NCBI GenBank assembly: GCA_964635635.1
Contig: CAZWPE010000001.1
Coordinates: forward strand, 639,020-703,019
Length of the DNA stretch: 64,000 nucleotides
DNA from: an uncultured Myxococcaceae bacterium
GTDB taxonomy: Bacteria > Myxococcota > UBA727 > JABDBI01
Direction of reading: 5' to 3'
Part shown: piece after piece, positions 1 to 64,000 of the stretch
Position numbering within the stretch: position 1 is the first letter of the stretch
Layout: the number at the start of each line of letters is the position of its first letter
Notes under the pieces: model-generated
The model's database searches: none
The model's input: the letters and a program-made list of their open reading frames with translations, nothing else
Told to the model about the DNA's origin: nothing
Translations under genes and position numbers: made by a program

Positions 1-508
1 GTGCCATCTGCTTAATCGCTTCTGGCAAATTTTTAAGCAGCTCTTGCCCGGGCGCAAAAACAACCAACAAACCTTCTGGCGGTCCATATGCGTCAGGCTG
101 ATCTTTAGAAATCGAAACTTCATTTCGAAGAAGTTCAAGCTTAAGCGCTTCTTTGGAATTAAGCTTATAGCCAGCTTCAACTTTAGCCTCTAGTTGCTCA
201 GATTCTTTTTGTGCAGTTTCCTGTGTAGAGCCATAACCTAACAGAAACTCAAGAAAATCACTGAGTTTTCCTTCTGGAAGCAATGACTGCGCGACAGTCT
301 TAATCGGTTCAATTAAAGCTGTCGTTGTATCTTCAATCAAACGCTCAAATGAACTTTTGGACTTTGGTTTGACTTCAACCCGAAAAGGATCCGGAGCCTC
401 AGACCTAAATACCGACAATCCACCAGCTGATATATTCAGCGATACGGCAAAGCTCAGAATTAGAAAAATCCTAGATTTCAAACCCAAACGCACTATATCC
501 GTGTTCAT
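1..508 (-). CDS. Partial CDS (N-terminal part; continues past window start) of a secreted hypothetical protein. ATG ~506-508, predicted signal peptide MNTDIVRLGLKSRIFLILSFAVSLNISAGG; overlaps the 3' end of mvk in another frame.
   Basis: Hand translation of the minus strand gives an open frame from ATG (~508) to the window edge with a K/R-hydrophobic-AxA-like N-terminus. Not in the ORF track because it is truncated by the window edge. Confidence 0.35.
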   Translation of the reverse strand, partial: MNTDIVRLGLKSRIFLILSFAVSLNISAGGLSVFRSEAPDPFRVEVKPKSKSSFERLIEDTTTALIEPIKTVAQSLLPEGKLSDFLEFLLGYGSTQETAQKESEQLEAKVEAGYKLNSKEALKLELLRNEVSISKDQPDAYGPPEGLLVVFAPGQELLKNLPEAIKQMA

Positions 509-1337
509 TGAATGTCTCTACTAACTGATTATTCGAATGACACAAGGCAATCACACAACCACCCCCACCTGCACCAGTGAGTTTAGCTCCAAAAGCACCA
601 TTTGAATTCGCAATCTCACATAAACGATCGAGCTCAGATGTTGATACGCCGAGCCGGCCAAGAAGCTGATGGTTTTCATTCATCAACCGTCCTATCGTCG
701 AAAGTTCACCCTCTTCTATGGCTGTCCGCATATGATGCGTCAGCTGACCAATCTCTTCAAAAATTCTCGTTACGGAAACTCGGTCTGATTCTAGAAGTTG
801 TTTGACAGCCTGAACAGCTTTTAATGTGCCTCCGTGGGGTCTAGAGACTGCAACCACTATCGGAAGTCTGGCTGGGCAAGATATTCGTTCAGCTTGTCCT
901 TTTTGAAACCAAATCATGCCTTCTTTCGCAATCACCGTGTGATCCACCCCAGAGGGGTTGCCGTGAAAAATCTTTTCAAGTTCAAGCGCCATTTTTGCAA
1001 TCTCGACTGGTGTTTGGGTTTCACCAAAATGATCAAGAATCGCGCGAATCAATCCAACAGAAAGTGCTGCAGAGCTACCTAGACCACAGCCTCCTGGGAT
1101 TTCGCTTTTTATGTTAAACTGCAGTTGCAAAATCCTAGGACCAAGCATCTGGGCAAGGCGCTCGATTAAAATCCCCCCTACCCCACTTTGCCAAAGGGGG
1201 GGAAATTGAAACCCTGGCGTATCAGATTTGCAGGCTTCCACTGATACAAATCGCGGAATCGTCGATGCGATAGCTGGGTAGCCATACACTACCGAATGCT
1301 CACCAGCTAAAATAATTTTTCCAAGTGCACGCGCCAT
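471..1337 (-). CDS. mvk: Mevalonate kinase (GHMP kinase family)
   Basis: 288 aa. N-terminal LGKIILAGEHSVVYG, GHMP motif GGCGLGSSAA, and C-terminal KLTGAGGGGCVIAL are the three canonical MVK motifs. Start overlaps the HMGR stop. Confidence 0.85.
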   Translation of the reverse strand: MARALGKIILAGEHSVVYGYPAIASTIPRFVSVEACKSDTPGFQFPPLWQSGVGGILIERLAQMLGPRILQLQFNIKSEIPGGCGLGSSAALSVGLIRAILDHFGETQTPVEIAKMALELEKIFHGNPSGVDHTVIAKEGMIWFQKGQAERISCPARLPIVVAVSRPHGGTLKAVQAVKQLLESDRVSVTRIFEEIGQLTHHMRTAIEEGELSTIGRLMNENHQLLGRLGVSTSELDRLCEIANSNGAFGAKLTGAGGGGCVIALCHSNNQLVETFNEHGYSAFGFEI

Positions 1338-2470
1338 TAAACCTGCTTTCGGTGGTGAAGAGCCATGTGGCCCGCTTGAATTCCCTCAGCTGCGAGAGCC
1401 CGCATTGCCGCAATATTTTGCGCAAGACCTACGCTCGCAATCAAACCTGATAATTGCTTCGCGCTTTTACCAAATTCACCAAGCAATTCAAGACAAGCCT
1501 GAACTGTTGGGTGTGCTTTTGTTACGCCGCCAACAACTCCAATCGCCATTGGCAATGCAATGCGAGCTTTGAGAACTTGGTGAGTATCATCAAGCTCATA
1601 GTGCGTGAGCGGCCCGTAGCCTCCGGGCTGCACAGCAGCATAGGCATGCGCCCCAGCTTCCACAGCACGCCAGTCATTGCCTGTGGCAATCACGACAGCA
1701 TCGACACCATTCATCACACCCTTATTGTGCGTGCAGGCTCGATAAGGGTCCAATCGCGCAAACTCATAACCCAGAACCATGCGCTCCGCGATTTGACGGC
1801 CATTGTCTTTGGCTGCATCGTTTGCCAGCGCTCTATAGGGAATTTCACATGAAGAACGCGCCAAACGTTCGTCACTTAAGTTAGATAAAATTTTAAATCC
1901 GACAGAGGCACCCGTTAACACTGAAATATCTGGAGCAAGACCTTCCATCATCGTATTAATTGCATTTGCCCCCATGGCATCACGGCAATCAATTCGAACT
2001 TCCACAACACCCATCAAACCACTCAAAGCCTTGAAACAAATCCTAAGACAGCCGCCGCCTCGGGATGGCAAACTGCCTGCAAGTTGATTTGCCTTCGCAA
2101 TCAATTGAAGCTCATGTGAACTAATAATATCTGCCACGCGTTCCCAATCACTGGCGCCCGTCAATTGAATTTGGCCCATCATGACGGGTTCATTCACTTC
2201 GGTCTTAAAGCCGCCTGTCAATGAAGCCAACTTTGCCATATGACTTGCAGCAGCAATCACAGACGGTTCTTCGATTGCCATCGGAATCCACACAGGTTTC
2301 CCATCAATCATAAAATGACAGGCTACGCCGAGAGGAAGTTGCATTGTGCCAACTAAATTCTCAACCATATCGTCAGCTTGCTTCAATTCAAGCTTGGCAT
2401 CCATGGAAACAGGCAAGCGTCCACGTCGTTCATCAATCGACAACGAATAAAAATTAGAAAAATCAGGCAT
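1337..2470 (-). CDS. mvaA: Hydroxymethylglutaryl-CoA reductase, class II (degradative/NAD(P)H type)
   Basis: 377 aa. VENLVG (ENVIG-like), DAMGANAINTM and GTVGG-like IGVVGG motifs. Translationally coupled to mvk and to the upstream IMPDH-like gene (8-nt overlap). Confidence 0.88.
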   Translation of the reverse strand: MPDFSNFYSLSIDERRGRLPVSMDAKLELKQADDMVENLVGTMQLPLGVACHFMIDGKPVWIPMAIEEPSVIAAASHMAKLASLTGGFKTEVNEPVMMGQIQLTGASDWERVADIISSHELQLIAKANQLAGSLPSRGGGCLRICFKALSGLMGVVEVRIDCRDAMGANAINTMMEGLAPDISVLTGASVGFKILSNLSDERLARSSCEIPYRALANDAAKDNGRQIAERMVLGYEFARLDPYRACTHNKGVMNGVDAVVIATGNDWRAVEAGAHAYAAVQPGGYGPLTHYELDDTHQVLKARIALPMAIGVVGGVTKAHPTVQACLELLGEFGKSAKQLSGLIASVGLAQNIAAMRALAAEGIQAGHMALHHRKQV

Positions 2471-3527
2471 TATGGTTCAAACTCTCTTCAACACCGGAAA
2501 TATCATGTACATGGCTTTCTCTGAGACCGGCTGAAGTCATTCGAACAAACTCTGCGTTTTCACGCAAGGCCTTTAAATTGGCTGCACCCAAATATCCCAT
2601 ACCTGCCCTAAGACCTCCCACAAGCTGGAAAATCACAGATTCAAGCGTCCCGCGATACGGAGTCAGACCGGCAACACCTTCCGGAACGAGTTTTTTAACA
2701 TCCTTCACTGAAGCTTGACCGTAGCGATCTTTGCTCCCTCGGGCCATGGCTTTGGCACTGCCCATGCCGCGGTAGTTCTTCCAAAGCTTGCCGCTATGCT
2801 CTATCACTTCGCCAGGTGATTCCGCTGTTCCTGCCAGCAAAGAACCAAGCATCACAGCATCTGCCCCTGCAGCAAGCGCTTTGACAATATCTCCAGAATG
2901 CTGAATACCGCCGTCCGCAATCAGTCCGATACCTGCTGGGCGGGTCACACTCGCCACATCTAAAATCGCAGACAACTGCGGGACCCCTACCCCCGCAACA
3001 ATGCGAGTAGTGCAAATCGACCCTGGACCAACACCCACTTTCACAACATCAACACCTGCGTCCATCAAAGCCTGAGCTGCTTTTGCTGTTGCTATATTTC
3101 CGCCAACAATCACGTGTGTTGGGTATCGTTTCTTAAGCCATGCCACAGCATCAAGTACCCCTTTGGAGTGCCCATGTGCAGTATCAACCACCAGCATTTT
3201 GACGCCGGCTTGAACCAAAGCTTCTGCCCGCGCCTCCAGTTCTGGCCCTGGACCCACGGCAGCAGCTACACAACCTATCGTTTCAGAGACTTCAAACGCC
3301 TGTTCAGGAATACTCAAGTTTTTGTGAATCACTCCAAGTCCACCGAGCTCTCCCATTGCGGTAGCCAAACGAGACTCTGTCACGGTATCCATGGCCGCAG
3401 ACAGAATAGGAATCCCTAATTCTAACCCTAGGGCTAGGCTAGCATTGGTTTCTACCTGAGTAGGCAATACTTCGGAGTAAGCAGGGAGCAACAATACATC
3501 TTGGAAAGTCAGTGCTTGTCTGAACAT
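2463..3527 (-). CDS. IMP dehydrogenase / GMP reductase family protein lacking the CBS (Bateman) subdomain
   Basis: 354 aa. N-terminal [32 protein letters not shown], catalytic-Cys loop [11 protein letters not shown], and [25 protein letters not shown]. The segment where IMPDH normally carries two CBS domains is absent. Confidence 0.75.
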
Positions 3528-3557
3528 TTCCCCCCACTACTGTATAAACACCAACTT

Positions 3558-4574
3558 TCAAACCCATAAACGCTGAACGCGCTCTGAAATTCCAGTCATG
3601 ACTTCATAATCAATCGTGCCACACATCTCAGCGATTTCAGGAATACTCATGAACGTGATGTCATCTCCCACTTTACAATCCACATCTGTCACGTCGAGTG
3701 TTATTAAATCCATCGACACCCTACCAATCATAGGTGCCTTAGAGCCATTCACCCAGGCATAACCCTGGTTCGACAATGCGCGCAGGATGCCATCCGCGTA
3801 CCCGCCCCTCACGACAGCAAGCCGGGTATCTCGCTTGGCAGTCCAGGTTTTGTCATACCCGACCCCAGTGCCAACTCGAATCGTTTTAAGCAGGGTCACC
3901 GGTGCAGTGAGAGACATGACAGAATCATAAAGCGCAATTCCTGGCCTTACCCAGGTTTCAATCCCAGGATATCGCGTCACATGCCCACTCAATATGGCTG
4001 AGCTTTTGGCTGTATGAATCACTTTTGGCGTGAGTCCTGCTTCCTGAAATTCTTGAAGTGAAGATTCAAATCGCTGAATCTGCAGGGGTGTTTCTGCGTC
4101 TGAAAAATGTGTACTGAGACCTTCCAGGGTCAATTTATGTTCCACTCGATTCCAAGCAGCAATTAAATCAGCCACCTGCGTCCACAAACAACCACCTCGT
4201 GACATCCCCGTATCAACGTCAATATGGACGGCTGCTGTCTTTTCCAACCGACACAATGCTTCAAACTCCGCAATCGATGATATCATGGGCGTAATATTAG
4301 CATTCACAATACGTTCAGCCGTCCAACTTAGCCCTGCACCAGACATTAACAAAATCTGCGCTTTGATGCCCGCACCACGCAAAGCCTCCGCCTCTTCAAT
4401 CGTTGCAACACCAAATTTATCAACACCCAATTCTTCAAAAAATCGCGCAACCGCAAGAAAACCATGCCCATAGGCATTGGCTTTAATCATTACAACCAAC
4501 CCGCACCCGGGTGCCAATTGAAGAATCCGATCATAATTCGAACGGAAAATATGAGCATTAATTAGAGCTTTCAT
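3558..4574 (-). CDS. alr: Alanine racemase
   Basis: 338 aa. PLP-lysine motif VMIKANAYGHG and typical alr length and architecture. Confidence 0.9.
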   Translation of the reverse strand: MKALINAHIFRSNYDRILQLAPGCGLVVMIKANAYGHGFLAVARFFEELGVDKFGVATIEEAEALRGAGIKAQILLMSGAGLSWTAERIVNANITPMISSIAEFEALCRLEKTAAVHIDVDTGMSRGGCLWTQVADLIAAWNRVEHKLTLEGLSTHFSDAETPLQIQRFESSLQEFQEAGLTPKVIHTAKSSAILSGHVTRYPGIETWVRPGIALYDSVMSLTAPVTLLKTIRVGTGVGYDKTWTAKRDTRLAVVRGGYADGILRALSNQGYAWVNGSKAPMIGRVSMDLITLDVTDVDCKVGDDITFMSIPEIAEMCGTIDYEVMTGISERVQRLWV

Positions 4575-5494
4575 ATTGAGTTAAGCAGCAACCTAAAAGG
4601 CTCATCCTTTGATGCCATATCCATACCTTGAGAAACAAGTCTACTCACTTGAGCTTTATCACGCTTCAAAAATTCCGCAACTTCAGTAACACTTCTTGCA
4701 CTTACCATAACTGCAGCGGTTGAAAGCAGTCTTCTCGCCATCACCAAGTCTTGTCTTCTGGATAAGCTTGACAGCATCCCAGTGTTTACATTGAGCAACA
4801 AGGCTACACGTTTTGCGAGTGCAACCAATGACAAACGTTTTCGGCGTGGTTCTTTCTTTTGAGCAATTACCAGCATAGGCTCTACAGGTTCTTCGATATC
4901 AAGAGCTGCAGATTCTACAAAACGTGCAAAAGCTTTGCGAGAAACAGTCGACAGCTCTGAGAATACTTCAAAAACTTGTTCTGACTGCAGATTACCATTC
5001 CAAGGGGTATCCAGTCCCAAATAAGCCCTGTGCGAACTCCAAGGATAGTGTTCAGCTCTATTCACGACTCCTTTTCGAACGGGCCACAGATGAATATTTC
5101 TCAAAGCTTCTAAAATTTGTTCTTCTGTCAAAACATAAGACTCAAATCTGGCCTGAAATAGAGGCCCGTGACGTTGGTATTTATGATTCAGCCTGAGCGT
5201 ATGACTTCCATGAATACGCTGCATCATTCGGGCAAGTGACAACTGCGTAGGCTTTACCAGCAAACGAAGTTCTTCTGGATGGAGACAAAAACCATAAACC
5301 TGTATAACATCTTGTCGTGAGAGATCAGCCAACAAACTTAAATAACCTTCAAAATCTTGAGATTCATAAAACAGCTTATTCCCGCTTCCAGGCTTGGCAG
5401 AAATGAGATGAGGCTGGCCCATTTGAGTCACGCGAGCTTGTCTAGGCACAGACAAAACCCCCGGGTTGATGAAATAAAGGACATGAGCCCCCAA
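4571..5494 (-). CDS. Y1 (HUH) transposase-like (COG1943 / IS200-like, REP-associated tyrosine transposase (RAYT)-like) protein fused to a C-terminal DnaA domain-IV-like HTH. Probable true start at the internal Met (coordinate 5422).
   Basis: 307 aa. HYPWSSHRAY motif typical of COG1943 transposase-like proteins. C-terminal RRQDLVMARRLLSTAAVMVSARSVTEVAEFLKRDKAQVSRLV resembles the DnaA C-terminal DNA-binding domain. 4-nt overlap with the alr start. Confidence 0.5.
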   Translation of the reverse strand: MGAHVLYFINPGVLSVPRQARVTQMGQPHLISAKPGSGNKLFYESQDFEGYLSLLADLSRQDVIQVYGFCLHPEELRLLVKPTQLSLARMMQRIHGSHTLRLNHKYQRHGPLFQARFESYVLTEEQILEALRNIHLWPVRKGVVNRAEHYPWSSHRAYLGLDTPWNGNLQSEQVFEVFSELSTVSRKAFARFVESAALDIEEPVEPMLVIAQKKEPRRKRLSLVALAKRVALLLNVNTGMLSSLSRRQDLVMARRLLSTAAVMVSARSVTEVAEFLKRDKAQVSRLVSQGMDMASKDEPFRLLLNSI

Positions 5495-6283
5495 CTTGCA
5501 CAGCGCATTGAAGCTTTGTCGCGCAGCAAACTTAATTCATTCCATGTTGATCCTTTTGGATTGGATCCTGACAGCGTTAAGCCTTACGCACCGCTGGCAC
5601 ACTGGCTGTATACAAAATATTTTCGATGCAAGGTTTATGGAAAAGCCAATATACCGACAGGGCGTGCATTGGTTATTGCAAATCATTCGGGTCAGCTGCC
5701 TTTTGATGGACTCATGATAGCCATGGCTTTCATGCTAGAAGCAAAGGAACCTAGGCTTCTCAGAGGCATGGCCGAACGCTGGAGCGCTGAACTGCCTTTT
5801 ATTAGCTCATTATTTGCCAGAACCGGAACCGTGGTAGGCGACCCAAATGTGTGCCGAGATCTTCTGGAAAACGATGAAGCCATTTTGGCCTTTCCAGAAG
5901 GTGTCCGAGGCATCTCTAAGCTTTTTAAGAATCGCTATCGTCTAGAGGCCTTTGGGACTGGGTTCATGAAATTAGCGCTTCAAACCCGTTCCCCCATCAT
6001 ACCAGTTGCTGTGATTGGCGCAGAGGAACAAGCACCCTCAATCGCGAACTTCTCGAAACTTGGCAATCTACTGGGGGCCCCTGGTTTGCCGGTGATTTTC
6101 CCCCAAATCCTACCCATTCCATTACCTGTAAGATACCGGATTTACATTGGAAAGCCCTTGAAGTTTAATCCCGAAGACCATAAAAATGACCATCTAATCA
6201 CTGCCTATACGGACCAAGTCCAATGTAAAATTCAAGGCATGATTAATCACGGGCTTAAAGTTCGTAAGCATATCTTCTGGTAA
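5483..6283 (+). CDS. Lysophospholipid / 1-acyl-sn-glycerol-3-phosphate acyltransferase family protein (PlsC-like)
   Basis: HX4D acyltransferase motif ANHSGQLPFDG and PEGVRG motif. The ORF-track start (5357) overlaps the divergent gene; the Met at 5483 is the likely start. Confidence 0.75.
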   Translation: MSPQLAQRIEALSRSKLNSFHVDPFGLDPDSVKPYAPLAHWLYTKYFRCKVYGKANIPTGRALVIANHSGQLPFDGLMIAMAFMLEAKEPRLLRGMAERWSAELPFISSLFARTGTVVGDPNVCRDLLENDEAILAFPEGVRGISKLFKNRYRLEAFGTGFMKLALQTRSPIIPVAVIGAEEQAPSIANFSKLGNLLGAPGLPVIFPQILPIPLPVRYRIYIGKPLKFNPEDHKNDHLITAYTDQVQCKIQGMINHGLKVRKHIFW

Positions 6284-6290
6284 GCAGGTA

Positions 6291-6325
6291 TTTGACATTG
6301 GACCCAAAACCCCCTATGCAGGGTT
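6291..6325 (+). promoter_or_regulatory. Candidate sigma70-type promoter (TTGACA-17-TATGCA) upstream of rpmF
   Basis: ttgacattggacccaaaaccccctatgca followed by an AAGGAG SD 9 nt before the rpmF ATG. Confidence 0.25.
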
Positions 6326-6350
6326 GAAGTTATTTTGAAGGAGTTTTCCC

Positions 6351-6536
6351 ATGCCAGTACCTTATGGACGTAAAAGCCGCAGCAAGAGCCGTATGCAACG
6401 AGCTGCCAATATGCGCTACACCGCAAAGCCATACCAGCACTGCCCTAATTGCAACGAGCCTAAGGCTCCGCATCATGTCTGTGGTAAATGTGGACATTAT
6501 GCTGGCAAGGCTGTGTTTAAGATCGAAGAAAATTAA
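6351..6536 (+). CDS. rpmF: 50S ribosomal protein L32
   Basis: 61 aa. MPVPYGRKSRSKSRMQRA...CPNCNEPKAPHHVCGKCGHYAGK matches the L32 N-terminus and zinc-ribbon pattern. AAGGAG RBS. Confidence 0.9.
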   Translation: MPVPYGRKSRSKSRMQRAANMRYTAKPYQHCPNCNEPKAPHHVCGKCGHYAGKAVFKIEEN

Positions 6537-6591
6537 CCGACTCCTCTAAAGATCGGATTCATAAAGTCTCAAAGCTTCGCATACTCTGCGA

Positions 6592-7983
6592 ATGTTTTTG
6601 AGGCTTTTTCTTTTCCTACTCGCCATAACATCGTCATTGCGAGGAGGCGTAGCCGACGCGGCAATCCACTGCAATGTTTTGATTTTAGGTGCCGGGCCCG
6701 GGGGCGTCCATACTGCTTACCAGCTTTCAAAATTACCTAATCAAAATATTTGTGTCGTTGAAAAAGAAGACCATCTGGGTGGAAGACTTTTTGACGTCGC
6801 ACTGGATCCAACCCACCCTCAATGGGTCTATGGCATGGGTGGCCTTCGGGTAATGGAGTCTCAAAAAAATGTCTTGAATCTGGCCAAAGAAATCGGTGTT
6901 GAACTTGAATATGCGCCTTACAAAGACACACTAATTAATACGCGTGGTATTTTTGGGGCAGATTCTGGAAGTATTGCCAAGCAAGCTTACCCGCTTGTTC
7001 AAATCAGCGAAGATGATTTGTACAAAAAATTACTGACCAGCCCTGAGCGTGCCAATGCCAAAAAATATCCCAGCATACGCTCCTACATGCAAAGCGTAAT
7101 TGGCGCTGAAGCACAAACTTTTTTACATGATGTCTCTCGTTTTCGAGCAGAGTTTGAGGCTCCTATCGATGTACGTTCTTATTTGGATTATATGGACGAA
7201 GAAATGGAAACCTGTTGCAATGCCTACTACCCAACGGGTGGCATGTCCGCATTTGTTTATAAAATGGCAGATCACGCGCGTTCTCGGGGTGTTCGTTTCT
7301 TTAGTTCAGAACCTGCCATAAGCATCCACAAAGCTTTTGGACTCTATCAGGTCAAAACGCCACATTATGTTTTCGAGGGTCAAAAATTGGTGATTGCAAT
7401 TAACGCCCAAGGCTTCAAATACGTCGGTGGAGATATCGCTCGGCGAATTCAATCACAGAGACAGTTTCAAGATATACTCGGCATCAAAGTCGTGACTGTC
7501 GCACAACAATTTCCAAACGCCTGGTGGCAGAATACCAATATCAGACGTGCTTGGACCAATGAGCATTGCCTCAATGCGCTCGAAATTCCCCTGAACACCT
7601 ATGCCGTACAGCAGCGTGTCATGCGCAGTGTATATGATGATGATATGCGCTGTGTCTCATTTTGGGAAAATACTTATCGCCATTTTGGACTAAAAGGCGT
7701 TGAAACTGAAATCATGAAGGGCTTGAAGCACCTCTTTTCTGGGGCTCATATCCCGTGGCCATCAAACACAGTGATTCAATTTTGGCCAGCTGCTTGGTAC
7801 TACTTGCGGGCCGGTACTCCTTTTAGCAATCGTGAGATTGCAGAGTGGGCTGTGGAGCCGCTACCAGGTGAAGATGTTTCACTGGTTGGAGATTCTTACT
7901 ATATTCAGCGTTCCGGCTGGAGCGATGCGGCTTATAAATCTTCGATGAATACCTTAAAGAGGCGATTTGGGATGGAAAATTAG
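6592..7983 (+). CDS. Secreted FAD-dependent amine oxidase / NAD(P)-binding oxidoreductase family protein
   Basis: 463 aa. N-terminal signal peptide, then Rossmann dinucleotide motif VLILGAGPGGVHTAYQLSK. Confidence 0.6.
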   Translation: MFLRLFLFLLAITSSLRGGVADAAIHCNVLILGAGPGGVHTAYQLSKLPNQNICVVEKEDHLGGRLFDVALDPTHPQWVYGMGGLRVMESQKNVLNLAKEIGVELEYAPYKDTLINTRGIFGADSGSIAKQAYPLVQISEDDLYKKLLTSPERANAKKYPSIRSYMQSVIGAEAQTFLHDVSRFRAEFEAPIDVRSYLDYMDEEMETCCNAYYPTGGMSAFVYKMADHARSRGVRFFSSEPAISIHKAFGLYQVKTPHYVFEGQKLVIAINAQGFKYVGGDIARRIQSQRQFQDILGIKVVTVAQQFPNAWWQNTNIRRAWTNEHCLNALEIPLNTYAVQQRVMRSVYDDDMRCVSFWENTYRHFGLKGVETEIMKGLKHLFSGAHIPWPSNTVIQFWPAAWYYLRAGTPFSNREIAEWAVEPLPGEDVSLVGDSYYIQRSGWSDAAYKSSMNTLKRRFGMEN

Positions 7984-9909
7984 GAAATTAAGAGTATTCT
8001 CAGCCCTGCTCAAGGTGTCTCGACGTTTTTTAGCCTGCCCATCAGATAACGTTTCCGGCAAAAATTTGTTCAACTCAAGAAGTGCTAAGTTCGCTTCAGA
8101 GTTCCCCTGATACTCTTTTAAACCCTTTAAAACAGCAGCATGTCTGCGACCATATTCACCCAACGAGCCTAAGTCAGTTTGAGGTCCAGCATAAAGTTCT
8201 CCTATGCTCGACCAATTGTCTAGAGTTAAATCTCTTTGTTCTGGATCAGCTTGTTTGAACTCAACCAGCTCCTCTCTCATTTGCTCAATCCGTTCATCAC
8301 AAGCAGTTAAAAAATTGATTCCAAGGTGTTCATTATCTTGAGATGTAAAAATCTCGGAGTTTTTCATAGATGGACTTTCTGCTTTTCTCCACATTTGCTT
8401 AATTAAATTCTGCGCCTCTTCCAGACTCAATTCTCTATCCACTATCAATGGAACCGAAGCCACACGAACCCTGGGTCCATCCATCAATACCAATGTACGT
8501 CTAAGTTTCAATTTAGACTTCTTCTCTGACGTTGGAGCTTCTTCAACTATCCATCCTGCATGCCGATTAAACATCCCTGGTTCGTCCAGAATCATCCAAA
8601 ATGGTTTCGAATCTAAAATACCCAGCTGTTTACGCAAATAAGCATTAGCCGATTGAAAATCAGGATCCTCAATCTTCTTTCTGGAAAATGCAGCCTTGTT
8701 TTTATTCCACCTGTTCATCGTCCCTGAACTCATAATCTCAGGCATAAATGGGAGATCCGGGAAACCATCTGTATGGAATTGAGTATTAATAGAACTTCGC
8801 TGTTGAAATGCAGCTCCTATTTGCGACAATTCTGCATCCTCTGCCTCTTGAGTCAACATTAGAATTTCTGCACCAGCAGCCATAATTTCTTTCGCACCGG
8901 GTTTGCCTTTAGTTACTGTTCTTATCCACTCAATAGCCTGAGGATTATCTGCTAAAAATTTTCCAAATTTTTGTTTAGTTGTTTCTGACCAACTGAATGT
9001 AGGCCCTAGAAATGAAACTATATTTTTAAGCTCCTCATTAAGAAACCACACTTTCAGAGCCTCAGCGTGCTTCGTATCAGCACTTCTAAGCCCAAACCAA
9101 GTTGACTTTCTAAGATGGACATCAGGACGATCTCTTTCGATAATTTCAATTGCTTCCTGGAGCGTCTTGCCCTGATATTTCATTAAGTACGCCGCTAAAA
9201 CAGTCGGGCTCCGACCAACACCGCTTTTGCAATGCAAATAAACAGGGCGGGTATCTTTAGGATTAGTCAGGGCCTGATGCAAAGCCTCAACACCCCTGTT
9301 TATTTCATCAGGCTTCATGCCAACATTGTCTTGAGACTCAACAATCGTAGCTTCTGCACGCATTGCTGGATTCATGTTTTCGGCTTCCCAGTGCTCTAGA
9401 ATTGCAACACATTTGAATGCAGGCCTTCTATCCTGCTGTACGGTGCCTATAGATGGAAGTTCTTCCCAACCACCTGGGATATCAGCTCCTTTCCCCCACT
9501 GCTTTTCTCCCTTCTGATCTGGGATCATTCCCAAATAAAGCTTCCTGCTGTTTTCATCATTTGAGTATTTAATCTGATTAAAAGCTGAGCCTGAAACACC
9601 TGCCGTGCCTTTTGTGTTTGCCTTACCTGCTTTGGATAGCATAAAGGTTCTACGGAACCATAATGCAGTTTTGTAGTAGGCTTGCTTATACCAACTTGTC
9701 TCGGTAACTTCTGAATGCCGATCAGACTGAGTAAAGACATCCGACGTATCGCTCATCAGATAAGCAGAATCTCCCCGCTTTAAAGAACTATAATTTTCAG
9801 TTCTATCCATACTTGTCGGTTCGGTTCTTGGCGTAATTGGCAACTTAACATCGCTCATAATATCCCGAAGTCTATCATCCAATTGTCCTAGGAAGCATGC
9901 ATGAGCCAA
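7954..9909 (-). CDS. Large protein with a dual-specificity / tyrosine phosphatase domain (CX5R active site)
   Basis: 651 aa. VYLHCKSGVGRSPTVLAAYLM is a canonical HCxxGxxRS/T PTP/DSP P-loop. The rest has no recognisable family. 30-nt convergent overlap with the amine-oxidase gene. Confidence 0.6.
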   Translation of the reverse strand: MAHACFLGQLDDRLRDIMSDVKLPITPRTEPTSMDRTENYSSLKRGDSAYLMSDTSDVFTQSDRHSEVTETSWYKQAYYKTALWFRRTFMLSKAGKANTKGTAGVSGSAFNQIKYSNDENSRKLYLGMIPDQKGEKQWGKGADIPGGWEELPSIGTVQQDRRPAFKCVAILEHWEAENMNPAMRAEATIVESQDNVGMKPDEINRGVEALHQALTNPKDTRPVYLHCKSGVGRSPTVLAAYLMKYQGKTLQEAIEIIERDRPDVHLRKSTWFGLRSADTKHAEALKVWFLNEELKNIVSFLGPTFSWSETTKQKFGKFLADNPQAIEWIRTVTKGKPGAKEIMAAGAEILMLTQEAEDAELSQIGAAFQQRSSINTQFHTDGFPDLPFMPEIMSSGTMNRWNKNKAAFSRKKIEDPDFQSANAYLRKQLGILDSKPFWMILDEPGMFNRHAGWIVEEAPTSEKKSKLKLRRTLVLMDGPRVRVASVPLIVDRELSLEEAQNLIKQMWRKAESPSMKNSEIFTSQDNEHLGINFLTACDERIEQMREELVEFKQADPEQRDLTLDNWSSIGELYAGPQTDLGSLGEYGRRHAAVLKGLKEYQGNSEANLALLELNKFLPETLSDGQAKKRRDTLSRAENTLNFLIFHPKSPL

Positions 9910-9941
9910 AATTGTTGTTGCTGTGACAATAAGTATCTAGC

Positions 9942-10487
9942 ATGAGAAGCTTATTCTTCGCGTTCTGGGCTTGCACCCTTCTGGCCCAAAAAGATCCTTT
10001 AAAATCGGTTAAAGCCTTAGACCTGAAACGCTATATGGGCCTATGGCATGAAGTAGCTAGGCTCCCCAACTCATTTGAGCGCAACTGCGAAAAAGCAACT
10101 GCAGAGTATTTCCTCAATGATGATGGAACTGTCCGAGTTTTGAATACCTGCGTCAAAGAAAATGGATACACCAAAAACATTAAAGGCAGGGCCTATATCC
10201 CAGACCCAGACTACCCTGCTCAGTTAAAAGTTAACTTTGTACCTAAGTGGCTCAGTTGGACAGGTTTGGGTTGGGGTGACTATTGGGTAATCGATCTAGA
10301 TTCCGATTACCAATGGGCTGTGGTGAGCGAGCCCTCCCGCGAATATTTGTGGATTTTAAGCCGATCCCCCCAAATGCCGCCCGAAGTATTTGGCGGTATT
10401 GTGAATAGACTGAAAGCGAAGCAATTCGATCTAACGCACCTCTTGATTTCGCCAGACTCTAAAGCTCTCAGCCGCTTGCTCAAGTAA
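9942..10487 (+). CDS. blc: Bacterial lipocalin (outer-membrane lipoprotein Blc)
   Basis: 181 aa. LDLKRYMGLWHEVARLPNSFE, DYWVIDLDSDYQWAVVSEPSREYLWILSR match the Blc signature regions. Confidence 0.85.
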   Translation: MRSLFFAFWACTLLAQKDPLKSVKALDLKRYMGLWHEVARLPNSFERNCEKATAEYFLNDDGTVRVLNTCVKENGYTKNIKGRAYIPDPDYPAQLKVNFVPKWLSWTGLGWGDYWVIDLDSDYQWAVVSEPSREYLWILSRSPQMPPEVFGGIVNRLKAKQFDLTHLLISPDSKALSRLLK

Positions 10488-11129
10488 CATCCCATACCCA
10501 TTAAAAGCCTGCGCTCCATCTGCGTGGGCTTTTTGCATGAGAGGGGTCTCTTCTGGCACGTAGACCAAGTCATATAACACCTGGCCGGGATTAAACCCTG
10601 TCTGCGCAAGCAAATCTGGGTCCAGGCCTGGTGTGCAATTGACAGTCAAGTACGCTGGCTTAGGTATGCCCCCTAAACGCCTGGTCCAGGTATCAATAGA
10701 GCCTGCACCTGCTTGTTCCAAAGCGTATTTAATTGCCTTTGAAGAGCCACCTGCTCCTAAAATCAGAACCGGCTTACCTTTGATATCAATACCCTTGGCA
10801 GCCAAATCTCCCAAGAAACCATGCGCATCGGTGTTATCCCCCATCAGCTTGTTACCTTGCCAGAACAGCGTGTTAACTGCCCCAATTGCCAAAGCTCGTT
10901 CTGTGAGAGCATCCACATAAGCCATCACAGATTCTTTGTGGGGAGTTGTCACATTCGCACCGCGAAAGTTATTGGCCCGAAAACGTTGAATCGCCGACTC
11001 TAAATCTTCTGGCTTGGTTGGCAAGAGGCAATAGTCCCAATCCAGTCCAGCTTGTTTAAAAGCCGTATTATGAATCTCCGGGCTCTTAGAGTAAGTCACC
11101 GGCCAACCAAAAATTCCAAAATGCTTCAC
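10431..11129 (-). CDS. aroE: Shikimate 5-dehydrogenase. ORF track extends to 11225; the GTG at 11129 giving MKHFGIFGWP... is the likelier start.
   Basis: FGIFGWPVTYSKSPEIHNTAF, VTTPHK and GDNTD motifs. 57-nt convergent overlap with blc. Confidence 0.85.
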   Translation of the reverse strand: MKHFGIFGWPVTYSKSPEIHNTAFKQAGLDWDYCLLPTKPEDLESAIQRFRANNFRGANVTTPHKESVMAYVDALTERALAIGAVNTLFWQGNKLMGDNTDAHGFLGDLAAKGIDIKGKPVLILGAGGSSKAIKYALEQAGAGSIDTWTRRLGGIPKPAYLTVNCTPGLDPDLLAQTGFNPGQVLYDLVYVPEETPLMQKAHADGAQAFNGYGMLLEQAAESFRVWRNQEVR

Positions 11130-11189
11130 AAACAAAGAGTTACACAAAATTTGACTTTTTAACCAGAACAATTTAAATTCTAACCAGAT

Positions 11190-11444
11190 ATGAGAAATTC
11201 TGGCATATTTGAAACCAAGACCCATTTTTCACAGCTCATTGAAGAAGTGATGGCCGGAGAATCTATATCCATTACCCGTCATGGCCAAGAAGTTGCTCGA
11301 TTAGTTCCTCCCCCTGAACATTCTTCTCAAAATTTTCGAGAAACCATTCAAAAAATTAAAGCGCTCAGAGAGGAACTGGCACTCAAGAACCCTGAACCTG
11401 ATCAGATGTCCATTCGCGAAATGATCGAATGGGGTCGCCAGTGA
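11190..11444 (+). CDS. Type II antitoxin, Phd/YefM family
   Basis: 84 aa. N-terminal ...ETKTHFSQLIEEVMAGESISITRHGQEVARLVP is the Phd/YefM fold signature. Overlaps the downstream PIN toxin. Confidence 0.8.
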   Translation: MRNSGIFETKTHFSQLIEEVMAGESISITRHGQEVARLVPPPEHSSQNFRETIQKIKALREELALKNPEPDQMSIREMIEWGRQ

Positions 11445-11854
11445 AAACACGCATTGTCTTCGACTGCTCTATGGCTGCCGCATGGCTTCTTCCTCAGCAA
11501 TCTACGCTAAAATCGGATGAATTGCTGGAAGCAGTTGGTGAGTACCAGTTGGTTGTTCCACATATTTGGGAAGCCGAAATCAGCAATGTCCTGCTTGTTC
11601 AAATTCGACGTGGAAAACTAACGCTTGCACAGGCCAACGGGTATATGGGTTACCTGAAAGAGCTGGAGCCCAGAGTCCATCCTTTATCTATCGAACAAAT
11701 GTTTGGCGAGGTTTTCCCACTGGCTCACCAATTTGGAATGAGCAGCTATGATGCAATCTATCTGAGTACCGCCCTTTCCTTAGGATTACCTCTAGCAACA
11801 TTAGATCAAAAACTCCAGTCTGCAGCCAAAAGCTGTGGAATCAAGCTCGCTTGA
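11429..11854 (+). CDS. vapC: Type II toxin, PIN-domain ribonuclease (VapC-like)
   Basis: 141 aa. IVFDCSMAAAWLL (first acidic residue) and SYDAIYLSTAL...LATLD motifs. Start overlaps the antitoxin stop. Confidence 0.8.
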   Translation: MGSPVKTRIVFDCSMAAAWLLPQQSTLKSDELLEAVGEYQLVVPHIWEAEISNVLLVQIRRGKLTLAQANGYMGYLKELEPRVHPLSIEQMFGEVFPLAHQFGMSSYDAIYLSTALSLGLPLATLDQKLQSAAKSCGIKLA

Positions 11855-11956
11855 CGGGTGCGCCCAAATACCCTACAAACCCCAGACTTAAAGCCTATGC
11901 CCATAAGAACTGCTTAGATCCTAGAGCGGCATAGAGCTACATTAGGAGAAATAAAA

Positions 11957-12574
11957 ATGGCACGATATCGTGGTCCTCGTTTGAAAATTATTCGTCGTCT
12001 CGGCACCCCGCTTCCAGGTTTGATGCGGACTGACCCAGATCTCAGAAGACCGTATGCACCAGGTCAGCACGGCCCAACCAAAAAGGGTAAACTGTCTGGC
12101 TATGCTCAACGTCTGAGAGAAAAACAAAAACTTCGCTTTCACTACGGCCTCAGCGAAAAGCAATTGCGCCGTTATGTTGCCAAGGCTTTTAGAACCAAAG
12201 GAAACCCAGGTTTGACCCTGCTGACTTCTTTGGAAAGCCGTTTGGACAGCGTCGTGTTCAGAGCTGGTTTTGCACCAAGCATCAACGCTGCACGCCAAAT
12301 GACTCGCCATGGTCACATCACTGTGGATGGTCGCAAAGTTGACATTCCATCTTTTGCCGTAACCCCAGGCGTCGTTTTGGCTGTTCGCGATAGTTCTAAA
12401 ATGAAAGAAGCCATCGCAGCCAATCGACAAGACCCCAATAACCTGACTGTTCCAGCTTATTTGACCCCTGTTGAAGGGACTGAACAACTCAAAATGGCAA
12501 TGGCGCCCGTGAGAGAAGATATCCCTGTGATTGTCAATGAGCAGATGATTGTGGAATACTACTCCGGCAAGTAA
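11957..12574 (+). CDS. rpsD: 30S ribosomal protein S4
   Basis: 205 aa. MARYRGPRLKIIRRLG... is the canonical S4 N-terminus, with an AGGAG RBS. Stand-alone, not in an alpha operon. Confidence 0.95.
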   Translation: MARYRGPRLKIIRRLGTPLPGLMRTDPDLRRPYAPGQHGPTKKGKLSGYAQRLREKQKLRFHYGLSEKQLRRYVAKAFRTKGNPGLTLLTSLESRLDSVVFRAGFAPSINAARQMTRHGHITVDGRKVDIPSFAVTPGVVLAVRDSSKMKEAIAANRQDPNNLTVPAYLTPVEGTEQLKMAMAPVREDIPVIVNEQMIVEYYSGK

Positions 12575-12593
12575 TTGTTAAGGAGTGATTCTT

Positions 12594-13214
12594 ATGAACT
12601 GGTCGTGGATTTCACAGTCTGGCCCCACAGCACTCGCAGTTTTGGGCCTCCTTTTGGCCTTCTCTGTGGTGAGTTGGTCCATTATTTTGCTCAAGCTTTT
12701 AGCCCTGCGCAAAGCCAGCAAATCTTCGGTGGAATTCACGGACATGTTCTGGAAAGTCAGACGTCTGGATCAAGTTTTCGAAGAATCCAGACGTTTTGAT
12801 CAAAGTCCCTTGGCGCAAGTTTTTCGTCAGGGATATCAAGAGTCCCAAAGCACAAGTGATGAACTTTCTGTTCAACATGCTTTACGTAAAGCTTCTGCTC
12901 AGCAGATGTCCGAACTTGAAAGCTTGGTGCCTTTTTTGGCTACGGTAGGCTCTACCTCACCTTTTATTGGTTTGTTTGGAACTGTTGTCGGAATCATGGC
13001 TTCGTTCCAAGAAATTGGACTTAAAGGTTCTGCAAGTTTAGCAACCGTCGCACCAGGAATTGCTGAAGCACTGGTTGCAACAGCTGCTGGTTTGGTTGCT
13101 GCAATACCTGCAGTGATTGCTTACAACTATTTTTCAAATCGCATTCGAGTGTTGGCTGGAGACATAGACACCTTCTCGAATGACTTTCTCAACATCATTC
13201 GCCGAGGTAAGTAG
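12594..13214 (+). CDS. MotA/TolQ/ExbB proton-channel family protein (orphan; no ExbD/TolR partner adjacent)
   Basis: Three TM segments and family signature SPFIGLFGTVVGIMASFQEI...AIPAVIAYNYF. ATG at 12594, 8 nt after AGGAG. Stop overlaps the uppS start. Confidence 0.75.
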   Translation: MNWSWISQSGPTALAVLGLLLAFSVVSWSIILLKLLALRKASKSSVEFTDMFWKVRRLDQVFEESRRFDQSPLAQVFRQGYQESQSTSDELSVQHALRKASAQQMSELESLVPFLATVGSTSPFIGLFGTVVGIMASFQEIGLKGSASLATVAPGIAEALVATAAGLVAAIPAVIAYNYFSNRIRVLAGDIDTFSNDFLNIIRRGK

Positions 13215-13912
13215 TGCTTCCTGAGCACGTGGCGATCGTCATGGACGGCAATGGCCGTTGGGCAAAAGCTCGAGGTCTTTCGCGTCTTGAAGGTCATCGT
13301 GCTGGCGTCAACAGTGCCACAGATATCGTGCGTTACTGCGGTGAACTTGGCATTCGCTACCTTACGCTCTATGCATTCTCCTCTGAGAATTGGAAGCGCC
13401 CTGCTGAAGAAGTCATAGGAATTATGGATCTGCTGCGCGAGTATCTATCGCGCGATAGCAACGAACTTGTTCAAAAAGGGGTACGGATTCAAGTGATTGG
13501 GAAGTCTGAAAAACTTCCCTTTGCACTTCAAACAGCTCTCAAATCTCTGTGCGAGAAAACAAAGCTTGGCAATAAACTTATTTTAACGATTGCACTTTCA
13601 TATGGATCACGCGCAGAAATTGCTGAAGCTGCTAAAAAAATCGCCTGGGATACCTTAGAAGGACGTCTGGATCCTGAAAAGATAAGTGAAGAAGTCTTTG
13701 CAGGATACCTACAAACTACAGGTATTCCAGACCCAGATTTATTAATTCGAACCAGCGGCGAAAAACGCCTATCCAATTTCTTATTGTGGCAGCTCTCATA
13801 CACTGAACTTTATATAACTGAAACGCTTTGGCCAGATTTCAACAGGGCTTCACTTGATTTAGCCTTGGCAGACTATGCGCGCCGCGAGCGACGATTTGGA
13901 GACGCCTCATGA
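13214..13912 (+). CDS. uppS: Di-trans,poly-cis-undecaprenyl-diphosphate synthase
   Basis: HVAIVMDGNGRWAK, ENWKRP, RTSGEKRLSNFLLWQ motifs. Confidence 0.9.
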   Translation: MLPEHVAIVMDGNGRWAKARGLSRLEGHRAGVNSATDIVRYCGELGIRYLTLYAFSSENWKRPAEEVIGIMDLLREYLSRDSNELVQKGVRIQVIGKSEKLPFALQTALKSLCEKTKLGNKLILTIALSYGSRAEIAEAAKKIAWDTLEGRLDPEKISEEVFAGYLQTTGIPDPDLLIRTSGEKRLSNFLLWQLSYTELYITETLWPDFNRASLDLALADYARRERRFGDAS

Positions 13913-14565
13913 ATCTTTTTTTGCGTATTATTAGCGCACTTATACTGTTACCTGGTTTTCTAGGTCTGTTTTACTTAAGCGGCTGGCCCCTCATGGTTTT
14001 GCTCGGTTTTATGCTGGCAACGTGTCTTTATGAATATTGGCAGATGATCCGAAATGTCATTCCAGCGAAAGCTGGAATCCAGGCATGGACCCCAGCCTAC
14101 GCTGGGGTGACAATTGGTATTGCCTACATCACACTCGGCATTAGCTCCCTCTATTTTCTACGTGAAAAAGCTGGATTCGCTGCAATTTTATTGGTTTTGA
14201 TTGCCACCTGGTCCAATGATACTTTTGCCTACTTCGCCGGAAAAACCTTTGGGAAACACAAACTGGCCCCAAAAATCAGTCCTGGAAAAACCTGGGAAGG
14301 CTTCTTCGGTGGCGCTCTAGGCTCCATCTGTATGCCATTAATCCTTTCGAATTTCTTAATACCACTCAGTACAGCTCAAATTCTTGGCGTTGCAGTTCCA
14401 TGCATCGTGTTGGCACCAGCGGGTGATCTGATCGAAAGCTGGATTAAACGCCGGCATGGAGTGAAAGACTCTGGCAGTTTGTTACCTGGACACGGAGGTG
14501 TTTTGGATCGAATTGACGCCCTACTGCTGACAGGACCCTGGGCTTTGATCTACTTTATACTATGA
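13909..14565 (+). CDS. cdsA: Phosphatidate cytidylyltransferase, carrying an in-frame palindromic-element insertion (see repeat 14055..14112)
   Basis: DTFAYFAGKTFGKHKLAPKISPGKTWEGFFGG and GHGGVLDRIDALL motifs. 4-nt overlaps with uppS and the downstream gene. Confidence 0.9.
   Translation: MNLFLRIISALILLPGFLGLFYLSGWPLMVLLGFMLATCLYEYWQMIRNVIPAKAGIQAWTPAYAGVTIGIAYITLGISSLYFLREKAGFAAILLVLIATWSNDTFAYFAGKTFGKHKLAPKISPGKTWEGFFGGALGSICMPLILSNFLIPLSTAQILGVAVPCIVLAPAGDLIESWIKRRHGVKDSGSLLPGHGGVLDRIDALLLTGPWALIYFIL
14055..14112. repeat. REP/RPE-like palindromic element inserted in frame within cdsA (encodes NVIPAKAGIQAWTPAYAGVT)
   Basis: tgtcat-TCCAGCgaaaGCTGGA-atccaggcatgga-CCCCAGCctacGCTGGGG-tgaca. 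Two perfect stem-loops (6 and 7 bp) bounded by terminal inverted repeats tgtca/tgaca. ~57 bp = 19 codons, frame preserved. Confidence 0.6.
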
Positions 14566-15104
14566 GCAAAAATGCAGCTCACATGATTAGTCAAGCCCGT
14601 CTAGAAAGACGTAAAGCCGCTGCTGATATTGCTGTAAGTCTCATCTCCGCCAAAGCCGATACTGATTTTGATCCAGCCAACTCCCCACTATGTGCCGTTG
14701 ATGTTGTCATGATTGCCGGAGCACCTTGGCTCAGAGAAGCCCTTGAAAAAGATTTCTCTAAAGATGAAAGTGGTTATCGAAAAATTGGTGGCGGTGCCAA
14801 CACTCCTGATAGACCTTATTTTTTCCGAAGCACCGCAAATCTAATCTATTTTTTAAAACGTCAAAATCTCTATTTCCCAAGAGGCTCAATCAAACCAAGT
14901 ATCGGGATGGCTTGTTTCTTTGACCATGAGGAACGGGGGAGATTTAACTTTATCCCCGATCGCAGTGGAATCATCACAGATATCCACAATGATCATGTCC
15001 GGGAAGTAGTGATGGCACTCGATGGTCTAGAAGTAACAAGGGTTCCAATTATTTTAGGGGGCCCCTTAGAACAAGCACTTATTGGTTATTCAGACCTACC
15101 TTAA
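14562..15104 (+). CDS. Hypothetical protein (sits where dxr normally follows cdsA)
   Basis: 180-aa ORF, 4-nt overlap with the cdsA stop. No recognisable motifs. Confidence 0.4.
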   Translation: MSKNAAHMISQARLERRKAAADIAVSLISAKADTDFDPANSPLCAVDVVMIAGAPWLREALEKDFSKDESGYRKIGGGANTPDRPYFFRSTANLIYFLKRQNLYFPRGSIKPSIGMACFFDHEERGRFNFIPDRSGIITDIHNDHVREVVMALDGLEVTRVPIILGGPLEQALIGYSDLP

Positions 15105-15240
15105 GCAGCACAGAAGCCAAGAATACTGCTCCTACCAACAACAGGGCCCATAGAGAGCTCAGGGGTCTTGGGTGTAATTCCATCATCTCATTTTAAATTA
15201 TCATTTGCGTTTCACTTTGGCTTTTGTGTAACCATGTGCC

Positions 15241-16554
15241 ATGAACAAGGGAATTGAGAAATTCAGTCTCAAAGCGATTCAAAACTACTATCACTCCTCC
15301 TTGATTTGCTTTGATGATCAAGAAACGCTTGTAGAAGCACTGGCAAATCGAATTGGGTTTTCCGGCGCCAATCCAATTGCATATCTTTCAATTTTAGCAC
15401 GCAGACCAGAGTTACGCCTGAGCGATCTAGATGAAGCATTGCTTACGGATAAAACTCTTGTCCGGGCAAATAGTTTCAAAAACTCTCTCTACCTGATGGC
15501 GAGTGTTGACTACCCTATTTATTTTAGAGCTCTCAATCAGCTTTTGCGAACTAGTAATATGGCTAAACTAAGCGAGATGGGTATTTCTGAGATTGATTTA
15601 CATCGAGCTCAACATCGTCTTGAAGACGTAAATTTTAAAACCCCACAAAGCCATGAACAACTCATGGAGTTGATTTTTTCGCGTGCCAACATGCCAGCAA
15701 ACCAAGATGTAGGAAGGCTTTTAATCCGCAAATTATGCGAAATCGGCACATTGGTTCGAACTTTTCACAAGGGCTGGAAAGGCAACGATTTCCTCTACGC
15801 ACTCACTAAAAACTGGTTTCCAGATTTTAAACTTGGATCCGAAAACCAAGAAACAGCCCGTGCGCATTTACTAAGACGCTATATTGGAACCTATGGACCC
15901 GTTTCAAAACTTGATATGATTTGCTGGACAGGTCTTACTGAAGCCCAAATTGATAGAACTTTTTCAAATATTCGAAGAGAGCTGGCCCAGATCTCAGTTG
16001 AAACCATGAGAGATGAACAATTTGTACTCAAAGAACGCCTCTCAATGATGCGTGAAGAATCTAATACTGAACATGGAATCGCATTTTTACCGCCTTTCGA
16101 TCCTTATACCTCTGGTTGGATTTGTCGAAAACGAACGGTCAAAAAAACAGACTATCCATTTGTATATGATGTTTTAGGGAATGCTGCAGCGACAATTGTC
16201 CACGCTGGAAAAATCATTGGAGTGTGGCAATTTAGAGACAGTAAAGACCATATTTTTGAGTATCATCTCTTTGATTCCTATCGGGACCTCAAATCTGACG
16301 TACATTTTTTAGCAAACTCCTACGCTCAAACACTCTCTCGTGTTTCAGGATCTCTCTCCACTTATATTTTTGAAAGGCCATTACCACAACCGCTGGCTTC
16401 CAGACCACCTGCTTCGTTCTTATGGCCATTGGGTAAAGAGCCTCCATTTAAAACCTCTGATGCAGATTTGCTCCTAAGTCCTCTGGAACGACGTACCTCT
16501 AATACTTTTCGAAAACCTTATTTAAGTAGCAATGAACAATCTCTGGCGAGTTAG
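15241..16554 (+). CDS. Winged-helix DNA-binding protein of the YcaQ/COG3214 family (putative crosslink-repair DNA glycosylase-like)
   Basis: 437 aa. HLLRRYIGTYGPVSKLDMICWTGL resembles the conserved COG3214 core. Assignment is by pattern only. Confidence 0.45.
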   Translation: MNKGIEKFSLKAIQNYYHSSLICFDDQETLVEALANRIGFSGANPIAYLSILARRPELRLSDLDEALLTDKTLVRANSFKNSLYLMASVDYPIYFRALNQLLRTSNMAKLSEMGISEIDLHRAQHRLEDVNFKTPQSHEQLMELIFSRANMPANQDVGRLLIRKLCEIGTLVRTFHKGWKGNDFLYALTKNWFPDFKLGSENQETARAHLLRRYIGTYGPVSKLDMICWTGLTEAQIDRTFSNIRRELAQISVETMRDEQFVLKERLSMMREESNTEHGIAFLPPFDPYTSGWICRKRTVKKTDYPFVYDVLGNAAATIVHAGKIIGVWQFRDSKDHIFEYHLFDSYRDLKSDVHFLANSYAQTLSRVSGSLSTYIFERPLPQPLASRPPASFLWPLGKEPPFKTSDADLLLSPLERRTSNTFRKPYLSSNEQSLAS

Positions 16555-17617
16555 TCTTTCGGTTTTTCTAACTGCCATTGGAGCGGGCGTTTTAGGCTCG
16601 CTTTGTGCACTTTTTTTAAAAGCCATTCAGCATCTCAGCTTTGGGTGGCACTATGCTGGTTTTTGGCTACAAGTTTCTCACGACCCAGCTATCCAGCGCT
16701 TCTGCGTCGTTTTAATATGTGGTTTAGTTTCAGGAGTTGGTTGGTGGTGGTTTTCTCAGTATAAACTGATCGATAATATACTTCAACTTATCACTGCTGG
16801 AATGGGATCTCCTTTGGGCCGTGAAGCAGCCCCGAGAGAAATTAGCGCTATTTTTTCAGGTTGGATTTCTAAAAAGCTTCAAGTTCCCGAATCTGAAATG
16901 AATTCGCTGCGTGCCTTAGCAGCAGGCGCAGCGTTGGGAACTATTTATAATGTACCCTTCAGCGGCGCACTATTTGCCTTTGAAAGCCTCAAAGCCGAGC
17001 GTACACTTCGAAACATCTTCACTGCCCTATTTATCAGTGGGTTCTCAATCTTTATTTCATGGAAATTCCTAGGCTCCAAGCCTCAATATGCACCCGTCGA
17101 ATTTGCTCCTGCAACTTCTCTGTATGTTGGTGCTCTGATTTTTGCGCCACTTTTTTGGTGGAGTGGAAATCGCTTTGGCGAGTTCATGTCCAGAATTAAA
17201 AGTCGCGCATTCAAAAACCAGAACCTGCTACTTGCATGCATCCTGAACTTTGCATTGGTTGGCCTTCTCAGCATGAAATTTCCAGCACTGCTTGGGAATG
17301 GCAAAAATGCTGCAGGTCTTGAGTTCGCGGATCTCCTTTCCTGGCACTCAACTGCTATTCTTTTATTACTTCGAATCCTGATCACTGTCACAACCCTCTA
17401 TGCAGGCGCCCATGGTGGGCTTCTCACGCCCTCTCTGGCCGCTGGAGCCCTGCTGGGCGGCACCGTAGGAGGGTTATGGCTGCAACTATGGCCCGGGACT
17501 AATCTGGCGAGCTTTGGGCTGGTAGGCGGCGCTGTGTTTCTAGGTGCTGCACAAAGAATCCCGCTGACAGCTTGCATGCTTATTCTAGAACTCACTGGGG
17601 CATTGCAGTACTTCTAG
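16532..17617 (+). CDS. Short ClC / voltage-gated chloride channel family protein
   Basis: 361 aa, multi-TM. GSPLGREAAPREISAIFSG (GREGP-like) and VPFSGALFAFE (GxFxP-like) selectivity-filter motifs. The N-terminal GSGIP motif is not found. Confidence 0.55.
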   Translation: MNNLWRVSLSVFLTAIGAGVLGSLCALFLKAIQHLSFGWHYAGFWLQVSHDPAIQRFCVVLICGLVSGVGWWWFSQYKLIDNILQLITAGMGSPLGREAAPREISAIFSGWISKKLQVPESEMNSLRALAAGAALGTIYNVPFSGALFAFESLKAERTLRNIFTALFISGFSIFISWKFLGSKPQYAPVEFAPATSLYVGALIFAPLFWWSGNRFGEFMSRIKSRAFKNQNLLLACILNFALVGLLSMKFPALLGNGKNAAGLEFADLLSWHSTAILLLLRILITVTTLYAGAHGGLLTPSLAAGALLGGTVGGLWLQLWPGTNLASFGLVGGAVFLGAAQRIPLTACMLILELTGALQYF

Positions 17618-20154
17618 TCTTTATCTTTACTCATCGCTCTAAAATGCTCGAGTGTTTTAAGAATCTTGGGCTTCAGCGCCTCCCAGTCGTGCTTCATGAG
17701 GATTTTAATCGCATCGTAGAACTCATTTACAGCAAAAACCTCAAAACGGCCCTGTTTGCATGCTTCTACGACTTCTTCCGACAGATTCAGATCCAGTCTA
17801 TTGCTTGCAGGGATTACAACTCCGTATTTGCCCTGTGGATTTCTGGCTTGGCAAATCTTGTAAAATCCTTCGATTTTTTGATTCACACCCCCAACAGCCT
17901 GAATCGTTCCTCGTTGGTCCATGGAACCTGTGATCGCAAAATTTTGTTCGATCGGAACACCTGCCAAAACTGAAAACAGCGTGCAGGCTTCTGCTAATGT
18001 TGCCGAGTCACCATCAATCTCGCCATAAGTCTGTTCCATCGCCAATATCACGTTAAAGTTCATCGGAATCTCAAGACCAAAGCAGTTGGCTAAAAATCCT
18101 CGAATAATTAAACGACCTTTGGTGTGGATTGGCCCGCCCTGCTCTGTTTCACGCTCAACATCGATAAACTCACCCTCACCCGCAGCAACACGACAAGTCA
18201 CACGAACAGGAACACCAAATTCATAGCTTCCAAGCTCAACGACCGTCATAGCATTGGCTTGTCCAAGAACTTGTCCGGAAGTTTCAATAGAGACTCTATC
18301 CTCGAGAATATCCTCAATCATCTGCGTTTGCAAAAAGCCTTCACGTTCCGCATGAGCATCCAAAGCATGTTGTACGTGAATGCGTTCAATTAAACGCGCC
18401 TTTTCTGTTCCCGCCCAGTAATTAGCTTCACGAACAATATCAGCCATATCACCAATTCGCGAAGTCAGTTTATTTTGATGCCCAGCCGTTCGAACCGCAT
18501 GTTCAATCACTCGACCTGCTCCTTCGGGAGTCAAACTCCGAAGTTTTTCATCTGCACATAAATGGCTTAAGAACTTAGCATAGCGCTCAACATGCTCATC
18601 TGAACGCACCATCTCATTATCAAAATCTGCCTTTACCTTAAAAAGTTTCGAGAATTCAAGGTCTGTCTTAGTCAGAACGTAATAGAGCTCCGGAATACCA
18701 ATCAAAATCACTTTAATCTCGAGTGGAACAGGTTCTGGGCGAAGTGAAGCGACAGAAACCATTCGTCCAGGCTCACCTGGGTCATCAAGCTCTACCGCTC
18801 TGTTTTTCAAAGCTCGTTTAAGGCCTTCCCAAGCGGCTGGATCGCGCAAAATATCTTGTGCTTCTAAAAGTAAATATCCACCATTGGCTTGATACAATGC
18901 ACCTGCACGTATCCGGGTGTGATCCGTCATGGTCTCGCCACCTCTCAGGCGCTGCTCAATGCGCCCGATTAAGTTGGAAGAGGTGGGGTGTGTCTCTTGA
19001 ACCACCGGAGCCCCTGCAGACTTGGCGTGCGTAACAAAAACATTAACACGGTAACGAAGGAGTGCAGGTTCATCATCATCATAGTCCTCTTCTTCCTCTG
19101 TATTTCGAGGACGAGGTCTTGGTGATTCTGAGTTTTCAGAAGCATTTGCAGTTTCATCTGGAATCAAGCGTCTAAGACGATTCAGCACATCTTCCTGGGA
19201 AGCCTCCAAATGAGCTATCACTCTTGGGTAAAGCTTCCAGTTTGTTTTTGCAGCATCAAAAAGCGGCGCTAAAATAACATTCGCAGTTTTCTTCTCTAAT
19301 GAATCAATGGTTTCTTCAGACTCTCGTTCAATCGCTCTAATACGACGAATACAGTCTTCTAAATGCATTTCTAGACGTTCAGCGTTTTGCTCAAGATGCT
19401 GCTTTTTCTTTTCGGTTAAGCGCTCAAATTCTTCTTCTGAGATTGCTTGTCCTTTAGAATTCGCAGGGGTAATCGTGAGCGCTCCAGCAGCTCTTTGAAG
19501 CACAAAACCTTTGCCTGAAGCTTCCTTTTCTATAATCTGAAGAAGCTCTTCTGTCTTTGTTTGACAATCATCACTAAGCGCTTGCCGTTCAGCAATATAG
19601 CGCTCTGACTCAAAAGTCTTTTCCAGATCTGACATAAAGCGCTCAACCAGAGTGTCATAAGTCTTTTTTAGCTTAGGACCCATCCCGGCAGGAATGCGGA
19701 CAGCAAGCGGACGGTCTCTGTTTTCAAAGTTATACAGAAGAACAACATCATCTGGCGTAGGTTCCTTGATCGCTCTATCAGATAAGAGTTGATTGACAGT
19801 TGAAGTTCTTCCCGTTCCAGATTCGCCTACAACAAATATGTTAAATCCGCGCTGACGGACTCCGAGTCCCATCTCTAATGCAGACAACGCACGTTGCTGA
19901 ACCATCGCTCCGAATCGGTCAGTTTTTGACTTCTTTCGCTTACGGACAGTAAGGCCTGCACTCACAACAGACAAATCTTTAAGTTGAAAGCGCAAAGAAT
20001 CAGCGGCGATGGGGTGGATCATGTCCCAGAGCTTAACCGAAAACCTTCCGACAGTGAAGCATGAACCTGGAATAAATACATTCCACTTCAAAGTTTGCCC
20101 TTTATGACTGGTTAAGTACCTTGCAGCAGTGCTACACTGCGGCTGGTGGCTCAA
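17614..20154 (-). CDS. Lon-like ATP-dependent protease (COG1067/LonB-type; AAA+ module plus C-terminal S16 protease domain)
   Basis: 846 aa. Walker A GESGTGRTS. C-terminal DGDSATLAEACTLFSVLAG...ITGSMDQRGTIQAVGGVNQKIEG parallels the Lon DGPSAG...GG.KEK catalytic Ser/Lys region. Internal acidic EEEEDYDDDE stretch. Confidence 0.65.
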   Translation of the reverse strand: MSHQPQCSTAARYLTSHKGQTLKWNVFIPGSCFTVGRFSVKLWDMIHPIAADSLRFQLKDLSVVSAGLTVRKRKKSKTDRFGAMVQQRALSALEMGLGVRQRGFNIFVVGESGTGRTSTVNQLLSDRAIKEPTPDDVVLLYNFENRDRPLAVRIPAGMGPKLKKTYDTLVERFMSDLEKTFESERYIAERQALSDDCQTKTEELLQIIEKEASGKGFVLQRAAGALTITPANSKGQAISEEEFERLTEKKKQHLEQNAERLEMHLEDCIRRIRAIERESEETIDSLEKKTANVILAPLFDAAKTNWKLYPRVIAHLEASQEDVLNRLRRLIPDETANASENSESPRPRPRNTEEEEDYDDDEPALLRYRVNVFVTHAKSAGAPVVQETHPTSSNLIGRIEQRLRGGETMTDHTRIRAGALYQANGGYLLLEAQDILRDPAAWEGLKRALKNRAVELDDPGEPGRMVSVASLRPEPVPLEIKVILIGIPELYYVLTKTDLEFSKLFKVKADFDNEMVRSDEHVERYAKFLSHLCADEKLRSLTPEGAGRVIEHAVRTAGHQNKLTSRIGDMADIVREANYWAGTEKARLIERIHVQHALDAHAEREGFLQTQMIEDILEDRVSIETSGQVLGQANAMTVVELGSYEFGVPVRVTCRVAAGEGEFIDVERETEQGGPIHTKGRLIIRGFLANCFGLEIPMNFNVILAMEQTYGEIDGDSATLAEACTLFSVLAGVPIEQNFAITGSMDQRGTIQAVGGVNQKIEGFYKICQARNPQGKYGVVIPASNRLDLNLSEEVVEACKQGRFEVFAVNEFYDAIKILMKHDWEALKPKILKTLEHFRAMSKDKD

Positions 20155-20180
20155 AAACTGTTAGGTTTGGTGATTTGTAA

Positions 20181-21398
20181 GTGACACAGGAAGATCTATT
20201 TCTAACTCAAAGTCCCGAGGAACAGCGGGACTTTCTTGCGGGGCTGGAAGAGTCTCAGAAACGAGTATGGCTTCGACTATTGCCCCCAGATGATGCAGCG
20301 GATTTAATCCAAACCCTCGAGCCAGAAGAACGTCATGCGTATCTAGAACTCATCGATGCCAGCACACGCCTAGAAATCATGGCGCTTTTAACTTATGCCG
20401 AAGACAAGGCTGGTGGTCTCATGAGCTCCCGCTACGCCAGACTTCGGCCTGAGATGTCTGTCGACGAAGCCATTCGGTATCTGCGCATTCAGGCAACCAC
20501 AGAAGTCGAAACGATTTATTACGCTTACGTGCTTGATCCAGCACAGCATCTCTTAGGTGTTGTTTCTTTTCGTCAGCTGTTACTTGCTGCACCAGGCAAA
20601 CAAGTTCGAGATATCATGCAAACTCAGCTTGTAACAGTCTCCGATCACGCGGATCAAGAACAGGTCAGCAAGCTGCTTGCCAAACGCGATTTTTTAGCGA
20701 TTCCGGTTATTGATGATGAACATCATATGAAGGGCATTGTGACCTTTGATGATATTGCCGATGTTGTTCAAGAAGAAGCAACGGAAGACATGCAGAAATT
20801 CGGAGGTGTTTCTGCACTTGAAGCTCCTTACTTTAAGACCGCCTTTTGGGAAATGCTTCAAAAGCGTGCCGGTTGGCTTACCGTCTTATTTTTAGGTGAA
20901 ATGTTCACGGCTACTGCCATGGCATTTTTCGAACAAGAAATCGAAAAGGCAGTGGTACTTGCTTTGTTTATTCCACTGATTATCAGCAGTGGCGGCAATT
21001 CAGGTTCACAGGCCACAACACTTATTATTCGTGCGCTATCACTCGGTGAAATCAAACTGGGTGATTGGTGGCGGGTTCTATTCCGAGAAATACGCTACGG
21101 AGTTATGCTTGGGGCTATCTTAGGAATCATCGGGCTGGCTCGGATTCTCGTGTGGTCAACTTACAGCTCAGTTTATGGGCAACATTATATCTTGATTGCC
21201 AATACCGTAGCATTCAGTTTGGTTGGAGTTGTGCTGTGGGGAACCATCACTGGGTCCATGCTGCCCTTTATGCTCAAACGTGCAGGCTTTGACCCTGCTG
21301 CAGCTTCTGCCCCCTTAGTAGCCACACTGGTAGACGTTACTGGGCTCGTGATTTATTTCAGCATAGCCAGCATGGTCTTAAGTGGAACGCTGCTTTAG
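20181..21398 (+). CDS. mgtE: Magnesium transporter MgtE
   Basis: 405 aa (GTG start). CBS region then TM domain with MgtE signature ISSGGNSGSQATTLIIRAL. Confidence 0.8.
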   Translation: MTQEDLFLTQSPEEQRDFLAGLEESQKRVWLRLLPPDDAADLIQTLEPEERHAYLELIDASTRLEIMALLTYAEDKAGGLMSSRYARLRPEMSVDEAIRYLRIQATTEVETIYYAYVLDPAQHLLGVVSFRQLLLAAPGKQVRDIMQTQLVTVSDHADQEQVSKLLAKRDFLAIPVIDDEHHMKGIVTFDDIADVVQEEATEDMQKFGGVSALEAPYFKTAFWEMLQKRAGWLTVLFLGEMFTATAMAFFEQEIEKAVVLALFIPLIISSGGNSGSQATTLIIRALSLGEIKLGDWWRVLFREIRYGVMLGAILGIIGLARILVWSTYSSVYGQHYILIANTVAFSLVGVVLWGTITGSMLPFMLKRAGFDPAAASAPLVATLVDVTGLVIYFSIASMVLSGTLL

Positions 21399-21404
21399 CA
21401 AATG

Positions 21405-21770
21405 CTAATCTTCCTTTGGCTTATGGTCTTCATTGCAGCGATCATTTGTATCTTTTCCTTCACCCTCGCTGTCTTCTCCATCTAAAACCTTTGCTGAAGA
21501 TGCGCTTTCTGCTGAACCAGAGCTTGAAGACATTCTCTTGATAGGAAGAAATCTAAGATAATCGAAGATCCCATTATCCTTGTTCCCACAAAAAATTGTA
21601 GTGGATCTCATAAGATTTTCGCCAGAAGAAGTCTCCTTCTCTCCATCTTGTTTAGGAGCCGTTGCATTTTTTTTCTGCTCATTATCTACATTGGAGTCGT
21701 TACCTGAAGCTAAACTCAAAGCAGAAACCGTCATTAAAGCAAAAAACATCCATCGCAGTTGTAAATTCAT
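21405..21770 (-). CDS. Small secreted low-complexity (Ser/Glu/Asp-rich) protein
   Basis: 121 aa, N-terminal signal peptide MFFALMTVSALSLASG. Acidic tail. Confidence 0.35.
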   Translation of the reverse strand: MNLQLRWMFFALMTVSALSLASGNDSNVDNEQKKNATAPKQDGEKETSSGENLMRSTTIFCGNKDNGIFDYLRFLPIKRMSSSSGSAESASSAKVLDGEDSEGEGKDTNDRCNEDHKPKED

Positions 21771-21840
21771 AAACCAGCCTCCAAAGTGGTGGTTTATATC
21801 GTTTACTCACAACATCAACCCATACTTTTTGATACACACC

Positions 21841-22155
21841 CTATGGCAGAAGCAATGGCAAGTCTTTCAAAAATTCATTGATATCACCTCGAAAAATGGC
21901 AAAAAGCATCCAGGGAAGTTTAATCAATTGACCAATTATCAATAAAGGAACTTTAACGAAAAAAAAGTTTGGCAACTTGCTTATAAACAAAACAAACGCA
22001 GAACAAACTTCAACTACAAGCTCTGAAGACGTTGGATTCGCTTCAGCTAGCACCGTCGCAGGTATTAAACACAAAAAGACAGAAAATATAATACGATTCA
22101 TCATAGATATTGGCAGTCTCCTCTGGATTAATCTCCAGAGGAGTTTAAAATTCAC
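21841..22155 (-). CDS. Small hydrophobic hypothetical protein
   Basis: 104-aa ORF immediately downstream of the preceding secreted protein gene. Internal Met followed by signal-like IIFSVFLCLIPATVLA. Confidence 0.3.
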   Translation of the reverse strand: MNFKLLWRLIQRRLPISMMNRIIFSVFLCLIPATVLAEANPTSSELVVEVCSAFVLFISKLPNFFFVKVPLLIIGQLIKLPWMLFAIFRGDINEFLKDLPLLLP

Positions 22156-22761
22156 TTAATTATCTAGCTTACTTCCAATTCTGGCGTGTCTTGCTACGTC
22201 TTCTGCGATTTCTCCGTCCCCTGGCTCAATTTCATCTTGTGGTTGTTCACCAATAATACCTGCATGTGTTCTGCCCACAGAAGCAGTTGTTGTTTCTTCT
22301 TGTTCAGAATGCAAACTTCCACTTGAAGCACTTCCTTCACTCTGCATAAGCTGCCCGGTTCCTTCACGTTGCATCATTTCTGCTTCTTGTTGTAGTGCCT
22401 CCATCTTTTGGTTAGCAGAATCTTGTGGAGCAACCAACAAACCCGAACTTTGGGAGTCTATGATTGTTGGTTTTTTACCTAACTCAGATTTACTTCCATC
22501 ATTTTCACCTTCTTCTGGTCTATGGGGTGGTTTGGAATTATCTTCTGGCTTAGAAGGTTTTTCGTCTTGTTGTCTTTGAGGCTTTGCTGCCATCCAATTC
22601 TGTACGATCTTATTAATTAAAAAACCGATACCAGCAGCAGCAGACAACTCTTTCCAATTTCGCAAAGTCCACTGCCCCCAAGTTTCCTGATTATGAGCGA
22701 TTAATGGAAACGATGCACACATCACTGCAGATAAAACCAAAGAAATCAATTTTGATCGCAT
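22156..22761 (-). CDS. Secreted acidic/Gln-rich hypothetical protein
   Basis: 201 aa. Signal peptide MRSKLISLVLSAVMCASFPLIA. Low-complexity E/Q/S-rich body. Confidence 0.4.
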   Translation of the reverse strand: MRSKLISLVLSAVMCASFPLIAHNQETWGQWTLRNWKELSAAAGIGFLINKIVQNWMAAKPQRQQDEKPSKPEDNSKPPHRPEEGENDGSKSELGKKPTIIDSQSSGLLVAPQDSANQKMEALQQEAEMMQREGTGQLMQSEGSASSGSLHSEQEETTTASVGRTHAGIIGEQPQDEIEPGDGEIAEDVARHARIGSKLDN

Positions 22762-22804
22762 AAAAAACTCCTCTTCGAGTTTTCTACACTGAACATCAGG
22801 AATA

Positions 22805-23257
22805 TCAACTCATCCACATTAATCCTGCAACAACAATTCCTGCCAGAATATCGTCAAACATGATTCCAAATGGCCCCTTGATTTTGCGGTCTGCCCAGGA
22901 AATTGGCCAGGGTTTTAGGATATCAAACACACGAAACAAAATAAATGCGACAGCAATTGATGTGATGGTTGGCTCACAAAAAAGCGTTGCAAAACCCATG
23001 CCGGCTGCTTCATCAATCACAACTTCTTTGGGGTCATCGGATTCAAAGTGAGAACGCGAAATTGCCCAAATCCCGAGGGCAAATACAGCTAATGACACAA
23101 ATAGTCTGAGCAAAAAAGAAGCGCCACTTAAAACTAGGGGCGCCCATAAAATCGACGAAGCCAGAGACCCCCAAGTACCAGGCGCAAATGAAATGCGCCC
23201 GATGGAGCCCAGCGTACTAAGTTTCTGCGTTACGTCTGAGGAACGCAGGAATGTCAT
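22805..23257 (-). CDS. pgpA: Phosphatidylglycerophosphatase A
   Basis: [49 protein letters not shown] match PgpA motifs. Start set at internal Met (ORF track 23284). Overlaps the ftsZ 3' end. Confidence 0.8.
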
Positions 23258-24671
23258 ATTCGTCTTCTTTTGACTTTGAACCATGCATCGTTAAAGAAGC
23301 ATCTTCTTCGACAGGTGCCAACACAGGAATCTTCATTTCTGTCACAGGCCGAATTCCGGATGGCTGATCCCAACTCTGACGGATATAAGCTGGAATATCC
23401 TTCGATGGCTCCGGATGATGGCTTGGGAACATGCTCGGAACATGTGATGCCATTGGCGCAGCTGCAACAGGTGCAGGCTGTACAAATGGAGCTGGTTCCG
23501 GATGAATTGATGGAGCCATTGAGAATACTGGTTCTGGTGTCGGTGCAGGGTGAATCGAAGGGAATACCGGAGCGACTTCGAACGGAGCTGGAGTTTCAAC
23601 AGGAGCAGCAACTGCCGGAGGTTGATTAAACAATGGCCCTGGTGCCTGCATCGTTTCAATAGCAGCAGGAATTGATTTTTGAATCAGCTCTGGCTCTTTG
23701 AAAGTACTGCCCTTTGCACCCTCAAAACCCGTTGCAATCACGGTAATGGTCACTTCATCTTCGAGTTTTTCATCAACCACATAACCAAAGATGATATTCG
23801 CATCTTCGTGTGCAGCCTTAGTAATGAGCTCAATGGCTGAGTTGACTTCATGCAAGGTCAAAGACTTACCACCAGTCACATTGACCAGTATGCCCATGGC
23901 ACCATCCACAGAAACATCTTCAAGAAGTGGACTTGAAATCGCTTTCTGAGCTGCTTCCACTGCACGATTGTCACCCTTGCCCGAACCAATCCCCATGAGC
24001 GCCATACCTTGATCACTCATCACAGAAATAGCATCTGCAAAGTCTACATTCACAATACCTTGTTGGGTAATGATATCGCTGATTCCCTTCACAGCATTGA
24101 GCAATACTTGGTCAGCCATTTTGAATGCGTCAAGCATTGAGGTGTTAACATCGGCAAGTTGCAACAGACGATTGTTAGGCACAACAATCAAGGTATCAAC
24201 AGCAGCTTTTAAGGCTTCAACACCTGCTTCAGCAGATTTTCGGCGACGGTTACCTTCAAACAAGAAAGGCTTGGTGACAACACCTACGGTCAAAGCACCC
24301 AAACGCTGAGCAACATCTGCAATAATCGGAGCAGCGCCCGTTCCGGTACCACCACCCATACCAGCAGCAATAAACACCATGTCTGCACCGAGCAAAAGCT
24401 CTTCAATACGGTCCATGCTTTCTTTCGCAGCCGTGGCGCCTACTTCAGGCTTAGCGCCAGCTCCAAGACCCTTGGTACACCCCTGGCCAAGTTGAAGTTT
24501 CACGGGAGAGGCACTCATATCAAGCGCCTGACAGTCCGTGTTGGCTACAATAAACTCAACACCATGGATACCATGCTGAATCATATTGTTGACAGCATTT
24601 CCACCGCCACCACCTACGCCAACAACTTTAATTTTAGGACCTCTTTGTTGCATTTCATCAAATTCAATCAT
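23217..24671 (-). CDS. ftsZ: Cell division GTPase FtsZ, with Pro-rich C-terminal linker
   Basis: 484 aa. GGGTGTG tubulin signature, NTD (ANTDCQAL), C-terminal DIPAFLRR peptide. Confidence 0.95.
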
Positions 24672-24691
24672 TTCTCTCTGCCTCCCACCCT

Positions 24692-25924
24692 TTAAATCAT
24701 ATCCTGAATCCAGGCTTCCATTTTCTTTTTAACACGCAAATAAAAACTTTCGCCACTCAATCTCGCATACTTTTTCTCGCGAGCTGCGGCTTGATACAAA
24801 ACCAAACCTACTGCGGTTGCATAGATTGGGCTATTCACCACATCTAACAGGCCCCCAACCCCTCTCGGAGAGCCTCTGCGCACCGGAAGTCCCAACACAT
24901 GTTCTGCCACTTCAACCATTCCGGGAAGCAAAGCAGAACCACCCGTTAAGACCACACCCGAAGCCAACAATTCGCGAAATCCGATTCGATGAATTTCTCG
25001 AGCAACTAATTCGAAAATCTCTTCGACACGTGGCTCTAAAATATCGCCCAAAATTTGCCTGCGCAAAATTCGGTCTGGTCTTCCGCCAATACTAGGTACT
25101 TCGATAACTTCTTCTCTGCCTATCATTTTTGCACTTGCAGAGCCATAAGTTTTTTTAATTTCTTCAGCATTTTCTGCCGGAGTTCGAAGACCAACTGATA
25201 TATCATTTGTCAAATGCTGACCACCAATTGGAATTACCGACGTGTGCTGAATTGAACCATGACAAAACACGGCCACATCAGTTGTTCCGCCACCAATATC
25301 CACCAATGCGACTCCCAACTCTCGCTCATCTTCACTGAGTACTGCATAGGCGGAGGCTAACTGTTCCAAAACAACATCAGTCACTTCAAGACCACAACGC
25401 TCCGCGCATTTAATGATATTTTGAGCTGAGCTAATTGCGCCGGTCACCACATGAATTTTAGCTTCTAGCCTGGAACCAGACATGCCGAGCGGATCCCTAA
25501 TACCACCTTGACCATCCACAATAAATTCTTGAGGAAGCACATGCAAAATTTCTCGGTCTGTCGGGATTGAAAGCGCCTTAGCCGTATCAATCACGCGTTC
25601 GATATCGGCTTTTTTTACCTCGCCATCTTTAATTGCGATGACGGCCTGGCTGTTGATGCCCTGAATATGAGCACCCGCAATACCAGCACAGACACGGTGG
25701 ATTTTACATCCGGCCATCCGCTCAGCTTCTTCTAAAGCTTTCGCGATTGAAGCAACGGTCGACTCAATATTGATAACAACGCCTCTTTTAAGACCCTTCG
25801 AGGGACTGGTACCCACGCCAATAATATTCACACCTTCTGGACATAACTCAGCCACCACCACACCTATCTTGGTAGTTCCGATATCCAATCCGACGATCAA
25901 ATTATCGCGCTTAAACCTCGCCAT
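24692..25924 (-). CDS. ftsA: Cell division protein FtsA (actin-like ATPase)
   Basis: [30 protein letters not shown] motifs. Start at the Met 69 nt inside the ORF-track start (AAGGA SD 5 nt upstream), abutting the ftsQ stop. Confidence 0.9.
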
Positions 25925-25925
25925 A

Positions 25926-26612
25926 TCATCCTTTTTTGAAACGAACCGCAATCTGACCCCGTTTAAGATTGTCGTCAAGGTAGACGAAAGCAAGTTCAGC
26001 TGTTTTTGGACCTAAAGACTTCATTACACTTCTGAGTTTTTCCCACTGAACAGCAGCATTTGTTACTCCAATAATTACTTCAAGACCATTGACGAATAAA
26101 ACCTGCGCCTGCTCATGTGGCATCGTATGGACTTCCATTACCTTTCCACCTGGAAGACCTGCTGAAATATGAGCAGCTAAAAGCTGGGCCTGTTCAAGCC
26201 CTTGAATCAAAGGTAAAGACAACTCTTCTTCACTTTCAGCCGGCTTAAAGGCTACACCACCAGCATCTACCACCCATAATTTTCCCTGTTTAATAAGGCC
26301 CACAGGGATACGTTCAACAATATCAACCTGAAGTGTACTTGGCGGTTCCCTGCGAACACTGGCCGAAGCCACCCAAGGATGTCTTTCAGCCATGATTCGA
26401 ACACGGTTTAGATCAACACCATACAAAGGTTTACCAACCATATCTCGCAGATACACTTGAAGCTCTTCAGGCTTTGCATGAGCACCTGCATGAACACGAA
26501 TCGTCCGAATTGCCAGTGCTGAGCCCTCCGTGAGCCAAACATACAAAACAGGCACCAATACGCCGCCAGCGATTAAAGTAGACACTAATACTATTTGTCT
26601 TCGAATCCCCAA
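25926..26612 (-). CDS. ftsQ: Cell division protein FtsQ/DivIB (POTRA-containing)
   Basis: 228 aa. N-terminal TM then POTRA/FtsQ-like region. Position between murB and ftsA. Confidence 0.7.
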   Translation of the reverse strand: MGIRRQIVLVSTLIAGGVLVPVLYVWLTEGSALAIRTIRVHAGAHAKPEELQVYLRDMVGKPLYGVDLNRVRIMAERHPWVASASVRREPPSTLQVDIVERIPVGLIKQGKLWVVDAGGVAFKPAESEEELSLPLIQGLEQAQLLAAHISAGLPGGKVMEVHTMPHEQAQVLFVNGLEVIIGVTNAAVQWEKLRSVMKSLGPKTAELAFVYLDDNLKRGQIAVRFKKG

Positions 26613-27487
26613 TGCCTTACCTCATATTCCAATTGAATACCAAATTGATCATAAACTTTTTTACGCGCCAATTCACAAATTGCCAACATATCTTTTGAAC
26701 TTGCCTTATTGTAATTCAAAAAAAAGTTAGCATGTAGTTCAGAAATTCTGGCTCCACCTATTTGGGTTCCCTTAAGGCCACATGCCTCAATTAAGCGGCC
26801 TGCATAATCCTCTGGAGGATTTTTAAACATCGAGCCTGCCGAACGGAACTTAGGTTGAGTAGCTTTACGTTTTTTAGCGAGCTCCTGTGCTTCATGCAAA
26901 AGTTCTAATTTACGCTCAGGCTTTGGCTCTGGGTAATGCAAATAGGCTCTGCACAAAACAGCATTCGCAGGAAAATGGGTATTGCGGTACGAAAATCCCA
27001 TATCATCGTGACTGAGTTCAAGAGCGCCATTTTCTGTCATGGCCTCTACGCGAAGGACGACCTCGCCCAGCTCACCTTGACGAGTTCCAGCGTTCATTTT
27101 GAGTGCACCACCGACAGAGCCAGGAACGCCGCACCAACCGAGTGCTCGCTCCCAACCTAATTCCAATGCATGGCGGGTTAATTTGGGAAAAGAATAGGCA
27201 GCGCCCACAGAGATATCACGGCCATCTGGTGACATATGAATGCGCGTGAAGTCACCCGTCAAATGCACAACAACGCCGCGAACTCCAGAATCACTTACCA
27301 GCAAATTACTACCACCACCCAAGAAATAAACAGGCATTTTGGCAGATTTTGCCTCAGAAAGTACTTGATATAAATCAGTCTCGTTTTTAACCAGAGCCAA
27401 ATACTCCGCCGGCCCACCCATGTGGAGGGTTGTGTAGGGAGCCAAGGGCTCCTCTCTCAAAACCTCAACGCCTTCAAACACTTTCAA
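26591..27487 (-). CDS. murB: UDP-N-acetylenolpyruvoylglucosamine reductase
   Basis: 298 aa. FAD-binding YFLGGGSNLL motif and MurB C-terminal domain. Confidence 0.9.
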   Translation of the reverse strand: MKVFEGVEVLREEPLAPYTTLHMGGPAEYLALVKNETDLYQVLSEAKSAKMPVYFLGGGSNLLVSDSGVRGVVVHLTGDFTRIHMSPDGRDISVGAAYSFPKLTRHALELGWERALGWCGVPGSVGGALKMNAGTRQGELGEVVLRVEAMTENGALELSHDDMGFSYRNTHFPANAVLCRAYLHYPEPKPERKLELLHEAQELAKKRKATQPKFRSAGSMFKNPPEDYAGRLIEACGLKGTQIGGARISELHANFFLNYNKASSKDMLAICELARKKVYDQFGIQLEYEVRHWGFEDK

Positions 27488-37105: not shown

Positions 37106-40100
37106 CGAAACCACAAATCCACACCCGCATCGCCGTAGTTGGTAATACCTTCCGAATCCCAACTCGCACGCCAACGCCAATTTTTGTTAATATACTTTTC
37201 CAGTTCAAGCCTTTTTTCTCTGTTCCCCAAAAGGTTCGTTACCAAGCCTGTCTGGAATCGAAGCCGCATCTTACCTAAAGTTTGCATTCCAATCACAATA
37301 GACGGCGTTGCACCGCCTCCGATAGGACTATACAAGGTTCCGAGCCTAAACTCGTCGAAGGCTGTTCCAGGGATTGCTTTGAGAACCTGCGTTCCAATCC
37401 CCGAATACATCGACAAAGCCTCAAGGCCTGCGCTTTGAGCCACGCCTAAGCTGTCTCTGTATTCCCTCGATGTAAACCCAAAGCTTACCAAACTCACCAA
37501 ATCTTTCTGTGGCAAGCTGGGTCTTGAACTAAAGAACAGCTTTGGTTTGGAAAAATCACCTTGAGCATGAACCGTCACATCATAATCTAATATCTGAGCA
37601 TTAGCTTCGACATCAATATTGGCAACAATTCGAAATGGATTATCAAAATTCGCACGTGCTTTAAGGATTTGGTAATGCTGATTTCTGAAATAGACATCTC
37701 CTGAGTTCAGTGACACCTCACCCAAAAGTCCTAAAGCATTTGTTGTACCCGTCAGTGTTAAGTTCCCGACCAGCTCACCATTGAAGGACTTGCTTTCAAT
37801 TTTAACAGGAGTCTCAGAGCTCAGTGCTACGTCCAATTTCATCGGTTGCTTTTTTGCCCTAGAACGAGGTGTCTTGAACTCTGTGGGTTCCAACTCTTTG
37901 GTAAACAAAACTTCTGAAAATTTCACATCACCAGACAAAGTGGGTTCTGAAAAATTTCCTTCCAAAATCAGATGCCCATTTGCCGTCCCGGTGAGATAAG
38001 TACTATAGTAAACAGGCATTTTTTTAAGCTCAAGCCTCAAGGGGTCAAAGACACCCCGAGATAAATCAATCCCGCCTGTCAAATCAAAGTCCCCTCTCGA
38101 TGCCTTGCCTGAAAGCTGAACATTGCCGCGCGTGCCTGAAAACACCAAACCACCTTTGAGCTGAGTCAAGCCTGGGGGATAATCGCGAAGTGAAACATAA
38201 GAATCAGGACTAATCTTCACGTCACCATCATAGTGGACACCGCCCCAAGGTCCTTTCATATGGACATCGGCCATAAAGGCACCATAAGCGCCTTCTACAC
38301 GGTCATCAATATGCGTGAGCATCCACAAGTCACCTTTGGCTTTAAGTTGTGCGTCCAAATCAGCTTTGGCCAAACTTCCTTGCAATTCTACTCGGTCGCC
38401 ATAAACGCTCTGAAACAACGCTTGTTTCAGGTTAAAATGCTTATTTGAGTAGTCAAGATTCAAAGCTTTCGGCGCCAAGAATCTCAAAGAACCCAAATAA
38501 AAACTCGCTGGAAATACTGTCAACGAAGCGGTTGAGTTTTCAAGATGCTCAAGCTGACCGGAGCTTCGAGCTTTGATGGCTGCAAAAACCTGATACTCCT
38601 CAAGCCACGCCATTTTACGAAACAACCCTCTCGCAGGGCCATAAGGCATTGAAACAGTCGCAGTATATGGCAAATGTTCATCAAACTTAACCTGCATGTC
38701 CAGATAAGCTCTCGATTCAGAAAGAAGGCCTTTAGCTAAAAGCTGGCCATCCTGAATTGTCAAATTCAAGTCAGCTGCCCCAAGTTGAGTTTCTTTGAGG
38801 CTCAAAACGCCTTGTCCTGTTTCAGCCTTCTTATTGAAAATTCCGTGAACCTCTAAACTGCCTTGATTGGTTTCTAGGTGAATCTGCTCTAAATGAGCGA
38901 GCTCAGCATCCAGTACTGCACGTCCAGTGCCTGACTTTACCTGAGCACCCATCATCTCGCCACCAGGGAGCAGCTCTGCTGACAACGCACCCACCAATTT
39001 ATGACGATGCCCTTTTTCAAAAGGACCTTCGAGTTTAATAGAGCCTCTGATTGGCCCAGTCCAATCAAAGTGTTCTAATTCTTGAAGCACATAGGCCCTC
39101 AAATCCTGAGCAAGACCTTGTTCAACTTTTGCTTCGAATCCTACAATCGTCGGAGTGGTTTCTAAATCAACATGCACATCGCCGGTATAAACGAGAGAAT
39201 GCTGTTTGCCTCGCGCATGGTGAACATAAATTTGGTTCTCAGAAAATTCAAAATCTCCTGTTAAATCTCCAAATTGAAACTGGTTAAAGCGAAAATCTTT
39301 CATCTGTACAGGAGCTTTAATCAACAGGTGTTCATAAGGACCGTCTATGGAAACTTCTGCAAGCCCAATTCCCACAAATTGCTCAGTAACGATTTTATTT
39401 TTGATGCTTCTAAAATCAAAACGACCTGGCTTTGTCTTCAGCCACATGCCCTTCTTCTTAAAATACAAATCACAATCAGCCACCAAACTACTGATTCCAT
39501 CTGAAAATCTAGCTTCTTTAAAATGAAACGCTTCTTCATCTGCCCCTAGATTAAGCTCAAAATTAATGGGTTTTGCTGTCTGCAAGATAAGCTGGCGTCT
39601 ATCGTGAACAGTTAAAATATCCGTCTTGCCTGTTGCAGACCCCGTCAAAAAGAACTTAGGGAACGCTTGGCCTTTTGCCCGTGCAACAGTTTGAAACTTC
39701 ATTTCAACCCAGGGTTTTTTAACATCCAGATCTTCTAGCAATGCATAAAGCGAAATGTTTTCACCAGAAACCAGAGCTTCAAAATGCAGCTCTTTATCAA
39801 AGTACAACTTACCCTTGACCACAGGTTTGGAGCCCGCAAAATCGACCTCAACACCTTTAAGCTCAGCAAGTTTTGGATTGATAATTACAGGCCCTTTCAA
39901 GCCATGGATTTTAACATCGTCAAGCTGTATGGCCTTTGCTCCAATTTGGCCAGAATACTCTGGGCCTTTATGAATTGATTCAAACTTAACGCGCCCCTGA
40001 ATATCAATATCAGCCTCAAAAGGTTTTTTAATGCTATGGATTTCAGGAACTTTTTGAAGACTACTTTGAACCCAAATCCGAAGATTACTTCCCAATCCTG

Positions 40101-40692
40101 GATGCGCAGGATTAGCTAAGCCTACTTTGCCATCAACCGTCAGCTTCCCCTCAGGCATTTCAACAGACAACAGATGAATATTGACATTGCGCGTCGTAAT
40201 ATTGGCTCTGGTCTCCAGCTTTGAGATTTCTATCTCACGTGTTTTCCAAAAAAGTTTTGCTTTGCCATTGAGAATGACGAGCTCATCAAGACCAAAAGGC
40301 AACTTGAAGTGGGTTGCATCACCAGTTCCCCAATCTGCATCAAGGCGAGCCCAAACTTCGGGGGTATCTATTTCCAATCGACTCACAGGGTTACCCTGCG
40401 TGAGATAACTCCAGGGCGATAAACGGGCTTTAATCGCTTTTGAGCGCACCGTTAAACCTAGGTCTTTTTTGGTTAATTCAAAATCATCTGCCCGAATGGT
40501 TAAAAAGCCATCAACTGAGATGTTTTTGAGGGTTGCATCAATGCCATGCTTCTTCTTTAACTCTGCTTGAACCTCAATTAAAGCACGCTTCACGACGCCC
40601 GGTGTTTTACCTGCCACATACGAAATCCCAGCCAACACCAATACCAAGCAAAGCAAGGCAAGATAGCGCAGTGGATGTTGAGGGGCTTTCAT
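37093..40692 (-). CDS. tamB: Translocation and assembly module protein TamB-like (DUF490 family)
   Basis: 1199 aa. N-terminal signal-anchor, long beta-rich body, C-terminal ...GDAGVDLWFRWDY typical of the TamB C-terminus. Confidence 0.7.
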   Translation of the reverse strand: MKAPQHPLRYLALLCLVLVLAGISYVAGKTPGVVKRALIEVQAELKKKHGIDATLKNISVDGFLTIRADDFELTKKDLGLTVRSKAIKARLSPWSYLTQGNPVSRLEIDTPEVWARLDADWGTGDATHFKLPFGLDELVILNGKAKLFWKTREIEISKLETRANITTRNVNIHLLSVEMPEGKLTVDGKVGLANPAHPGLGSNLRIWVQSSLQKVPEIHSIKKPFEADIDIQGRVKFESIHKGPEYSGQIGAKAIQLDDVKIHGLKGPVIINPKLAELKGVEVDFAGSKPVVKGKLYFDKELHFEALVSGENISLYALLEDLDVKKPWVEMKFQTVARAKGQAFPKFFLTGSATGKTDILTVHDRRQLILQTAKPINFELNLGADEEAFHFKEARFSDGISSLVADCDLYFKKKGMWLKTKPGRFDFRSIKNKIVTEQFVGIGLAEVSIDGPYEHLLIKAPVQMKDFRFNQFQFGDLTGDFEFSENQIYVHHARGKQHSLVYTGDVHVDLETTPTIVGFEAKVEQGLAQDLRAYVLQELEHFDWTGPIRGSIKLEGPFEKGHRHKLVGALSAELLPGGEMMGAQVKSGTGRAVLDAELAHLEQIHLETNQGSLEVHGIFNKKAETGQGVLSLKETQLGAADLNLTIQDGQLLAKGLLSESRAYLDMQVKFDEHLPYTATVSMPYGPARGLFRKMAWLEEYQVFAAIKARSSGQLEHLENSTASLTVFPASFYLGSLRFLAPKALNLDYSNKHFNLKQALFQSVYGDRVELQGSLAKADLDAQLKAKGDLWMLTHIDDRVEGAYGAFMADVHMKGPWGGVHYDGDVKISPDSYVSLRDYPPGLTQLKGGLVFSGTRGNVQLSGKASRGDFDLTGGIDLSRGVFDPLRLELKKMPVYYSTYLTGTANGHLILEGNFSEPTLSGDVKFSEVLFTKELEPTEFKTPRSRAKKQPMKLDVALSSETPVKIESKSFNGELVGNLTLTGTTNALGLLGEVSLNSGDVYFRNQHYQILKARANFDNPFRIVANIDVEANAQILDYDVTVHAQGDFSKPKLFFSSRPSLPQKDLVSLVSFGFTSREYRDSLGVAQSAGLEALSMYSGIGTQVLKAIPGTAFDEFRLGTLYSPIGGGATPSIVIGMQTLGKMRLRFQTGLVTNLLGNREKRLELEKYINKNWRWRASWDSEGITNYGDAGVDLWFRWDY

Positions 40693-40721
40693 GGCCTATC
40701 TTTGTACAATTTTCGCCACTT

Positions 40722-42059
40722 CTACGCAAAAGGATTCTTGATTGGAGTCAGCATTTTCTTGATAAACTGAATATGGGGCTTAGTTTCCAAACGACCATTT
40801 TCAATCGCTCGATCCAGTTCCTGAGGTGAAGGAACCACATTGATGGGAGACAACACTTTCTGATAGGCAATCACCAAATCTGAATGTTTATAGCCTTCTT
40901 TGCTATTTTCCGCTGCAATATGCATCAGTGGCAGGAATAGCCAGTGGCGTTTCCAATTCGGTGAAAATGCATCCAGCGATAAAACAAATGGATCCTGTAG
41001 CTGAGCCCTGGCTGCCTTGGCAGGCAAATTGTCTGCTAAACCACCATCCAAAAGGCGACTGACACTATTTTGGTGTAAAATTTCTCTGATCAACGGAACC
41101 ATATGAGGATCGTTTCTGAGAACATCATAATGAAACAAACCTGGGACTGATGCTGAAAAACCAACCGCATCAATCACATCAAATTCTCGGCTTAACTCAT
41201 CAGCCCCCAAGTAAATGGCTTTAAGCGGCTTTTGGGCAATCTTAATCAAACTTTGAATAATGCTTTTTTCCTGCCTCTTAATCTCTGTCGGCAATATTTG
41301 GTGTGCATCAAGCCAATCTGCTTCACCCAATTTTTCCACATCAGATTCTGGAATACCAGCCACCGTTACGAGCAGAGGTATCGCAAGTTCCCTGAGATGC
41401 ATCGCTCGCCCATCTTTTTGAAACTCTGCTCCAAAAACATCATGTAGATTTAATCTAAAACTTGCCGGCAAACCAAAACGACTCCCCTGGTCTGAACTCT
41501 GGGTGAGACGACTCCAAACCAAAGGAAGTGTCACACGCTTCAAATCCTCAACATCAAAATGTATGGTTTTGGCTCGATACGCCCCTAAAATAGCCCCCAT
41601 AGAGCTACCCGCAATGATATCTGGGACAATTCCAGCTTCCTCAAACTCAGCAAATGCTCCCGCATAAACAAAACCTGTGCCCCCACCCCCACCGAGCACC
41701 AGAGCAAATGGACGTTTCGAAATTGAATCTTCCAAGGCCTTCACATCTAAACGTGAGCCAAACAGTGAGCTTAACTCTTTGAGCTCAGCCTGTAGAAGGT
41801 TGGCAATAGAGGCAACGCTTTTTACCCCATCTGCCAGCATGAGTGTATGCAGACGCTCACGATAGACATCCGTAGAATGCCCAATATCTATGGGATTTTT
41901 ACCGGGTATTTGTGAAATCCGTGCCAGAGATAGAGCCCAGCGCATGATTGATTCATCTTCGCTGGAGAGCCGAACAGAGCTTTCGCACAAAGAACGTACG
42001 AGATCGCGTTCCATTTGAGCGAGTTCCTTGATAAAAGCTCTGGTATCTTGCTCCACCAA
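40722..42059 (-). CDS. Patatin-like phospholipase family protein
   Basis: 445 aa. Oxyanion GGGGGTG, nucleophile elbow AGSSMG, catalytic-Asp motif DGGLADNLP. Confidence 0.85.
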   Translation of the reverse strand: MVEQDTRAFIKELAQMERDLVRSLCESSVRLSSEDESIMRWALSLARISQIPGKNPIDIGHSTDVYRERLHTLMLADGVKSVASIANLLQAELKELSSLFGSRLDVKALEDSISKRPFALVLGGGGGTGFVYAGAFAEFEEAGIVPDIIAGSSMGAILGAYRAKTIHFDVEDLKRVTLPLVWSRLTQSSDQGSRFGLPASFRLNLHDVFGAEFQKDGRAMHLRELAIPLLVTVAGIPESDVEKLGEADWLDAHQILPTEIKRQEKSIIQSLIKIAQKPLKAIYLGADELSREFDVIDAVGFSASVPGLFHYDVLRNDPHMVPLIREILHQNSVSRLLDGGLADNLPAKAARAQLQDPFVLSLDAFSPNWKRHWLFLPLMHIAAENSKEGYKHSDLVIAYQKVLSPINVVPSPQELDRAIENGRLETKPHIQFIKKMLTPIKNPFA

Positions 42060-42119
42060 TAGCTAGTCTACCCAATGGAGAACTCAAATGACAAGCGTGG
42101 ATTCCAGCTTTATTTCAGA

Positions 42120-42177
42120 CTATTTTGCACGGTTTTGCAAAATAGTCGTGACTTTTTTGCAAAACCGTGCAAAATAG
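42120..42177. promoter_or_regulatory. Perfect 22-bp inverted repeat (ctattttgcacggttttgcaaa ... tttgcaaaaccgtgcaaaatag). Candidate operator or leader hairpin ending ~7 bp before the ATPase start codon.
   Basis: The arms are exact reverse complements separated by ~14 nt. Lies in the divergent patatin / AAA-ATPase intergenic region. No SD visible between it and the ATG. Confidence 0.5.
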
Positions 42178-42183
42178 TCAGAT

Positions 42184-43299
42184 ATGGAACGGGCTCAGAA
42201 ACAGGCCATCTTAAGAGATTTAAATAAAAAAATGGTTTTTCTTGCAGGTCCGCGCCAGGCAGGAAAGACCACTTTGGCCAAGGAAATCGCCAAAGAGTTT
42301 GGTTCGTCTGTATATTTAAACTACGATAGTTTGACCGACCGGAAGATTATTTTAAAAGAGGAGTGGCTGCCTTCTGTTGAATTTTTGATTTTGGATGAGA
42401 TTCATAAAATGCCCAAATGGAAGAATTATTTAAAGGGCATCTATGACACCAAACCTGCTCATCAGAAGATTTTAGTGACTGGCAGTGCTCGTTTGGAAGT
42501 TTTTAGAAAAGTTGGAGATTCTTTAGCAGGTCGTTATTATTTGCATCGATTGATGCCGCTTTCACCCGCAGAATGTGAAAAAATGGGGGTTGCTTACACC
42601 CTTGACCATTTTATGGAACGCGGTGGATTCCCAGAACCGTTTTTTGCTGAAAATGCCGTAGATGCTGGTCGTTGGCGGATGCAATATATCGACAGCTTGC
42701 TTCGAGAAGATGTGCTCAATTTTGACAACATTCAAAATCTTAATTCTATACGTTTGGTGTTTGATTTATTGCGCGAACGCGTCGGCTCGCCGGTCTCTTA
42801 TAGTTCAATCGCTGAGGATTCTCAGTTGGCGCCCAATACCGTTAAAAAATACATTCAAATTTTAGAAGCACTTTATGTCGTGTTTCGAGTGACACCCTTC
42901 TCAAAAAATATTGCTCGTAGCTTACTGAAAGAACCTAAGATTTATTTTTTTGATACGGGATTGGTCAAAGGCGATCTTGGAGCAAAGTTTGAAAATTTGA
43001 TGGCAACTTGTTTGATAAAGCATGTTTACGAAAAAATAGACTATCAGGCAGAGCCGTATTCTTTGCACTATCTCAACACCAAAGATCGAAAAGAAGTCGA
43101 TTTTGCATTGATCAATGACAATCGAGTCGAGCAGATTATCGAGGCTAAATACTCAGATGGCTCAGTGACTAATGCGCTTCGATATTTTCATGAAAAGCAT
43201 CGACTAACGGCCACTCAAGTTGTCAAAGAACTTAAACATGAGCGGACAGACAAGGGTATTCATGTGTTGACAGGAATCAATATGCTCAAGGCGCTATAG
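42184..43299 (+). CDS. AAA+ ATPase of the COG1373 family (AAA_14 N-domain plus DUF4143 C-domain, a predicted PD-(D/E)xK-fold nuclease)
   Basis: 371 aa. Walker A LAGPRQAGKTTL, Walker B LILDEIH. C-terminal KEVDFAL...IIEAKYSD D...ExK-like motif. Confidence 0.7.
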   Translation: MERAQKQAILRDLNKKMVFLAGPRQAGKTTLAKEIAKEFGSSVYLNYDSLTDRKIILKEEWLPSVEFLILDEIHKMPKWKNYLKGIYDTKPAHQKILVTGSARLEVFRKVGDSLAGRYYLHRLMPLSPAECEKMGVAYTLDHFMERGGFPEPFFAENAVDAGRWRMQYIDSLLREDVLNFDNIQNLNSIRLVFDLLRERVGSPVSYSSIAEDSQLAPNTVKKYIQILEALYVVFRVTPFSKNIARSLLKEPKIYFFDTGLVKGDLGAKFENLMATCLIKHVYEKIDYQAEPYSLHYLNTKDRKEVDFALINDNRVEQIIEAKYSDGSVTNALRYFHEKHRLTATQVVKELKHERTDKGIHVLTGINMLKAL

Positions 43300-43300
43300 T

Positions 43301-43702
43301 TTGAATTTCCCAAACACTTGGTTTACAGAATACAGGACTCAAATGACAAGTCTTGCATTCTTAGATCTAACTGTGACCCAGGGACCCAATCAGGGGATGC
43401 GTTATAGTATCCCTGAGGGAACTTATCGCATTCTGGCAAGATACGAGCCAGGGTTTGTGGCGGACGACCGGATTTTAAACCCGGATCAGCAAGAACGGGT
43501 TTTGAGCTATCTCCCTAAAAAGACGGGTCTTATCCGCGGCCCGGATATTTTATTAGACGATAGTTCTTTGAGCACTGCTCATGCAATCGCTATTCTCACA
43601 CCACAAGGTGGACGCTGGGTTGACTTAATTGCTGAGACAGAAAAGACTGTCAGCACTGGGGATACTGTTAACCTTGGAAGCACCCAGCTGAAAGTGTCGT
43701 AA
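43301..43702 (+). CDS. FHA (forkhead-associated) domain protein, putative
   Basis: 133 aa. GPDILLDDSSLSTAHAIAILTPQGGRWVDLIAETEKTVSTGDTVNLGSTQLKV fits the FHA G-R...S..H...N-G pattern loosely. 2-nt gap from the upstream gene, 4-nt gap to the next. Confidence 0.4.
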   Translation: MNFPNTWFTEYRTQMTSLAFLDLTVTQGPNQGMRYSIPEGTYRILARYEPGFVADDRILNPDQQERVLSYLPKKTGLIRGPDILLDDSSLSTAHAIAILTPQGGRWVDLIAETEKTVSTGDTVNLGSTQLKVS

Positions 43703-43705
43703 ACT

Positions 43706-44362
43706 ATGTCTCAACTCTCTCTTTTTGATACCCATCCTTCTACACCCGCTCTGTCATGGACCCAAATGCCGTTTTTGGTCGTTGACACTGAAACAACTGG
43801 TCTTGACCCACAACAAAATCGAATCATTGAAATCGCCTGGGTACTTTTTGAAAACGGTCAAGTAACTCATTCCCAGGCATGTCTGTGCAGCATCAGTGAA
43901 CCATTGCCACCAGAAATTACTCGTATTACCGGGATTGATGCCAGCATGCTTGAGGGTCAACCTCAATTTTCAGAGCATATATCTGATTTCATAGCAGCTT
44001 GTTCAAAGGTGTCTTATTTAGTCGCCTACAATGTTCCCTTTGACCGTGCCTTTATAAGCTCTGAATTCACACGGGCTGGCAAAGAAATGCCCTCTATGCC
44101 CTGGTTTGATCCATGCATCTATATTCGCGAAATTGACAAGTTTAAGAAAGGTAAAAAGCTGAGCGAAGCAGCTGCTCGCTGGGGTGTTGAGCTTGATGGC
44201 GCACACCGAGCTTTGGCAGACGCAACCGCAGCAGGTAAACTTTTTCTAAAGCTTATGCCCTATCTCAAAGCTAACAATCTTGAAGAGTTAGCCAAATTGG
44301 AAAACAGCTGGCGCATAGAGCAAGAAAGGCAGTATCAGGCTTATAAAGCTCGGACCCGCTAG
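43706..44362 (+). CDS. DEDDh 3'-5' exonuclease (DnaQ / DNA pol III epsilon-like)
   Basis: 218 aa. Exo I FLVVDTETTGLDP, Exo II AYNVPFDRAF, Exo III HRALADATA. Confidence 0.8.
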   Translation: MSQLSLFDTHPSTPALSWTQMPFLVVDTETTGLDPQQNRIIEIAWVLFENGQVTHSQACLCSISEPLPPEITRITGIDASMLEGQPQFSEHISDFIAACSKVSYLVAYNVPFDRAFISSEFTRAGKEMPSMPWFDPCIYIREIDKFKKGKKLSEAAARWGVELDGAHRALADATAAGKLFLKLMPYLKANNLEELAKLENSWRIEQERQYQAYKARTR

Positions 44363-45312
44363 CGCGTGCCTTGCAGCATCCATCCCGTTAAGTGGTATAG
44401 CATCCGTGCCCCCACATTGCCGTCCCACTCCCCGCAGCCAACCTCGCAAAGGTCGAATCCAATAATTTTTCGACCCGAACGTACAATGCCCGCAATCAAG
44501 TAATATGCTTGCTGAAAATCAAGCCCTCCTGGCACGGGTGTTCCAGTTCCAGGACAAAATCTTGGGTCTAAAGCATCAATATCGAACGATACCCATACAT
44601 TTTGCGGAAGATGAACCAAAATATCATGAACCATTGAGGACCACGACTTCCCAGCGAATTGGTTATTCATCAGTTCAAAATCTGTGAACACATGCATTCG
44701 GGACCCTTGTGCCTGGGCAAACTCAAGCTCTTCCTCGCAGAAATCTCGAATACCCACCTGAACCAACTTGCTCACAGCAGGGACCCGTTCCAAAACGTTT
44801 CGCATGATAGACGCGTGAGACCACGTATAACCCTCATAGGCATTGCGAGTATCAGCATGTGCATCCAAATGCAGAATACCAAACTCACTCTGCTCGCCCA
44901 TTGCTTTGATAGCGCCAAATGGACTCGAATGGTCCCCTCCAACTACGCCAATCATCTTCCTTGCATGATACAAACGACGAGCTTGTTCATAAACGTACTT
45001 ATTTACTTCCTCACTTGCAGCATTGATATCACTTGCAAGATTAAGGCTGCGAATATTCTGCGGAATAGGCAACATATGAAATCCGGCTTCATAAATACGC
45101 CCTAATTCAGGATGATATAAGTCGACTTGCTTACTAGCACGCAAAATAGCCTCGGGTCCTTCCGCTGTTCCCTTTCCATAAGAGGTTGTGCGTTCCCAAG
45201 GAACCGGAATATAAACCACCCGAGCATCAGCTTCAGTCTCTAGCAGACCAAAAACACCAGAATCTTCAGATGCGGCGCCATTGGGATCAAATTTGTTTTC
45301 CATATCAGACAC
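44359..45312 (-). CDS. Arginase/agmatinase/formiminoglutamase (ureohydrolase) family protein
   Basis: 317 aa. GGDHS, DAHADT, SFDIDALDP metal-binding motifs. Stop overlaps the exonuclease stop; start overlaps the dnaE stop. Confidence 0.8.
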   Translation of the reverse strand: MSDMENKFDPNGAASEDSGVFGLLETEADARVVYIPVPWERTTSYGKGTAEGPEAILRASKQVDLYHPELGRIYEAGFHMLPIPQNIRSLNLASDINAASEEVNKYVYEQARRLYHARKMIGVVGGDHSSPFGAIKAMGEQSEFGILHLDAHADTRNAYEGYTWSHASIMRNVLERVPAVSKLVQVGIRDFCEEELEFAQAQGSRMHVFTDFELMNNQFAGKSWSSMVHDILVHLPQNVWVSFDIDALDPRFCPGTGTPVPGGLDFQQAYYLIAGIVRSGRKIIGFDLCEVGCGEWDGNVGARMLYHLTGWMLQGTR

Positions 45313-48300
45313 TCGTTCTTACAGCTTTTTTAACGCCATTCAAATTCTCAAGCGCTGCCAAGAAATTATCCGACGCATCAATACGAATATGCTCCCCACA
45401 AATCATGTAGGTTTTGAATCCTTCAGCATGCTCGAAAATAAGTCTCATAGGTTTCTGACCACGGTGCAGTTCGCACACAGCTTGAATATCACGAAGTAGC
45501 TCAGTTGACTCAGCGTCAAGCGTTATATCAACAAAACGTGTTTTTTCTTCCTGAGCCTTGGCCAGCATGGTGACGCTTTCAAGACGAATTTTAGGCATAG
45601 CCACATTGCCTTCATCGTCGATATCATCAATTAAAACACGGCCTTTAATCAGAAGTGGCTCTTTAGTCTTTAAGAGCGATTCGTATTCGGCATAGGCTTT
45701 ATTAAATGCCAAAACTTCAACACGCCCAAAATTGTCTTCGAGATTCACCACAGCCCAACGGCCTTCACCACTCTTGAGCATACGTTCTTTCAAATCGGCA
45801 ACAACGCCCATGATTTGAACAGATTCCAAGTGCCTAGCCTGTGTTAGCTGGGCTGTCGCCAAAACCCCTAAACGTTTGGCTTCGGACTGATAACGATCCA
45901 ACGGATGACCAGATAAATAAAAACCTAAGGTTTCTCGCTCGAATCCAAGTTTTTCTTTTTCGGGCCATTCTTTGCAAGGCTCATAATGCTCAGGGCTCGC
46001 TGACTCCAAAGTACCAAACAAAGAAGTCTGACCGCGTTCCCGATCTTTCTGTGTCTTTTGCGCAGATGTCATTGCAGACTCAAGCGCAAGGTGGAGCTGC
46101 TTTCTTGGGCGTTCAAAACCATCAAATCCACCCGACTTAATCAAAGCTTCGAGTACTTTACGGTTTACTTTTTGAAGAGGCACACGTTCGCAGAACTCAA
46201 AAAGACTCTTGAAATTACCTGTCTGTTTTCTGGTCTCGAGAATAATTTCGAGCGCTGCATCTCCAAGACCTTTAATGGCCTCAAGACCAAATCGAATACG
46301 CTGGTTATCAACGGTGAATTTCTTGGAAGAAGCATTGATATCCGGCGGCAAGACTTCAATGCCTGAGGTCCTTGCTTCACCAATATACTTCACAACGTCT
46401 TCTGTTGAACCTGATGAAGTTGTGAGCAGTGCCGCCATAAACTCAACTGGGTAATAGTGCTTCAGATAGGCTGTCTGATAGGTAATCATCGCATACGCAG
46501 CCGCGTGACTCTTGTTAAAACCATACCCAGCAAACTTCTCAATCGAATCAAAAATCGAACCGGCTTGGTCAGGATCAACGCCATTATCTTGAGAGCCCTT
46601 CACAAATTCAGCGCGCTGCTTTTGCATCTCCTCAAATTTTTTCTTACCCATTGCCCGGCGAAGCAAATCTGCTTTACCCAGTGAGTAACCAGCTAAAACC
46701 TGAGCAGCCAATAAAACTTGCTCTTGATAGACGAAAGTTCCATAGGTTGGCTTCAAAATCGCTTCGAGTGACGGATGCGGGTATACAACCTTCTTACGGC
46801 CATGTTTACGATCCACGAAGTCATCAACCATTCCTGACTGCATCGGGCCTGGCCGATAAAGAGCGCCCGCAGCAATAATATCTTCAAAACAGTCAGGTTT
46901 CAAACGACGGCATAAGTCTTGGAATCCACCAGATTCCACCTGGAATACCCCGAGCGTATCGCCCGATGCAATCAGCTCATAAACACCTTTCGATTCAGGT
47001 GCATTCGGCGATAGCAATTCAATTTGGATTGGATCTTTGCCTTCAGCCTTCAGACGCTCATTCACCAGGTCTTCAGCATTAGCGATAACGTCTAGAGTTT
47101 TCAGGCCCAAGAAGTCGAACTTCACCAGCCCAGCATATTCAACCTTATCTTTGTCAAACTGCGTGATGAGTTCACCATGCTGACCAGCAAACAATGGCAC
47201 GTATTCAACAAGCGGCTTATCGCTGATCACAACACCGGCAGCGTGCATACCCGCTTGTCGATACAAGCCTTCAAGTACGCGTGCTGTATCCAAAATACGT
47301 TGATACACAGGATCTTGTGCGGCTTTTTCTTTAAGCTTAGGCGCGAACTCCAATGCTTCGTCTAAGTCTGGCTTCTGGCCTTCTATTAACAGAGGCATCG
47401 GCTTGGTGAGTTCATTAATTTCTGAGAATGGAATCCCTAGAGTTCTGGCAACGTCTTTGATCGCACTCTTGGGGTTCAGACCTGAGTAAGTTGCGATCTG
47501 CCCAACGTGGTCACGGCCGTAACGCTCTGTGACATATTGAATCACTTCACCGCGGCGCTCCTGCATGAAGTCAACGTCAAAGTCAGGCATTGAAACACGT
47601 TCCGGATTCAAGAAACGCTCAAAAAGCAAGTTATACGGAATCGGGTCAATATCCGTAATGCGCAGCGCATAAGCCACCAAACTGCCTGCACCGGAACCTC
47701 GACCGGGACCTACACGAATACGGCTGTCCTTAGCCCAGTTGATAAAGTCCTGAACGATCAAGAAATAGCCTGAAAAACCCATTCGGATAATCACGCCCAG
47801 CTCCAACGCAAGTCTGGCCTGGTACTGGTCGCGGTCAACCGGATAGGTCATTTCTTTAAAACGCCTCTCCAGACCCTGCTGCGCCAATGCGTACAAATAA
47901 TCCGTCTCATCTTTATAAGCGTCCGGGCAGTTAAAGCTCGGCAAAAAAGTCTGCCCTAGTTTGAGATCGACTTGACAGCGAGCCCCTACTTCACAGGCGG
48001 TTTCAAAAGCTTTGGCGTAGTCATCTTTGAGCAAGTCCCACATTTCTTGCCCAGAGCGAATATAAAACGCATCTGTCTCATGCTTATGCAGGGTTGGGTC
48101 ATCCCAAGCTTTTTGTTGCCGAATGGCCATCAAAATATTTTGGGCATCGTGCTCTTCGCGATTCACATAGTGACAATCATTGGTTGCAATGAGTCTCAGG
48201 CCTTCGCTGCGGGCCATTTCAGCTAAATGTGCATTGACCTGATTTTGGATGTCAATGCCATTGGGCTGAACTTCTAAAAAGAAATGATTCTCTCCAAAAA

Positions 48301-48790
48301 TACGCTTAAACTCACGAATCGTATCACGAGCGCCATCTAAATCTCCCTTGGCGCATTTTTTACCCACTTCACCGCCCAAACAGGCAGTGGAGGCAATAAT
48401 CCCTTCGCGATGCTCGTATAATAAATCTTTATCGACACGAGGGTAGAAGTACTTTCCATCACAGAAAGCCTTTGAAGAAAGCTTCCGTAGATTTTCATAG
48501 CCAATATTATTTTCAGCTAAAAGCACCAAGTGGAAATTCTCACGAATCTTATCGGTATGCTTCGCTTTGCCAGTCACATAGGCTTCCATTCCTAAAATGG
48601 GCTTGATCCCTGCTGCTTTAGCTTGAGAATAGAAATCAAGGGCTCCGAACATATTGCCATGATCGGTCACAGCAACGGATTTCATCCCAAGCGCACTGAC
48701 TTTTTTCACTAAATCTTTGACACGAATTGCCCCATCCAGAAATGAATACTGGGTATGCAGATGTAAGTGGGCAAAATCGTTGGCAGACAT
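45305..48790 (-). CDS. dnaE: DNA polymerase III alpha subunit
   Basis: 1161 aa. PHP domain HLHLHTQYSFLDGA, polymerase core and OB fold. Confidence 0.95.
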   Translation of the reverse strand: MSANDFAHLHLHTQYSFLDGAIRVKDLVKKVSALGMKSVAVTDHGNMFGALDFYSQAKAAGIKPILGMEAYVTGKAKHTDKIRENFHLVLLAENNIGYENLRKLSSKAFCDGKYFYPRVDKDLLYEHREGIIASTACLGGEVGKKCAKGDLDGARDTIREFKRIFGENHFFLEVQPNGIDIQNQVNAHLAEMARSEGLRLIATNDCHYVNREEHDAQNILMAIRQQKAWDDPTLHKHETDAFYIRSGQEMWDLLKDDYAKAFETACEVGARCQVDLKLGQTFLPSFNCPDAYKDETDYLYALAQQGLERRFKEMTYPVDRDQYQARLALELGVIIRMGFSGYFLIVQDFINWAKDSRIRVGPGRGSGAGSLVAYALRITDIDPIPYNLLFERFLNPERVSMPDFDVDFMQERRGEVIQYVTERYGRDHVGQIATYSGLNPKSAIKDVARTLGIPFSEINELTKPMPLLIEGQKPDLDEALEFAPKLKEKAAQDPVYQRILDTARVLEGLYRQAGMHAAGVVISDKPLVEYVPLFAGQHGELITQFDKDKVEYAGLVKFDFLGLKTLDVIANAEDLVNERLKAEGKDPIQIELLSPNAPESKGVYELIASGDTLGVFQVESGGFQDLCRRLKPDCFEDIIAAGALYRPGPMQSGMVDDFVDRKHGRKKVVYPHPSLEAILKPTYGTFVYQEQVLLAAQVLAGYSLGKADLLRRAMGKKKFEEMQKQRAEFVKGSQDNGVDPDQAGSIFDSIEKFAGYGFNKSHAAAYAMITYQTAYLKHYYPVEFMAALLTTSSGSTEDVVKYIGEARTSGIEVLPPDINASSKKFTVDNQRIRFGLEAIKGLGDAALEIILETRKQTGNFKSLFEFCERVPLQKVNRKVLEALIKSGGFDGFERPRKQLHLALESAMTSAQKTQKDRERGQTSLFGTLESASPEHYEPCKEWPEKEKLGFERETLGFYLSGHPLDRYQSEAKRLGVLATAQLTQARHLESVQIMGVVADLKERMLKSGEGRWAVVNLEDNFGRVEVLAFNKAYAEYESLLKTKEPLLIKGRVLIDDIDDEGNVAMPKIRLESVTMLAKAQEEKTRFVDITLDAESTELLRDIQAVCELHRGQKPMRLIFEHAEGFKTYMICGEHIRIDASDNFLAALENLNGVKKAVRTSV

Positions 48791-49044
48791 AGGCGGGAGT
48801 GCCAGTCTGCCAAATCTTAAGGTCTAATGCAAACCCGATTTAATCTTCTGCGGTTTCAGACCGGGGGGTGTCAACCAACACAAAATCATCCAGTTCATTT
48901 GAAGGACAGCGGTTTTGTGGTTCTTCCAGCTCCTCTTTTAAAGGCACTGGTGGTAGGTTTTGACGAGGGGGAACACGTGGGTTGTTAATAGGCATTACCA
49001 TGTGATGTATAACTCTGGACATTCCTAAAAAATGCCCAGAAACC

Positions 49045-49092
49045 TCACCCCTAACCCCTCTCCACCAAGTGGAGAGGGGAGTTGCCAAAGAA
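49045..49092. repeat. Second copy of the CCTCACCCC...CCCTCTCC-loop-GGAGAGGG palindromic element (intergenic, between dnaE and tRNA-Ser)
   Basis: cctcacccctaacCCCTCTCCaccaagtGGAGAGGGGagttgcc. Same flank and stem as the pdxA insert, with a different loop. Confidence 0.45.
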
Positions 49093-49140
49093 CCCTCTTG
49101 TGTTCAATAAAAAATCCAGGCAATTACAAGTCCATCATTT

Positions 49141-49230
49141 GGAGAGATGGCCGAGCGGTTTAAGGCACTGGACTTGAAATCCAGCGTAGGGGTAACTCTA
49201 CCGTGAGTTCGAATCTCACTCTCTCCGCCA
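49141..49230 (+). tRNA. tRNA-Ser (anticodon UGA), class II with long variable arm
   Basis: Acceptor stem ggagaga/tctctcc + G + CCA. Anticodon loop cTTGAaa. TPsiC stem gagTTCGAATCtc. Extra arm gcgtaggggtaactctacc. Confidence 0.9.
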
Positions 49231-49303
49231 TCCGACGCCTTTTCGCCTTTTTCTATTCAGAGGATTGTAGCATAATAGATTCCTAACATATGCGTGTCAG
49301 ACG

Positions 49304-51148
49304 CTAATCCATGTCTTGGTTTGGGGGGATAAGTGAATCTGACTCATTACAGTATGAATAACCCCATGAAAGGCCTTGTTTGAACATGTGCTCGATTGCA
49401 AAGGGTTGTGACATCAGGCCCTTAGACCGATCATTTGATTGAGGGATATTGAGGTGATGTTTGAACGCGATTTTAATACCGAGTTCGAGCTGTTCTTTGA
49501 TTTTGGCTTCTGCCACACCGATCATTCGCATCATCAATTTCAAAATTTTCGTTTTAGTTTCAAGAGGAGTTTTAGAATGACGGAAGATAAAATTGAGTGC
49601 TTTCGCCTTGAGAGATGCGTGATTGTCAAGCTCACTCAGTTTATCAACCGCTTGTTCGGGTTCAATTTCATATCCTTCATCGAGCAAGGTTTTCAAAGCC
49701 TCAAGCCATGCTTGATCATCAGGAAGCCGATGATAAGCACTTGCCACATGACCAAAAATAACAGCCGAAGCAAAATAGTTTTTGCTCATCAAGATCGGCC
49801 GCACGGACTGAGGGCTATTTTGTTTAGAGTGCCAAAGTAATGAATGACCCAATGCCCGGTAAGCCATGTTCTCACTTTGAGTCATGTCTCCAAACTCCCG
49901 CATGGCACGAAAATGGTTGTTTTTGGGTGAAGCAAAAAATACCCTGAGGCTGCTTAAAAATCTATGGAGCTGAGAACCCAAGGTGTAGACTGGGTCAATT
50001 AGCGCAATCTGCTTAAGATGGGTTAAATGGTCTAAGAGCATCTTTTCATCAACCAAATCTAAAGCAAAGTGGGGACTTGTCTTTTCAATTCTGGCAAATG
50101 GAAAGTGAATGTAAGCATGTTGCAGAAAATCGCGTTCACCACTGAGCGGGGTTGCGTGTTCTCTAATTTTTAGCCTGTGTTGCTCCTGACTCTCCATGAT
50201 GCTTTCAACAGTTTGAGCTCCTGGGGCACCCGGACTAAGTTCTGGTCGCTTGCTTTTTGAAAACAGGCTTGCAAATTGGTCAAGTTCCTTGGGGTATGTT
50301 TCTGAGCCCGTTGTTTCAAATTCTTTGACGTTCCGCGTGTTAAATACTTGGATGTCTATTGCACTCAAACTAGAGGGATCAACATAGGCCGGCAGCTGAA
50401 AATCTGATGGCACATAACTCGTTCGATAAGCTTCAAGTTGAAGTGCCCTCATGTTTTTAAACAATTCACTGAATGACAAAGAAGGTGGTTTCGCTTTCAA
50501 TAGAGCTGACTTGTAAATACTATGTATAGTTGCTGAATTTAAAGCCATTTTATCGTTTCCGGTCGATACAACTGTGATTTCAGCGCCACTCTTTTTTGAA
50601 ATTTCTTCTAAAGCGAGGCGATTTTTTTCACGAAGAAAATTAGCGCCATAACAGGAGTTTAAAAAGAACACGATACGATTCATGATCGATGCATACCGTT
50701 CAATCGTTTGAAAGATCTCACTTTCAAAAGTTTTACTCCCTGATAGTTTCCAGCCTTCTGCTTCTAAAACACCGTGAGCTGTAACCACCATCACGAGCAA
50801 AGCAGAGTCTTCTGACGAAAGAGAGGCTTTCACATGACTGAACGGCACATACGTACCAGGGATATAGTCAGTGAGGGCATTCTCAGAAACGAAGTCAAAT
50901 ACATCAAAAAAGTTTTCTGGTTCTTTTACGCCCTCAACGTCTCTCAGGTCTGCAATGGTTTGAAAGCGATCGCCATATATGTCCCGAAGTGTTTTTTTAA
51001 ACAAAAGGCCAACATTCAGACGTTCTCCAATATCTCCATCGGTAAAAGAGCTCGAATGCAGGAATACTTTTTCAGCAGAAAAAGCATTGACCGACAAAAA
51101 GAGCAGAGCAAAAAACGTTTTTAGTTTATTTTTCATATATTTTATCAA
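49304..51148 (-). CDS. Secreted protein with N-terminal caspase-like (His-Gly ... Cys dyad) peptidase-like domain
   Basis: 614 aa. Signal peptide. VMVVTAHGVLEAEG followed by FFLNSCYGANF resembles the caspase/CHAT-type His...Cys arrangement. Probable start at the internal ATG (MKNKLK). Confidence 0.4.
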   Translation of the reverse strand: MIKYMKNKLKTFFALLFLSVNAFSAEKVFLHSSSFTDGDIGERLNVGLLFKKTLRDIYGDRFQTIADLRDVEGVKEPENFFDVFDFVSENALTDYIPGTYVPFSHVKASLSSEDSALLVMVVTAHGVLEAEGWKLSGSKTFESEIFQTIERYASIMNRIVFFLNSCYGANFLREKNRLALEEISKKSGAEITVVSTGNDKMALNSATIHSIYKSALLKAKPPSLSFSELFKNMRALQLEAYRTSYVPSDFQLPAYVDPSSLSAIDIQVFNTRNVKEFETTGSETYPKELDQFASLFSKSKRPELSPGAPGAQTVESIMESQEQHRLKIREHATPLSGERDFLQHAYIHFPFARIEKTSPHFALDLVDEKMLLDHLTHLKQIALIDPVYTLGSQLHRFLSSLRVFFASPKNNHFRAMREFGDMTQSENMAYRALGHSLLWHSKQNSPQSVRPILMSKNYFASAVIFGHVASAYHRLPDDQAWLEALKTLLDEGYEIEPEQAVDKLSELDNHASLKAKALNFIFRHSKTPLETKTKILKLMMRMIGVAEAKIKEQLELGIKIAFKHHLNIPQSNDRSKGLMSQPFAIEHMFKQGLSWGYSYCNESDSLIPPNQDMD

Positions 51149-51200
51149 TCAAAATTTAAAGATAAAAAATGATTGCCAGTAAATCTTAAATGTTTTCCTG

Positions 51201-51312
51201 CATCTGTCAATCCTGTTCTTTTTAAGCCGAATACCTTTGCAATCTGGCTACAAGCTTGCATTACATCAGTTCACTAGTGGTAATGGTAGTCAGACGCCTT
51301 TTCGCCTTTTCC
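51201..51312. repeat. Copy 1 of a ~100-bp intergenic repeat family ending in tandem motif (cagacgccttttcgccttttcc = RC GGAAAAGGCGAAAAGGCGTCTG)
   Basis: ~80% identical over ~100 bp to 63040..63146. Core agtggtaatggtagtcagacgccttttcgcctttt is shared with 53098..53166 (inverted). The 18-mer gacgccttttcgcctttt also occurs just 3' of tRNA-Ser (49232..49249). Confidence 0.5.
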
Positions 51313-51324
51313 GCTTCGATAGCC

Positions 51325-52785
51325 TTATCGAGTTCGTCGAGTGGAGTTAGGCTTTTTTTCTTCCGGGTAATCTTGGCATCCTCTAACAGCATTTAAATTA
51401 GCACCCTTGTGAGCACCCAGAGCCGTAATCAATCGACCCTCCACGCATCTCAAAACCTTGTTCACGTGGTCCTTTGGATTACCCTCATTTTCATCTTCAT
51501 CTTCATTTAAAAAGTCAGATAATCCAAGCGAGAACGGATCTATGCCTGTAACTAAGAGTGAATGACATGTAACTCCAGATTCTAACATCCAACTATGAAG
51601 GCGACTATCTTCGTTTTTATTGGCACACTCAAGATGCTCTACGTTGCGTATTATTAATACTCTATTTCCTTTGGGGCCAGAACTGACGAGCCCGATATAG
51701 TATCCTTTTAACCCGTGAGCTGTAAAAAGATCCTTAAAATAAGCAGAGAGTCCCGTTACTTCTTTCTCAGAAGGGCAATGATCAAATGTAATAATTGGAA
51801 TTTTACGAGGCAGTGGTGTTTTAGTGTAGACATAAATCTGTCCCGGTAAGATTACTCCTTTCTTCTCTGGATTTGGTTTATTTGTTTCTTCATCCCAAAG
51901 ATAAATGGCTCTAGGTTCAATGTCTCCTATTGTTTGCCCAGAAGAGGATGTTGGCGTTTGAAAAGCATAGCATTTTTCAGCCGGCCTAACTTGTTTAAGT
52001 GGTGTTTCTGAAGGATTAGTGGATTGTTGAAGATGGGTATGGTTAGCTTCAGTATGAGATGCTGCGTCAATAATTTCGCATGCTTTCACCGTGGCTTGAG
52101 ATGCTGCAGCTGCAGCTGTAGCTTGAGATCCTCCGGTAGAACTTATCGTTTTTTTTGAGAAGGTATATTCATCATCATCTTCGAAATTTAACTGACACGA
52201 AACTGTAGATTCAGATTCTTCAGGCTGAACACTTGTAGGCTTAGTCTTCTTAGGTGAAGATGAAGGTGAACCTGTTGTTTGTTTCTGACCAGGGACAGTT
52301 TGAGAAGCTTTCTTTTCAAAGTCTATCTGATTGGATTCAGAACTTTCTGCAATAAGCTTGGATGCTTCCTTAATTTCAGCAGGTGACTCTAACAAAGCAT
52401 TTTGATCAAACTCACCCAACTCATCTTGCTCTTGTTCAAGTTCTTCAATCTGTTCCTTGTTCTTAAGCTGCCCCTGTTGCTTAAGCTCTTCTATTTGCTT
52501 TTTAATTTTCTTTAATTTCTGTCCAACTGTTTTAGGTTCATCTTTAGATGTTTTTTTTTCAAGTGCCTCAGTTGGATCATTTTTTTCTAAAGCTTTTACA
52601 GCAAATAGAGATAGCCACGGTTGCTTTTTAAAAGTTTGAAATAAACTTTGGATAGGTGCTGCGATAGGATTCAAGATTTGAATTTCAGCAAAAACAGGCA
52701 ATGATGCTAACATTAAACAAAAAACAATTCTGAAAAACATGAAAACTCCGGAAAACAAACAATTGGCTATAAGCAGATCAAACAA
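51325..52785 (-). CDS. Secreted coiled-coil / low-complexity hypothetical protein
   Basis: 486 aa. Signal peptide (MFFRIVFCLMLASLPVFA), Lys/Glu-rich coiled-coil, Ser/Thr-rich linker, Cys/His-containing C-terminal domain with no clear family. Confidence 0.4.
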   Translation of the reverse strand: MFDLLIANCLFSGVFMFFRIVFCLMLASLPVFAEIQILNPIAAPIQSLFQTFKKQPWLSLFAVKALEKNDPTEALEKKTSKDEPKTVGQKLKKIKKQIEELKQQGQLKNKEQIEELEQEQDELGEFDQNALLESPAEIKEASKLIAESSESNQIDFEKKASQTVPGQKQTTGSPSSSPKKTKPTSVQPEESESTVSCQLNFEDDDEYTFSKKTISSTGGSQATAAAAASQATVKACEIIDAASHTEANHTHLQQSTNPSETPLKQVRPAEKCYAFQTPTSSSGQTIGDIEPRAIYLWDEETNKPNPEKKGVILPGQIYVYTKTPLPRKIPIITFDHCPSEKEVTGLSAYFKDLFTAHGLKGYYIGLVSSGPKGNRVLIIRNVEHLECANKNEDSRLHSWMLESGVTCHSLLVTGIDPFSLGLSDFLNEDEDENEGNPKDHVNKVLRCVEGRLITALGAHKGANLNAVRGCQDYPEEKKPNSTRRTR

Positions 52786-53097
52786 TAATCAAATCAATTG
52801 CTTTAATTGCTTTGTTTTGAAAATAATTTCAATTGTTTTTTGTTTGTTTGCTTGTTTTTAAACAATTGTTTTTATGGTAAAACAGGCGAATAGGCATCAG
52901 GCACGCACATTTTGGCAACTGGCATCTAATGGTTTCATAAGATTTGTGTGGGTGCCTCGTATCTGACGCCTATTGGCCTTTGAAAGCTGTTGGAGCAGGG
53001 CATTTGTCAGAAAGACAGCCCTACTGGGACAGATTGGTATCTGAAATAAACCTTCGCTTGCAGCTTTAATCTTTTGCAGAAGCTGCTGCTGCTGCTG

Positions 53098-53166
53098 AGA
53101 AAAGGGAAAAGGCGTCAGGCTACCATTACCACTACTTCCAGAAAGCCAATTTGTGGCTTCTGATCA
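53098..53166. repeat. Copy 3 (opposite orientation) of the intergenic repeat family, upstream of the DEAD-box helicase
   Basis: gaaaagggaaaaggcgtcaggctaccattaccactacttcc = RC of agtggtaatggtagcctgacgccttttcccttttc. Adjacent (GCT)5 run. Confidence 0.4.
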
Positions 53167-53238
53167 TGGGGATTGGCCAAATCCGCAGGCCAGCGATTTG
53201 TGATAGACAAATACGTTTGAAATAGTATATTAAATCAA

Positions 53239-54447
53239 ATGAATTTCAAAGAACTGGGGCTTATCGAGCCTCTTATCCGCTCTGTCACAGAGCTGGGCTA
53301 CTCCGAAGCATCTCCCATCCAAAGCAAAGCAATTCCGGCCGTTTTGGGAGGACATGACGTCTTGGCATCTGCGCAAACGGGCACCGGGAAAACGGCCAGT
53401 TTCGTGCTGCCAATCTTGCAGCTTCTAAGCGCTAAGCCCAAAGCAACATCCAATAGTACCAAAGTCCTCATTCTGACCCCTACCCGTGAATTGGCCGCTC
53501 AAGTTCATGACAGCATCAAAGAATATGGACGTTATCTTAGAATCCGTTCAGCGGTTGTGTTTGGGGGCGTCAAAATCAACCCACAAATGATGCAACTTCG
53601 CTCAGGCGTTGACATTCTGGTCGCCACACCAGGCCGCCTCATGGATTTACATAATCAAAATGCTATTCGATTCAACGAAATTGATACTTTGGTTTTAGAT
53701 GAAGCTGACCGGATGCTAGACATGGGTTTTATTCACGAGATTAAGCGCATCATTAAGCTGCTTCCTCAAACGCGCCAGAATTTGCTCTTTTCTGCCACTT
53801 TTTCGCCAGAAATTCGAAATCTCGTCAAAGGAATTTTGAATAATCCTGTTGAAATCGACGTTGCTCCACGAAACACAACCGTCAACACAGTGACACAAAG
53901 TATTCACCGTGTAGATAAATCTCGCAAAACAGAACTGCTCAGCTATTTAATCAATAAAAATAAGTGGACTCAGACCCTGGTGTTTTCGCGCACCAAACAT
54001 GGCGCCAACCGATTGGTTGAGCAACTGGCCAAAGCTAATATTCATGCAGCCGCCATTCATGGCAATAAATCCCAAGCGAATCGAACCAAAGTATTGGCTG
54101 GTTTTAAAGCAGGCGAAATTCGTGTGCTGGTGGCAACCGATATTGCTGCCCGCGGTATCGATATTGATCACCTGCCTTGTGTGGTGAACTTTGACTTGCC
54201 TCAAGTTGCTGAAGATTATGTACACCGTATTGGCAGAACCGGTAGAGCAGGTGCAACTGGCATTGCTCTTTCACTGGTTTCAGCTGACGAAATACCCCTG
54301 CTGCATGGTATTGAGAAACTCATCAAACACAAGTTAGACCAAGTGGCCGTACCAGACTTTAAGCCAAGGCATAATACCCCAGACTTGACGACAGCCACCC
54401 GCAATGGGCAGCTTCCTGGGCTAAAGTTATTTAATAGAAGACGGTAA
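53239..54447 (+). CDS. DEAD-box ATP-dependent RNA helicase (RhlE-like)
   Basis: 402 aa. Q-motif region, [34 protein letters not shown]. ~450-bp upstream leader. Confidence 0.9.
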
Positions 54448-54487
54448 TCCAATATATTTTTTAAGATCGAAATCATTAAGAGGTCTA

Positions 54488-54513
54488 TTACGCTGGTAAT
54501 CTTCCCAGCTTTT
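54488..54513 (+). terminator. Candidate intrinsic terminator downstream of the DEAD-box helicase (gctgg-loop-ccagc followed by TTTT)
   Basis: cgctggtaatcttcccagctttt located ~40 nt after the stop. Short stem, so weak. Confidence 0.2.
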
Positions 54514-54710
54514 ACCAGCTTTAACCAAAAGTTCCTCCATGTCCGACTGGAAATCATACTTTGTAGATAATCAAAAACAGTTCGGTGGATTCACAAAGCA
54601 ACTTCTAACATAGGCATGTATCTTAAAATTTAAAGCCTGTGCCAGAAAAAGCTCAACGTTGCTTCATATTCCAATTAAGTAAGCGGGGTGTCGACCCGTT
54701 GCGACCGTTA

Positions 54711-55142
54711 CTATCCGTTCGTAATTTGAAACCCCAAGGCACTTGCAAATGTCACCCCAGCAATCCCAAGAAGGACACGAATGGGTTTTTTAAGATTCAG
54801 TGTTTTGCAATAATCATACACTTCTAGTCCCTTCCAAATCGCTATTAGTAGCCATGCAGGAGTCGTCACAATAAAAAACTCCTTCAGAGGTGGAACTTTT
54901 TTGGCTGGCGGTGGGCTATATTGGCATTTCTCTTGCTTCCACTGACATTGGACAGCTGCGGACCTACACGACTGCTCGCTCTTCAGATTACTACATGCTG
55001 CGTGCAGACGACGCACATAATCCTCATACTCTGCAACAGCCACAGCTTGTTGCCACATGAATGCAACTGGATCATGTCCATTTGCCTGAGACCACTGTGC
55101 AATCAGTGCAGTAAGCAAAAATGATGTTATTAATTTTCTCAT
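54711..55142 (-). CDS. Small secreted Cys-rich hypothetical protein
   Basis: Start taken at MRKLITSFLLTALIAQWSQANG (signal peptide), 4-nt overlap with the upstream AAA gene stop. Several Cys and a C-terminal hydrophobic segment. Confidence 0.35.
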   Translation of the reverse strand: MRKLITSFLLTALIAQWSQANGHDPVAFMWQQAVAVAEYEDYVRRLHAACSNLKSEQSCRSAAVQCQWKQEKCQYSPPPAKKVPPLKEFFIVTTPAWLLIAIWKGLEVYDYCKTLNLKKPIRVLLGIAGVTFASALGFQITNG

Positions 55143-56917
55143 AATGACTCGCAAGACGGCTGCTGAGGCTGCCCGCATTTTCGGGATTCATCGTGTGACT
55201 GTGGGCTGTTTGCTTTGTCAGCGGGCTCCGCTTTAGGCGCTTTAGACGCTTCCGATAGAGGCTCTCGACGTTCGAAGCTTCCAAGGATTCTCTTCTTAAG
55301 AAGCTCATCCGTGATGCGAGCTTTGCCCGAAATTCTCTCTTGTTCCTGCAAAGCCTCTACTTGGCCTAAGAACTCGCTTATCACAGCTTGAATAGTCCTA
55401 GCGCCTGGGTTTCGCTTCTGATCTTCATCAAGCATGAAGGGCAAATATTTCATGGCTACCTTTTGAATTTCAAGAATATCATTCTCGCTCAAAAACTCTG
55501 AGCGTTCGCAAAGTGATTGTTTGAGAGACCCCAAAGCTGCAGCTTCTTTCTCTGCCCTCGTGAGCTGGGAAAGAGAGATTTGAGAAATTCGGCTTAACAA
55601 AGCCGTATTGGTTAATGGATAATTGCTTGCAAACAAAAATGTCGACCGTGAAGTATCAATATCAATCCCGAGACCTATATGTTTTAAGTTCATTGATGAT
55701 GGATCTGTAATTTTTTTGAATTCTGCTTGAATTTGCTGGCGCTTCACAAAGTTAAGGTCAAAACCGGTAGTTTGCCCCATCGAATCACTGAGATATTCTC
55801 CAGCTTCATCAAAAAAGATAACAGGATTTTTATAACCAGTGGTTGTATAGCACGCAGCTATTTTTCCTAACACCTCATCGTCAGACATCTTAATTTCATC
55901 ATCTCCCATGTGCTGGGGCCCCAGAAGCTGTGATGGTTCAAGAGCAGCCATGCTAATTGTGCAAACTGGCACCCCAAGAGCCTCACCTAATTGCTTTACA
56001 AAGGTCGTTTTTCCGGTTCCCGGTGGGCCATAAAGATATGCCTGTACACGACTTCCCCGACTGGCAATGGAATTATCTCTAATTGCTGAAACTAAGAGTT
56101 CCAAGGCAGGTTGCTGATCTTCTGGGTAGCGACTAATTAAATCATTCACACGGTGGTCCAGAATCCGCTTAATCTCTTTGTCTCCTTCTTTATTTCGGTG
56201 AGAAATATTAAGAGTTTTTGTTGGAAATGCGAGGTATACCTGCTGCTTTCTTCTTAAAAACCTAAATGCTGCATCGCCCTGCTTCTGGGCCAATAGACTC
56301 ATAATACTACGGTCAAGCGACTGGATTCTCTGACGAATATCTTCAGGCAATTCTTTGATTTTAGATTCTGATGTTTGAACGAGTTTATCCTGAACGTAGT
56401 TTAAACCCTCATTGAGATCCATTTTGGATTTTCTAACCGACTCAACAACATTGTAAGCAAAATTTGTAAATGCAGTTCCTAAAGCAAGAAGTGCCGAACT
56501 TGATGTGGCAGAAGGTGAATCAGATTTAGGGGATTCAGGCTCGGCCGTTGTTGCAGCCTCTGGCTTTGCAGGAATCAAATATTTTGAAGCCATGACAGTA
56601 ATGGCCGTAAGACTACCAGCAACCAGTAGCTTGACGCTTTCCCATCCCAAATCCGTTGCAATTTTATAAACATCTCGACCACCGGTACAATAGCGCTGTT
56701 GAAGTTGTTCAAACTCCAGCTTTCTGGATTGAAGCGTATTCAAATTGGCCAAATTTTCTTTTTTCCATATCTGAAAACGTTCAAGGTCATTATCGCTCAA
56801 GGTTGTTTTAAGGTTAATGGATGAATGCTTTGAGCAATCGCTTGTATCCCCTGCGGCAACAGAAAAACTGGAGCCCAAAAGAGCAGCCATAAAAGATATA
56901 AAATTTAGATAAAACAT
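55139..56917 (-). CDS. Membrane-anchored AAA family ATPase (classic-clade AAA; Bcs1-like topology)
   Basis: 592 aa. N-terminal signal/TM segments. Walker A YLYGPPGTGKTTFV, Walker B VIFFDEAGEY. Confidence 0.6.
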   Translation of the reverse strand: MFYLNFISFMAALLGSSFSVAAGDTSDCSKHSSINLKTTLSDNDLERFQIWKKENLANLNTLQSRKLEFEQLQQRYCTGGRDVYKIATDLGWESVKLLVAGSLTAITVMASKYLIPAKPEAATTAEPESPKSDSPSATSSSALLALGTAFTNFAYNVVESVRKSKMDLNEGLNYVQDKLVQTSESKIKELPEDIRQRIQSLDRSIMSLLAQKQGDAAFRFLRRKQQVYLAFPTKTLNISHRNKEGDKEIKRILDHRVNDLISRYPEDQQPALELLVSAIRDNSIASRGSRVQAYLYGPPGTGKTTFVKQLGEALGVPVCTISMAALEPSQLLGPQHMGDDEIKMSDDEVLGKIAACYTTTGYKNPVIFFDEAGEYLSDSMGQTTGFDLNFVKRQQIQAEFKKITDPSSMNLKHIGLGIDIDTSRSTFLFASNYPLTNTALLSRISQISLSQLTRAEKEAAALGSLKQSLCERSEFLSENDILEIQKVAMKYLPFMLDEDQKRNPGARTIQAVISEFLGQVEALQEQERISGKARITDELLKKRILGSFERREPLSEASKAPKAEPADKANSPQSHDESRKCGQPQQPSCESL

Positions 56918-57044
56918 CCCGTATTTTTAGAACAACAATAAACGCCTGTCAATAACATCTAATGACAGACGAGACAGGATAAGCGTCATGCATATGTTAG
57001 CAACTTGTAACTGGATATAAGGGACGCTAGAGTCCTAATACGCA

Positions 57045-57446
57045 TTATAAATCCGTTTGAATCCCCATATCGACCTTAAGAGCAGGATGGCCCGTGTATA
57101 GATATTTCGCGTACATGGTGAGTCCCAAACAAAGAGTTCCCCAGAGCGCGCCTAAACCTACAACTGGATCATTCAGATAAACAACATAGGGTAAATTGAG
57201 CGCCGTTGTGACAATGCCAAGCCCTAATGCTTTCCAAGCAATTGCTTCCGTATTTTTAACCAAAAACAAGTAATACAGAGAATAGGCAGACGAAACGATG
57301 TTCACAGCCTGAGCTCCAAGCCCCATGACTTCAATGACTCGCGGAATTTGTGTTGAATTGCATTGTGTTCTATTAGACCCAGTAGCCGGCTGCGCAGCAG
57401 CTATCATCGATATAAATAGAAAAACAATCGATATCATACGAATCAT
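57045..57446 (-). CDS. Small integral membrane hypothetical protein
   Basis: 133 aa, 3-4 predicted TM helices. 4-nt overlap with the ABC-F stop. Confidence 0.4.
   Translation of the reverse strand: MIRMISIVFLFISMIAAAQPATGSNRTQCNSTQIPRVIEVMGLGAQAVNIVSSAYSLYYLFLVKNTEAIAWKALGLGIVTTALNLPYVVYLNDPVVGLGALWGTLCLGLTMYAKYLYTGHPALKVDMGIQTDL

Positions 57447-64000: not shown

Follow-up and report, generated by a model that had tools for sequence, protein, structure and literature searches.

A probable housekeeping IMP dehydrogenase without a Bateman module, encoded beside mevalonate-pathway genes in an uncultured Myxococcota-affiliated lineage

A 354-amino-acid (aa) protein encoded in a 64-kb stretch of DNA from an uncultured bacterium (the whole stretch is referred to here as the window) is probably a housekeeping IMP dehydrogenase (IMPDH) that has lost its Bateman (CBS) module in nature, forming part of an inherited, lineage-specific operon of mixed content. 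Most likely it is the organism's own housekeeping GuaB, a role that we infer. The gene lies in a cluster of five genes on one strand, joined by 4-, 8-, and 1-nucleotide (nt) overlaps and a single 30-nt gap. The features of the cluster, from its first gene to the open reading frame (ORF) that follows mvk, are as follows.

4571 to 5449, minus strand: RAYT-like gene, first in the cluster; a degenerate RAYT/IS200-like domain fused to a DnaA-C-like helix-turn-helix (sub-threshold profile matches)
3558 to 4574, minus strand: alr, alanine racemase (PF01168 and PF00842; TIGR00492, 251 bits, cut-off 168)
3528 to 3557, minus strand: alr-guaB spacer of 30 nt, carrying a Shine-Dalgarno-like GGGGGG stretch 3 nt ahead of the ATG (read from the sequence)
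2463 to 3527, minus strand: guaB, IMPDH catalytic domain without Bateman/CBS, 354 aa (PF00478, 454 bits; PF00571, no match)
2463 to 2470, minus strand: 8-nt overlap of the guaB stop and hmgR start, ATGCCTGA (read from the sequence)
1337 to 2470, minus strand: hmgR, class II HMG-CoA reductase (HMGR), 377 aa (PF00368, 336 bits; TIGR00532, 314 bits, cut-off 260)
1337, minus strand: 1-nt overlap of the hmgR stop and mvk start, TAATG (read from the sequence)
471 to 1337, minus strand: mvk, mevalonate kinase, 288 aa (TIGR00549, 251 bits, cut-off 163; GHMP N- and C-terminal domains)
2 to 508, minus strand: ORF 3' of mvk, cut by the window end, without a family match

An initial annotation of this DNA had placed a CBS-less IMPDH-family gene in tight coupling with hmgR and mvk, and the ORFs and their 8- and 1-nt overlaps bear this out. 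It had also called the overlaps ATGA type; the junctions do overlap, but ATGA is found neither at guaB/hmgR nor at hmgR/mvk, and occurs only where the stop of the RAYT-like gene overlaps the start of alr by 4 nt. A consensus scan of positions 1 to 6600 yielded no promoter-like or terminator-like site in the alr-guaB spacer or in any intergenic gap of the cluster (promoter counts at or below shuffle expectation; terminator counts within ∼1.6 standard deviations), and Rfam and tRNA scans returned nothing within the cluster. We infer that guaB, hmgR, and mvk are co-transcribed or translationally coupled.

Upstream of guaB, an alr gene and a transposase-like gene had been proposed, and ORFs were indeed found at 3558 to 4574 and 4571 to 5494. 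The latter is the longest ORF of the RAYT-like gene, with a likely start at the GTG at 5449; seven relatives, 46 to 90% identical and in the same position, begin at the corresponding GTG. The gene keeps its synteny and does not occur as a repeat. A RAYT/IS200 Y1 transposase was rejected as its identity, given an NCBIfam REP_Tyr_transpos (NF047646) score of 44 bits against a cut-off of 80, sub-threshold Pfam matches (Y1_Tnp, 18.5 versus 23 bits; Bac_DnaA_C, 18.3 bits), and the absence of HxH in all seven relatives at what we take to be the HUH-motif site, which was placed by eye and where they read CLH(P/F)(E/N)EL(R/Q). The gene is probably domesticated. At the other end of the cluster, ORF 2 to 508 overlaps the 3' end of mvk by 38 nt and begins with a hydrophobic N-terminal stretch (KSRIFLILSFAVSLNISAGG), which makes secretion of its product plausible from sequence; in L001, a separate Logan assembly record, it is 306 aa or longer. 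The ORF shows no conservation in relatives, which have other genes in this place.

The two mevalonate-pathway genes were assigned from profile and structure matches. The best Protein Data Bank (PDB) matches of the HMGR were class II enzymes (6dio, 325 bits; 1qax, 316 bits), while the class I model TIGR00533 reached only 51 bits, and alignments recovered the class II motifs EEPSV, DAMGAN, THNKG, GNDWRA, and GHMALH. The protein is shorter than these two enzymes (377 versus 428 to 429 aa): ∼15 residues are missing at its N-terminus, and only 4 follow GHMALH, so that the C-terminal tail is absent and 6dio and 1qax align only to their residue 387. For mvk, all top PDB matches were mevalonate kinases (best, 2oi2, 120 bits), and the phosphomevalonate kinase (PMK) model gave only 63 bits. 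Pfam scans, covering 56 further ORFs, detected no hmgS, mvaD, PMK, idi, guaA, or second guaB in the 64-kb window, and the gene after mvk is the ORF without a family match, consistent with the earlier proposal that the pathway is split and that mvk is followed by none of mvaD, PMK, or idi. In Gram-positive cocci and myxobacteria, mevalonate clusters bring mvk together with mvaD, PMK, and idi. As in those clusters, mvk and hmgR are adjacent and coupled here; unlike them, the present cluster contains guaB and alr, with none of mvaD, PMK, idi, and hmgS detected in the 64 kb. The window also holds uppS and dcw genes.

The IMPDH-family protein is complete except for the Bateman module. PF00478 aligned residues 5 to 341 with profile positions 1 to 345 of 345, and the protein shares with bacterial GuaB (PF00478; TIGR01302) the full catalytic (β/α)8 domain, the Cys loop, the KDRY flap motif, PEG, and ESHVHD. 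In canonical GuaBs, a Bateman module of ∼120 to 135 residues separates the HKN motif from the AAAVG strand. When 120 homologues were aligned with the 354-aa protein, this segment corresponded to a single gap after residue 85 of the latter, which has 0 residues at the insertion site and no match to the CBS domain (PF00571). The domains described as missing in the initial annotation are thus truly absent and were not simply overlooked. The absence also accounts for the IMP_dehydrog (TIGR01302) score of 412 bits, which falls in two stretches and below the cut-off of 481.5 bits because the module is missing. An assembly or frameshift artifact was rejected as the cause, since the identical ORF is present in L001 (whose sample is possibly the same) and 14 related protein clusters share this architecture.

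Lack of CBS domains does not exclude membership among IMPDHs, because the literature treats the module as dispensable for catalysis (PMC10912719, PMC4342496); its deletion shifts most kinetic parameters less than 2-fold (PMC4342496). Engineered ΔCBS IMPDHs (PDB 5upy, 4my1, 4q32, and 4fo4) aligned end to end with the 354-aa protein (query residues 3 to 352; 380 to 414 bits; ∼60% identity), with 5upy being the best PDB match (414 bits, residues 3 to 352). The SGG linker of the engineered "ΔL" constructs sits at the position where the natural deletion closes the chain here (PMC4342496). Those constructs were made by truncating full-length genes in the laboratory; the present deletion arose in nature and is fixed across a clade comprising at least 15 protein clusters. 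Only a few IMPDHs without a Bateman domain occur naturally, and they have been described as rare; the enzymes of Borrelia burgdorferi (PDB 1eep, 404 aa) and Cryptosporidium parvum (PDB 3ffs, 400 aa) are likewise reported without it (PMC10912719). Both match the 354-aa protein (338 to 357 bits) and are not its closest relatives. They are ∼45 to 50 residues longer, a length suggesting that part of the insertion remains in them; nothing of it is left in the 354-aa protein.

In a neighbor-joining (NJ) phylogeny of GuaB, the only tree method used, the clade of 344- to 354-aa CBS-less proteins had 100% bootstrap support and a short stem branch (0.066). A second set of CBS-less proteins, 365 to 368 aa long, grouped with canonical GuaBs of 489 to 493 aa at 75 to 82% support, and its grouping with the 344- to 354-aa clade had 0% support; the node joining all GuaBs that occur with hmgR and mvk had only 26%. 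A further CBS-less relative, of 384 aa, lies directly upstream of guaA (locus L097). Judged from these sequences, the Bateman module appears to have been lost in at least two independent events, and probably three. Because the same gene order occurs at locus L178 with a CBS-containing GuaB, linkage of guaB, hmgR, and mvk predates the domain loss.

The order guaB-hmgR-mvk (the triad) was present in 7 of 9 distinct related gene contexts within the protein's own clade (the window, L002, L003, L089, L091, L093/L094, and L098). It was also found in L096/L099, a sister lineage whose GuaB is a different CBS-less protein, and at L178, where the GuaB is canonical (490 aa, with PF00571/CBS matches). Even the junctions were retained: the 8-nt guaB/hmgR overlap recurs in L003, L089, L091, and L093 (14 nt in L002), and the 1-nt hmgR/mvk overlap is kept in five relatives (TAATG; TAGTG in L093). 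The HMGRs of three triad lineages were 55 to 57% identical to each other, and the other class II HMGR loci tabulated from a metagenome scan reached at most 49% identity to the window HMGR. Two clade contexts departed from the pattern. In L087, the cluster has no HMGR gene, and guaB is followed by mvk and a polyprenyl synthase gene; in L006, neither hmgR nor mvk adjoins guaB, and an HMGR protein cluster (P0127) bears the same organism name. There is also circumstantial indication that a canonical GuaB (P0014) and an HMGR (P0137) are adjacent on one 3,894-bp JGI contig.

Outside these relatives, the pairing of a purine-type enzyme with isoprenoid genes is as unusual as had been suspected. None of 80 diverse guaB loci, taken from among the matches listed of a genome-collection scan with the IMPDH protein and representing canonical GuaBs of other phyla, showed linkage to mevalonate genes. 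The back-translated peptide of that scan (AAMDTVTE) is universal, and no close relative of the 354-aa protein was among the matches listed. Linkage was seen in 2 of 80 class II HMGR loci from the metagenome scan, which used a trimmed HMGR alignment meant to be clade specific and recovered mostly distant class II HMGRs along with two relatives (L098 and L099); both linked loci are close relatives. The gene order is widespread among relatives (the clade, L096/L099, and L178), which in part counts against the initial annotation's reading of the cluster, but we found no published description of guaB-hmgR-mvk. The order is most likely a lineage-specific, inherited trait of an uncultured lineage whose metagenome-assembled genomes are named Myxococcota, Myxococcaceae, or Deltaproteobacteria by NCBI.

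Such conservation raises the question of whether selection maintains the triad by linking guanine-nucleotide synthesis to the mevalonate pathway, with the protein still acting as an IMPDH. NADH from IMPDH could feed an NADH-using class II HMGR, or the growth-limiting steps for GTP, bactoprenol, and D-alanine could be co-expressed in fixed stoichiometry. Several observations agree with this reading. The triad, with stop and start codons overlapping at its junctions, is retained in lineages sharing 45 to 60% protein identity, guaB is still followed by mvk and polyprenyl synthase in L087 despite the absent HMGR gene, the triad is intact in L093/L094 although the upstream genes differ, and the pairing is essentially absent from the background loci. 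Moreover, the closest solved HMGRs are class II (6dio and 1qax), the matching NCBIfam model (TIGR00532) is named "HMG_CoA_R_NAD, degradative," and the 1qax enzyme, from Pseudomonas mevalonii, uses NAD(H); the alr, uppS, and dcw genes in the window suggest that peptidoglycan synthesis is one user of isoprenoid. However, the acyltransferase and RAYT-like genes and, downstream, the Omp85, phosphoglucomutase, and type III secretion system (T3SS) ATPase genes are syntenic in relatives as well, so general synteny explains much of the triad pattern, and L006 carries guaB apart from both partners. We know of no mechanism linking IMPDH to the mevalonate pathway. The pattern of conservation is compatible with selection for co-expression, and not just with passive inheritance; functional coupling as the explanation nevertheless seems unlikely to us. 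We would hold quite unlikely, too, the broader proposal that, in an uncultured group affiliated with Myxococcota (possibly host-associated or predatory), the triad is a functional module under selection, operating, for example, through NADH supply or fixed-ratio co-translation. If it were, the repeated loss of the Bateman module within the group would mean that GuaB was freed from purine-nucleotide allostery, its output being set by the operon.

A divergent function in the IMPDH fold had also been suggested; the Bateman-less protein would then act on another substrate, perhaps in isoprenoid metabolism. Linkage to hmgR and mvk and the unusual protein length speak for it, and the barrel of type 2 isopentenyl diphosphate (IPP) isomerase is distantly related and gave a marginal match (TIGR02151, E = 1 × 10−4, 21 bits). 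The residues argue otherwise. Both motifs recognized at the outset are present, GGLGVIHKN at residues 62 to 70 and the catalytic Cys loop (G-S-I-C-T-T type) at residues 165 to 175 with catalytic Cys172, which is invariant across 92 canonical GuaBs. The protein keeps 94 of the 98 columns invariant in those 92 sequences, all residues checked are conserved (Cys172, Asp205, Tyr252, Arg268, Tyr269, and Glu283; 15 of 15 clade members), and identity to canonical GuaBs of other, unrelated phyla is 60 to 65%. Together with the short stem branch, the orthodox GuaB catalytic domain and the canonical CBS-containing GuaB in the same operon position in L178 leave divergent function unsupported, and we regard it as very improbable. 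Type 2 IPP isomerase itself was rejected as the identity of the protein (21 bits versus 412 for IMPDH).

Some features would fit a GMP reductase (GuaC or GuaB1 type) of purine salvage: CBS-less family members of ∼340 to 350 aa are usually GuaC, GuaC models are of similar length (TIGR01305, 343 positions), and GMP reductase models do match at 211 to 242 bits (GuaB1/GMP reductase, 242; GuaC, 213). IMPDH models and structures, however, score 150 to 200 bits higher (in the PDB search, up to 414 bits versus 272 for the best GMP reductase), the GuaB3 model reaches only 112 bits, the nearest relatives are canonical GuaBs, one CBS-less relative stands in a guaB-guaA arrangement, and the Arg268-Tyr269 dyad within GSKDRYGQ is invariant in the clade and in canonical GuaBs, making this assignment highly unlikely. 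GuaC lacks this dyad, which in IMPDH activates water for hydrolysis, a step specific to that enzyme.

The natural ΔCBS IMPDH that we favor would oxidize IMP to XMP with NAD+ via a covalent intermediate on Cys172, which would then be hydrolyzed by water activated by the flap dyad Arg268-Tyr269. This role, activation of the hydrolytic water by an Arg-Tyr pair on the mobile flap, is the one described for IMPDH (PMC10912719). The Bateman module appears to have been deleted cleanly where crystallographers cut bacterial IMPDHs, and by analogy with other published IMPDHs, the enzyme is predicted to be catalytically normal and blind to adenine- and guanine-nucleotide allostery. The guaB-hmgR-mvk order would have come first, with the CBS domain lost later and more than once.

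These results remove a false lead, as we see no sign of a new enzyme with the IMPDH fold. What this lineage and its sister lineages contribute is a clade of Bateman-less IMPDHs, with at least 15 protein clusters, and at least two, probably three, independent clean deletions. These proteins are natural counterparts of the ΔCBS structural constructs and may be used to ask what it costs to lose the nucleotide allostery of GuaB. The guaB-hmgR-mvk order, conserved down to overlapping stop and start codons, provides a cheap marker for this uncultured bacterial group.

Five head-to-tail open reading frames occupy the minus strand of the window from 471 to 5494, and another lies 3' of the mevalonate kinase gene (mvk). 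Reading of the ORFs together with Pfam and NCBIfam matches confirmed the arrangement described in the initial annotation, in which an IMPDH-family gene lacking CBS domains is packed tightly with the HMG-CoA reductase gene (hmgR) and mvk, with alr and a transposase-like gene upstream.

Genes of the cluster (window coordinates)
4571-5494, minus strand: RAYT-like gene; start probably the GTG at 5449, by comparison with seven relatives
3558-4574, minus strand: alr (TIGR00492, 251 bits)
2463-3527, minus strand: IMPDH-family gene, 354 aa (PF00478, 454 bits, whole profile)
1337-2470, minus strand: class II HMG-CoA reductase gene, 377 aa (PF00368, 336 bits; TIGR00532, 314 bits)
471-1337, minus strand: mevalonate kinase gene, mvk, 288 aa (TIGR00549, 251 bits)
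2-508, minus strand, cut by the window end: ORF 3' of mvk; no family match, N-terminus hydrophobic, product possibly secreted as initially proposed

The four junctions were read directly from the sequence. The RAYT-like gene shares 4 nt with alr (ATGA), a gap of 30 nt separates alr from the IMPDH gene (a GGGGGG run precedes the ATG), an overlap of 8 nt (ATGCCTGA) joins the IMPDH gene to the reductase gene, and one of 1 nt (TAATG) joins the latter to the kinase gene. The tight coupling proposed initially therefore holds, but the wording "ATGA-type" was loose, because only the junction of the RAYT-like gene with alr is of that kind. A consensus scan placed no promoter-like or terminator-like site in the cluster gaps, with scan totals not above those of shuffled sequence. 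Gene spacing alone suggests that the cluster may be co-transcribed and translationally coupled. At its upstream edge (5449-5483), the RAYT-like gene (minus strand) and an acyltransferase gene (plus strand, likely ATG at 5483) diverge with probable starts 33 bp apart, so that promoters, if any, would lie partly inside neighbouring coding sequence. Pfam scans detected none of hmgS, mvaD, PMK, idi, guaA, or a second guaB among the 56 remaining ORFs in the window.

Two genes of the cluster have features of their own. The RAYT-like gene (4571-5449, minus strand) encodes an IS200/RAYT-like N-terminal domain, matched below threshold, fused to a DnaA-C-like helix-turn-helix, with no HxH at the place presumed for the HUH motif; this "transposase-like" gene looks domesticated. 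It is 46 to 90% identical to the genes of seven relatives, where its position is constant, upstream of alr or, in L087 (a related gene context), of guaB. The class II HMG-CoA reductase (HMGR; 1337-2470, minus strand) is 377 aa long and ends 4 residues past GHMALH, whereas its solved homologues 6dio and 1qax (428 to 429 aa) extend about 40 residues beyond that end. This truncation is common to the whole clade described below; HMGRs of sister lineages are 393 to 410 aa.

The 354-aa protein has no CBS match (PF00571) in a Pfam scan. Aligned with 120 homologues, it shows one large gap, which falls after residue 85; canonical GuaBs of 483 to 500 aa carry about 120 to 135 residues there. Its top-ranked NCBIfam model is IMP dehydrogenase (412 bits in two stretches; cut-off, 481.5 bits), and the score falls short solely because the middle of the model finds no counterpart. 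Rival models scored 242 (GuaB1/GMP reductase), 213 (GuaC), and 112 bits (GuaB3). In a PDB search, the best matches were engineered delta-CBS bacterial IMPDHs (5upy, 414 bits across query residues 3 to 352; 4my1, 4q32, and 4fo4 alike), and the best GMP reductase reached 272 bits. In that alignment, the position of the artificial SGG linker coincides with the point where the natural chain closes. The window protein keeps 94 of the 98 columns that are invariant over 92 canonical GuaBs; two of the four lost columns lie at the deletion edge, one is near the C-terminus, and one is an Ala-to-Gly change. All 15 clade members retain Cys172, Asp205, Tyr252, Arg268-Tyr269, and Glu283. By these sequence criteria, we regard the protein as an orthodox IMPDH catalytic domain minus the Bateman (tandem CBS) module. 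Published work places allosteric nucleotide control in this module, which "only few" IMPDHs lack (PMC10912719), and its removal from bacterial enzymes shifts most kinetic parameters less than two-fold (PMC4342496).

The nearest homologues (344 to 354 aa, 65 to 93% identical) come from metagenome-assembled genomes named by their submitters to NCBI, the only taxonomy used here, as Myxococcaceae, Myxococcota, or Deltaproteobacteria bacterium. Canonical GuaBs from unrelated phyla follow closely, with 60 to 65% identity over the catalytic domain. The short GuaBs form one clade (100% neighbor-joining bootstrap) on a short stem branch.

Gene order at guaB in the window and in related gene contexts (L-handles)
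Window, L002, L003/L004, L089/L090, L091, L093/L094, L098: CBS-less GuaB, 351-354 aa; guaB-hmgR-mvk
L087: CBS-less GuaB, 352 aa; guaB-mvk-polyprenyl synthase, cluster without hmgR and alr
L006: CBS-less GuaB, 344 aa; RAYT-like-alr-guaB only
L096, L099: CBS-less GuaB, 365-367 aa, second lineage; guaB-hmgR-mvk, with mdh and sdh upstream in L096
L178: canonical GuaB, 490 aa, with CBS matches; guaB-hmgR-mvk, 14-nt and 4-nt overlaps, mdh upstream
L097: CBS-less GuaB, 384 aa, more distant; guaB-guaA

Junctions in L003, L089, L091, and L093 overlap as they do in the window (L002 has 14 nt rather than 8 nt), and in L093/L094 the triad is intact despite different upstream genes. L002, the closest relative (IMPDH 93% identical), has a 625-aa Ser/Thr protein kinase gene between alr and guaB (8142-10019) that shares 19 nt with the start of guaB. 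In L087 (10001-12963), the most divergent clade member, mvk lies directly 3' of guaB and is followed by the polyprenyl synthase gene. Proteins of the second lineage are 61% (IMPDH), 54 to 56% (HMGR), and 43 to 45% (mvk) identical to those of the window; HMGRs of the three triad-bearing lineages share 55 to 57% mutual identity, and none of the other class II HMGR loci tabulated from a metagenome scan exceeds 49% identity to that of the window. Since the triad occurs with CBS-less GuaBs of two lineages and with the canonical GuaB of L178, we conclude that the guaB-hmgR-mvk order is an inherited trait of the wider group, older than the loss of the Bateman domain. In addition, a canonical 491-aa GuaB (protein cluster P0014) and a window-related 410-aa HMGR (P0137) are each recorded on a 3,894-bp JGI contig, probably the same one; if so, hmgR would adjoin a canonical guaB here as well as in L178.

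CBS-less proteins of 365 to 368 aa are 70 to 77% identical to canonical GuaBs of 489 to 493 aa and 57 to 67% identical to the window clade. In bootstrapped neighbor-joining trees, neither a grouping with that clade nor one among themselves was ever recovered (0%), and support for a group mixing CBS-less with canonical proteins was 75 to 82%. It is implausible that the same site later regained a Bateman module. These data suggest at least two independent deletions, and probably three or more, a count that is provisional because the trees are distance-based only.

The pairing of guaB with mevalonate genes is indeed unusual, as first proposed. HMGR, mvk, alr, and RAYT-like genes were absent from flanks of up to 10 kb on each side of guaB at 80 loci from diverse bacterial genomes, and flanks of up to 6 kb on each side of class II HMGR contained an IMPDH gene at only 2 of 80 metagenomic loci, both of them relatives (L098 and L099). 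The pairing marks this lineage and is not characteristic of CBS-less IMPDHs in general. More distantly related CBS-less GuaBs have different neighbours, which are guaA in L097 and unrelated genes in L095. Natural CBS-less or CBS-reduced GuaBs outside the clade include the 384-aa protein directly upstream of guaA in L097 (locus 8001-10789), the 375-aa L095 protein (8001-9128; 9.9-Mb contig of a high-GC genome), and a match that runs uninterrupted for about 365 aa in a Rhodobiaceae MAG (L007, 10001-11095).

Elsewhere in the window, Pfam scans found uppS (undecaprenyl diphosphate synthase), cdsA, and the dcw cell wall cluster (ftsZ, ftsA, ftsQ, murB, murC, and murG), located at 13214-14565 (plus strand) and 23217-29905 (minus strand), and therefore the organism makes peptidoglycan. 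Among the consumers of the mevalonate pathway, bactoprenol is an obvious one, and the same product is fed by alr. Large proteins with effector-like domains (dual-specificity phosphatase, protein-kinase-like protein, patatin phospholipase, and Fic protein) are encoded at 7954-9909, 30238-32559, 40722-42059, and 61451-62530, all on the minus strand, and relatives L002, L003, and L091 carry a type III secretion ATPase and a YscO-like gene 3 to 5 kb from the cluster. Together, these suggest that this lineage of roughly 45% GC may be host-associated or predatory.

Could selection, for redox or expression coupling, hold the triad together? Its persistence might be read this way, but other neighbours are syntenic in relatives too (acyltransferase, RAYT-like gene, Omp85, phosphoglucomutase, and type III secretion ATPase), so that general synteny explains much of the conservation, and we consider such selection unlikely. 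The odd gene neighbourhood had also raised the idea of a divergent function in the IMPDH fold; the neighbourhood is as unusual as supposed, but the conserved residues, the model scores, and a canonical GuaB in the same operon position make neofunctionalisation very improbable, and the same evidence leaves a GMP reductase identity scarcely credible. Instead, the 354-aa gene most likely encodes the working IMP dehydrogenase of the organism. In this predicted enzyme, IMP would be oxidised at Cys172 with NAD+, and the covalent intermediate would be hydrolysed by water that Arg268-Tyr269 activates. Judging from published work on other IMPDHs, absence of the Bateman module would leave it free of allosteric regulation by adenine or guanine nucleotides. 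The place of the gene among alr, hmgR, and mvk would reflect ancestral gene order. As predicted from sequence, the locus encodes a natural delta-CBS GuaB, set in a mixed operon specific to its lineage.

Follow-up and report, generated by a model that had tools for sequence, protein, structure and literature searches.

The gene preceding alr in the window analyzed here, a 64,000-nucleotide stretch of genomic DNA from an uncultured Myxococcaceae bacterium, raises the question of whether a protein with the fold of a Y1 (HUH) transposase still belongs to a mobile element or has become a DNA-binding protein of its host. Y1 transposases of the RAYT type are the standard example of "domesticated transposases" in bacteria, although they have no known host function, and to our knowledge all described RAYT groups retain the nuclease site. 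The reading that we favor, with a probability of about 0.7, is that the present protein is a domesticated pseudo-transposase, serving its host as a probably regulatory protein that binds specific DNA sequences. The analysis was computational throughout, and every family member comes from uncultured metagenome-assembled genomes (MAGs).

Gene boundaries and domain architecture

The gene lies on the reverse strand at 4571..5449 and encodes a protein of 292 aa, with a GTG start at 5449 and a TGA stop at 4571-4573, as supported by the ORF list, an orthologue alignment and a database protein. The longest possible ORF (4571..5494, reverse strand) begins at a TTG at 5494, which a preliminary description of the window had taken as the start of the gene. 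The start was instead placed at the GTG on the basis of the orthologue N-termini, which read MPRxxR (R3 and R6 in >90% of members), and the identical 292-aa database protein P0001 agrees with this choice; the gene thus probably starts at 5449 rather than at 5494. Its GC content equals that of the surrounding region.

Searches with the single sequence gave sub-threshold matches to Pfam Y1_Tnp (18.5 bits, cut-off 23), Pfam Bac_DnaA_C (18.3 bits, cut-off 31.5) and NCBIfam REP_Tyr_transpos (44 bits, cut-off 80). At the family level, each of the two Pfam domains was matched by 24 of 30 members, with best E-values of 6e-8 (Y1_Tnp) and 3.5e-8 (Bac_DnaA_C). Searching the PDB by sequence and by profile returned nothing useful, so that a fold comparison was needed. 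Comparison of the AF2 model (pLDDT 87) using Foldseek supported both folds, and RayT was the best profile match of the protein as well as its fold. Residues 1-185 (4895..5449, reverse strand) form a RayT-type Y1/HUH transposase domain, and residues 206-292 (4574..4834, reverse strand) a domain with the DnaA domain IV fold. They are joined by a variable, low-confidence linker (residues 186-205; 4835..4894, reverse strand), which differs in length across the alignment and has pLDDT <50 at residues 190-202. The pairing of a Y1-type N-domain with a DnaA-like C-terminal HTH, as first proposed, was therefore confirmed by the family Pfam matches and the fold comparison, the single sequence falling below the Pfam cut-offs. 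The motif HYPWSSHRAY, also noted earlier, was found at residues 134-143; within it, Y135-P-W-S138-S139-H is conserved in at least 91% of the clade described below and is common to active relatives too.

The two-domain architecture itself has precedents. The nearest database relatives (25-36% identity) are of the TnpA_Y1 subclass 2.1 type (subgroup 2.1.2; Quentin, Siguier, Chandler & Fichant 2018, PMC6006769), which corresponds to the TIRYTs of Di Nocera et al. 2013 (PMC3733652). Like these proteins, which are of similar length (~290-320 aa), ours has a RayT-like Y1 core, the YPWSS serine motif and a C-terminal Bac_DnaA_C-like HTH; the C-terminal domain of subclass 2.1 is of the Bac_DnaA_C or HTH_23/28 type (PMC6006769). 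E. coli RayT (TnpA_REP, YafM; PDB 4ER8), at ~13-16% identity, differs in being an active nuclease (H59, H61, Y115) that is flanked by REPs and has no DnaA-like domain. With DnaA (PDB 1J1V, 3PVP) the protein shares the fold of domain IV, whereas DnaA domains I-III and the AAA+ module are missing: neither the AAA+ domain III nor the N-terminal domains I-II gave a Pfam or NCBIfam match in the protein, and its TIGR00362 match spans only model positions 338-430.

Loss of the nuclease site in a conserved clade

The catalytic residues, whose integrity the preliminary description had left to be checked, have been replaced. In alignment with active relatives and with H59-M-H61 of E. coli RayT, the former HUH motif (5264..5272, reverse strand; GAA CTT CGT) reads Glu60-Leu61-Arg62. 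The former catalytic helix, N118-I-H-L-W122 (5084..5098, reverse strand), carries Asn in place of the nucleophilic Tyr (N118, equivalent to RayT Y115 by hhalign and multiple alignments) and Trp in place of the Asn at Tyr+4 (W122). In IS608 TnpA the polar residue (Asn or Gln) at Tyr+4 provides the third ligand of the metal. These changes characterize a whole clade. E60 and R62 are present in 100% of its sequences and both His in 100% of active relatives; W122 is found in 93% of the clade, compared with Asn at Tyr+4 in 100% of active relatives; position 118 varies within the clade (S/W/N/A/G). HxH was retained in 0 of 119 close homologues and Tyr in 1 of 119, while 122 of ~140 of the nearest two-domain relatives keep both, and on clustering the inactivated sequences formed a single cluster of 127 without any active member. 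The former active site is lined by conserved residues (E60, R62, H83 and H120), and the basic residues R3, R6, R101, R117 and R125, also present in active relatives, are conserved. Judged from its sequence, the protein can no longer follow the canonical Y1 mechanism, HUH and Tyr being gone, and is predicted to be one that cannot nick DNA in this way; some other chemistry is conceivable, given the conserved residues around the site.

TIRYTs all conserve HUH and the catalytic Tyr (PMC3733652), and many have long terminal inverted repeats (TIRs) carrying GGGGWSAS. In the inactivated clade, by contrast, the motif is E-U-R, the Tyr is gone, W has taken the place of N at Tyr+4 and TIRs are missing, while synteny is conserved and the recognition helix essentially invariant. 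No description of an inactivated, vertically inherited Y1-DnaA_C clade was found in the literature searched, in which only the 2018 classification paper surfaced, and the clade is apparently undescribed, its two-domain architecture having already been published. The "transposase" and "RayT" annotation labels carried by these Myxococcota genes are misleading.

The 22 loci examined for copy number derive from 22 different genome assemblies, each with a single copy (22/22), and the window contains no paralogue of the gene. RAYTs generally are likewise single-copy host genes (Bertels et al. 2017, PMC5581495). Across >120 homologues, down to ~31% identity, the ORF remains unbroken and of full length, and 35 columns are invariant in the 30-sequence alignment. 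The dN/dS values, approximate because dS is near saturation (1.3), were 0.045 for the gene, 0.147 for alr and 0.073 for the acyltransferase gene on its other side; selection on the gene is as strong as on core metabolic genes. The features by which Bertels et al. 2017 recognize host function were all found, namely a single copy, vertical inheritance with synteny, purifying selection and a location off mobile elements.

A decaying IS or RAYT relic with no present function would also have lost its catalytic residues, and Quentin et al. excluded Y1 sequences without the motifs as probably non-functional (PMC6006769). That explanation is scarcely credible for this clade, in which the ORF stays intact to ~31% identity, dN/dS is below that of both alr and the acyltransferase gene, the invariant columns are numerous and the replacements at positions 60, 62 and 122 are themselves fixed or nearly so. 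Since the catalytic residues are lost and the gene is a single-copy, strongly conserved chromosomal gene, we regard it as domesticated, not mobile. The preliminary description had likewise seen in it a domesticated, transposase-derived DNA-binding protein rather than an IS, a view to which the clade-wide loss of the active site, the single copy per genome, the synteny, the strong purifying selection and the lack of terminal repeats lend support.

Flanking repeats and REP-like elements

The flanks of the gene contain neither inverted repeats nor hairpins, and no REP or TIR, and the ORF list and flank search uphold the earlier statement that a second ORF and terminal hairpins are absent. The GGGGWSAS TIR motif does not occur within 4.8 kb, the nearest GGGG[AT][CG]A[CG] being at 10273. 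The subterminal hairpins, tnpB partner, multiple copies and catalytic residues of IS200/IS605 TnpA (PDB 2VJV, 2XM3, 2F4F) are all missing here. In contrast to a RAYT/REPtron, the gene has no REP or REPIN flanks and adjoins alr (4-nt overlap) and an acyltransferase gene (33 nt).

The window does contain two copies of a CGTC-tagged REP-like element, the nearest 1.2 kb from the gene with two genes between. This element occurs in 2 of the 28 sampled genome regions (the window and 27 loci) and is absent from 26 of the 27 other loci; the related locus L016 carries canonical CGTC REPs, and the orthologous site in locus L023 lacks the element. As single-stranded DNA (ssDNA), the two window copies fold no better than shuffled sequence (z ~0.2-0.3). 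The element was rejected as a Y1 substrate on account of this folding and of its absence from the 26 loci and the L023 site.

It is highly improbable that the gene encodes a working REP- or TIR-associated tyrosine transposase (RAYT/TIRYT) that mobilizes these palindromes. Such an enzyme would account for the RayT fold and best profile match, for the YPWSS serine motif shared by subclasses 2.1-2.3 (PMC6006769), for the two elements in the window and for the REPs at L016. However, the HUH His, the Tyr and the Tyr+4 Asn are all replaced clade-wide, which on the sequence refutes canonical catalysis; the gene occurs once per genome, in conserved synteny and under housekeeping-like selection; and the element is rare among the sampled regions and distant from the gene. 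For CGTC REPs, moreover, no association with any Y1 gene has ever been reported, and they have no known partner protein (PMC3733652). The suggested link to REP spreading accordingly falls away, as no Y1 nicking would be possible, the element belongs to a class without a known transposase and the gene is not flanked by it.

The same elements could instead be read without catalysis. A non-catalytic, genome-wide reader of REP-type or hairpin DNA, such as the orphan CGTC REPs, would act on the nucleoid or on RNA/DNA structure rather than regulate particular genes. The intact RayT fold, the five basic residues conserved as in active relatives, the occurrence of CGTC-type elements in the window and at L016 and their lack of a known partner are consistent with it. 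We nevertheless consider such a reader very unlikely, because the window copies fold like shuffled sequence, the element is present in two of the 28 regions, all of which share an invariant reading head, and element and gene have no positional association. A small chance is given to a housekeeping chromosome protein in which the dead Y1 fold reads single-stranded or hairpin DNA alongside the DnaA-type double-strand reader, for example as a factor that, during replication, recognizes a conserved site in the chromosome, or as the missing partner of the orphan CGTC REPs. If true, the Myxococcota would have here a housekeeping chromosome protein of a new class, going beyond an ordinary local transcription factor.

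Gene neighborhood, recognition helix and proposed role

The sequence and ORF coordinates place the stop codon of the gene over the alr start codon in an ATGA at 4571..4574 (reverse strand), the 4-nt overlap already noted in the preliminary description, and the same ATGA overlap is found at loci L001, L002, L003 and L023. The alanine racemase gene alr (3558..4574, reverse strand; Pfam Ala_racemase_N and Ala_racemase_C) is followed by genes for an IMPDH-family protein, HMG-CoA reductase and a GHMP (mevalonate-type) kinase (471..3527, reverse strand; identified by Pfam), with successive spacings of a 30-nt gap, an 8-nt overlap and a 1-nt overlap. On the other side, a 33-nt intergenic region (5450..5482) separates the gene from a divergent PlsC-type acyltransferase gene (5483-6283, forward strand). 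Among the five closest genomes this region keeps its length and part of its sequence. The gene and alr are probably co-transcribed and possibly translationally coupled.

Across the clade, the divergent acyltransferase gene was found at ~11 loci and alr downstream at 8-9 loci, the proteins being 42-90% identical. Linkage to the IMPDH-family, HMG-CoA reductase and kinase genes is confined to the closest relatives (L001, L002, L023). Of the earlier proposal that the gene heads an alr-mevalonate operon, the tight packing with alr therefore stands, whereas the mevalonate part applies to these relatives only. FtsK is encoded close by at two loci. A second type of context has a large STAND NTPase gene upstream. 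As the synteny with the acyltransferase gene and alr is not universal across the clade and this second context exists, purely local regulation is not the whole story.

The recognition-helix segment R263-D-K-A-Q-V-S-R-L-V-S-Q-G275 (4625..4663, reverse strand) was identified by hhalign mapping to 1j1v as the equivalent of DnaA R432-DHTTVLHA, and the DnaA residue positions were checked against the 1j1v sequence. The helix (RDKAQVSRLVSQG) is essentially invariant in the inactivated clade, with D264, K265, Q267, S269, R270, L271, Q274 and G275 at 100%, and conservation of the C-domain is 0.70 in this clade compared with 0.32 in active relatives. The residues that read the DnaA box in the 1J1V complex are R399 (the minor-groove Arg), P423, D433, H434, T435 and H439. 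The equivalents of R399, R432 and D433 are kept in the protein, while those of P423, H434, T435 and H439 are a fixed Thr, Lys, Ala and Arg, respectively, so that 4 of the 6 base-contacting positions differ and only R399 and D433 are retained. The replacement of these four residues suggests that the target is probably other than the DnaA box, and DnaA-box specificity is not expected from the sequence.

This bears on a possible replication-linked factor, in which the DnaA-IV-like domain would act on DnaA boxes (TTATCCACA-like) or on origin or fork DNA, either as a competitor or partner of DnaA or directed to the fork, while the Y1 fold holds ssDNA. The retained R399, R432 and D433 equivalents, the binding of ssDNA hairpins by Y1 domains (4er8) and the proximity of FtsK agree with such a factor, and targeting of the replication fork by the DnaA-like domain has been suggested by Quentin et al. 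(PMC6006769). We judge it unlikely, since most base-contacting residues are fixed as others, DnaA boxes in the window are not enriched (13 observed, 14.7 expected) and no replication genes are adjacent. The window also shows no GC-skew switch and thus includes neither origin nor terminus.

We return to the domesticated DNA-binding protein as the preferred explanation. Its ancestor would have been of the TnpA_Y1 subclass 2.1/TIRYT type, a RayT-like HUH/Tyr nuclease already fused to a DnaA-domain-IV-like HTH. The whole active site appears to have been lost once, at the base of this uncultured Myxococcota clade: His-U-His became Glu-U-Arg, Trp replaced the Tyr+4 Asn, and the position of the nucleophilic Tyr came to hold varying residues, small or aromatic. 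The gene would then have been retained as a vertically inherited, single-copy host gene. The protein would neither cut nor join DNA. It would bind a specific dsDNA sequence through its DnaA-IV-like domain, and the inert but intact Y1 fold may serve as a second nucleic-acid-binding or oligomerization module. Its role is most likely that of a sequence-specific regulator, and its targets may include its own operon (alr and, here, the IMPDH-like gene, HMGR and the mevalonate-type kinase) and the divergent PlsC-type acyltransferase gene.

The clade has dropped the chemistry entirely (three metal-site residues and the nucleophile), yet the fold is kept and the DNA-reading helix is fixed, which argues that the Y1 plus DnaA-IV scaffold does something useful to the host that requires no catalysis. 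With a single protein, a single target that is presumably conserved and no interference from transposition, the clade is well suited to studying what proteins of this kind bind.

A sigma-70 promoter scan upstream of the gene gave nothing; its promoter would have to be located within the acyltransferase coding sequence. Against the preferred explanation, no DNA target came to light: no shared operator emerged upstream across 24 loci, either by eye in the 140-nt regions or in a 9-mer census allowing one mismatch, which returned GC-rich coding-bias words only. A GCGCTAAC-like word, present upstream of some high-GC orthologues, was rejected as an operator since it is not general. Searches against defence and phage libraries gave no match. 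Terminator-like stems were weak and located within coding regions, and the sole Rfam match was a distant tRNA.

Gene, domains and operon context

The preliminary description placed a fusion of a Y1 (HUH) transposase-like domain with DnaA domain IV (Y1-DnaA_C) at 4571-5494, upstream of alr. This minus-strand ORF is real. In the homologue alignment, the conserved N-terminus MPRxxR, with R3 and R6 present in >90% of members, maps to the GTG at 5449, and the identical database protein (P0001) is 292 aa long; the gene was therefore taken as 4571-5449, encoding 292 aa. Its reported 4-nt overlap with alr was confirmed, the TGA stop and the ATG start sharing ATGA at 4571-4574. According to ORF coordinates and domain assignments, alanine racemase (alr) directly downstream is followed on the same strand by an IMPDH-family gene after a 30-nt gap, an HMG-CoA reductase (HMGR) gene overlapping the latter by 8 nt, and a GHMP (mevalonate-type) kinase gene overlapping HMGR by 1 nt. 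A PlsC-type acyltransferase gene (5483-6283) is divergent from the Y1-DnaA_C gene, with start codons 33 nt apart (5450-5482), a spacing kept in the five closest genomes. With only 33 nt available, each promoter must sit within the coding sequence of the opposite gene. Since D-Ala comes from alr and the isoprenoid carrier from the mevalonate genes, and the acyltransferase adjoins, we infer that the gene heads an operon supplying envelope precursors in this genome. Nearby, 7954-9909 (minus strand) encodes a 651-aa protein with a eukaryote-type dual-specificity phosphatase (DSPc) domain mid-protein and no further recognised domains.

The proposed two-domain architecture was borne out at the family level. 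The window protein alone scored below cut-off with Pfam Y1_Tnp (18.5 bits, cut-off 23), Pfam Bac_DnaA_C (18.3 bits, cut-off 31.5) and NCBIfam REP_Tyr_transpos (44 bits, cut-off 80), and the DnaA model TIGR00362 was matched solely over its C-terminal positions 338-430. Of the 30 aligned homologues, 24 matched each Pfam domain, the lowest E-values being 6e-8 and 3.5e-8, and the Foldseek ranking agrees with this result.

Loss of the catalytic site and retention of a DnaA-like C-domain

The reference sequences used for E. coli RayT and for DnaA residues 374-467 match the PDB exactly. Alignment of the family profile with RayT by hhalign pairs RayT VDY115IYINPV with LRN118IHLWPV. In a multiple alignment, the nearest two-domain relatives, drawn from a search of 1.8 billion representative proteins, carry the canonical motifs LMxNHxHLL and VRYIHLNPVRAG, in place of which the window protein and its clade have CLxxxExRLV and VRxxHLWPVR. 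Of 119 close homologues with a length of 250 aa or more, none has HxH, 113 have ExR and one has the Tyr; HxH and Tyr occur together in 122 of the ~140 next-nearest relatives. Column statistics comparing relatives that keep both motifs (active relatives) with the clade that lacks them (dead clade) identified five switched positions: H60 to E and H62 to R (each 100% in both groups), Y83 to H (91% and 97%), Y118 (100%) to variable residues, and N122 (100%) to W (93%). The HUH and Tyr residues are thus not intact, both metal-binding histidines and the nucleophile being replaced. The Asn at Tyr+4 is presumably the counterpart of the third metal ligand in IS608 TnpA, and this ligand, too, appears to be replaced in the dead clade.

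In average-linkage clustering, a single cluster of 127 holds all of the dead sequences and zero active members. Clade members share 51% identity on average (minimum 31%), compared with a mean of 27% to active relatives, a pattern that fits one ancient inactivation. Isolated losses of one or more HUH/Tyr residues also occur independently among active relatives (P0139, P0149, P0158, P0168, P0194 and P0245), so catalysis may have been lost repeatedly in this architecture.

The C-domain was mapped by hhalign onto the DnaA domain IV structure 1j1v. DnaA R399 corresponds to R231, P423 to T255, R432 to R263, D433 to D264, H434 to K265, T435 to A266, T436 to Q267 and H439 to R270; we take the DnaA residues to have the base-contacting roles of the 1j1v complex. 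The segment R-D-K-A-Q-V-S-R-L-V-S-Q-G is near-invariant in the dead clade and falls in highly variable columns in active relatives, and the top residue of a C-domain column has a mean frequency of 0.70 in the dead clade versus 0.32 in active relatives. From these alignments we infer that the protein would dock on double-stranded DNA as DnaA does, at a clade-wide conserved target sequence differing from that of DnaA. The window shows no excess of DnaA boxes (13 found, 14.7 expected) and has no skew switch, hence neither origin nor terminus lies inside it. A search of the upstream regions of related loci found no shared motif.

A host gene derived from transposases

When one genome was scanned per GTDB species, 22 loci were obtained, each from a different assembly; all were Myxococcota or "Deltaproteobacteria" MAGs save one titled Methanobacteriota. 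This contig (JABDBI010000014.1, 'Methanobacteriota archaeon') has the bacterial acyltransferase, Y1-DnaA_C, alr synteny and is probably mis-binned. Across 42-90% protein identity, the divergent acyltransferase neighbour is kept in ~11 loci and downstream alr in 8-9, with tRNA-synt_1b located past the acyltransferase and FtsK a few genes downstream. In a second stable context, a ~1,240-aa STAND/AAA_16-TPR NTPase gene lies upstream and a 5'-nucleotidase downstream; at L025 (1161-4874) and L027 (1175-4945), the dead Y1-DnaA_C gene directly follows the NTPase gene on the same strand. Linkage to mevalonate genes is confined to the closest relatives. In the closest locus, L023, a 625-aa Ser/Thr protein kinase gene (7931-9808) separates alr from the IMPDH-like gene, so the operon structure varies even among close relatives.

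The gene and its neighbours were each compared with their L023 orthologues. The Y1-DnaA_C pair, at 90% amino acid identity, gave a dN/dS of 0.045 with dS at 1.3, near saturation; values were 0.038 for the IMPDH-like gene, 0.060 for HMGR, 0.073 for the acyltransferase and 0.147 for alr. The GC content of the gene equals that of its surroundings. The window contains no paralogue; neither inverted repeats nor hairpins bracket the gene, and the TIR-associated tyrosine transposase (TIRYT) motif GGGGWSAS does not occur within 4.8 kb of it. With single-copy occurrence in the 22 assemblies, synteny, low dN/dS and no bracketing repeats, the gene has the behaviour of a host gene; it is no IS, and no decaying relic either. 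The main interpretation of the preliminary description therefore holds: the best-supported reading is a domesticated pseudo-transposase acting as a sequence-specific DNA-binding protein, with a role that is probably regulatory.

The Y1+Bac_DnaA_C architecture has been described as TnpA_Y1 subclass 2.1 (subgroup 2.1.2) and equated with TIRYTs, in which HUH and Tyr are conserved and long TIRs are often found at the ends (PMC6006769, PMC3733652). Motif-less Y1 sequences were discarded as probably non-functional (PMC6006769). For REP-associated tyrosine transposases (RAYTs) as a whole, a domesticated, housekeeping-like nature has been argued in a study of RAYT groups that did not examine loss of catalytic motifs and mentions catalysis once (PMC5581495). 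The window gene clearly derives from RAYT/TIRYT/IS200-type elements but is itself neither an active RAYT, nor a TIRYT, nor an IS200 element. A Y1-DnaA_C family inactivated across a whole clade was not encountered in the literature searched, nor is it covered by any curated model of NCBIfam, PADLOC or PHROG.

REP-like elements and other repeats

A 39-nt element, ATCGTCATTGCGAGGAGGCG..GCCGA.GC.GCAATCCA, occurs twice in the window with 90% identity, at 6630-6668 (plus strand, inside the amine-oxidase ORF 6592-7983) and 34864-34902 (minus strand, inside a 297-aa ORF at 34110-35003, putatively pdxA). Both copies are in frame, encoding SSLRGG[VE]A[DE]AAIH, and neither folds better than its shuffled versions. 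By its CGTC tag, AT-start stem and CCA tail, the element agrees with the CGTC-tagged REPs described by Di Nocera et al., a class that "apparently lack[s] a dedicated transposase" (PMC3733652). The element was not found at the orthologous site in L023. Among 27 other loci, L016 alone contains CGTC elements, which are canonical REPs (CGTCATTGCGAGCGCAGCGCGGCAATCCA): a head-to-head pair just 3' of the acyltransferase gene and a single copy ~1.7 kb 3' of the Y1-DnaA_C gene (6887-6960 and 10719-10760). Of the link earlier suggested between the gene and REP-like palindromes in the window, an enzymatic form is excluded because the active site is dead, and neither window copy flanks the gene; binding of CGTC elements by the protein is a speculative and improbable alternative.

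The window holds other repeats. A 74-bp near-perfect palindrome at 42112-42185, composed of two 30-nt units (GACTATTTTGCACGGTTTTGCAAAATAGTC), occupies the intergenic space of the divergent ORFs 40722-42059 (minus strand) and 42184-43299 (plus strand) and looks like a double operator. A family of 30-90 nt repeats sharing ...AGTGGTAATGGTAGYCMGACGCCTTTTC... occurs in both orientations at 49231-49258, near a tRNA (49141-49227), and at 51219-51317, 53097-53137, 62936-63033 and 63063-63161, with one local hairpin pair at 62936-63033.

Follow-up and report, generated by a model that had tools for sequence, protein, structure and literature searches.

Phosphatases of the PTP/DSP (dual-specificity phosphatase) type use a standard mechanism, in which a cysteine attacks the substrate phosphate, an aspartate protonates the leaving group and the resulting thiophosphate is hydrolysed. 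A number of bacterial enzymes with the underlying CX5R loop are delivered as effectors to eukaryotic cells, including SopB and SptP of Salmonella, YopH of Yersinia, SidF and SidP of Legionella, MptpB of Mycobacterium and XopH of Xanthomonas. A bacterial orthologue of PTPMT1, with PGP phosphatase activity, is known from Rhodopirellula baltica, which relies on this enzyme and is without pgpA, pgpB and pgpC (PMC3576122). The CX5R loop of PTPMT1 is rich in basic residues (CKAGRSR), and its catalytic domain is preceded by an amphiphilic basic helix (PMC3576122). Prokaryotic COMMD-like proteins, comprised of a helical HN domain and a COMM domain, are concentrated in the Myxococcota, and fusion to a phosphatase is not described in the paper reporting them (PMC13392464).

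The gene considered here lies within a 64-kb stretch of DNA, referred to as the window. The ORF of 651 aa at 7954..9909 proposed by an earlier, sequence-only reading is present; it lies on the minus strand, begins with TTG and is open without interruption over 1.9 kb. A product of 634 aa plus stop, initiated by an ATG at 9858 (CDS 7954..9858, minus strand), is likelier, since GGGA is found 6-9 nt 5' of this ATG and no ribosome-binding site precedes the TTG; the public gene call for an identical protein (P0001) also starts at this ATG, which corresponds to M18 of the ORF, and all residue numbers refer to the 634-aa form. Likewise as first described, the end of the gene converges on a flavin amine oxidase gene (6592..7983, plus strand), with an overlap of 30 bp, and its start diverges from a Blc-type lipocalin gene (9942..10487, plus strand). 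A PlsC-type acyltransferase gene (5357..6283) and a vapBC TA module (11190..11854) are also located nearby. A scan for promoters and terminators around the gene gave results no better than shuffled sequence. Its GC content of 0.422 is normal for the window (z=-1.1), so that horizontal acquisition was rejected on compositional grounds. By contrast, a kinase-like ORF (30238..32559) and the ORF at 51325..52785 are GC outliers.

The encoded protein contains a complete DSP catalytic domain (9109..9582, minus strand), recognised by Pfam, Foldseek and a family profile and interrupted by a 23-residue insertion after LYLGMIPD. The match to the Pfam DSPc model (PF00782) is far above chance (52.7 bits against a gathering cut-off of 33.5, E=5e-14), and all five full-length family members match this model. 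The textbook CX5R P-loop noted previously is present as HCKSGVGRS (9208..9234, minus strand), comprising the putative nucleophile Cys210, the phosphate-binding Arg216 and Ser217. Its Cys/Arg dyad was retained on careful alignment, with H209, C210, G213, G215, R216 and S217 all invariant among 14 family members. The putative general acid, D177, lies 33 residues before C210 in a DNVGM loop (9316..9330, minus strand), close to the spacing of some 30 residues typical of DSPs, is invariant in 14/14 family sequences and aligns with the general-acid Asp of the PTPMT1 D-loop. The family profile matches PTPMT1 with E=7.6e-14 across residues 7-137 of 157. The AF2 models are moderate in quality, with a mean pLDDT of 56-57 and five sequences as their only input; within them the DSP core reaches a pLDDT of 70-86, and Foldseek matched it to whole DSP domains with probability 1.00 and TM(target) of 0.6-0.7, the best match being PTPMT1 in 3rgq (PTPMT1-PI5P). 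The gene product is apparently a real and active cysteine phosphatase of the DSP type, the activity being predicted from these conserved residues. The description of the active site as 'eukaryotic-type' holds to the extent that eukaryotic PTPMT1 and DUSP10 are among the best characterised sequence relatives, but these also include the archaeal Tk-PTP, a search of 1.84 billion proteins gave matches to 4420 unlabelled ones at E<=1e-3, and a bacterial orthologue of PTPMT1 exists (PMC3576122).

The rest of this large protein is otherwise unannotatable, in keeping with the original impression that it has no other recognisable domain. Residues 1-52 (9703..9858, minus strand) constitute a Ser/Thr-rich segment predicted to be disordered by composition, hydropathy and a pLDDT below 50, in which P7 and P10 of a P-x-x-P motif (PITP) are invariant in the five full-length members. 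These are followed by a basic and aromatic segment, helical in the model (residues 53-77, WYKQAYYKTALWFRRTFML...; 9628..9702, minus strand), of which the 'QKxYF..L.GRK' block is conserved in the family alignment. In most relatives this pre-DSP helix is cationic and amphipathic, with a hydrophobic moment of 0.5-0.69, whereas the window protein has a shorter and only weakly amphipathic version (best moment 0.36). Neither a Sec signal, as judged by composition and hydropathy, nor a TM segment was found in the protein, the maximum 19-residue hydropathy being 1.21.

On the other side of the catalytic domain, a conserved DTKH..AL motif extends the DSP domain and opens a family-specific five-helix bundle (residues 258-360; 8779..9087, minus strand; pLDDT 63-85 in the C-terminal model), with which a fold search gave no significant match. 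A three-stranded beta-meander plus helices (residues 422-535; 8254..8595, minus strand; pLDDT 56-84) is the best-conserved part of the C-terminus, featuring the motifs HAGW, L-x-R-T-L and S-V-x-L-N-L-P-E-L-T, and is present in full-length family members only. The sole extra match to this segment, the 153-aa P0034, is a full-length gene cut short rather than a standalone C-terminal module, since its reading frame stays open as far as the end of its contig and the residues preceding the match can be aligned with the window protein. The remaining helical tail (residues 536-634; 7957..8253, minus strand; pLDDT below 50), the 3' end of which overlaps the oxidase gene, is missing from homologues, with alignment columns 601-693 holding the window protein alone.

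Rather than being ubiquitous housekeeping proteins, homologues at E<=1e-30 amount to approximately 12-13 representatives among the 1.84 billion proteins, all from uncultured low-GC bacteria labelled Myxococcota or Deltaproteobacteria. Neither of the findings that the sequence-only reading had named as contrary to it, loss of the Cys/Arg dyad or ubiquitous homologues, was therefore made. The C-terminal region is carried by four of these proteins and by the P0034 fragment, and one homologue is already labelled 'dual specificity protein phosphatase family protein' by NCBI. A scan of genome contigs returned only two domain-level matches, both in high-GC Gemmatimonadetes MAGs, and neither the window genome nor the MAG loci; a metagenome scan using the C-terminal module found nothing. 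The DSP core closest to that of the window protein, at 57% identity, belongs to P0024, which shares part of the 23-residue insertion and thereby argues for this insertion being a tolerated surface loop. The contig encoding P0024 is bacterial and compact, and its GC matches; the protein combines this DSP module with a UCH/USP deubiquitinase (E=2e-47), a Macro and a NADAR domain. A LepB_N-like lipid kinase in this protein was considered as support for a phosphoinositide connection and left as an unsupported lead, scoring 21.3 against a Pfam cut-off of 25 and having no PDB sequence match. The core of the family is a catalytic module with an upstream basic helix, to which different C-terminal 'cargo' is attached: none, a helical bundle plus beta-meander, or an array of kinase-like, USP deubiquitinase, Macro and NADAR domains.

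Similar gene arrangements recur around these phosphatases. The order Fur-NagZ-DSP...ThrRS is found at four loci (L001, L004, L011 and L012), where the orthologues range from 244 to 526 aa, and in L004 and L011 the start of the phosphatase gene overlaps the end of nagZ by 19-29 nt; the overlapping or abutting of nagZ in relatives appears as if the genes were co-transcribed. An rpsD-exbB-uppS-cdsA block adjoins the phosphatase gene both in the window and in L001. Between these two loci, RpsD, ExbB, UppS and CdsA are 78, 66, 61 and 55% identical, respectively, whereas the DSP domain is 40% and the C-terminus 19% identical. The phosphatase evolves much faster than its neighbour genes, and its C-terminus varies among orthologues. 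Genes beside relatives encode Ank (L003), SET (L009) and TLC ATP/ADP translocase (L007) proteins, with Lcl_C and PI-PLC-X in L001; the family members next to TLC and SET genes are the more distant ones, at 36-45% DSP identity. A HigBA TA module adjoins P0003.

The sequence-only reading also envisaged a repertoire of effector-like enzymes in the window, which was recovered in part. Domain searches bore out the patatin (40722..42059) and Fic (61451..62530) genes, and the atypical kinase at 30238..32559 gave a kinase match that falls below the Pfam cut-off (30.1 versus 31.7 bits), but a caspase-type domain was absent from every window ORF of 150 aa or more, and the 64 kb contain no secretion-system or chaperone genes. 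Patatin and Fic domains are, furthermore, also common among free-living bacteria. The rest of the window looks like ordinary chromosome, with the dcw cluster, mevalonate genes, bamA/tamB and dnaE. PgpA is also encoded (22805..23284), and the genome gives the impression of metabolic completeness, not of reduction. Searches by accession and by theme for literature on the lifestyle of this lineage, or for sample metadata, found nothing relevant.

The explanation preferred here, which is given an even chance of being correct, is that the protein is a soluble, atypical DSP, predicted to be catalytically competent, with a core that acts as an effector-type module against a eukaryotic host or prey cell and a lineage-specific C-terminus that provides targeting, oligomerisation or regulation. 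By homology, Cys210 would attack a phosphate held by the HCKSGVGRS loop through Arg216, Asp177 of the DNVGM loop would donate a proton to the leaving group, and hydrolysis of the thiophosphate intermediate would follow. The enzyme may work at membrane surfaces, with the head group of a phospholipid or a phosphoprotein bound in a shallow DSP pocket, as judged from the closest characterised relative, PTPMT1, a mitochondrial lipid head-group phosphatase (PGP, PI5P). The window P-loop has one basic residue (Lys) to the two of PTPMT1. Export and a eukaryotic target are suggested by the P0024 fusion, since its ubiquitin-directed domains imply such a target, as well as by the Ank, SET, TLC and Lcl_C neighbours, the fast divergence, the variable C-terminus and the disordered Ser/Thr-rich N-terminus lacking a Sec signal. 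The link to eukaryote-specific biochemistry is indirect, coming from P0024 and not from the window protein, and the absence of secretion genes from the window, of a signal peptide and of a TM segment counts against an effector, as do the normal GC, the conserved chromosomal position and the metabolically complete appearance of the genome. An effector role is thus plausible but unproven. The conserved locus and the overlap with nagZ also fit a housekeeping or regulatory role, and an endogenous, non-exported enzyme is a serious, if somewhat less probable, possibility. Such an enzyme would be either a peripheral-membrane lipid phosphatase converting PGP to PG, like bacterial PTPMT1, or a signalling phosphatase reversing Ser/Thr/Tyr phosphorylation by eukaryote-like kinases, which are common in Myxococcota, with the C-terminus serving regulation or partner binding. 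It would account for the normal composition and the lack of export features, and is consistent with the lipid-related neighbours (the acyltransferase, lipocalin and cdsA genes) and with the kinase-like gene in the window. PTPMT1 is, moreover, the best characterised relative and has a bacterial orthologue with PGP phosphatase activity, but the latter serves an organism without pgpA, pgpB and pgpC (PMC3576122), whereas PgpA is already encoded in the window. Identities of 40%, and 19% in the C-terminus, beside neighbours at 55-78% are also unexpected for a housekeeping enzyme, as are the gain or loss of a C-terminus of 200-380 aa between orthologues, the confinement to around 12 representatives and the fusion to a ubiquitin-specific protease in P0024; the weak amphipathicity of the pre-DSP helix in the window protein does not favour membrane association either.

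Two further explanations are considered improbable. That the protein is a polymorphic-toxin domain used in inter-bacterial competition, or a component of anti-phage defence, is disfavoured and thought very unlikely. The Pfam model for a polymorphic-toxin DSP, Tc-R-P (PF22785), scored 26.8 bits against a cut-off of 27, PTP-SAK was borderline (27.7 against 27), and TA modules lie nearby both in the window and beside P0003; however, DSPc outscores every other model by a wide margin, the phosphatase occupies an N-terminal or central position instead of forming a C-terminal toxin tip, and there is neither an RHS, PAAR, LXG or other trafficking domain nor a small immunity-like gene at a conserved position in the window or in the loci of relatives. 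A polymorphic toxin was accordingly rejected on its sub-threshold score and wrong architecture, and a defence system because no PADLOC model matched the phosphatase. A gene in decay, or a pseudo-phosphatase that serves as a scaffold without catalysis, is equally unlikely; either could be suggested by the insertion in the DSP domain, the shortened pre-DSP helix, the Pro of GRSP, where other members have Ala after Arg-Ser, and the unique 100-residue tail. Against this, His209, Cys210, Arg216, Ser217 and Asp177 are all intact and invariant, the ORF is uninterrupted and the insertion is partly common to P0024.

Taken alone, the window phosphatase is one more member of a very large superfamily. What is new is the package. 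Restricted to one uncultured, low-GC lineage labelled Myxococcota, a distinct type of DSP core is preceded by an N-terminal helix of its own and recombined with different C-terminal modules, one of them a deubiquitinase/Macro/NADAR 'eraser' array. Were the core directed at eukaryotes, host-manipulating enzymes would have a source, not recognised before, in a lineage that is not one of the classical intracellular phyla, and the window protein would offer a tractable entry point, as its activity, substrate and localisation are accessible with recombinant protein alone. Were it a housekeeping enzyme, bacteria would have a second PTPMT1-like phosphatase, acting on lipids or in signalling and bearing a regulatory tail of an unusual kind.

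Compared with the effector phosphatases described in other bacteria, the window protein is analogous in its predicted Cys-based chemistry, its multi-domain organisation, its non-Sec N-terminus, the modularity of its family and, putatively, its action on host lipids or proteins; it differs in that none of these effectors is among its sequence or fold matches, and in having no identified cognate secretion system, chaperone or translocation signal. The resemblance to COMMD-like proteins is one of predicted architecture, a five-helix bundle followed by three antiparallel strands and a helix mirroring HN plus COMM, within the same phylum label. COMMD or COMMD-like chains made up 6/20 of the top Foldseek PDB matches of the C-terminal model, although none of these matches reached significance (the best had E=0.016 and probability 0.21, with TM<=0.36), there was no Pfam COMM match, and neither a PDB profile search nor two hhalign comparisons with authentic COMM sequences from the PDB gave significant similarity. 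It is unlikely that the C-terminal region (8254..9087; five-helix bundle plus beta-beta-beta-alpha) is a highly diverged HN+COMM oligomerisation unit. If it were, a PTPMT1-like lipid phosphatase would be joined to a ring of COMMD type in the phylum from which eukaryotic COMMD proteins have been proposed to stem. Prokaryotic COMMD-like proteins would thereby gain their first partner of biochemical function and be connected with the phosphorylation of membrane lipids.

The atypical small DSPs and MKP catalytic domains (DUSP23/VHZ, DUSP26, DUSP3/VHR and DUSP10/MKP5) and the archaeal Tk-PTP/SsoPTP share the Pfam DSPc domain and fold with the window protein, and their P-loop, D-loop and C-terminal helices align with it. 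These relatives dephosphorylate proteins and have 150-200 aa, or else possess rhodanese/CH2 targeting domains, whereas the flanking regions of the window protein are unrelated to theirs and family-specific. PTPMT1 is the nearest known system, although the window phosphatase is not its orthologue: identity is about 20-25%, CKSGVGR has one basic residue and a Val in place of the second in CKAGRSR, the protein is without a TM segment or strong amphipathic anchor, its 634 aa include a 377-aa extra C-terminus in comparison with a total of about 200 aa in PTPMT1, and its genome also has PgpA. Nevertheless, PTPMT1 is its best sequence, profile and fold match, and the two have in common the DSP fold, an HCK-x-G-x-x-RS P-loop with Lys after the Cys, the general-acid Asp at the same aligned position and a basic helix before the catalytic domain.

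The minus-strand ORF at 7954..9909, described in the sequence-only reading as a 651 aa protein with a CX5R active site, is present at that length when counted from a TTG codon. The identical public protein, P0001, is annotated as 634 aa long with the ATG at 9858 as its start, and GGGA lies 6-9 nt upstream of this codon; no ribosome-binding site precedes the TTG, use of which would reduce the spacing to the divergent lipocalin gene to just 32 bp. The 634 aa numbering was therefore adopted. The quoted active site peptide is found in the ORF, and the claimed arrangement of neighbouring genes is also correct: the phosphatase gene converges on a flavin amine oxidase gene (6592..7983, plus strand), with which it has a 30 bp 3' overlap, and diverges from a Lipocalin_2 (Blc-type) gene at 9942..10487 on the plus strand. 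The N-terminus of the oxidase resembles a signal peptide (MFLRLFLFLLAITSSLRGGVADA).

The dual-specificity phosphatase (DSP) domain itself is supported by sequence profiles and by fold. Pfam DSPc matches the protein with 52.7 bits (E = 5e-14), relative to a gathering score of 33.5, and the related clan members PTP-SAK, Tc-R-P, PTP-NADK and Y_phosphatase all score lower. The single-sequence match spans only the C-terminal half of the DSPc model; a profile of the family aligns with residues 7-137 of the 157 in PTPMT1 (E = 7.6e-14), the mitochondrial PGP and PI5P phosphatase that is the closest characterised relative, and the AF2 model, with a pLDDT of 70-86 over the DSP core, superposes on entire DSP domains in Foldseek (probability 1.00, target-normalised TM 0.6-0.7), the best match being PTPMT1 with bound PI5P. 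On the basis of this alignment and superposition, the domain (9109..9582, minus strand) is complete. After the LYLGMIPD strand it carries a 23-residue surface insertion. The P-loop, HCKSGVGRS, is encoded at 9208..9234 and a DNVGM loop at 9316..9330, both on the minus strand; Asp177 in the latter aligns with the general acid of PTPMT1. The Cys210 and Arg216 dyad survives careful alignment, both residues being invariant across 14 family sequences, as are Asp177, His209, Gly213, Gly215 and Ser217. Given this invariance there is no sign of a pseudo-enzyme, which is an unlikely explanation, and the protein is very probably an active Cys-based DSP employing Cys210, Arg216 and Asp177.

The further proposal that the protein has no other recognisable domain holds down to the level of fold, using a model built from five sequences. 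Residues 1-52 are Ser/Thr-rich and predicted to be disordered, with no hydrophobic signal peptide detectable from composition or hydropathy, and no transmembrane segment was found across the whole protein, in which 19-residue hydropathy peaks at 1.21. All five full-length members share an invariant P-x-x-P motif at residues 7-10 (9829-9840, minus strand), PITP here and PTxP or PMTP elsewhere in the family, which might serve for docking or be linked to export. Residues 53-77 form a basic and aromatic helix that belongs to the family signature, QKxYF..L.GRK. Most relatives have a cationic amphipathic helix here, with a hydrophobic moment of 0.5-0.69 and a net charge of +2 to +5; that of the window protein is shortened and weak, with a moment of 0.36.

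When modelled separately with AF2, the C-terminal 377 residues comprise two sub-domains of moderate confidence, a five-helix bundle (residues 258-360; 8779..9087, minus strand) and a three-stranded beta-meander accompanied by helices (residues 422-535; 8254..8595, minus strand), followed beyond residue 535 by a tail of low confidence that no homologue shares. COMMD and COMMD-like proteins, some of them bacterial, made up 6 of the top 20 Foldseek matches to the C-terminal model (8254-9087, minus strand; best E = 0.016, probability 0.21), and the predicted topology of a helical N-domain leading into beta-beta-beta-alpha mirrors that of HN and COMM domains. According to a 2026 paper (PMC13392464), it is mainly in Myxococcota that prokaryotic COMMD-like proteins occur, with structure being essentially the sole means of detecting them. 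Profile-profile comparisons with authentic COMM sequences recovered from the PDB aligned the conserved Trp and second strand in the expected register, with probabilities of only 1% and 0.2%, and a COMMD-like identity is accordingly improbable.

Proteins sharing this distinct DSP core and upstream basic helix constitute a family that is new and very rare, as is the architecture of the window protein, the kind of enzyme being already known. Among 5.8 billion proteins, a word-indexed search retrieved only four homologues apart from the protein itself. Similarly, when 1.84 billion cluster representatives were searched exhaustively with an HMMER profile, 4420 matched as generic DSPs but no more than 13 reached E <= 1e-30, a distribution opposite to that of the ubiquitous housekeeping homologues that would have spoken against an effector. 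Four representatives (P0001, P0002/3, P0004 and P0005) have the full-length architecture, and the fragment P0034 is a truncated full-length gene, since its frame is open up to the contig edge. Seven more, of 224-276 aa, consist of just the N-terminal helix and DSP domain, an eighth such short member (P0167) having come from a separate search, and two giant proteins have the family module at their N-terminus. Scans of genomes and metagenomes added no further members. When species-representative genomes were searched with the patterns YLHCKSGV and [EQK]DNVGM[KE]P, the only matches, both domain-level, were in high-GC Gemmatimonadetes MAGs (L005 and L006); neither the window genome nor the 'Myxococcaceae bacterium' MAG loci were retrieved, these being either absent from or masked in that collection. 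All named family members are from MAGs labelled 'Myxococcaceae bacterium', and the window DnaE is 79-87% identical to those of MAGs labelled Myxococcota, Deltaproteobacteria or Myxococcaceae. The GC content of all related loci is 39-47%, which is low for Myxococcota.

The window is ordinary chromosome, containing mevalonate-pathway genes, alr, a dcw cluster from murG to ftsZ, pgpA, bamA/tamB, dnaE and an rpsD-exbB-uppS-cdsA block. Both here and at the MAG locus L001, this last block lies at a distance of 2-4 kb from the phosphatase gene, with its relative orientation unchanged. At L001 and three other loci (L004, L011 and L012) the order is Fur (or Zip)-NagZ(GH3)-DSP...ThrRS, with the phosphatase gene abutting or overlapping nagZ (by 19-29 nt in L004 and L011); in the window neither nagZ nor thrS is nearby. 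Owing to these shared surroundings, the gene is considered positionally conserved in the lineage, subject to local gene turnover and not part of an obvious island; its GC content is unremarkable (z = -1.1). Despite this, the window protein and that of L001 share only 40% identity across the DSP domain and 19% across the C-terminus, against 78% for RpsD, 66% for ExbB, 61% for UppS and 55% for CdsA, and same-locus orthologues range from 244 aa, lacking the C-terminus, to 526 aa. Elsewhere in the window are GHMP kinase and HMG-CoA reductase genes of the mevalonate pathway (471-2470, minus strand), in a low-GC genome labelled Myxococcota; a VapB/VapC-like (PIN) toxin-antitoxin pair between aroE and rpsD (11190-11854, plus strand), identified by eye from translations; an 846 aa LonB/LonC-type AAA+ protease (17614-20154, minus strand; Pfam); and PgpA, phosphatidylglycerophosphatase A (22805-23284, minus strand), adjoining ftsZ.

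The phosphatase had been proposed to belong to a repertoire of effector-like enzymes encoded in the window, of which the patatin gene at 40722..42059 (E = 3e-21) and the Fic gene at 61451..62530 (E = 4e-18) were confirmed. The 773 aa kinase-like ORF (30238..32559, minus strand) falls below threshold, its C-terminal region scoring 30.1 bits against a Pkinase cut-off of 31.7, and PADLOC gave only generic kinase-model matches (mad6, PD-T4-6); its GC content of 0.382, the lowest in the window (z = -2.45), suggests a foreign origin. Among window ORFs of at least 150 aa, none was found to encode a caspase-type domain. Domains of these kinds are common among free-living bacteria, so an effector arsenal cannot be concluded from the window by itself. 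Two orphan ORFs without Pfam matches (49304..51148, 614 aa; 51325..52785, 486 aa), of low GC content (z = -1.3 and -2.3), directly adjoin a tRNA-Ser gene (49141..49230), and 49141-52785 may be an island acquired at this site.

A host-directed interpretation is nevertheless plausible from the relatives. The DSP core nearest to that of the window protein (57% identity, with a common IP.G...GTV insertion) belongs to P0024, a 1518 aa protein (L013:2353-6909; IMG sample 3300045996) whose gene is flanked by thiolase and chorismate-binding genes; the contig is compact, of bacterial type and matching in GC content (0.448). Beyond the DSP module, P0024 continues with a LepB_N-like segment that scores below threshold, a UCH/USP deubiquitinase (E = 2e-47), a Macro domain and a NADAR domain; arguably more remarkable than the window protein, it is a 'multi-eraser' mosaic combining phosphatase, deubiquitinase and two de-ADP-ribosylation-type domains. 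As a ubiquitin-specific protease is sensible only against a eukaryotic target, this fusion, by the logic of shared architecture, makes a eukaryote-directed function of the DSP module more likely. Genes near family members encode, at L003, an ankyrin protein of 1006 aa directly upstream; at L009, a SET-domain protein; at L007, a TLC ATP/ADP translocase; and at L001, Lcl_C and PI-PLC-X proteins.

The preferred reading, given about an even chance of being correct, is that the DSP core would act as a eukaryote-directed, effector-type module, with the lineage-specific C-terminal tail serving in targeting or oligomerisation. Counting against it, no secretion-system genes lie within the 64 kb window, the protein has neither a signal peptide nor a transmembrane segment, the genome does not look reduced, and no literature or sample metadata on the lifestyle of the lineage were found. 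The main rival, an endogenous lipid or signalling phosphatase, is a serious if somewhat doubtful alternative, and a toxin or defence role is unlikely.

The substrate class may be like that of PTPMT1, PGP or PI5P, judging from the nearest characterised relative. In the P-loop a Lys follows the Cys, as in PTPMT1, supporting a lipid head group. By contrast, the second basic P-loop residue of PTPMT1 is absent and the window genome encodes its own PgpA, and the protein is consequently not considered to be a PTPMT1 orthologue.

Follow-up and report, generated by a model that had tools for sequence, protein, structure and literature searches.

A 58-nucleotide palindrome in cdsA of a Myxococcota-affiliated bacterium reads as an in-frame doublet of CGTC-1-type REP units

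Introduction

How does the gene for an essential membrane enzyme come to hold a long palindrome within its coding sequence, and what kind of element is that palindrome? The question is raised by a 64,000-nucleotide stretch of DNA from an uncultured, Myxococcota-affiliated bacterium (hereafter the window), in which cdsA, the gene for phosphatidate cytidylyltransferase, contains a 58-nt near-palindrome and nevertheless forms an intact open reading frame. In-frame, protein-coding palindromes are best known in Rickettsia; with the element that we describe here, their range would come to include a lineage affiliated with the Myxococcota and, among proteins, an essential enzyme of the membrane. An earlier note, made from the letters alone, had drawn attention to the locus; we report how its reading fared, to which repeat family the element most probably belongs, and what the same site looks like in related species. 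The coordinates of all features are collected in Table 1.

Table 1. Small structured repeats in the window and the genes that carry them
Feature	Positions	Strand	Basis
cdsA (phosphatidate cytidylyltransferase), short form, 218 aa, intact ORF	13909..14565	+	Pfam CTP_transf_1, E = 3.6e-57
Whole element: inverted pair of CGTC-1-type REP units with outward tags and inward CCA tails	14055..14112	.	sequence, folds
Unit A: tag TGTC (14055-14058), stem ATTCCAGC (14059-14066), loop GAAA (14067-14070), stem GCTGGAAT (14071-14078), tail CCA (14079-14081)	14055..14081	+	covariance model R1
Spacer GGCA, 4 nt, separating the two CCA tails	14082..14085	.	direct reading
Unit B, minus-strand reading: TGTC ACCCCAGC GTAG GCTGGGGT CCA; CC/GG stem variant	14086..14112	-	covariance model R1
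Triplex-motif repeat (CCCTCTCCCCttttGGGAGAGGGctGGGGTGAGGGG) in frame in pdxA, +12 residues, PLPFWERAGVRG	34338..34374	-	clean 36-bp insertion
Second CGTC-tagged family, single unit (GTCATTGCGAGGAGGCG..GCAATCCA) in frame in pdxA, peptide SSLRGGEAEAAIH	34864..34899	-	decayed sister copy at the same site
Second CGTC-tagged family, second copy, in frame in the N-terminal part of the amine-oxidase ORF (6592-7983), peptide SSLRGGVADAAIH	6633..6668	+	Pfam-assigned ORF
Triplex-motif repeat, intergenic, upstream of tRNA gene 49141-49227	49043..49079	-	same repeat as in pdxA

Results

Two inverted hairpin units make up the palindrome

Read directly, the element within the intact cdsA gene is TGTCATTCCAGCGAAAGCTGGAATCCAGGCATGGACCCCAGCCTACGCTGGGGTGACA, with the termini TGTCA...TGACA. 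It holds two perfect hairpins of 8 bp each, ATTCCAGC-GAAA-GCTGGAAT and ACCCCAGC-CTAC-GCTGGGGT, and each half follows the same plan: an unpaired TGTC comes first, then an 8-bp stem whose first base is A and a 4-nt loop, and the other stem strand and a CCA follow. The TGTC tag is found at both outer ends, on the right as the reverse complement of 14109-14112. The earlier note had described a single 57-bp unit bounded by short terminal inverted repeats and enclosing two perfect internal hairpins. Its ends and the perfect pairing stand; its length does not (the span that it gave covers 58 nt, 57 being the number of in-frame codon bases), its stems were drawn slightly too short, and the single unit gives way to a doublet of two inverted REP units.

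The fold that the note had suggested computing was calculated for both RNA and DNA and proved strong in each. For the RNA of the 78 nt around the element the value is -39.8 kcal/mol (z = -6.4). The 58-mer DNA gives a cruciform arm of three hairpins, with the TGTCA/TGACA ends closing it, at -19 kcal/mol (z = -6.0); no shuffle was as stable in either case. The DNA of the element may accordingly be able to extrude as a cruciform or a hairpin. The element is absent among the 25 pairs listed by an inverted-repeat finder, Rfam gave no match at the gathering threshold and none at E ≤ 1 across 13900-14300, and a scan for terminators and promoters found nothing at the element.

The insert keeps cdsA open and falls in a predicted loop

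Positions 14056-14112 are exactly 19 codons, V50-T68, which encode VIPAKAGIQAWTPAYAGVT without a stop, so that the reading frame of cdsA is not interrupted. The earlier note was right that the frame is kept and 19 residues are added; the residue string that it printed has 20 residues, of which one is the native Asn49 and the rest are the insert. Judged from the sequence, the insert is probably translated and the CdsA protein active. The insert leaves the catalytic C-terminal domain untouched, and residues 63-216 align with residues 123-282 of the Thermotoga maritima enzyme (T. maritima CdsA, 4Q2G). The gene itself sits in a translationally coupled operon with uppS.

An AlphaFold model of the protein (mean pLDDT 87.3) has helices at residues 3-23, 26-48 and 63-88, and residues 49-62, between the second and third of these (helix 2 and helix 3), are modelled as coil with a pLDDT of about 50. 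The element thus would supply residues 50-62 of the predicted coil, as well as residues 63-68, the predicted first turns of helix 3. This agrees with the placement in the earlier note, in a CdsA loop between transmembrane segments. R48 and K54 flank the loop, and a strongly basic loop (111-128) lies two helices further on; by the positive-inside rule and this basic loop, the helix-2/helix-3 loop would face the cytoplasm.

Alignment with orthologues, the check that the note had proposed, also came out in favour of an insertion. Among the 14 closest CdsA orthologues (those named are Myxococcota or Myxococcaceae MAGs), 9 have an aligned loop segment that is 5-11 residues long, as opposed to 22 in the CdsA of the window. 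For annotation, the element explains why this CdsA loop is of low confidence and specific to the lineage, and similarly odd segments in PdxA find the same explanation (see below).

Both halves match CGTC-1 REP units from many phyla

Di Nocera, De Gregorio and Rocco (2013, BMC Genomics 14:522, PMC3733652) describe the CGTC-1 unit as a CGTC tag (with TGTC and CCTC variants) followed by a stem of 8 bp, in which positions 1-2 are A-T, a loop of 4 nt and a tail with the consensus CCA. According to the same work, inverted dimers are the prevailing form, their spacers typically measuring 20-100 bp and in some families 1-2 bp; intragenic dimers encode 20-30 residues; no transposase is associated; and CGTC-1 is equated with Rickettsia RPE-6 and Neisseria dRS3. 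We built a covariance model, R1, from 50 CGTC-1-type units of other genomes. It scores unit A at 47.8 bits (E = 8.6e-12) and unit B at 43.2 bits (E = 2.1e-10), the next match in the window reaching 14 bits.

The 26-mer unit pattern GTCAYYCCAGCGNNNGCTGGRRTCCA occurs in at least 120 genome stretches (one genome per species) and in 26 stretches of viral contigs. By record titles, the groups among the matches listed include Alpha-, Beta-, Gamma- and Zetaproteobacteria, Chloroflexota, candidate-phyla-radiation groups, Nitrospirae, Ignavibacteriae, Acidobacteria, Bacteroidota, Planctomycetia, Verrucomicrobiia, Spirochaetales and Cloacimonadota. Unit A is the commonest variant, with identical 26-mers in many unrelated genomes. 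Unit B (GTCACCCCAGCGTAGGCTGGGGTCCA) matches a unit in a Francisellaceae MAG (L045) at 26 of 26 positions, and its C instead of T at stem position 2 is a variant present in 21 of the 154 units elsewhere. Less usual is the spacing: the spacers of 63 tags-outward doublets in other genomes are mostly 10-50 nt long (three are 0 nt, none is 1-8 nt), which makes the 4-nt spacer in cdsA a compact extreme, unusually short among inverted dimers.

The encoded peptides point to the same family. The supplement to PMC3733652 assigns VIPAKAGI to CGTC-1 copies within two R. conorii genes (RC0483 and RC0657) and within the gene for a Chlorobium membrane protein, and SIPAKAGIQ...DSRLRGNA to a dimer in Micavibrio PolI; the supplement has no cdsA or cytidylyltransferase entry, and no peptides of the second CGTC-tagged family listed in Table 1.

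We conclude that the element is very probably a heterodimer of CGTC-1-type REP units with the tags outward and a 4-nt spacer, placed in the predicted coil between CdsA helices 2 and 3, where it would be a tolerated passenger. The earlier note had recognised a REP/RPE-like palindrome in frame in cdsA, and the CGTC-1 anatomy, the R1 scores and the shared VIPAKAGI peptide bear this out. Such elements, which it called best known from Rickettsia and a few other host-associated lineages, are not confined to these, the unit being present in at least 120 stretches from numerous free-living phyla. CGTC-1 is a small non-autonomous palindromic family spread across many phyla. Unit A, the 4-nt spacer and unit B would have been present, or have arrived, together in the lineage that the window organism shares with its sister species. 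Persistence as a tolerated passenger would follow if an essential gene can keep only those inserts that are in frame, free of stops and placed in a loop of variable length.

That the palindrome arose locally, by chance, template switching or compensatory substitutions, or is an assembly artefact, in either case unrelated to mobile repeats, can hardly be credited. Its presence as a single copy in the window would fit such an origin, but both halves match units in unrelated phyla at 26 of 26 positions, where window shuffles give an expectation of zero matches to either half, and the element is present in a second species. Since an independent Logan assembly from another run (L003) is identical to the window across 2,908 bp, the feature is no assembly artefact. 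A local origin would also have to produce the swap from TT/AA to CC/GG in both arms, that is, eight coordinated transitions; compensatory substitution is an unparsimonious account of the swapped arms, both arm types being natural unit variants elsewhere, and we rejected it. The 58-bp feature is real and not due to chance.

Further copies and mobilising enzymes

No other CGTC-1 copy was found in the 64-kb window with patterns allowing up to 3 mismatches, with a scanner for tag, hairpin and CCA, or with the covariance model run with its filters off, and the same holds, beyond the cdsA doublets, for about 99 kb sampled in all (the window plus 35 kb of the sister genome). Were there 20-50 copies of the family in a genome that measures a few Mb, fewer than one would be expected in such a sample, so the missing further copies do not decide between the histories of the doublet, and a resident CGTC-1 family in this genome is a candidate reading. 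The exact compact arrangement of unit A, 4 nt and unit B was not found outside the window and the sister genome, either among the genome doublets compared or in a metagenome scan; the latter, for the compact doublet junction (GCTGGRRTCCA-N4-TGGAYYCCAGC, a narrow pattern), returned five matches, all of them unrelated palindromes without the outer halves, some in coding sequence. None of the 37 window ORFs scanned against Pfam matched a transposase family, the Y1 transposases included.

Other small repeats in the window are also read in frame

Two weak R1 matches in the window led to a different, longer CGTC-tagged family, which can also be written as the pattern GTCATTGCGAG..GCAATCCA and has one unit in pdxA and another in an amine-oxidase gene. 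At the amine-oxidase site, the corresponding stretch of the sister is 3 nt shorter and strongly decayed. Two further repeats in the window, one in pdxA and one intergenic, are copies of the intrastrand triplex motif (TMECO) of Holder et al. (2015, NAR, PMC4666352), here called triplex-motif repeats. Neither the sister genome nor any of 13 other orthologues has the pdxA copy of this motif.

Of the five small structured repeats in 64 kb, four are predicted by their reading frames to be translated (one in cdsA, two in pdxA and one in the amine-oxidase gene), and they belong to three repeat families; most REPs, by comparison, are intergenic (PMC3733652). Four in-frame inserts, drawn from three families of repeats, can therefore share a stretch as short as this, and in-frame repeats are unusually frequent in the window genome and its relatives. 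The clean pdxA insertion that is missing from the sister indicates that small repeats have been recently active in this lineage.

The sister species carries the doublet in the opposite orientation

In a sister species (P0002, 86% identity, GCA_964484075.1), cdsA has a 19-codon insert at the same codons, with the peptide NALTPSKAGAQPWIPAFAGMT. This insert is the window doublet in the opposite orientation: it has 8 mismatches in 58 positions to the reverse complement and 14 in 58 to the direct sequence. The left unit of the window and the right unit of the sister differ at 1 of 29 positions, and the sister spacer, too, fits better when flipped (TGCC vs GCCC). The other sister unit (unit B) has decayed: it scores 17.2 bits, has lost its tag and one stem pair, and leaves the sister doublet with a fold of z = -2.4. 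The earlier note had taken orthologues with the same residues as evidence against an insertion. Strictly speaking P0002 is such an orthologue, yet its residues do not refute the insertion, since they come from a flipped copy of the same element that other orthologues lack.

Between the window and the sister species, 42% of four-fold sites differ (dS about 0.9). At that rate, the probability of 8 or fewer differences in 58 is 3e-6, so a neutral relic would show far more divergence than the doublet does. Nucleotide identity is about 83% between any two of the window, L001 and L005, which form in effect a trichotomy. The third sister (P0003, on L005) has no CGTC unit and instead carries the right half of a triplex-motif repeat in the loop, GTGGAGAGGGGTTAGGGGTGAGG. 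No clean empty site was found among the relatives: P0003, the closest orthologue without the element, has this triplex-repeat remnant in place of a simple joint. In a second clade, P0010 and P0007 carry the triplex-motif repeat in the same loop, full or decayed, P0006 has a doublet of the second CGTC-tagged family, and P0005 a truncated remnant of the same. One cdsA loop thus holds members of three repeat families across seven related species.

The opposite orientation in the sister could have come about by inversion in place, by antiparallel gene conversion of a palindrome, or by repeated insertion into a hot spot. A plausible history, though we would place it somewhat short of probable as a whole, is a single insertion before the window and sister lineages split, followed by inversion in place or antiparallel gene conversion, with constraint at the DNA level or homogenisation keeping the units canonical; the inversion could have run through recombination or cleavage at the TGTCA/TGACA ends, or through conversion from another copy. 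The identical codon boundaries and the very rare 4-nt spacer in both copies fit this course, as does the better agreement of the flipped spacers, and the second-family units in pdxA and the amine-oxidase gene, which both genomes have at the same sites, argue that such inserts are inherited. The near-identity of unit A despite the divergence at four-fold sites is harder to accommodate, as it requires extra constraint or recent homogenisation, and an inversion would need crossovers within the 5-bp ends. Flipping the present window doublet would, moreover, turn its GTAG loop into an in-frame TAG stop where the sister has GAAA, so a flipped ancestor must have had a different loop.

Alternatively, the loop-coding site may be an insertion hot spot that received independent, recent doublets in opposite orientations from a family elsewhere in the genomes, which we consider slightly less likely than the first history. 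At the one site, each of three close species has a state of its own (A-B, B-A or a triplex-motif remnant), the second clade adds two further element types in the same loop, and the low divergence from canonical units would suit young insertions. The clean pdxA insertion of another repeat further indicates that elements were active after the split. Against independent arrivals stand the nucleotide-exact reuse of one site that they require and the need for a source family of doublets with 4-nt spacers, of which neither the roughly 99 kb sampled nor the metagenome scan yielded another member.

The hairpin itself might also be functional, as a structure in the mRNA at which ribosomes pause once helix 2 has emerged, as a determinant of uppS-cdsA transcript stability, or as a DNA site for a host protein. 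The strength of the RNA fold in a translationally coupled operon is in keeping with such a role, as are the conservation of the units between species above that of neutral sites and the canonical copies that the window genome keeps where those of the sister have decayed. We nevertheless judge a function improbable: most orthologues are without the element and others carry unrelated ones, Rfam gave no match, no terminator-like tail follows the hairpin, and the sister copy has partly decayed, its unit B having lost the tag and one stem pair.

A broader reading goes beyond the tolerated passenger that we favour. The helix-2/helix-3 loop of CdsA would be a recurrent landing site where structured repeats have replaced one another in the seven species, and the flipped doublet the trace of an active, structure-directed process. 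In such a process, a cruciform might be extruded, cut at its YGTC tags and rejoined, or palindromes might undergo antiparallel gene conversion with one another. We think this unlikely; were it true, the cdsA locus would be a natural before-and-after series for the movement of CGTC REPs, for which no transposase is known. The orientation flip and the repeated occupation of the loop bear in any case on how transposase-less, CGTC-tagged REPs move or persist.

Comparison with known systems

Several known kinds of small repeat share features with the cdsA element. A MITE was considered and rejected: there is no flanking direct repeat (GAAA|TGTCA...TGACA|ATTG), the whole element is palindromic and not merely enclosed by inverted repeats, and no parent IS was seen. 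The triplex motif is likewise a small structured repeat found across phyla, and it occupies the same CdsA loop in relatives as well as pdxA in the window, but it differs from a CGTC REP in combining a CCCTCTCCC/GGGAGAGGG hairpin with GGGTGAGGG as third strand. Neisseria dRS3 (ATTCCC-N8-GGGAAT) shares the ATTCC....GGAAT frame, with GTC in front and CCA behind. Its units are clustered and intergenic and serve as integration targets, whereas the cdsA copy is solitary and lies in coding sequence.

The doublet also recalls REPINs in having two inverted REP units with a short spacer that can form one long hairpin, and in appearing to be inherited or moved as a unit. REPINs, reportedly introduced by Bertels and Rainey in 2011, are said to be REP doublets that form hairpins and are mobilised by RAYT transposases. 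Their REPs are GTAG-tagged, and the cognate RAYT gene is flanked by REPs. The cdsA element departs from the REPIN/RAYT system in its tag, TGTC and not GTAG, and no Y1 transposase was found among the 37 window ORFs scanned.

A further comparison is with the Rickettsia palindromic elements (RPEs), which Ogata et al. are said to have described in 2000 and 2002. Like these, the cdsA element is a palindrome with a selfish appearance that lies in frame in a housekeeping gene, leaves that gene intact and falls in a loop or surface segment, and several genes of one genome are affected (here cdsA, pdxA twice and the amine-oxidase gene within 64 kb). The classic RPE-1 reportedly measures 100-150 bp, as against 58 bp made up of two short units here, and the present host is not a Rickettsia, with nothing indicating an obligate intracellular life. 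The link to RPE-6 runs through its equation with CGTC-1 in PMC3733652 and through VIPAKAGI in R. conorii RC0483 and RC0657, a comparison by peptide and description only.

The closest likeness is to CGTC-1 itself. The host, a Myxococcota-affiliated MAG, is not mentioned in PMC3733652, the two units stand only 4 nt apart, stem position 2 of unit B is C and not T, and the described families run to tens to thousands of copies, compared with one doublet in the DNA sampled here. Shared with the family are the unpaired YGTC tag, the 8-bp stem starting from A, the 4-nt loop, the CCA tail, the inverted-dimer arrangement, the documented in-frame intragenic copies, the encoded peptides VIPAKAGI and ..PAFAGMT, and the lack of an associated transposase. 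Intragenic, RPE-like dimers of CGTC-1 REPs were thus already known; new are the lineage and the gene in which this one is found.

Repeats in the CdsA loop of related genomes

The CdsA loop that carries the in-frame CGTC-1 doublet in the window holds repeats of other types in related genomes. In one relative (L004, 6887-6957), the second CGTC-tagged family, which is distinct from CGTC-1, occupies the same loop as a doublet, and a truncated remnant of such a doublet occurs in another (L159, cdsA 1152-1778). Two further relatives have a repeat of the intrastrand triplex-motif family (PMC4666352) at this loop (L158, about 10140-10180; L157, about 3590-3640), and a third sister (L005, cdsA 199-819) carries its right half. 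This remnant, in CdsA protein P0003, exactly matches GTGGAGAGGGGTTAGGGGTGAGG, a 23-base part of the intergenic triplex-motif repeat in the window. The sister species has an orthologue of the window doublet (14055-14112) at L001 10147-10204, in the opposite orientation. The two copies show 8/58 differences, compared with 42% at four-fold sites, so that the doublet is far less diverged.

CdsA is of a short form, 200-221 aa, throughout the clade (13909-14565 in the window). Residues 63-216, the conserved C-terminal part, align with T. maritima CdsA (290 aa) over its residues 123-282, and thus about 60-70 N-terminal-side residues are absent from the clade's CdsA. The ORF following cdsA keeps its position in every relative examined and has no Pfam family.

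Further repeats in the window

Both other families are present elsewhere in the window (see table). The triplex-motif repeat in pdxA (CCCTCTCCCC tttt GGGAGAGGG ct GGGGTGAGGGG) is a clean insertion of 36 bp that adds PLPFWERAGVRG to PdxA; no such insertion was found in the sister genome (L160) or in the 13 other PdxA orthologues compared. The second CGTC-tagged family (GTCATTGCGAGGAGGCGnnGCCGAnGCnGCAATCCA) is CCA-tailed with a longer interior, and both of its window copies encode SSLRGG.A.AAIH. In the sister genome, the pdxA site retains a decayed copy, and the amine-oxidase stretch is strongly decayed and 3 nt shorter. The family has no entry in the PMC3733652 list of intragenic repeats.

Repeats and associated features in the window
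Feature	Position	Strand	Description
Second CGTC-tagged family	6633-6668	plus	in frame in amine-oxidase ORF 6592-7983
Conserved 180-aa ORF	14562-15104		after cdsA; start codon overlaps cdsA stop codon
Triplex-motif repeat	34338-34374	minus	in-frame insertion in pdxA ORF 34110-35003
Second CGTC-tagged family	34864-34899	minus	in frame in pdxA
Inverted repeat	42112-42185		36 nt, 92% complementary, 2-nt gap
Triplex-motif repeat	49043-49079		intergenic, ~60 bp upstream of tRNA gene 49141-49227
Inverted repeat	62936-63033		36-nt arms, 81% complementary, 26 nt apart

Two long inverted repeats were also seen. The first lies directly upstream of a gene, at 42184-43299, for an ATPase with AAA_14 and DUF4143 domains. 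This gene may be mobile; one with the same two domains sits elsewhere in the sister genome, adjoining pdxA (L160 10886-12211). The second lies inside a minus-strand ORF (62571-63086) that has no Pfam match.

CGTC-1 units across phyla and viruses

At least 12 groups of phylum or class rank, as assigned by record title among at least 120 genome-collection stretches (L006-L125), share identical CGTC-1 26-mers. Viral contigs carry identical 26-mers as well (IMG/VR, L131-L156), and one of them, IMGVR_UViG_3300022666_000355, contains at least 7 CGTC-1 units within 27.8 kb.

Follow-up and report, generated by a model that had tools for sequence, protein, structure and literature searches.

The window analysed here, a stretch of 64,000 nt, comes from the low-GC genome (about 45%) of an uncultivated relative of Myxococcota; since it carries Omp85 and TamB genes, the organism has an outer membrane. 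A tRNA-Ser gene with the anticodon UGA occupies positions 49141-49230 of the plus strand (ARAGORN; Rfam tRNA, 63 bits). Beside it lie two open reading frames, p1 (49304-51148) and p2 (51325-52785), whose coordinates in the first-pass annotation were reproduced exactly. Both are on the minus strand, i.e. in the same orientation as each other and convergent with the tRNA gene, which corrects that annotation, and 74 nt separate the p1 stop codon from the 3′ end of the tRNA. p1 has 614 codons when counted from a TTG and 610 if translation begins with the ATG at 51136, as it does in the identical database protein P0001. p2 has 486 codons from a TTG, its likely start being the ATG at 52740 (M16), which is preceded by GGAG 5 nt upstream. 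A candidate promoter of p1 on the minus strand (51183-51210; TTGACA, 16-nt spacer, TAAGAT) agrees with the consensus at 10 of 12 positions, a consensus match only. The AT-rich region upstream of p2 (52786-53096) contains several CAATTG palindromes and the inverted repeats I5, I11, I12 and I24. Other genes of the window include a kinase-like ORF, a dual-specificity phosphatase, a Fic protein and a patatin.

p1 and p2 are genuine genes, and their codon usage resembles that of the host. They are not chance ORFs, because stop-free runs of 486 and 614 codons have probabilities of ~1e-14 and ~1e-18 at the given composition, GC1 exceeds GC3 in both, and their codon log-likelihoods (0.056 for p1, 0.079 for p2) resemble the window mean of 0.059 +/- 0.029. 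The GC content of p1 is 0.416 (1.3 SD below the mean) and that of p2 is 0.387 (2.3 SD below), and GC3 of p2, 0.271, is the lowest among the 49 ORFs of the window. Thus, codon usage is host-like for both genes and only p2 is AT-shifted. The two are not paralogues: BLASTP between them finds nothing, and the TAHG codons that they share represent a 13-nt coincidence.

Architecture and relatives of p1 and p2

Both proteins are predicted to leave the cytoplasm by the Sec pathway. In p1, a Sec-type signal peptide (MKNKLKTFFALLFLSVNAFS, followed by AEK) starts at M5 and spans residues 5-24 (51077-51136, minus strand), with a hydrophobic peak at residues 12-23; in p2, the corresponding peptide (MFFRIVFCLMLASLPVFA, followed by EIQ) starts at M16 and spans residues 16-33. 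The view of the locus as a pair of co-oriented signal-peptide proteins beside tRNA-Ser thus holds for the ORF coordinates and for the signal peptides as read from the sequence.

By its sequence, p1 is a two-domain protein, with an N-terminal α/β domain (residues 25 to about 275; 50324-51076, minus strand) that has no family match and a C-terminal all-helical domain (residues 354-606; 49331-50089, minus strand), the latter shared, at 36-37% identity, with a single other organism from the environment. A full HMMER scan of 1.84 billion representative proteins retrieved only p1 itself and this homologue, P0007, encoded on the metagenomic fragment L083. The match is confined to the helical domain (phmmer E=1.1e-40; BLASTP, 36% identity over 249 aa), and the reading frame of P0007 is open to the contig end, so that the homologue stops short of the p1 N-terminal domain. 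Mature p1 has two cysteines only, Cys166 and Cys600, of which Cys600 is conserved in the alignment with P0007. A word-indexed search of 5.8 billion clusters found nothing beyond p1 itself. Whole p1 and its separate domains matched nothing in Pfam, NCBIfam, PHROGs or PADLOC, nor did p1 find any PDB sequence at E<=10, also when the p1+P0007 profile was used. Plasmids searched with p1 by tblastn, and metagenomes scanned with the p1/P0007 alignment, likewise yielded no match.

The description of p2 as a coiled-coil and Ser/Thr-rich protein with a Cys/His-containing C-terminal domain agrees with its composition. Residues 76-130 are K/E/Q-rich, heptad-like and coiled-coil-like, residues 131-285 are rich in Ser, Thr, Ala and Pro (16% S, 12% T), and residues 286-486 make up a globular C-terminal part with 5 Cys and 7 His. 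Such a protein might form an extended coiled-coil or disordered stalk presenting a Cys/His-rich globular head, either within the envelope or extracellularly. No homologues of p2 were found among the 5.8 billion clusters, with the whole protein or its C-terminal domain alone, nor among the 1.84 billion representative proteins, and there was no match in Pfam, NCBIfam, PHROGs, PADLOC or PDB (E<=10). As far as sequence searches of these databases can tell, p1 and p2 are near-orphans with almost no relatives.

The His/Cys motif of p1

The first-pass annotation drew attention to VVTAHG...FFLNSCYG in p1, spaced like the catalytic His-Gly and Cys of clan CD peptidases. The motif is present, as LLVMVVTAHG and, 41 residues on, IVFFLNSCYG, and contains His125 (codon 50774-50776), followed by Gly126, and Cys166 (codon 50651-50653). 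Each of the two residues ends a hydrophobic strand, and these are the two most hydrophobic strand-like segments of mature p1. In a caspase-like domain, His125 and Cys166 would terminate two parallel strands that follow one another. The six strands of the sheet in the caspase-haemoglobinase fold have the order 2-1-3-4-5-6, and the loops behind strands 3 and 4 carry His and Cys. We compared p1 with clan CD as a whole, namely C14 (caspases, metacaspases and orthocaspases), C13 (legumain), C11 (clostripain), C25 (gingipain), C80 (CPD) and the CHAT domains. In p1, as in the clan, His precedes Cys, Gly follows His, a small residue precedes Cys, a hydrophobic strand run leads up to each (T-A-H125-G ... 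N-S-C166-Y-G), and α/β alternation is predicted around and after the dyad. In addition, many bacterial clan CD members are secreted, as p1 is predicted to be. The 41-residue spacing is close to the spacings of 42 to 49 in caspase-7 (144/186), PmC11 (133/179) and MARTX-CPD (91/140) (PMC4357240), whereas the published definition of the clan CD motif has Ala before Cys, where p1 has Ser (PMC12445089). p1 further differs from the clan in the predicted helix directly after Cys, in the fusion to an otherwise unknown 250-residue helical domain, and in the lack of a profile match and of a confident fold.

Alternatively, the pattern may be coincidental, and p1 and p2 would be non-enzymatic envelope or surface proteins with structural, adhesive or binding roles, as is typical of ORFans; we consider this rather unlikely. 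A strict clan-CD-style pattern (His-Gly...Ser-Cys) occurs in 5e-5 of p1 shuffles and, among about 1,730 background ORFs, matches besides p1 only a genuine Peptidase_C14, that is, with 0 false positives, although this specificity is flattered because the pattern was written after p1 had been seen. The position of His125 and Cys166 at the ends of the strongest strand-like segments, and the fact that Cys166 is one of just two cysteines in the exported protein, also speak against coincidence. In favour of it, a looser version of the pattern also matches two unrelated ComEC-type ORFs, about 50 proteins had been scanned in the first pass for any suggestive motif, and homology and fold searches were all negative. 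Full-length p1, its 254-aa N-domain and a 110-aa core had no Pfam match even at E<=10, and NCBIfam gave no match either; the true C14 protein of locus L022, the only C14 ORF among the fetched loci, served as positive control and scored 1.7e-9 against Pfam. In pairwise comparisons of the p1 N-domain (BLASTP, Smith-Waterman) with this verified C14 protein and with caspase-3 and legumain, scores were at shuffle level (p = 0.08 to 0.7). The true C14 protein finds no caspase in PDB by phmmer either, and single-sequence methods are therefore blind here. P0007, the sole homologue, ends before it reaches the N-terminal domain and thus covers neither His125 nor Cys166.

AlphaFold models of full-length p1 and of the N-domain alone both have a pLDDT of 38, too poor to decide the fold. 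Both contain strand-helix-strand-helix-strand at residues 116-195. The order predicted at this low confidence, strand(H)-helix-strand(C)-helix-strand-helix-helix-strand, fits the β3 to β6 half of the caspase fold, while the expected β1 and β2 strands are not predicted. Both models also start a helix immediately after Cys166, i.e. they place this residue at a strand-to-helix turn, closer to a nucleophile elbow than to caspase loop L4. This arrangement would suit a Cys-nucleophile enzyme of another three-layer α/β fold (glutamine-amidotransferase/DJ-1-like or α/β-hydrolase-like), in which His125 would be non-catalytic. SCYGANFL resembles G-x-C-x-G-x, the elbow pattern of such enzymes, and the fold matches of the poor models are generic, Rossmann- or flavodoxin-like; coming from models with a pLDDT of 38, these matches carry no weight. 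Moreover, p1 matches no such family in Pfam, the residue two before Cys166 is Asn rather than a small one, and the downstream sequence shows neither a His-x-Glu nor a similar partner. We regard this assignment as improbable.

Thus, of the proposed likeness to clan CD, the His-Gly/Cys pattern itself stands and is rarer than expected by chance, whereas no profile, PDB sequence, pairwise or fold match to the clan accompanies it. We take the motif as a genuine lead that falls short of proving a protease fold. Our tentative suggestion is that the N-terminal domain of p1 may be a thiol hydrolase and, among such enzymes, most probably a caspase-like (clan CD-type) endopeptidase, which the helical domain would target or regulate.

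A dispersed repeat family around p1 and p2

The AAAAGGCG repeats noticed at the locus are part of a dispersed family of five copies, about 30-100 nt long, all located at 49.2-63.2 kb. Their core consists of a tandem TGGTAR hexamer followed by GACGCCTTTTC. Copy A (49231-49258, minus strand) has the GAAAAGGCGAAAAGGCGTC half only; this copy directly adjoins the 3′ end of the tRNA, and p1 stops 46-73 nt upstream of it. Copy B (51218-51317, minus strand) is located in the 176-nt spacer between p2 and p1, with its core at 51275-51317 and an extension at 51218-51274 common to copy E only. Copies A and B are 86% identical over 28 nt, 18 nt being identical, and AAAAGGCGAAAAGGCG occurs exactly at 49236-49251 and 51295-51310 (0.14 expected by chance). 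Copy C (53097-53134, plus strand; blastn-short E=6.7e-7) is inverted relative to copy B and lies 105 nt upstream of a DEAD-box helicase gene. Copy D (62912-62967) is a self-complementary pair of half-copies forming a hairpin (fold z-score -4.5). Copy E (63057-63155, minus strand), the longest, matches copy B at about 75-80% identity along roughly 100 nt and has a minus-strand hairpin with a z-score of -2.9.

The claim that repeats flank both genes is borne out: direct copies A and B surround p1, while B and C form 35-nt inverted repeats (89% complementary) around p2 and its upstream region. As bounds of an island, however, they fail, being copies of a dispersed element that is also found 10-14 kb away and in mixed orientation. 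The repeats resemble REP/BIME-, ERIC- or MITE-like elements in that they are short (30-100 nt), multi-copy, intergenic, present in both orientations and partly hairpin-forming, and in that they are associated with gene boundaries and an apparent gene truncation. They differ from such elements in having neither terminal inverted repeats of their own nor target-site duplications. The TGGTAR/GACGCCTTTTC core also sets them apart from known dispersed elements. The pattern is absent from the metagenome and viral collections searched and from 82 other fetched loci, leaving no copy outside this genome in those collections.

Several other identities were considered and rejected. A search of Rfam with the repeat sequences gave no family match, which speaks against a known RNA family; a conserved RNA structure was rejected because the two long copies show no covariation, and the copy B/E extension is not a small gene, since a 1-nt indel interrupts its frame. 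Integron attC and dif-like sites were dismissed as well, the repeats being unlike either in sequence. An integron cassette array is contradicted by the absence of attC ends (RYYYAAC...GTTRRRY) from the repeats, by the inversion of copy C and, such arrays being made of promoterless ORFs, by the promoter-like consensus match of p1.

The tRNA flank and the origin of the locus

Synteny was compared with a close relative, GCA_964484075.1 (locus L082), which has 84% nucleotide identity and carries the same tRNA at 3942-4031. Homology detected by blastn ends at position 49242 of the window, no more than 12 nt past the 3′ end of the tRNA, making the tRNA the last common feature. Beyond it, the relative has Abhydrolase_6, MFS, DUF192 and FtsW genes, none of which is present in the window. 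The comparison covers one relative over 3.9 kb beyond the tRNA and does not distinguish gain here from loss or rearrangement there. The question of presence or absence in relatives raised with the first-pass annotation is thereby answered for this relative: the locus is not syntenic, p1 and p2 being absent from the same site.

These observations recall integrase-mediated islands, for example the pathogenicity islands linked to tRNA-Ser, -Leu or -Phe, in which a synteny break 3′ of the tRNA is followed by strain-specific exported-protein genes. p1 and p2 could accordingly be secreted effectors of a classical horizontally acquired genomic island, with the repeats as its attachment sites, as first proposed. 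Such an origin would agree with the absence of both from the relative's protein set and nearly everywhere else, with the lowest GC3 of the window in p2, with copy A abutting the tRNA, and with other accessory-looking genes (Fic, kinase-like ORF, dual-specificity phosphatase). On the other hand, Pfam searches of every ORF of >=150 aa at 49-64 kb revealed neither an integrase nor any recombinase or transposase. The terminal 24 nt of the tRNA have a single occurrence in the 64-kb window, even with up to 3 mismatches allowed, so that the direct repeat of the tRNA 3′ end typical of these islands is missing there, although such a boundary may lie beyond 64 kb, and by codon log-likelihood p1 and p2 look like host genes. 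Based on these three observations, a classical island is unsupported. In addition, no second boundary is reached in 14.8 kb, a stretch with ordinary, housekeeping-type genes (DEAD-box helicase, SDR, methyltransferase, ABC ATPase), no donor is detectable, and the repeat recurs at a distance. Overall, we consider an island quite unlikely.

The best reading of the site is a rearrangement or insertion breakpoint marked by the repeats. More specifically, we favour, with about even confidence, a scenario where p1 and p2 are lineage-specific, fast-evolving Sec-exported proteins in a repeat-marked variable segment that starts at the 3′ end of tRNA-Ser(UGA). The repeats would mark recombination breakpoints rather than attachment sites of an integrase-borne island; an exchange between copies A and B would delete p1, and one between B and C would invert p2. 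In a bolder version, which we see as a long shot, p1 would found a new Sec-exported clan CD family invisible to current profiles and equipped with a new helical targeting domain, and the TGGTAR/GACGCCTTTTC repeats would move or invert single-gene units without a linked recombinase.

If the motif is a coincidence, the locus is a routine ORFan pair at a rearrangement breakpoint, and its main value is the caution that tRNA adjacency and repeats are not enough for an island. If, by contrast, p1 has a caspase-fold peptidase as its N-terminal domain, this would add a sequence-orphan family to clan CD and offer a way into the exported proteins of an uncultivated, low-GC relative of the myxobacteria, in which the kinase-like ORF, dual-specificity phosphatase, Fic protein and patatin of the same window hint at interaction with other cells. 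A repeat family bracketing single genes could explain the reshuffling of exported-protein repertoires, and if the repeats do move or invert single genes, this would amount to a cassette-like diversification of exported proteins in this lineage of Myxococcota.

A pair of predicted exported, lineage-specific proteins beside tRNA-Ser

The sole tRNA gene of the window, tRNA-Ser(UGA), occupies 49141-49230 on the plus strand (ARAGORN; Rfam concurs). Next to it lie two genes on the minus strand, p1 (49304-51148) and p2 (51325-52785), which encode 614 aa and 486 aa respectively when counted from their TTG starts, and on its opposite side dnaE (45305-48790, minus strand). The first-pass annotation gave the coordinates of both reading frames exactly and rightly placed them next to the tRNA gene as a co-oriented pair; "directly after" the tRNA needs amending, as both are on the minus strand and convergent with it. 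The database copy of p1 (P0001) starts at an ATG four codons after the TTG, and the likely start of p2 is the ATG at 52740, with GGAG 5 nt upstream. Both p1 and p2 are real genes, because frames open over such lengths have a chance probability of ~1e-14 to 1e-18 at the base composition of the window, GC1 exceeds GC3 in each, and their codon log-likelihoods (0.056 for p1 and 0.079 for p2 vs a mean of 0.059 +/- 0.029) are indistinguishable from those of the other 47 ORFs.

The proposed signal peptides are seen in both proteins, whose N-termini are predicted to be textbook Sec signal peptides (MKNKLKTFFALLFLSVNAFS/AEK in p1 and MFFRIVFCLMLASLPVFA/EIQ in p2). Since the window also carries Omp85 and TamB genes, the organism has an outer membrane, and the two products are therefore predicted to be exported to the periplasm or beyond. 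In low-confidence models, p1 consists of an alpha/beta N-terminal region (strands predicted to alternate with helices from residue 25 to ~275), a linker and an all-helical C-terminal region; the mature protein has two cysteines only, Cys166 and Cys600. The layout of p2 agrees with its earlier description as a coiled-coil, Ser/Thr-rich protein with a Cys/His-containing C-terminus: residues 76-130 are heptad-like and rich in K/E/Q, residues 131-285 are rich in Ser/Thr/Ala/Pro, and residues 286-486 form a globular part with five Cys and seven His. On mutual comparison, p1 and p2 are unrelated.

Neither protein matched Pfam, NCBIfam, PHROGs, PADLOC, PDB sequences or plasmids. Searches of 5.8 billion protein clusters retrieved no homologue of p2, whether whole or as the C-terminal domain alone, and nothing for p1 beyond itself. 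When 1.84 billion representatives were scanned in full with HMMER, p1 gained a single further match (P0007, E=1.1e-40), aligning with residues 366-606 at 36% identity. This protein comes from a JGI metagenome contig of 1,084 nt (metagenome 3300046304, contig Ga0456281_021134) and its reading frame is open to the contig end, so that it represents a longer homologue cut off before its N-terminal part. Downstream of it on the same contig (917-1084) begins another ORF, which by eye resembles the N-terminus of a membrane transporter.

Possible relationship of p1 to clan CD peptidases

The clan CD fold is a six-stranded sheet of order 2-1-3-4-5-6, in which the His and Cys of the dyad occupy the loops that follow strands 3 and 4, and the His has a Gly beside it; the dyads of caspase-7 (144/186), PmC11 (133/179) and MARTX-CPD (91/140) are 42 to 49 residues apart (PMC4357240). 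The His/Cys motif reported in the first-pass annotation is present in p1 as LLVMVVTAH125G ... RIVFFLNSC166YG. It shows the clan CD features at the motif level, with His-Gly followed by Cys, having Ser for Ala before the Cys and a spacing of 41 residues vs the published 42 to 49. A strict pattern (H-G preceded by four hydrophobic residues and separated by 25-60 residues from a second hydrophobic run, three to four long, with A/S/Q-C directly after it) was present in 5e-5 of p1 shuffles and, besides p1, matched once among ~1,730 ORFs of 80 Myxococcota loci, although it was composed after p1 had been seen and its specificity is thereby overstated. The other match is a true Peptidase_C14 (Pfam E=1.7e-9). 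Even allowing for this hindsight, the p1 motif is not one to be trivially expected. The secondary structure predicted from the His strand onwards, strand(H)-helix-strand(C)-helix-strand-helix-helix-strand, agrees with that half of the clan CD fold which runs from beta3 to beta6; the two AlphaFold2 models behind it have a pLDDT of 38 and are unusable as structures.

Alignments of p1 to the C14 protein, caspase-3 and legumain scored at the level of shuffles. Such single-sequence negatives weigh little, because even a phmmer search of PDB with the true C14 protein yields no caspase. The profile searches do carry weight: none of the clan CD profiles matched p1, even at E<=10, which counts against membership. 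Alternatively, Cys166 might sit on the nucleophile elbow of another alpha/beta fold, a reading suggested by the helix predicted immediately after it. Taken as a caspase-like peptidase, p1 is a reasonable lead, possible rather than probable; the signature noted earlier is real as a motif, whereas the assignment to clan CD is unproven. If the lead were true, p1 would represent a new family and not a member of an existing clan CD family.

The tRNA-Ser flank and its dispersed repeat

Among species representatives, a set from which the window's own genome is absent, the nearest DnaE proteins, those of uncultured Myxococcota, share 57-65% identity. A closer relative, GCA_964484075.1, shares 84% nucleotide identity across dnaE and has the same tRNA-Ser. 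In this one close relative synteny is lost: homology ends no more than 12 nt past the 3' end of the tRNA, and the genes beyond (Abhydrolase_6, MFS, DUF192 and FtsW) are all absent from the window, which marks the flank as a variable site.

The proposal of a horizontally acquired effector locus is not supported. No integrase or transposase was found in 49-64 kb, no second copy of the tRNA-Ser 3' end in the window, and no second boundary within 14.8 kb, a stretch that holds ordinary genes (DEAD-box helicase, ABC ATPase, methyltransferase and SDR). Codon usage of p1 and p2 is host-like; p2 alone is shifted towards AT, its GC3 of 0.271 being the lowest among the 49 ORFs. Unlike integrase-borne islands, the segment thus shows neither an integrase nor a copy of the tRNA 3' end within the window. 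At this flank there is probably a breakpoint left by a long insertion or by a rearrangement of larger extent, because the window has murG-murC-murB-ftsQ-ftsA-ftsZ at 23-30 kb without ftsW, whereas ftsW of the relative sits 4 kb from tRNA-Ser.

Repeats could plausibly have served as recombination substrates there. The tandem AAAAGGCG occurs exactly at 49236-49251 and 51295-51310 (0.14 expected by chance) and is the end portion of a larger dispersed element, whose core reads GAAAAGGCGTC-NGR-CTACCATTACCACTA on the minus strand and tandem TGGTAR hexamers followed by GACGCCTTTTC on the opposite one. Its five copies (30-100 nt) all fall within 49.2-63.2 kb, the non-syntenic part of the window, with none in the first 49 kb: half-copy A (49231-49258) adjoins tRNA-Ser, B (51218-51317) lies in the p2-p1 spacer, C (53097-53134) is inverted relative to B, D (62912-62967) forms a self-hairpin (z = -4.5), and E (63057-63155) aligns with B over ~100 nt. 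Both genes are indeed flanked by repeats: direct copies A and B, 2,059 nt apart and with 18 identical nt in common, bracket p1, and inverted copies B and C (35 nt, 89% complementary) bracket p2 with its AT-rich upstream region. The repeat has no match in Rfam. No copy was found in the close relative, in metagenome and viral collections, or after the stop codon of the metagenomic p1 homologue. Short-read contigs of the same organism (run SRR16481186) break off at copies A and C or close to them, as a multi-copy repeat would cause.

Copies D and E make up the N-terminal third of a 171-aa ORF (62571-63086) whose C-terminal part, without a Pfam match, looks by eye like an alpha/beta hydrolase tail; this may be a gene truncated at the repeat. 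The AT-rich region upstream of p2 (52786-53096) contains several CAATTG-centred palindromes, which may be operator sites.

Genomic setting and overall reading

In the cell-division cluster (23217-32559), the position of ftsW upstream of murG is taken by a 773-aa ORF of low GC (0.38) that is weakly similar to protein kinases (Pkinase 4e-7). Two genes are absent from the otherwise syntenic relative: an AAA_14/DUF4143 ATPase (42184-43299; PADLOC candidate defence family PDC-S01, 2e-57) and an arginase-family gene (44359-45312) inserted between RNase T and dnaE. At 54711-56917 is a 592-aa protein with a signal-peptide-like N-terminus and an AAA+ domain (PF00004, 1.6e-11; weak Lon-like match), predicted to be exported or membrane-anchored, which is unusual; a 155-aa ORF, likewise with a signal peptide, overlaps it by 40 nt. 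A dual-specificity phosphatase domain (DSPc, 5e-14) in a 651-aa protein (7954-9909) and a Fic-domain protein (61451-62530; 4e-18), together with the patatin and the kinase-like ORF, may hint at an organism manipulating other cells.

The first-pass annotation was accurate in what it observed and half right in how it interpreted it. The genes p1 and p2, bracketed by repeats at a variable tRNA flank, encode lineage-specific proteins that are predicted to be exported, and the caspase assignment of p1 is unproven. ORFans like these are common in plastic parts of environmental genomes. Two modest leads come from the locus: p1 may represent a sequence-orphan family of clan CD, and the dispersed repeat bracketing single genes is new.
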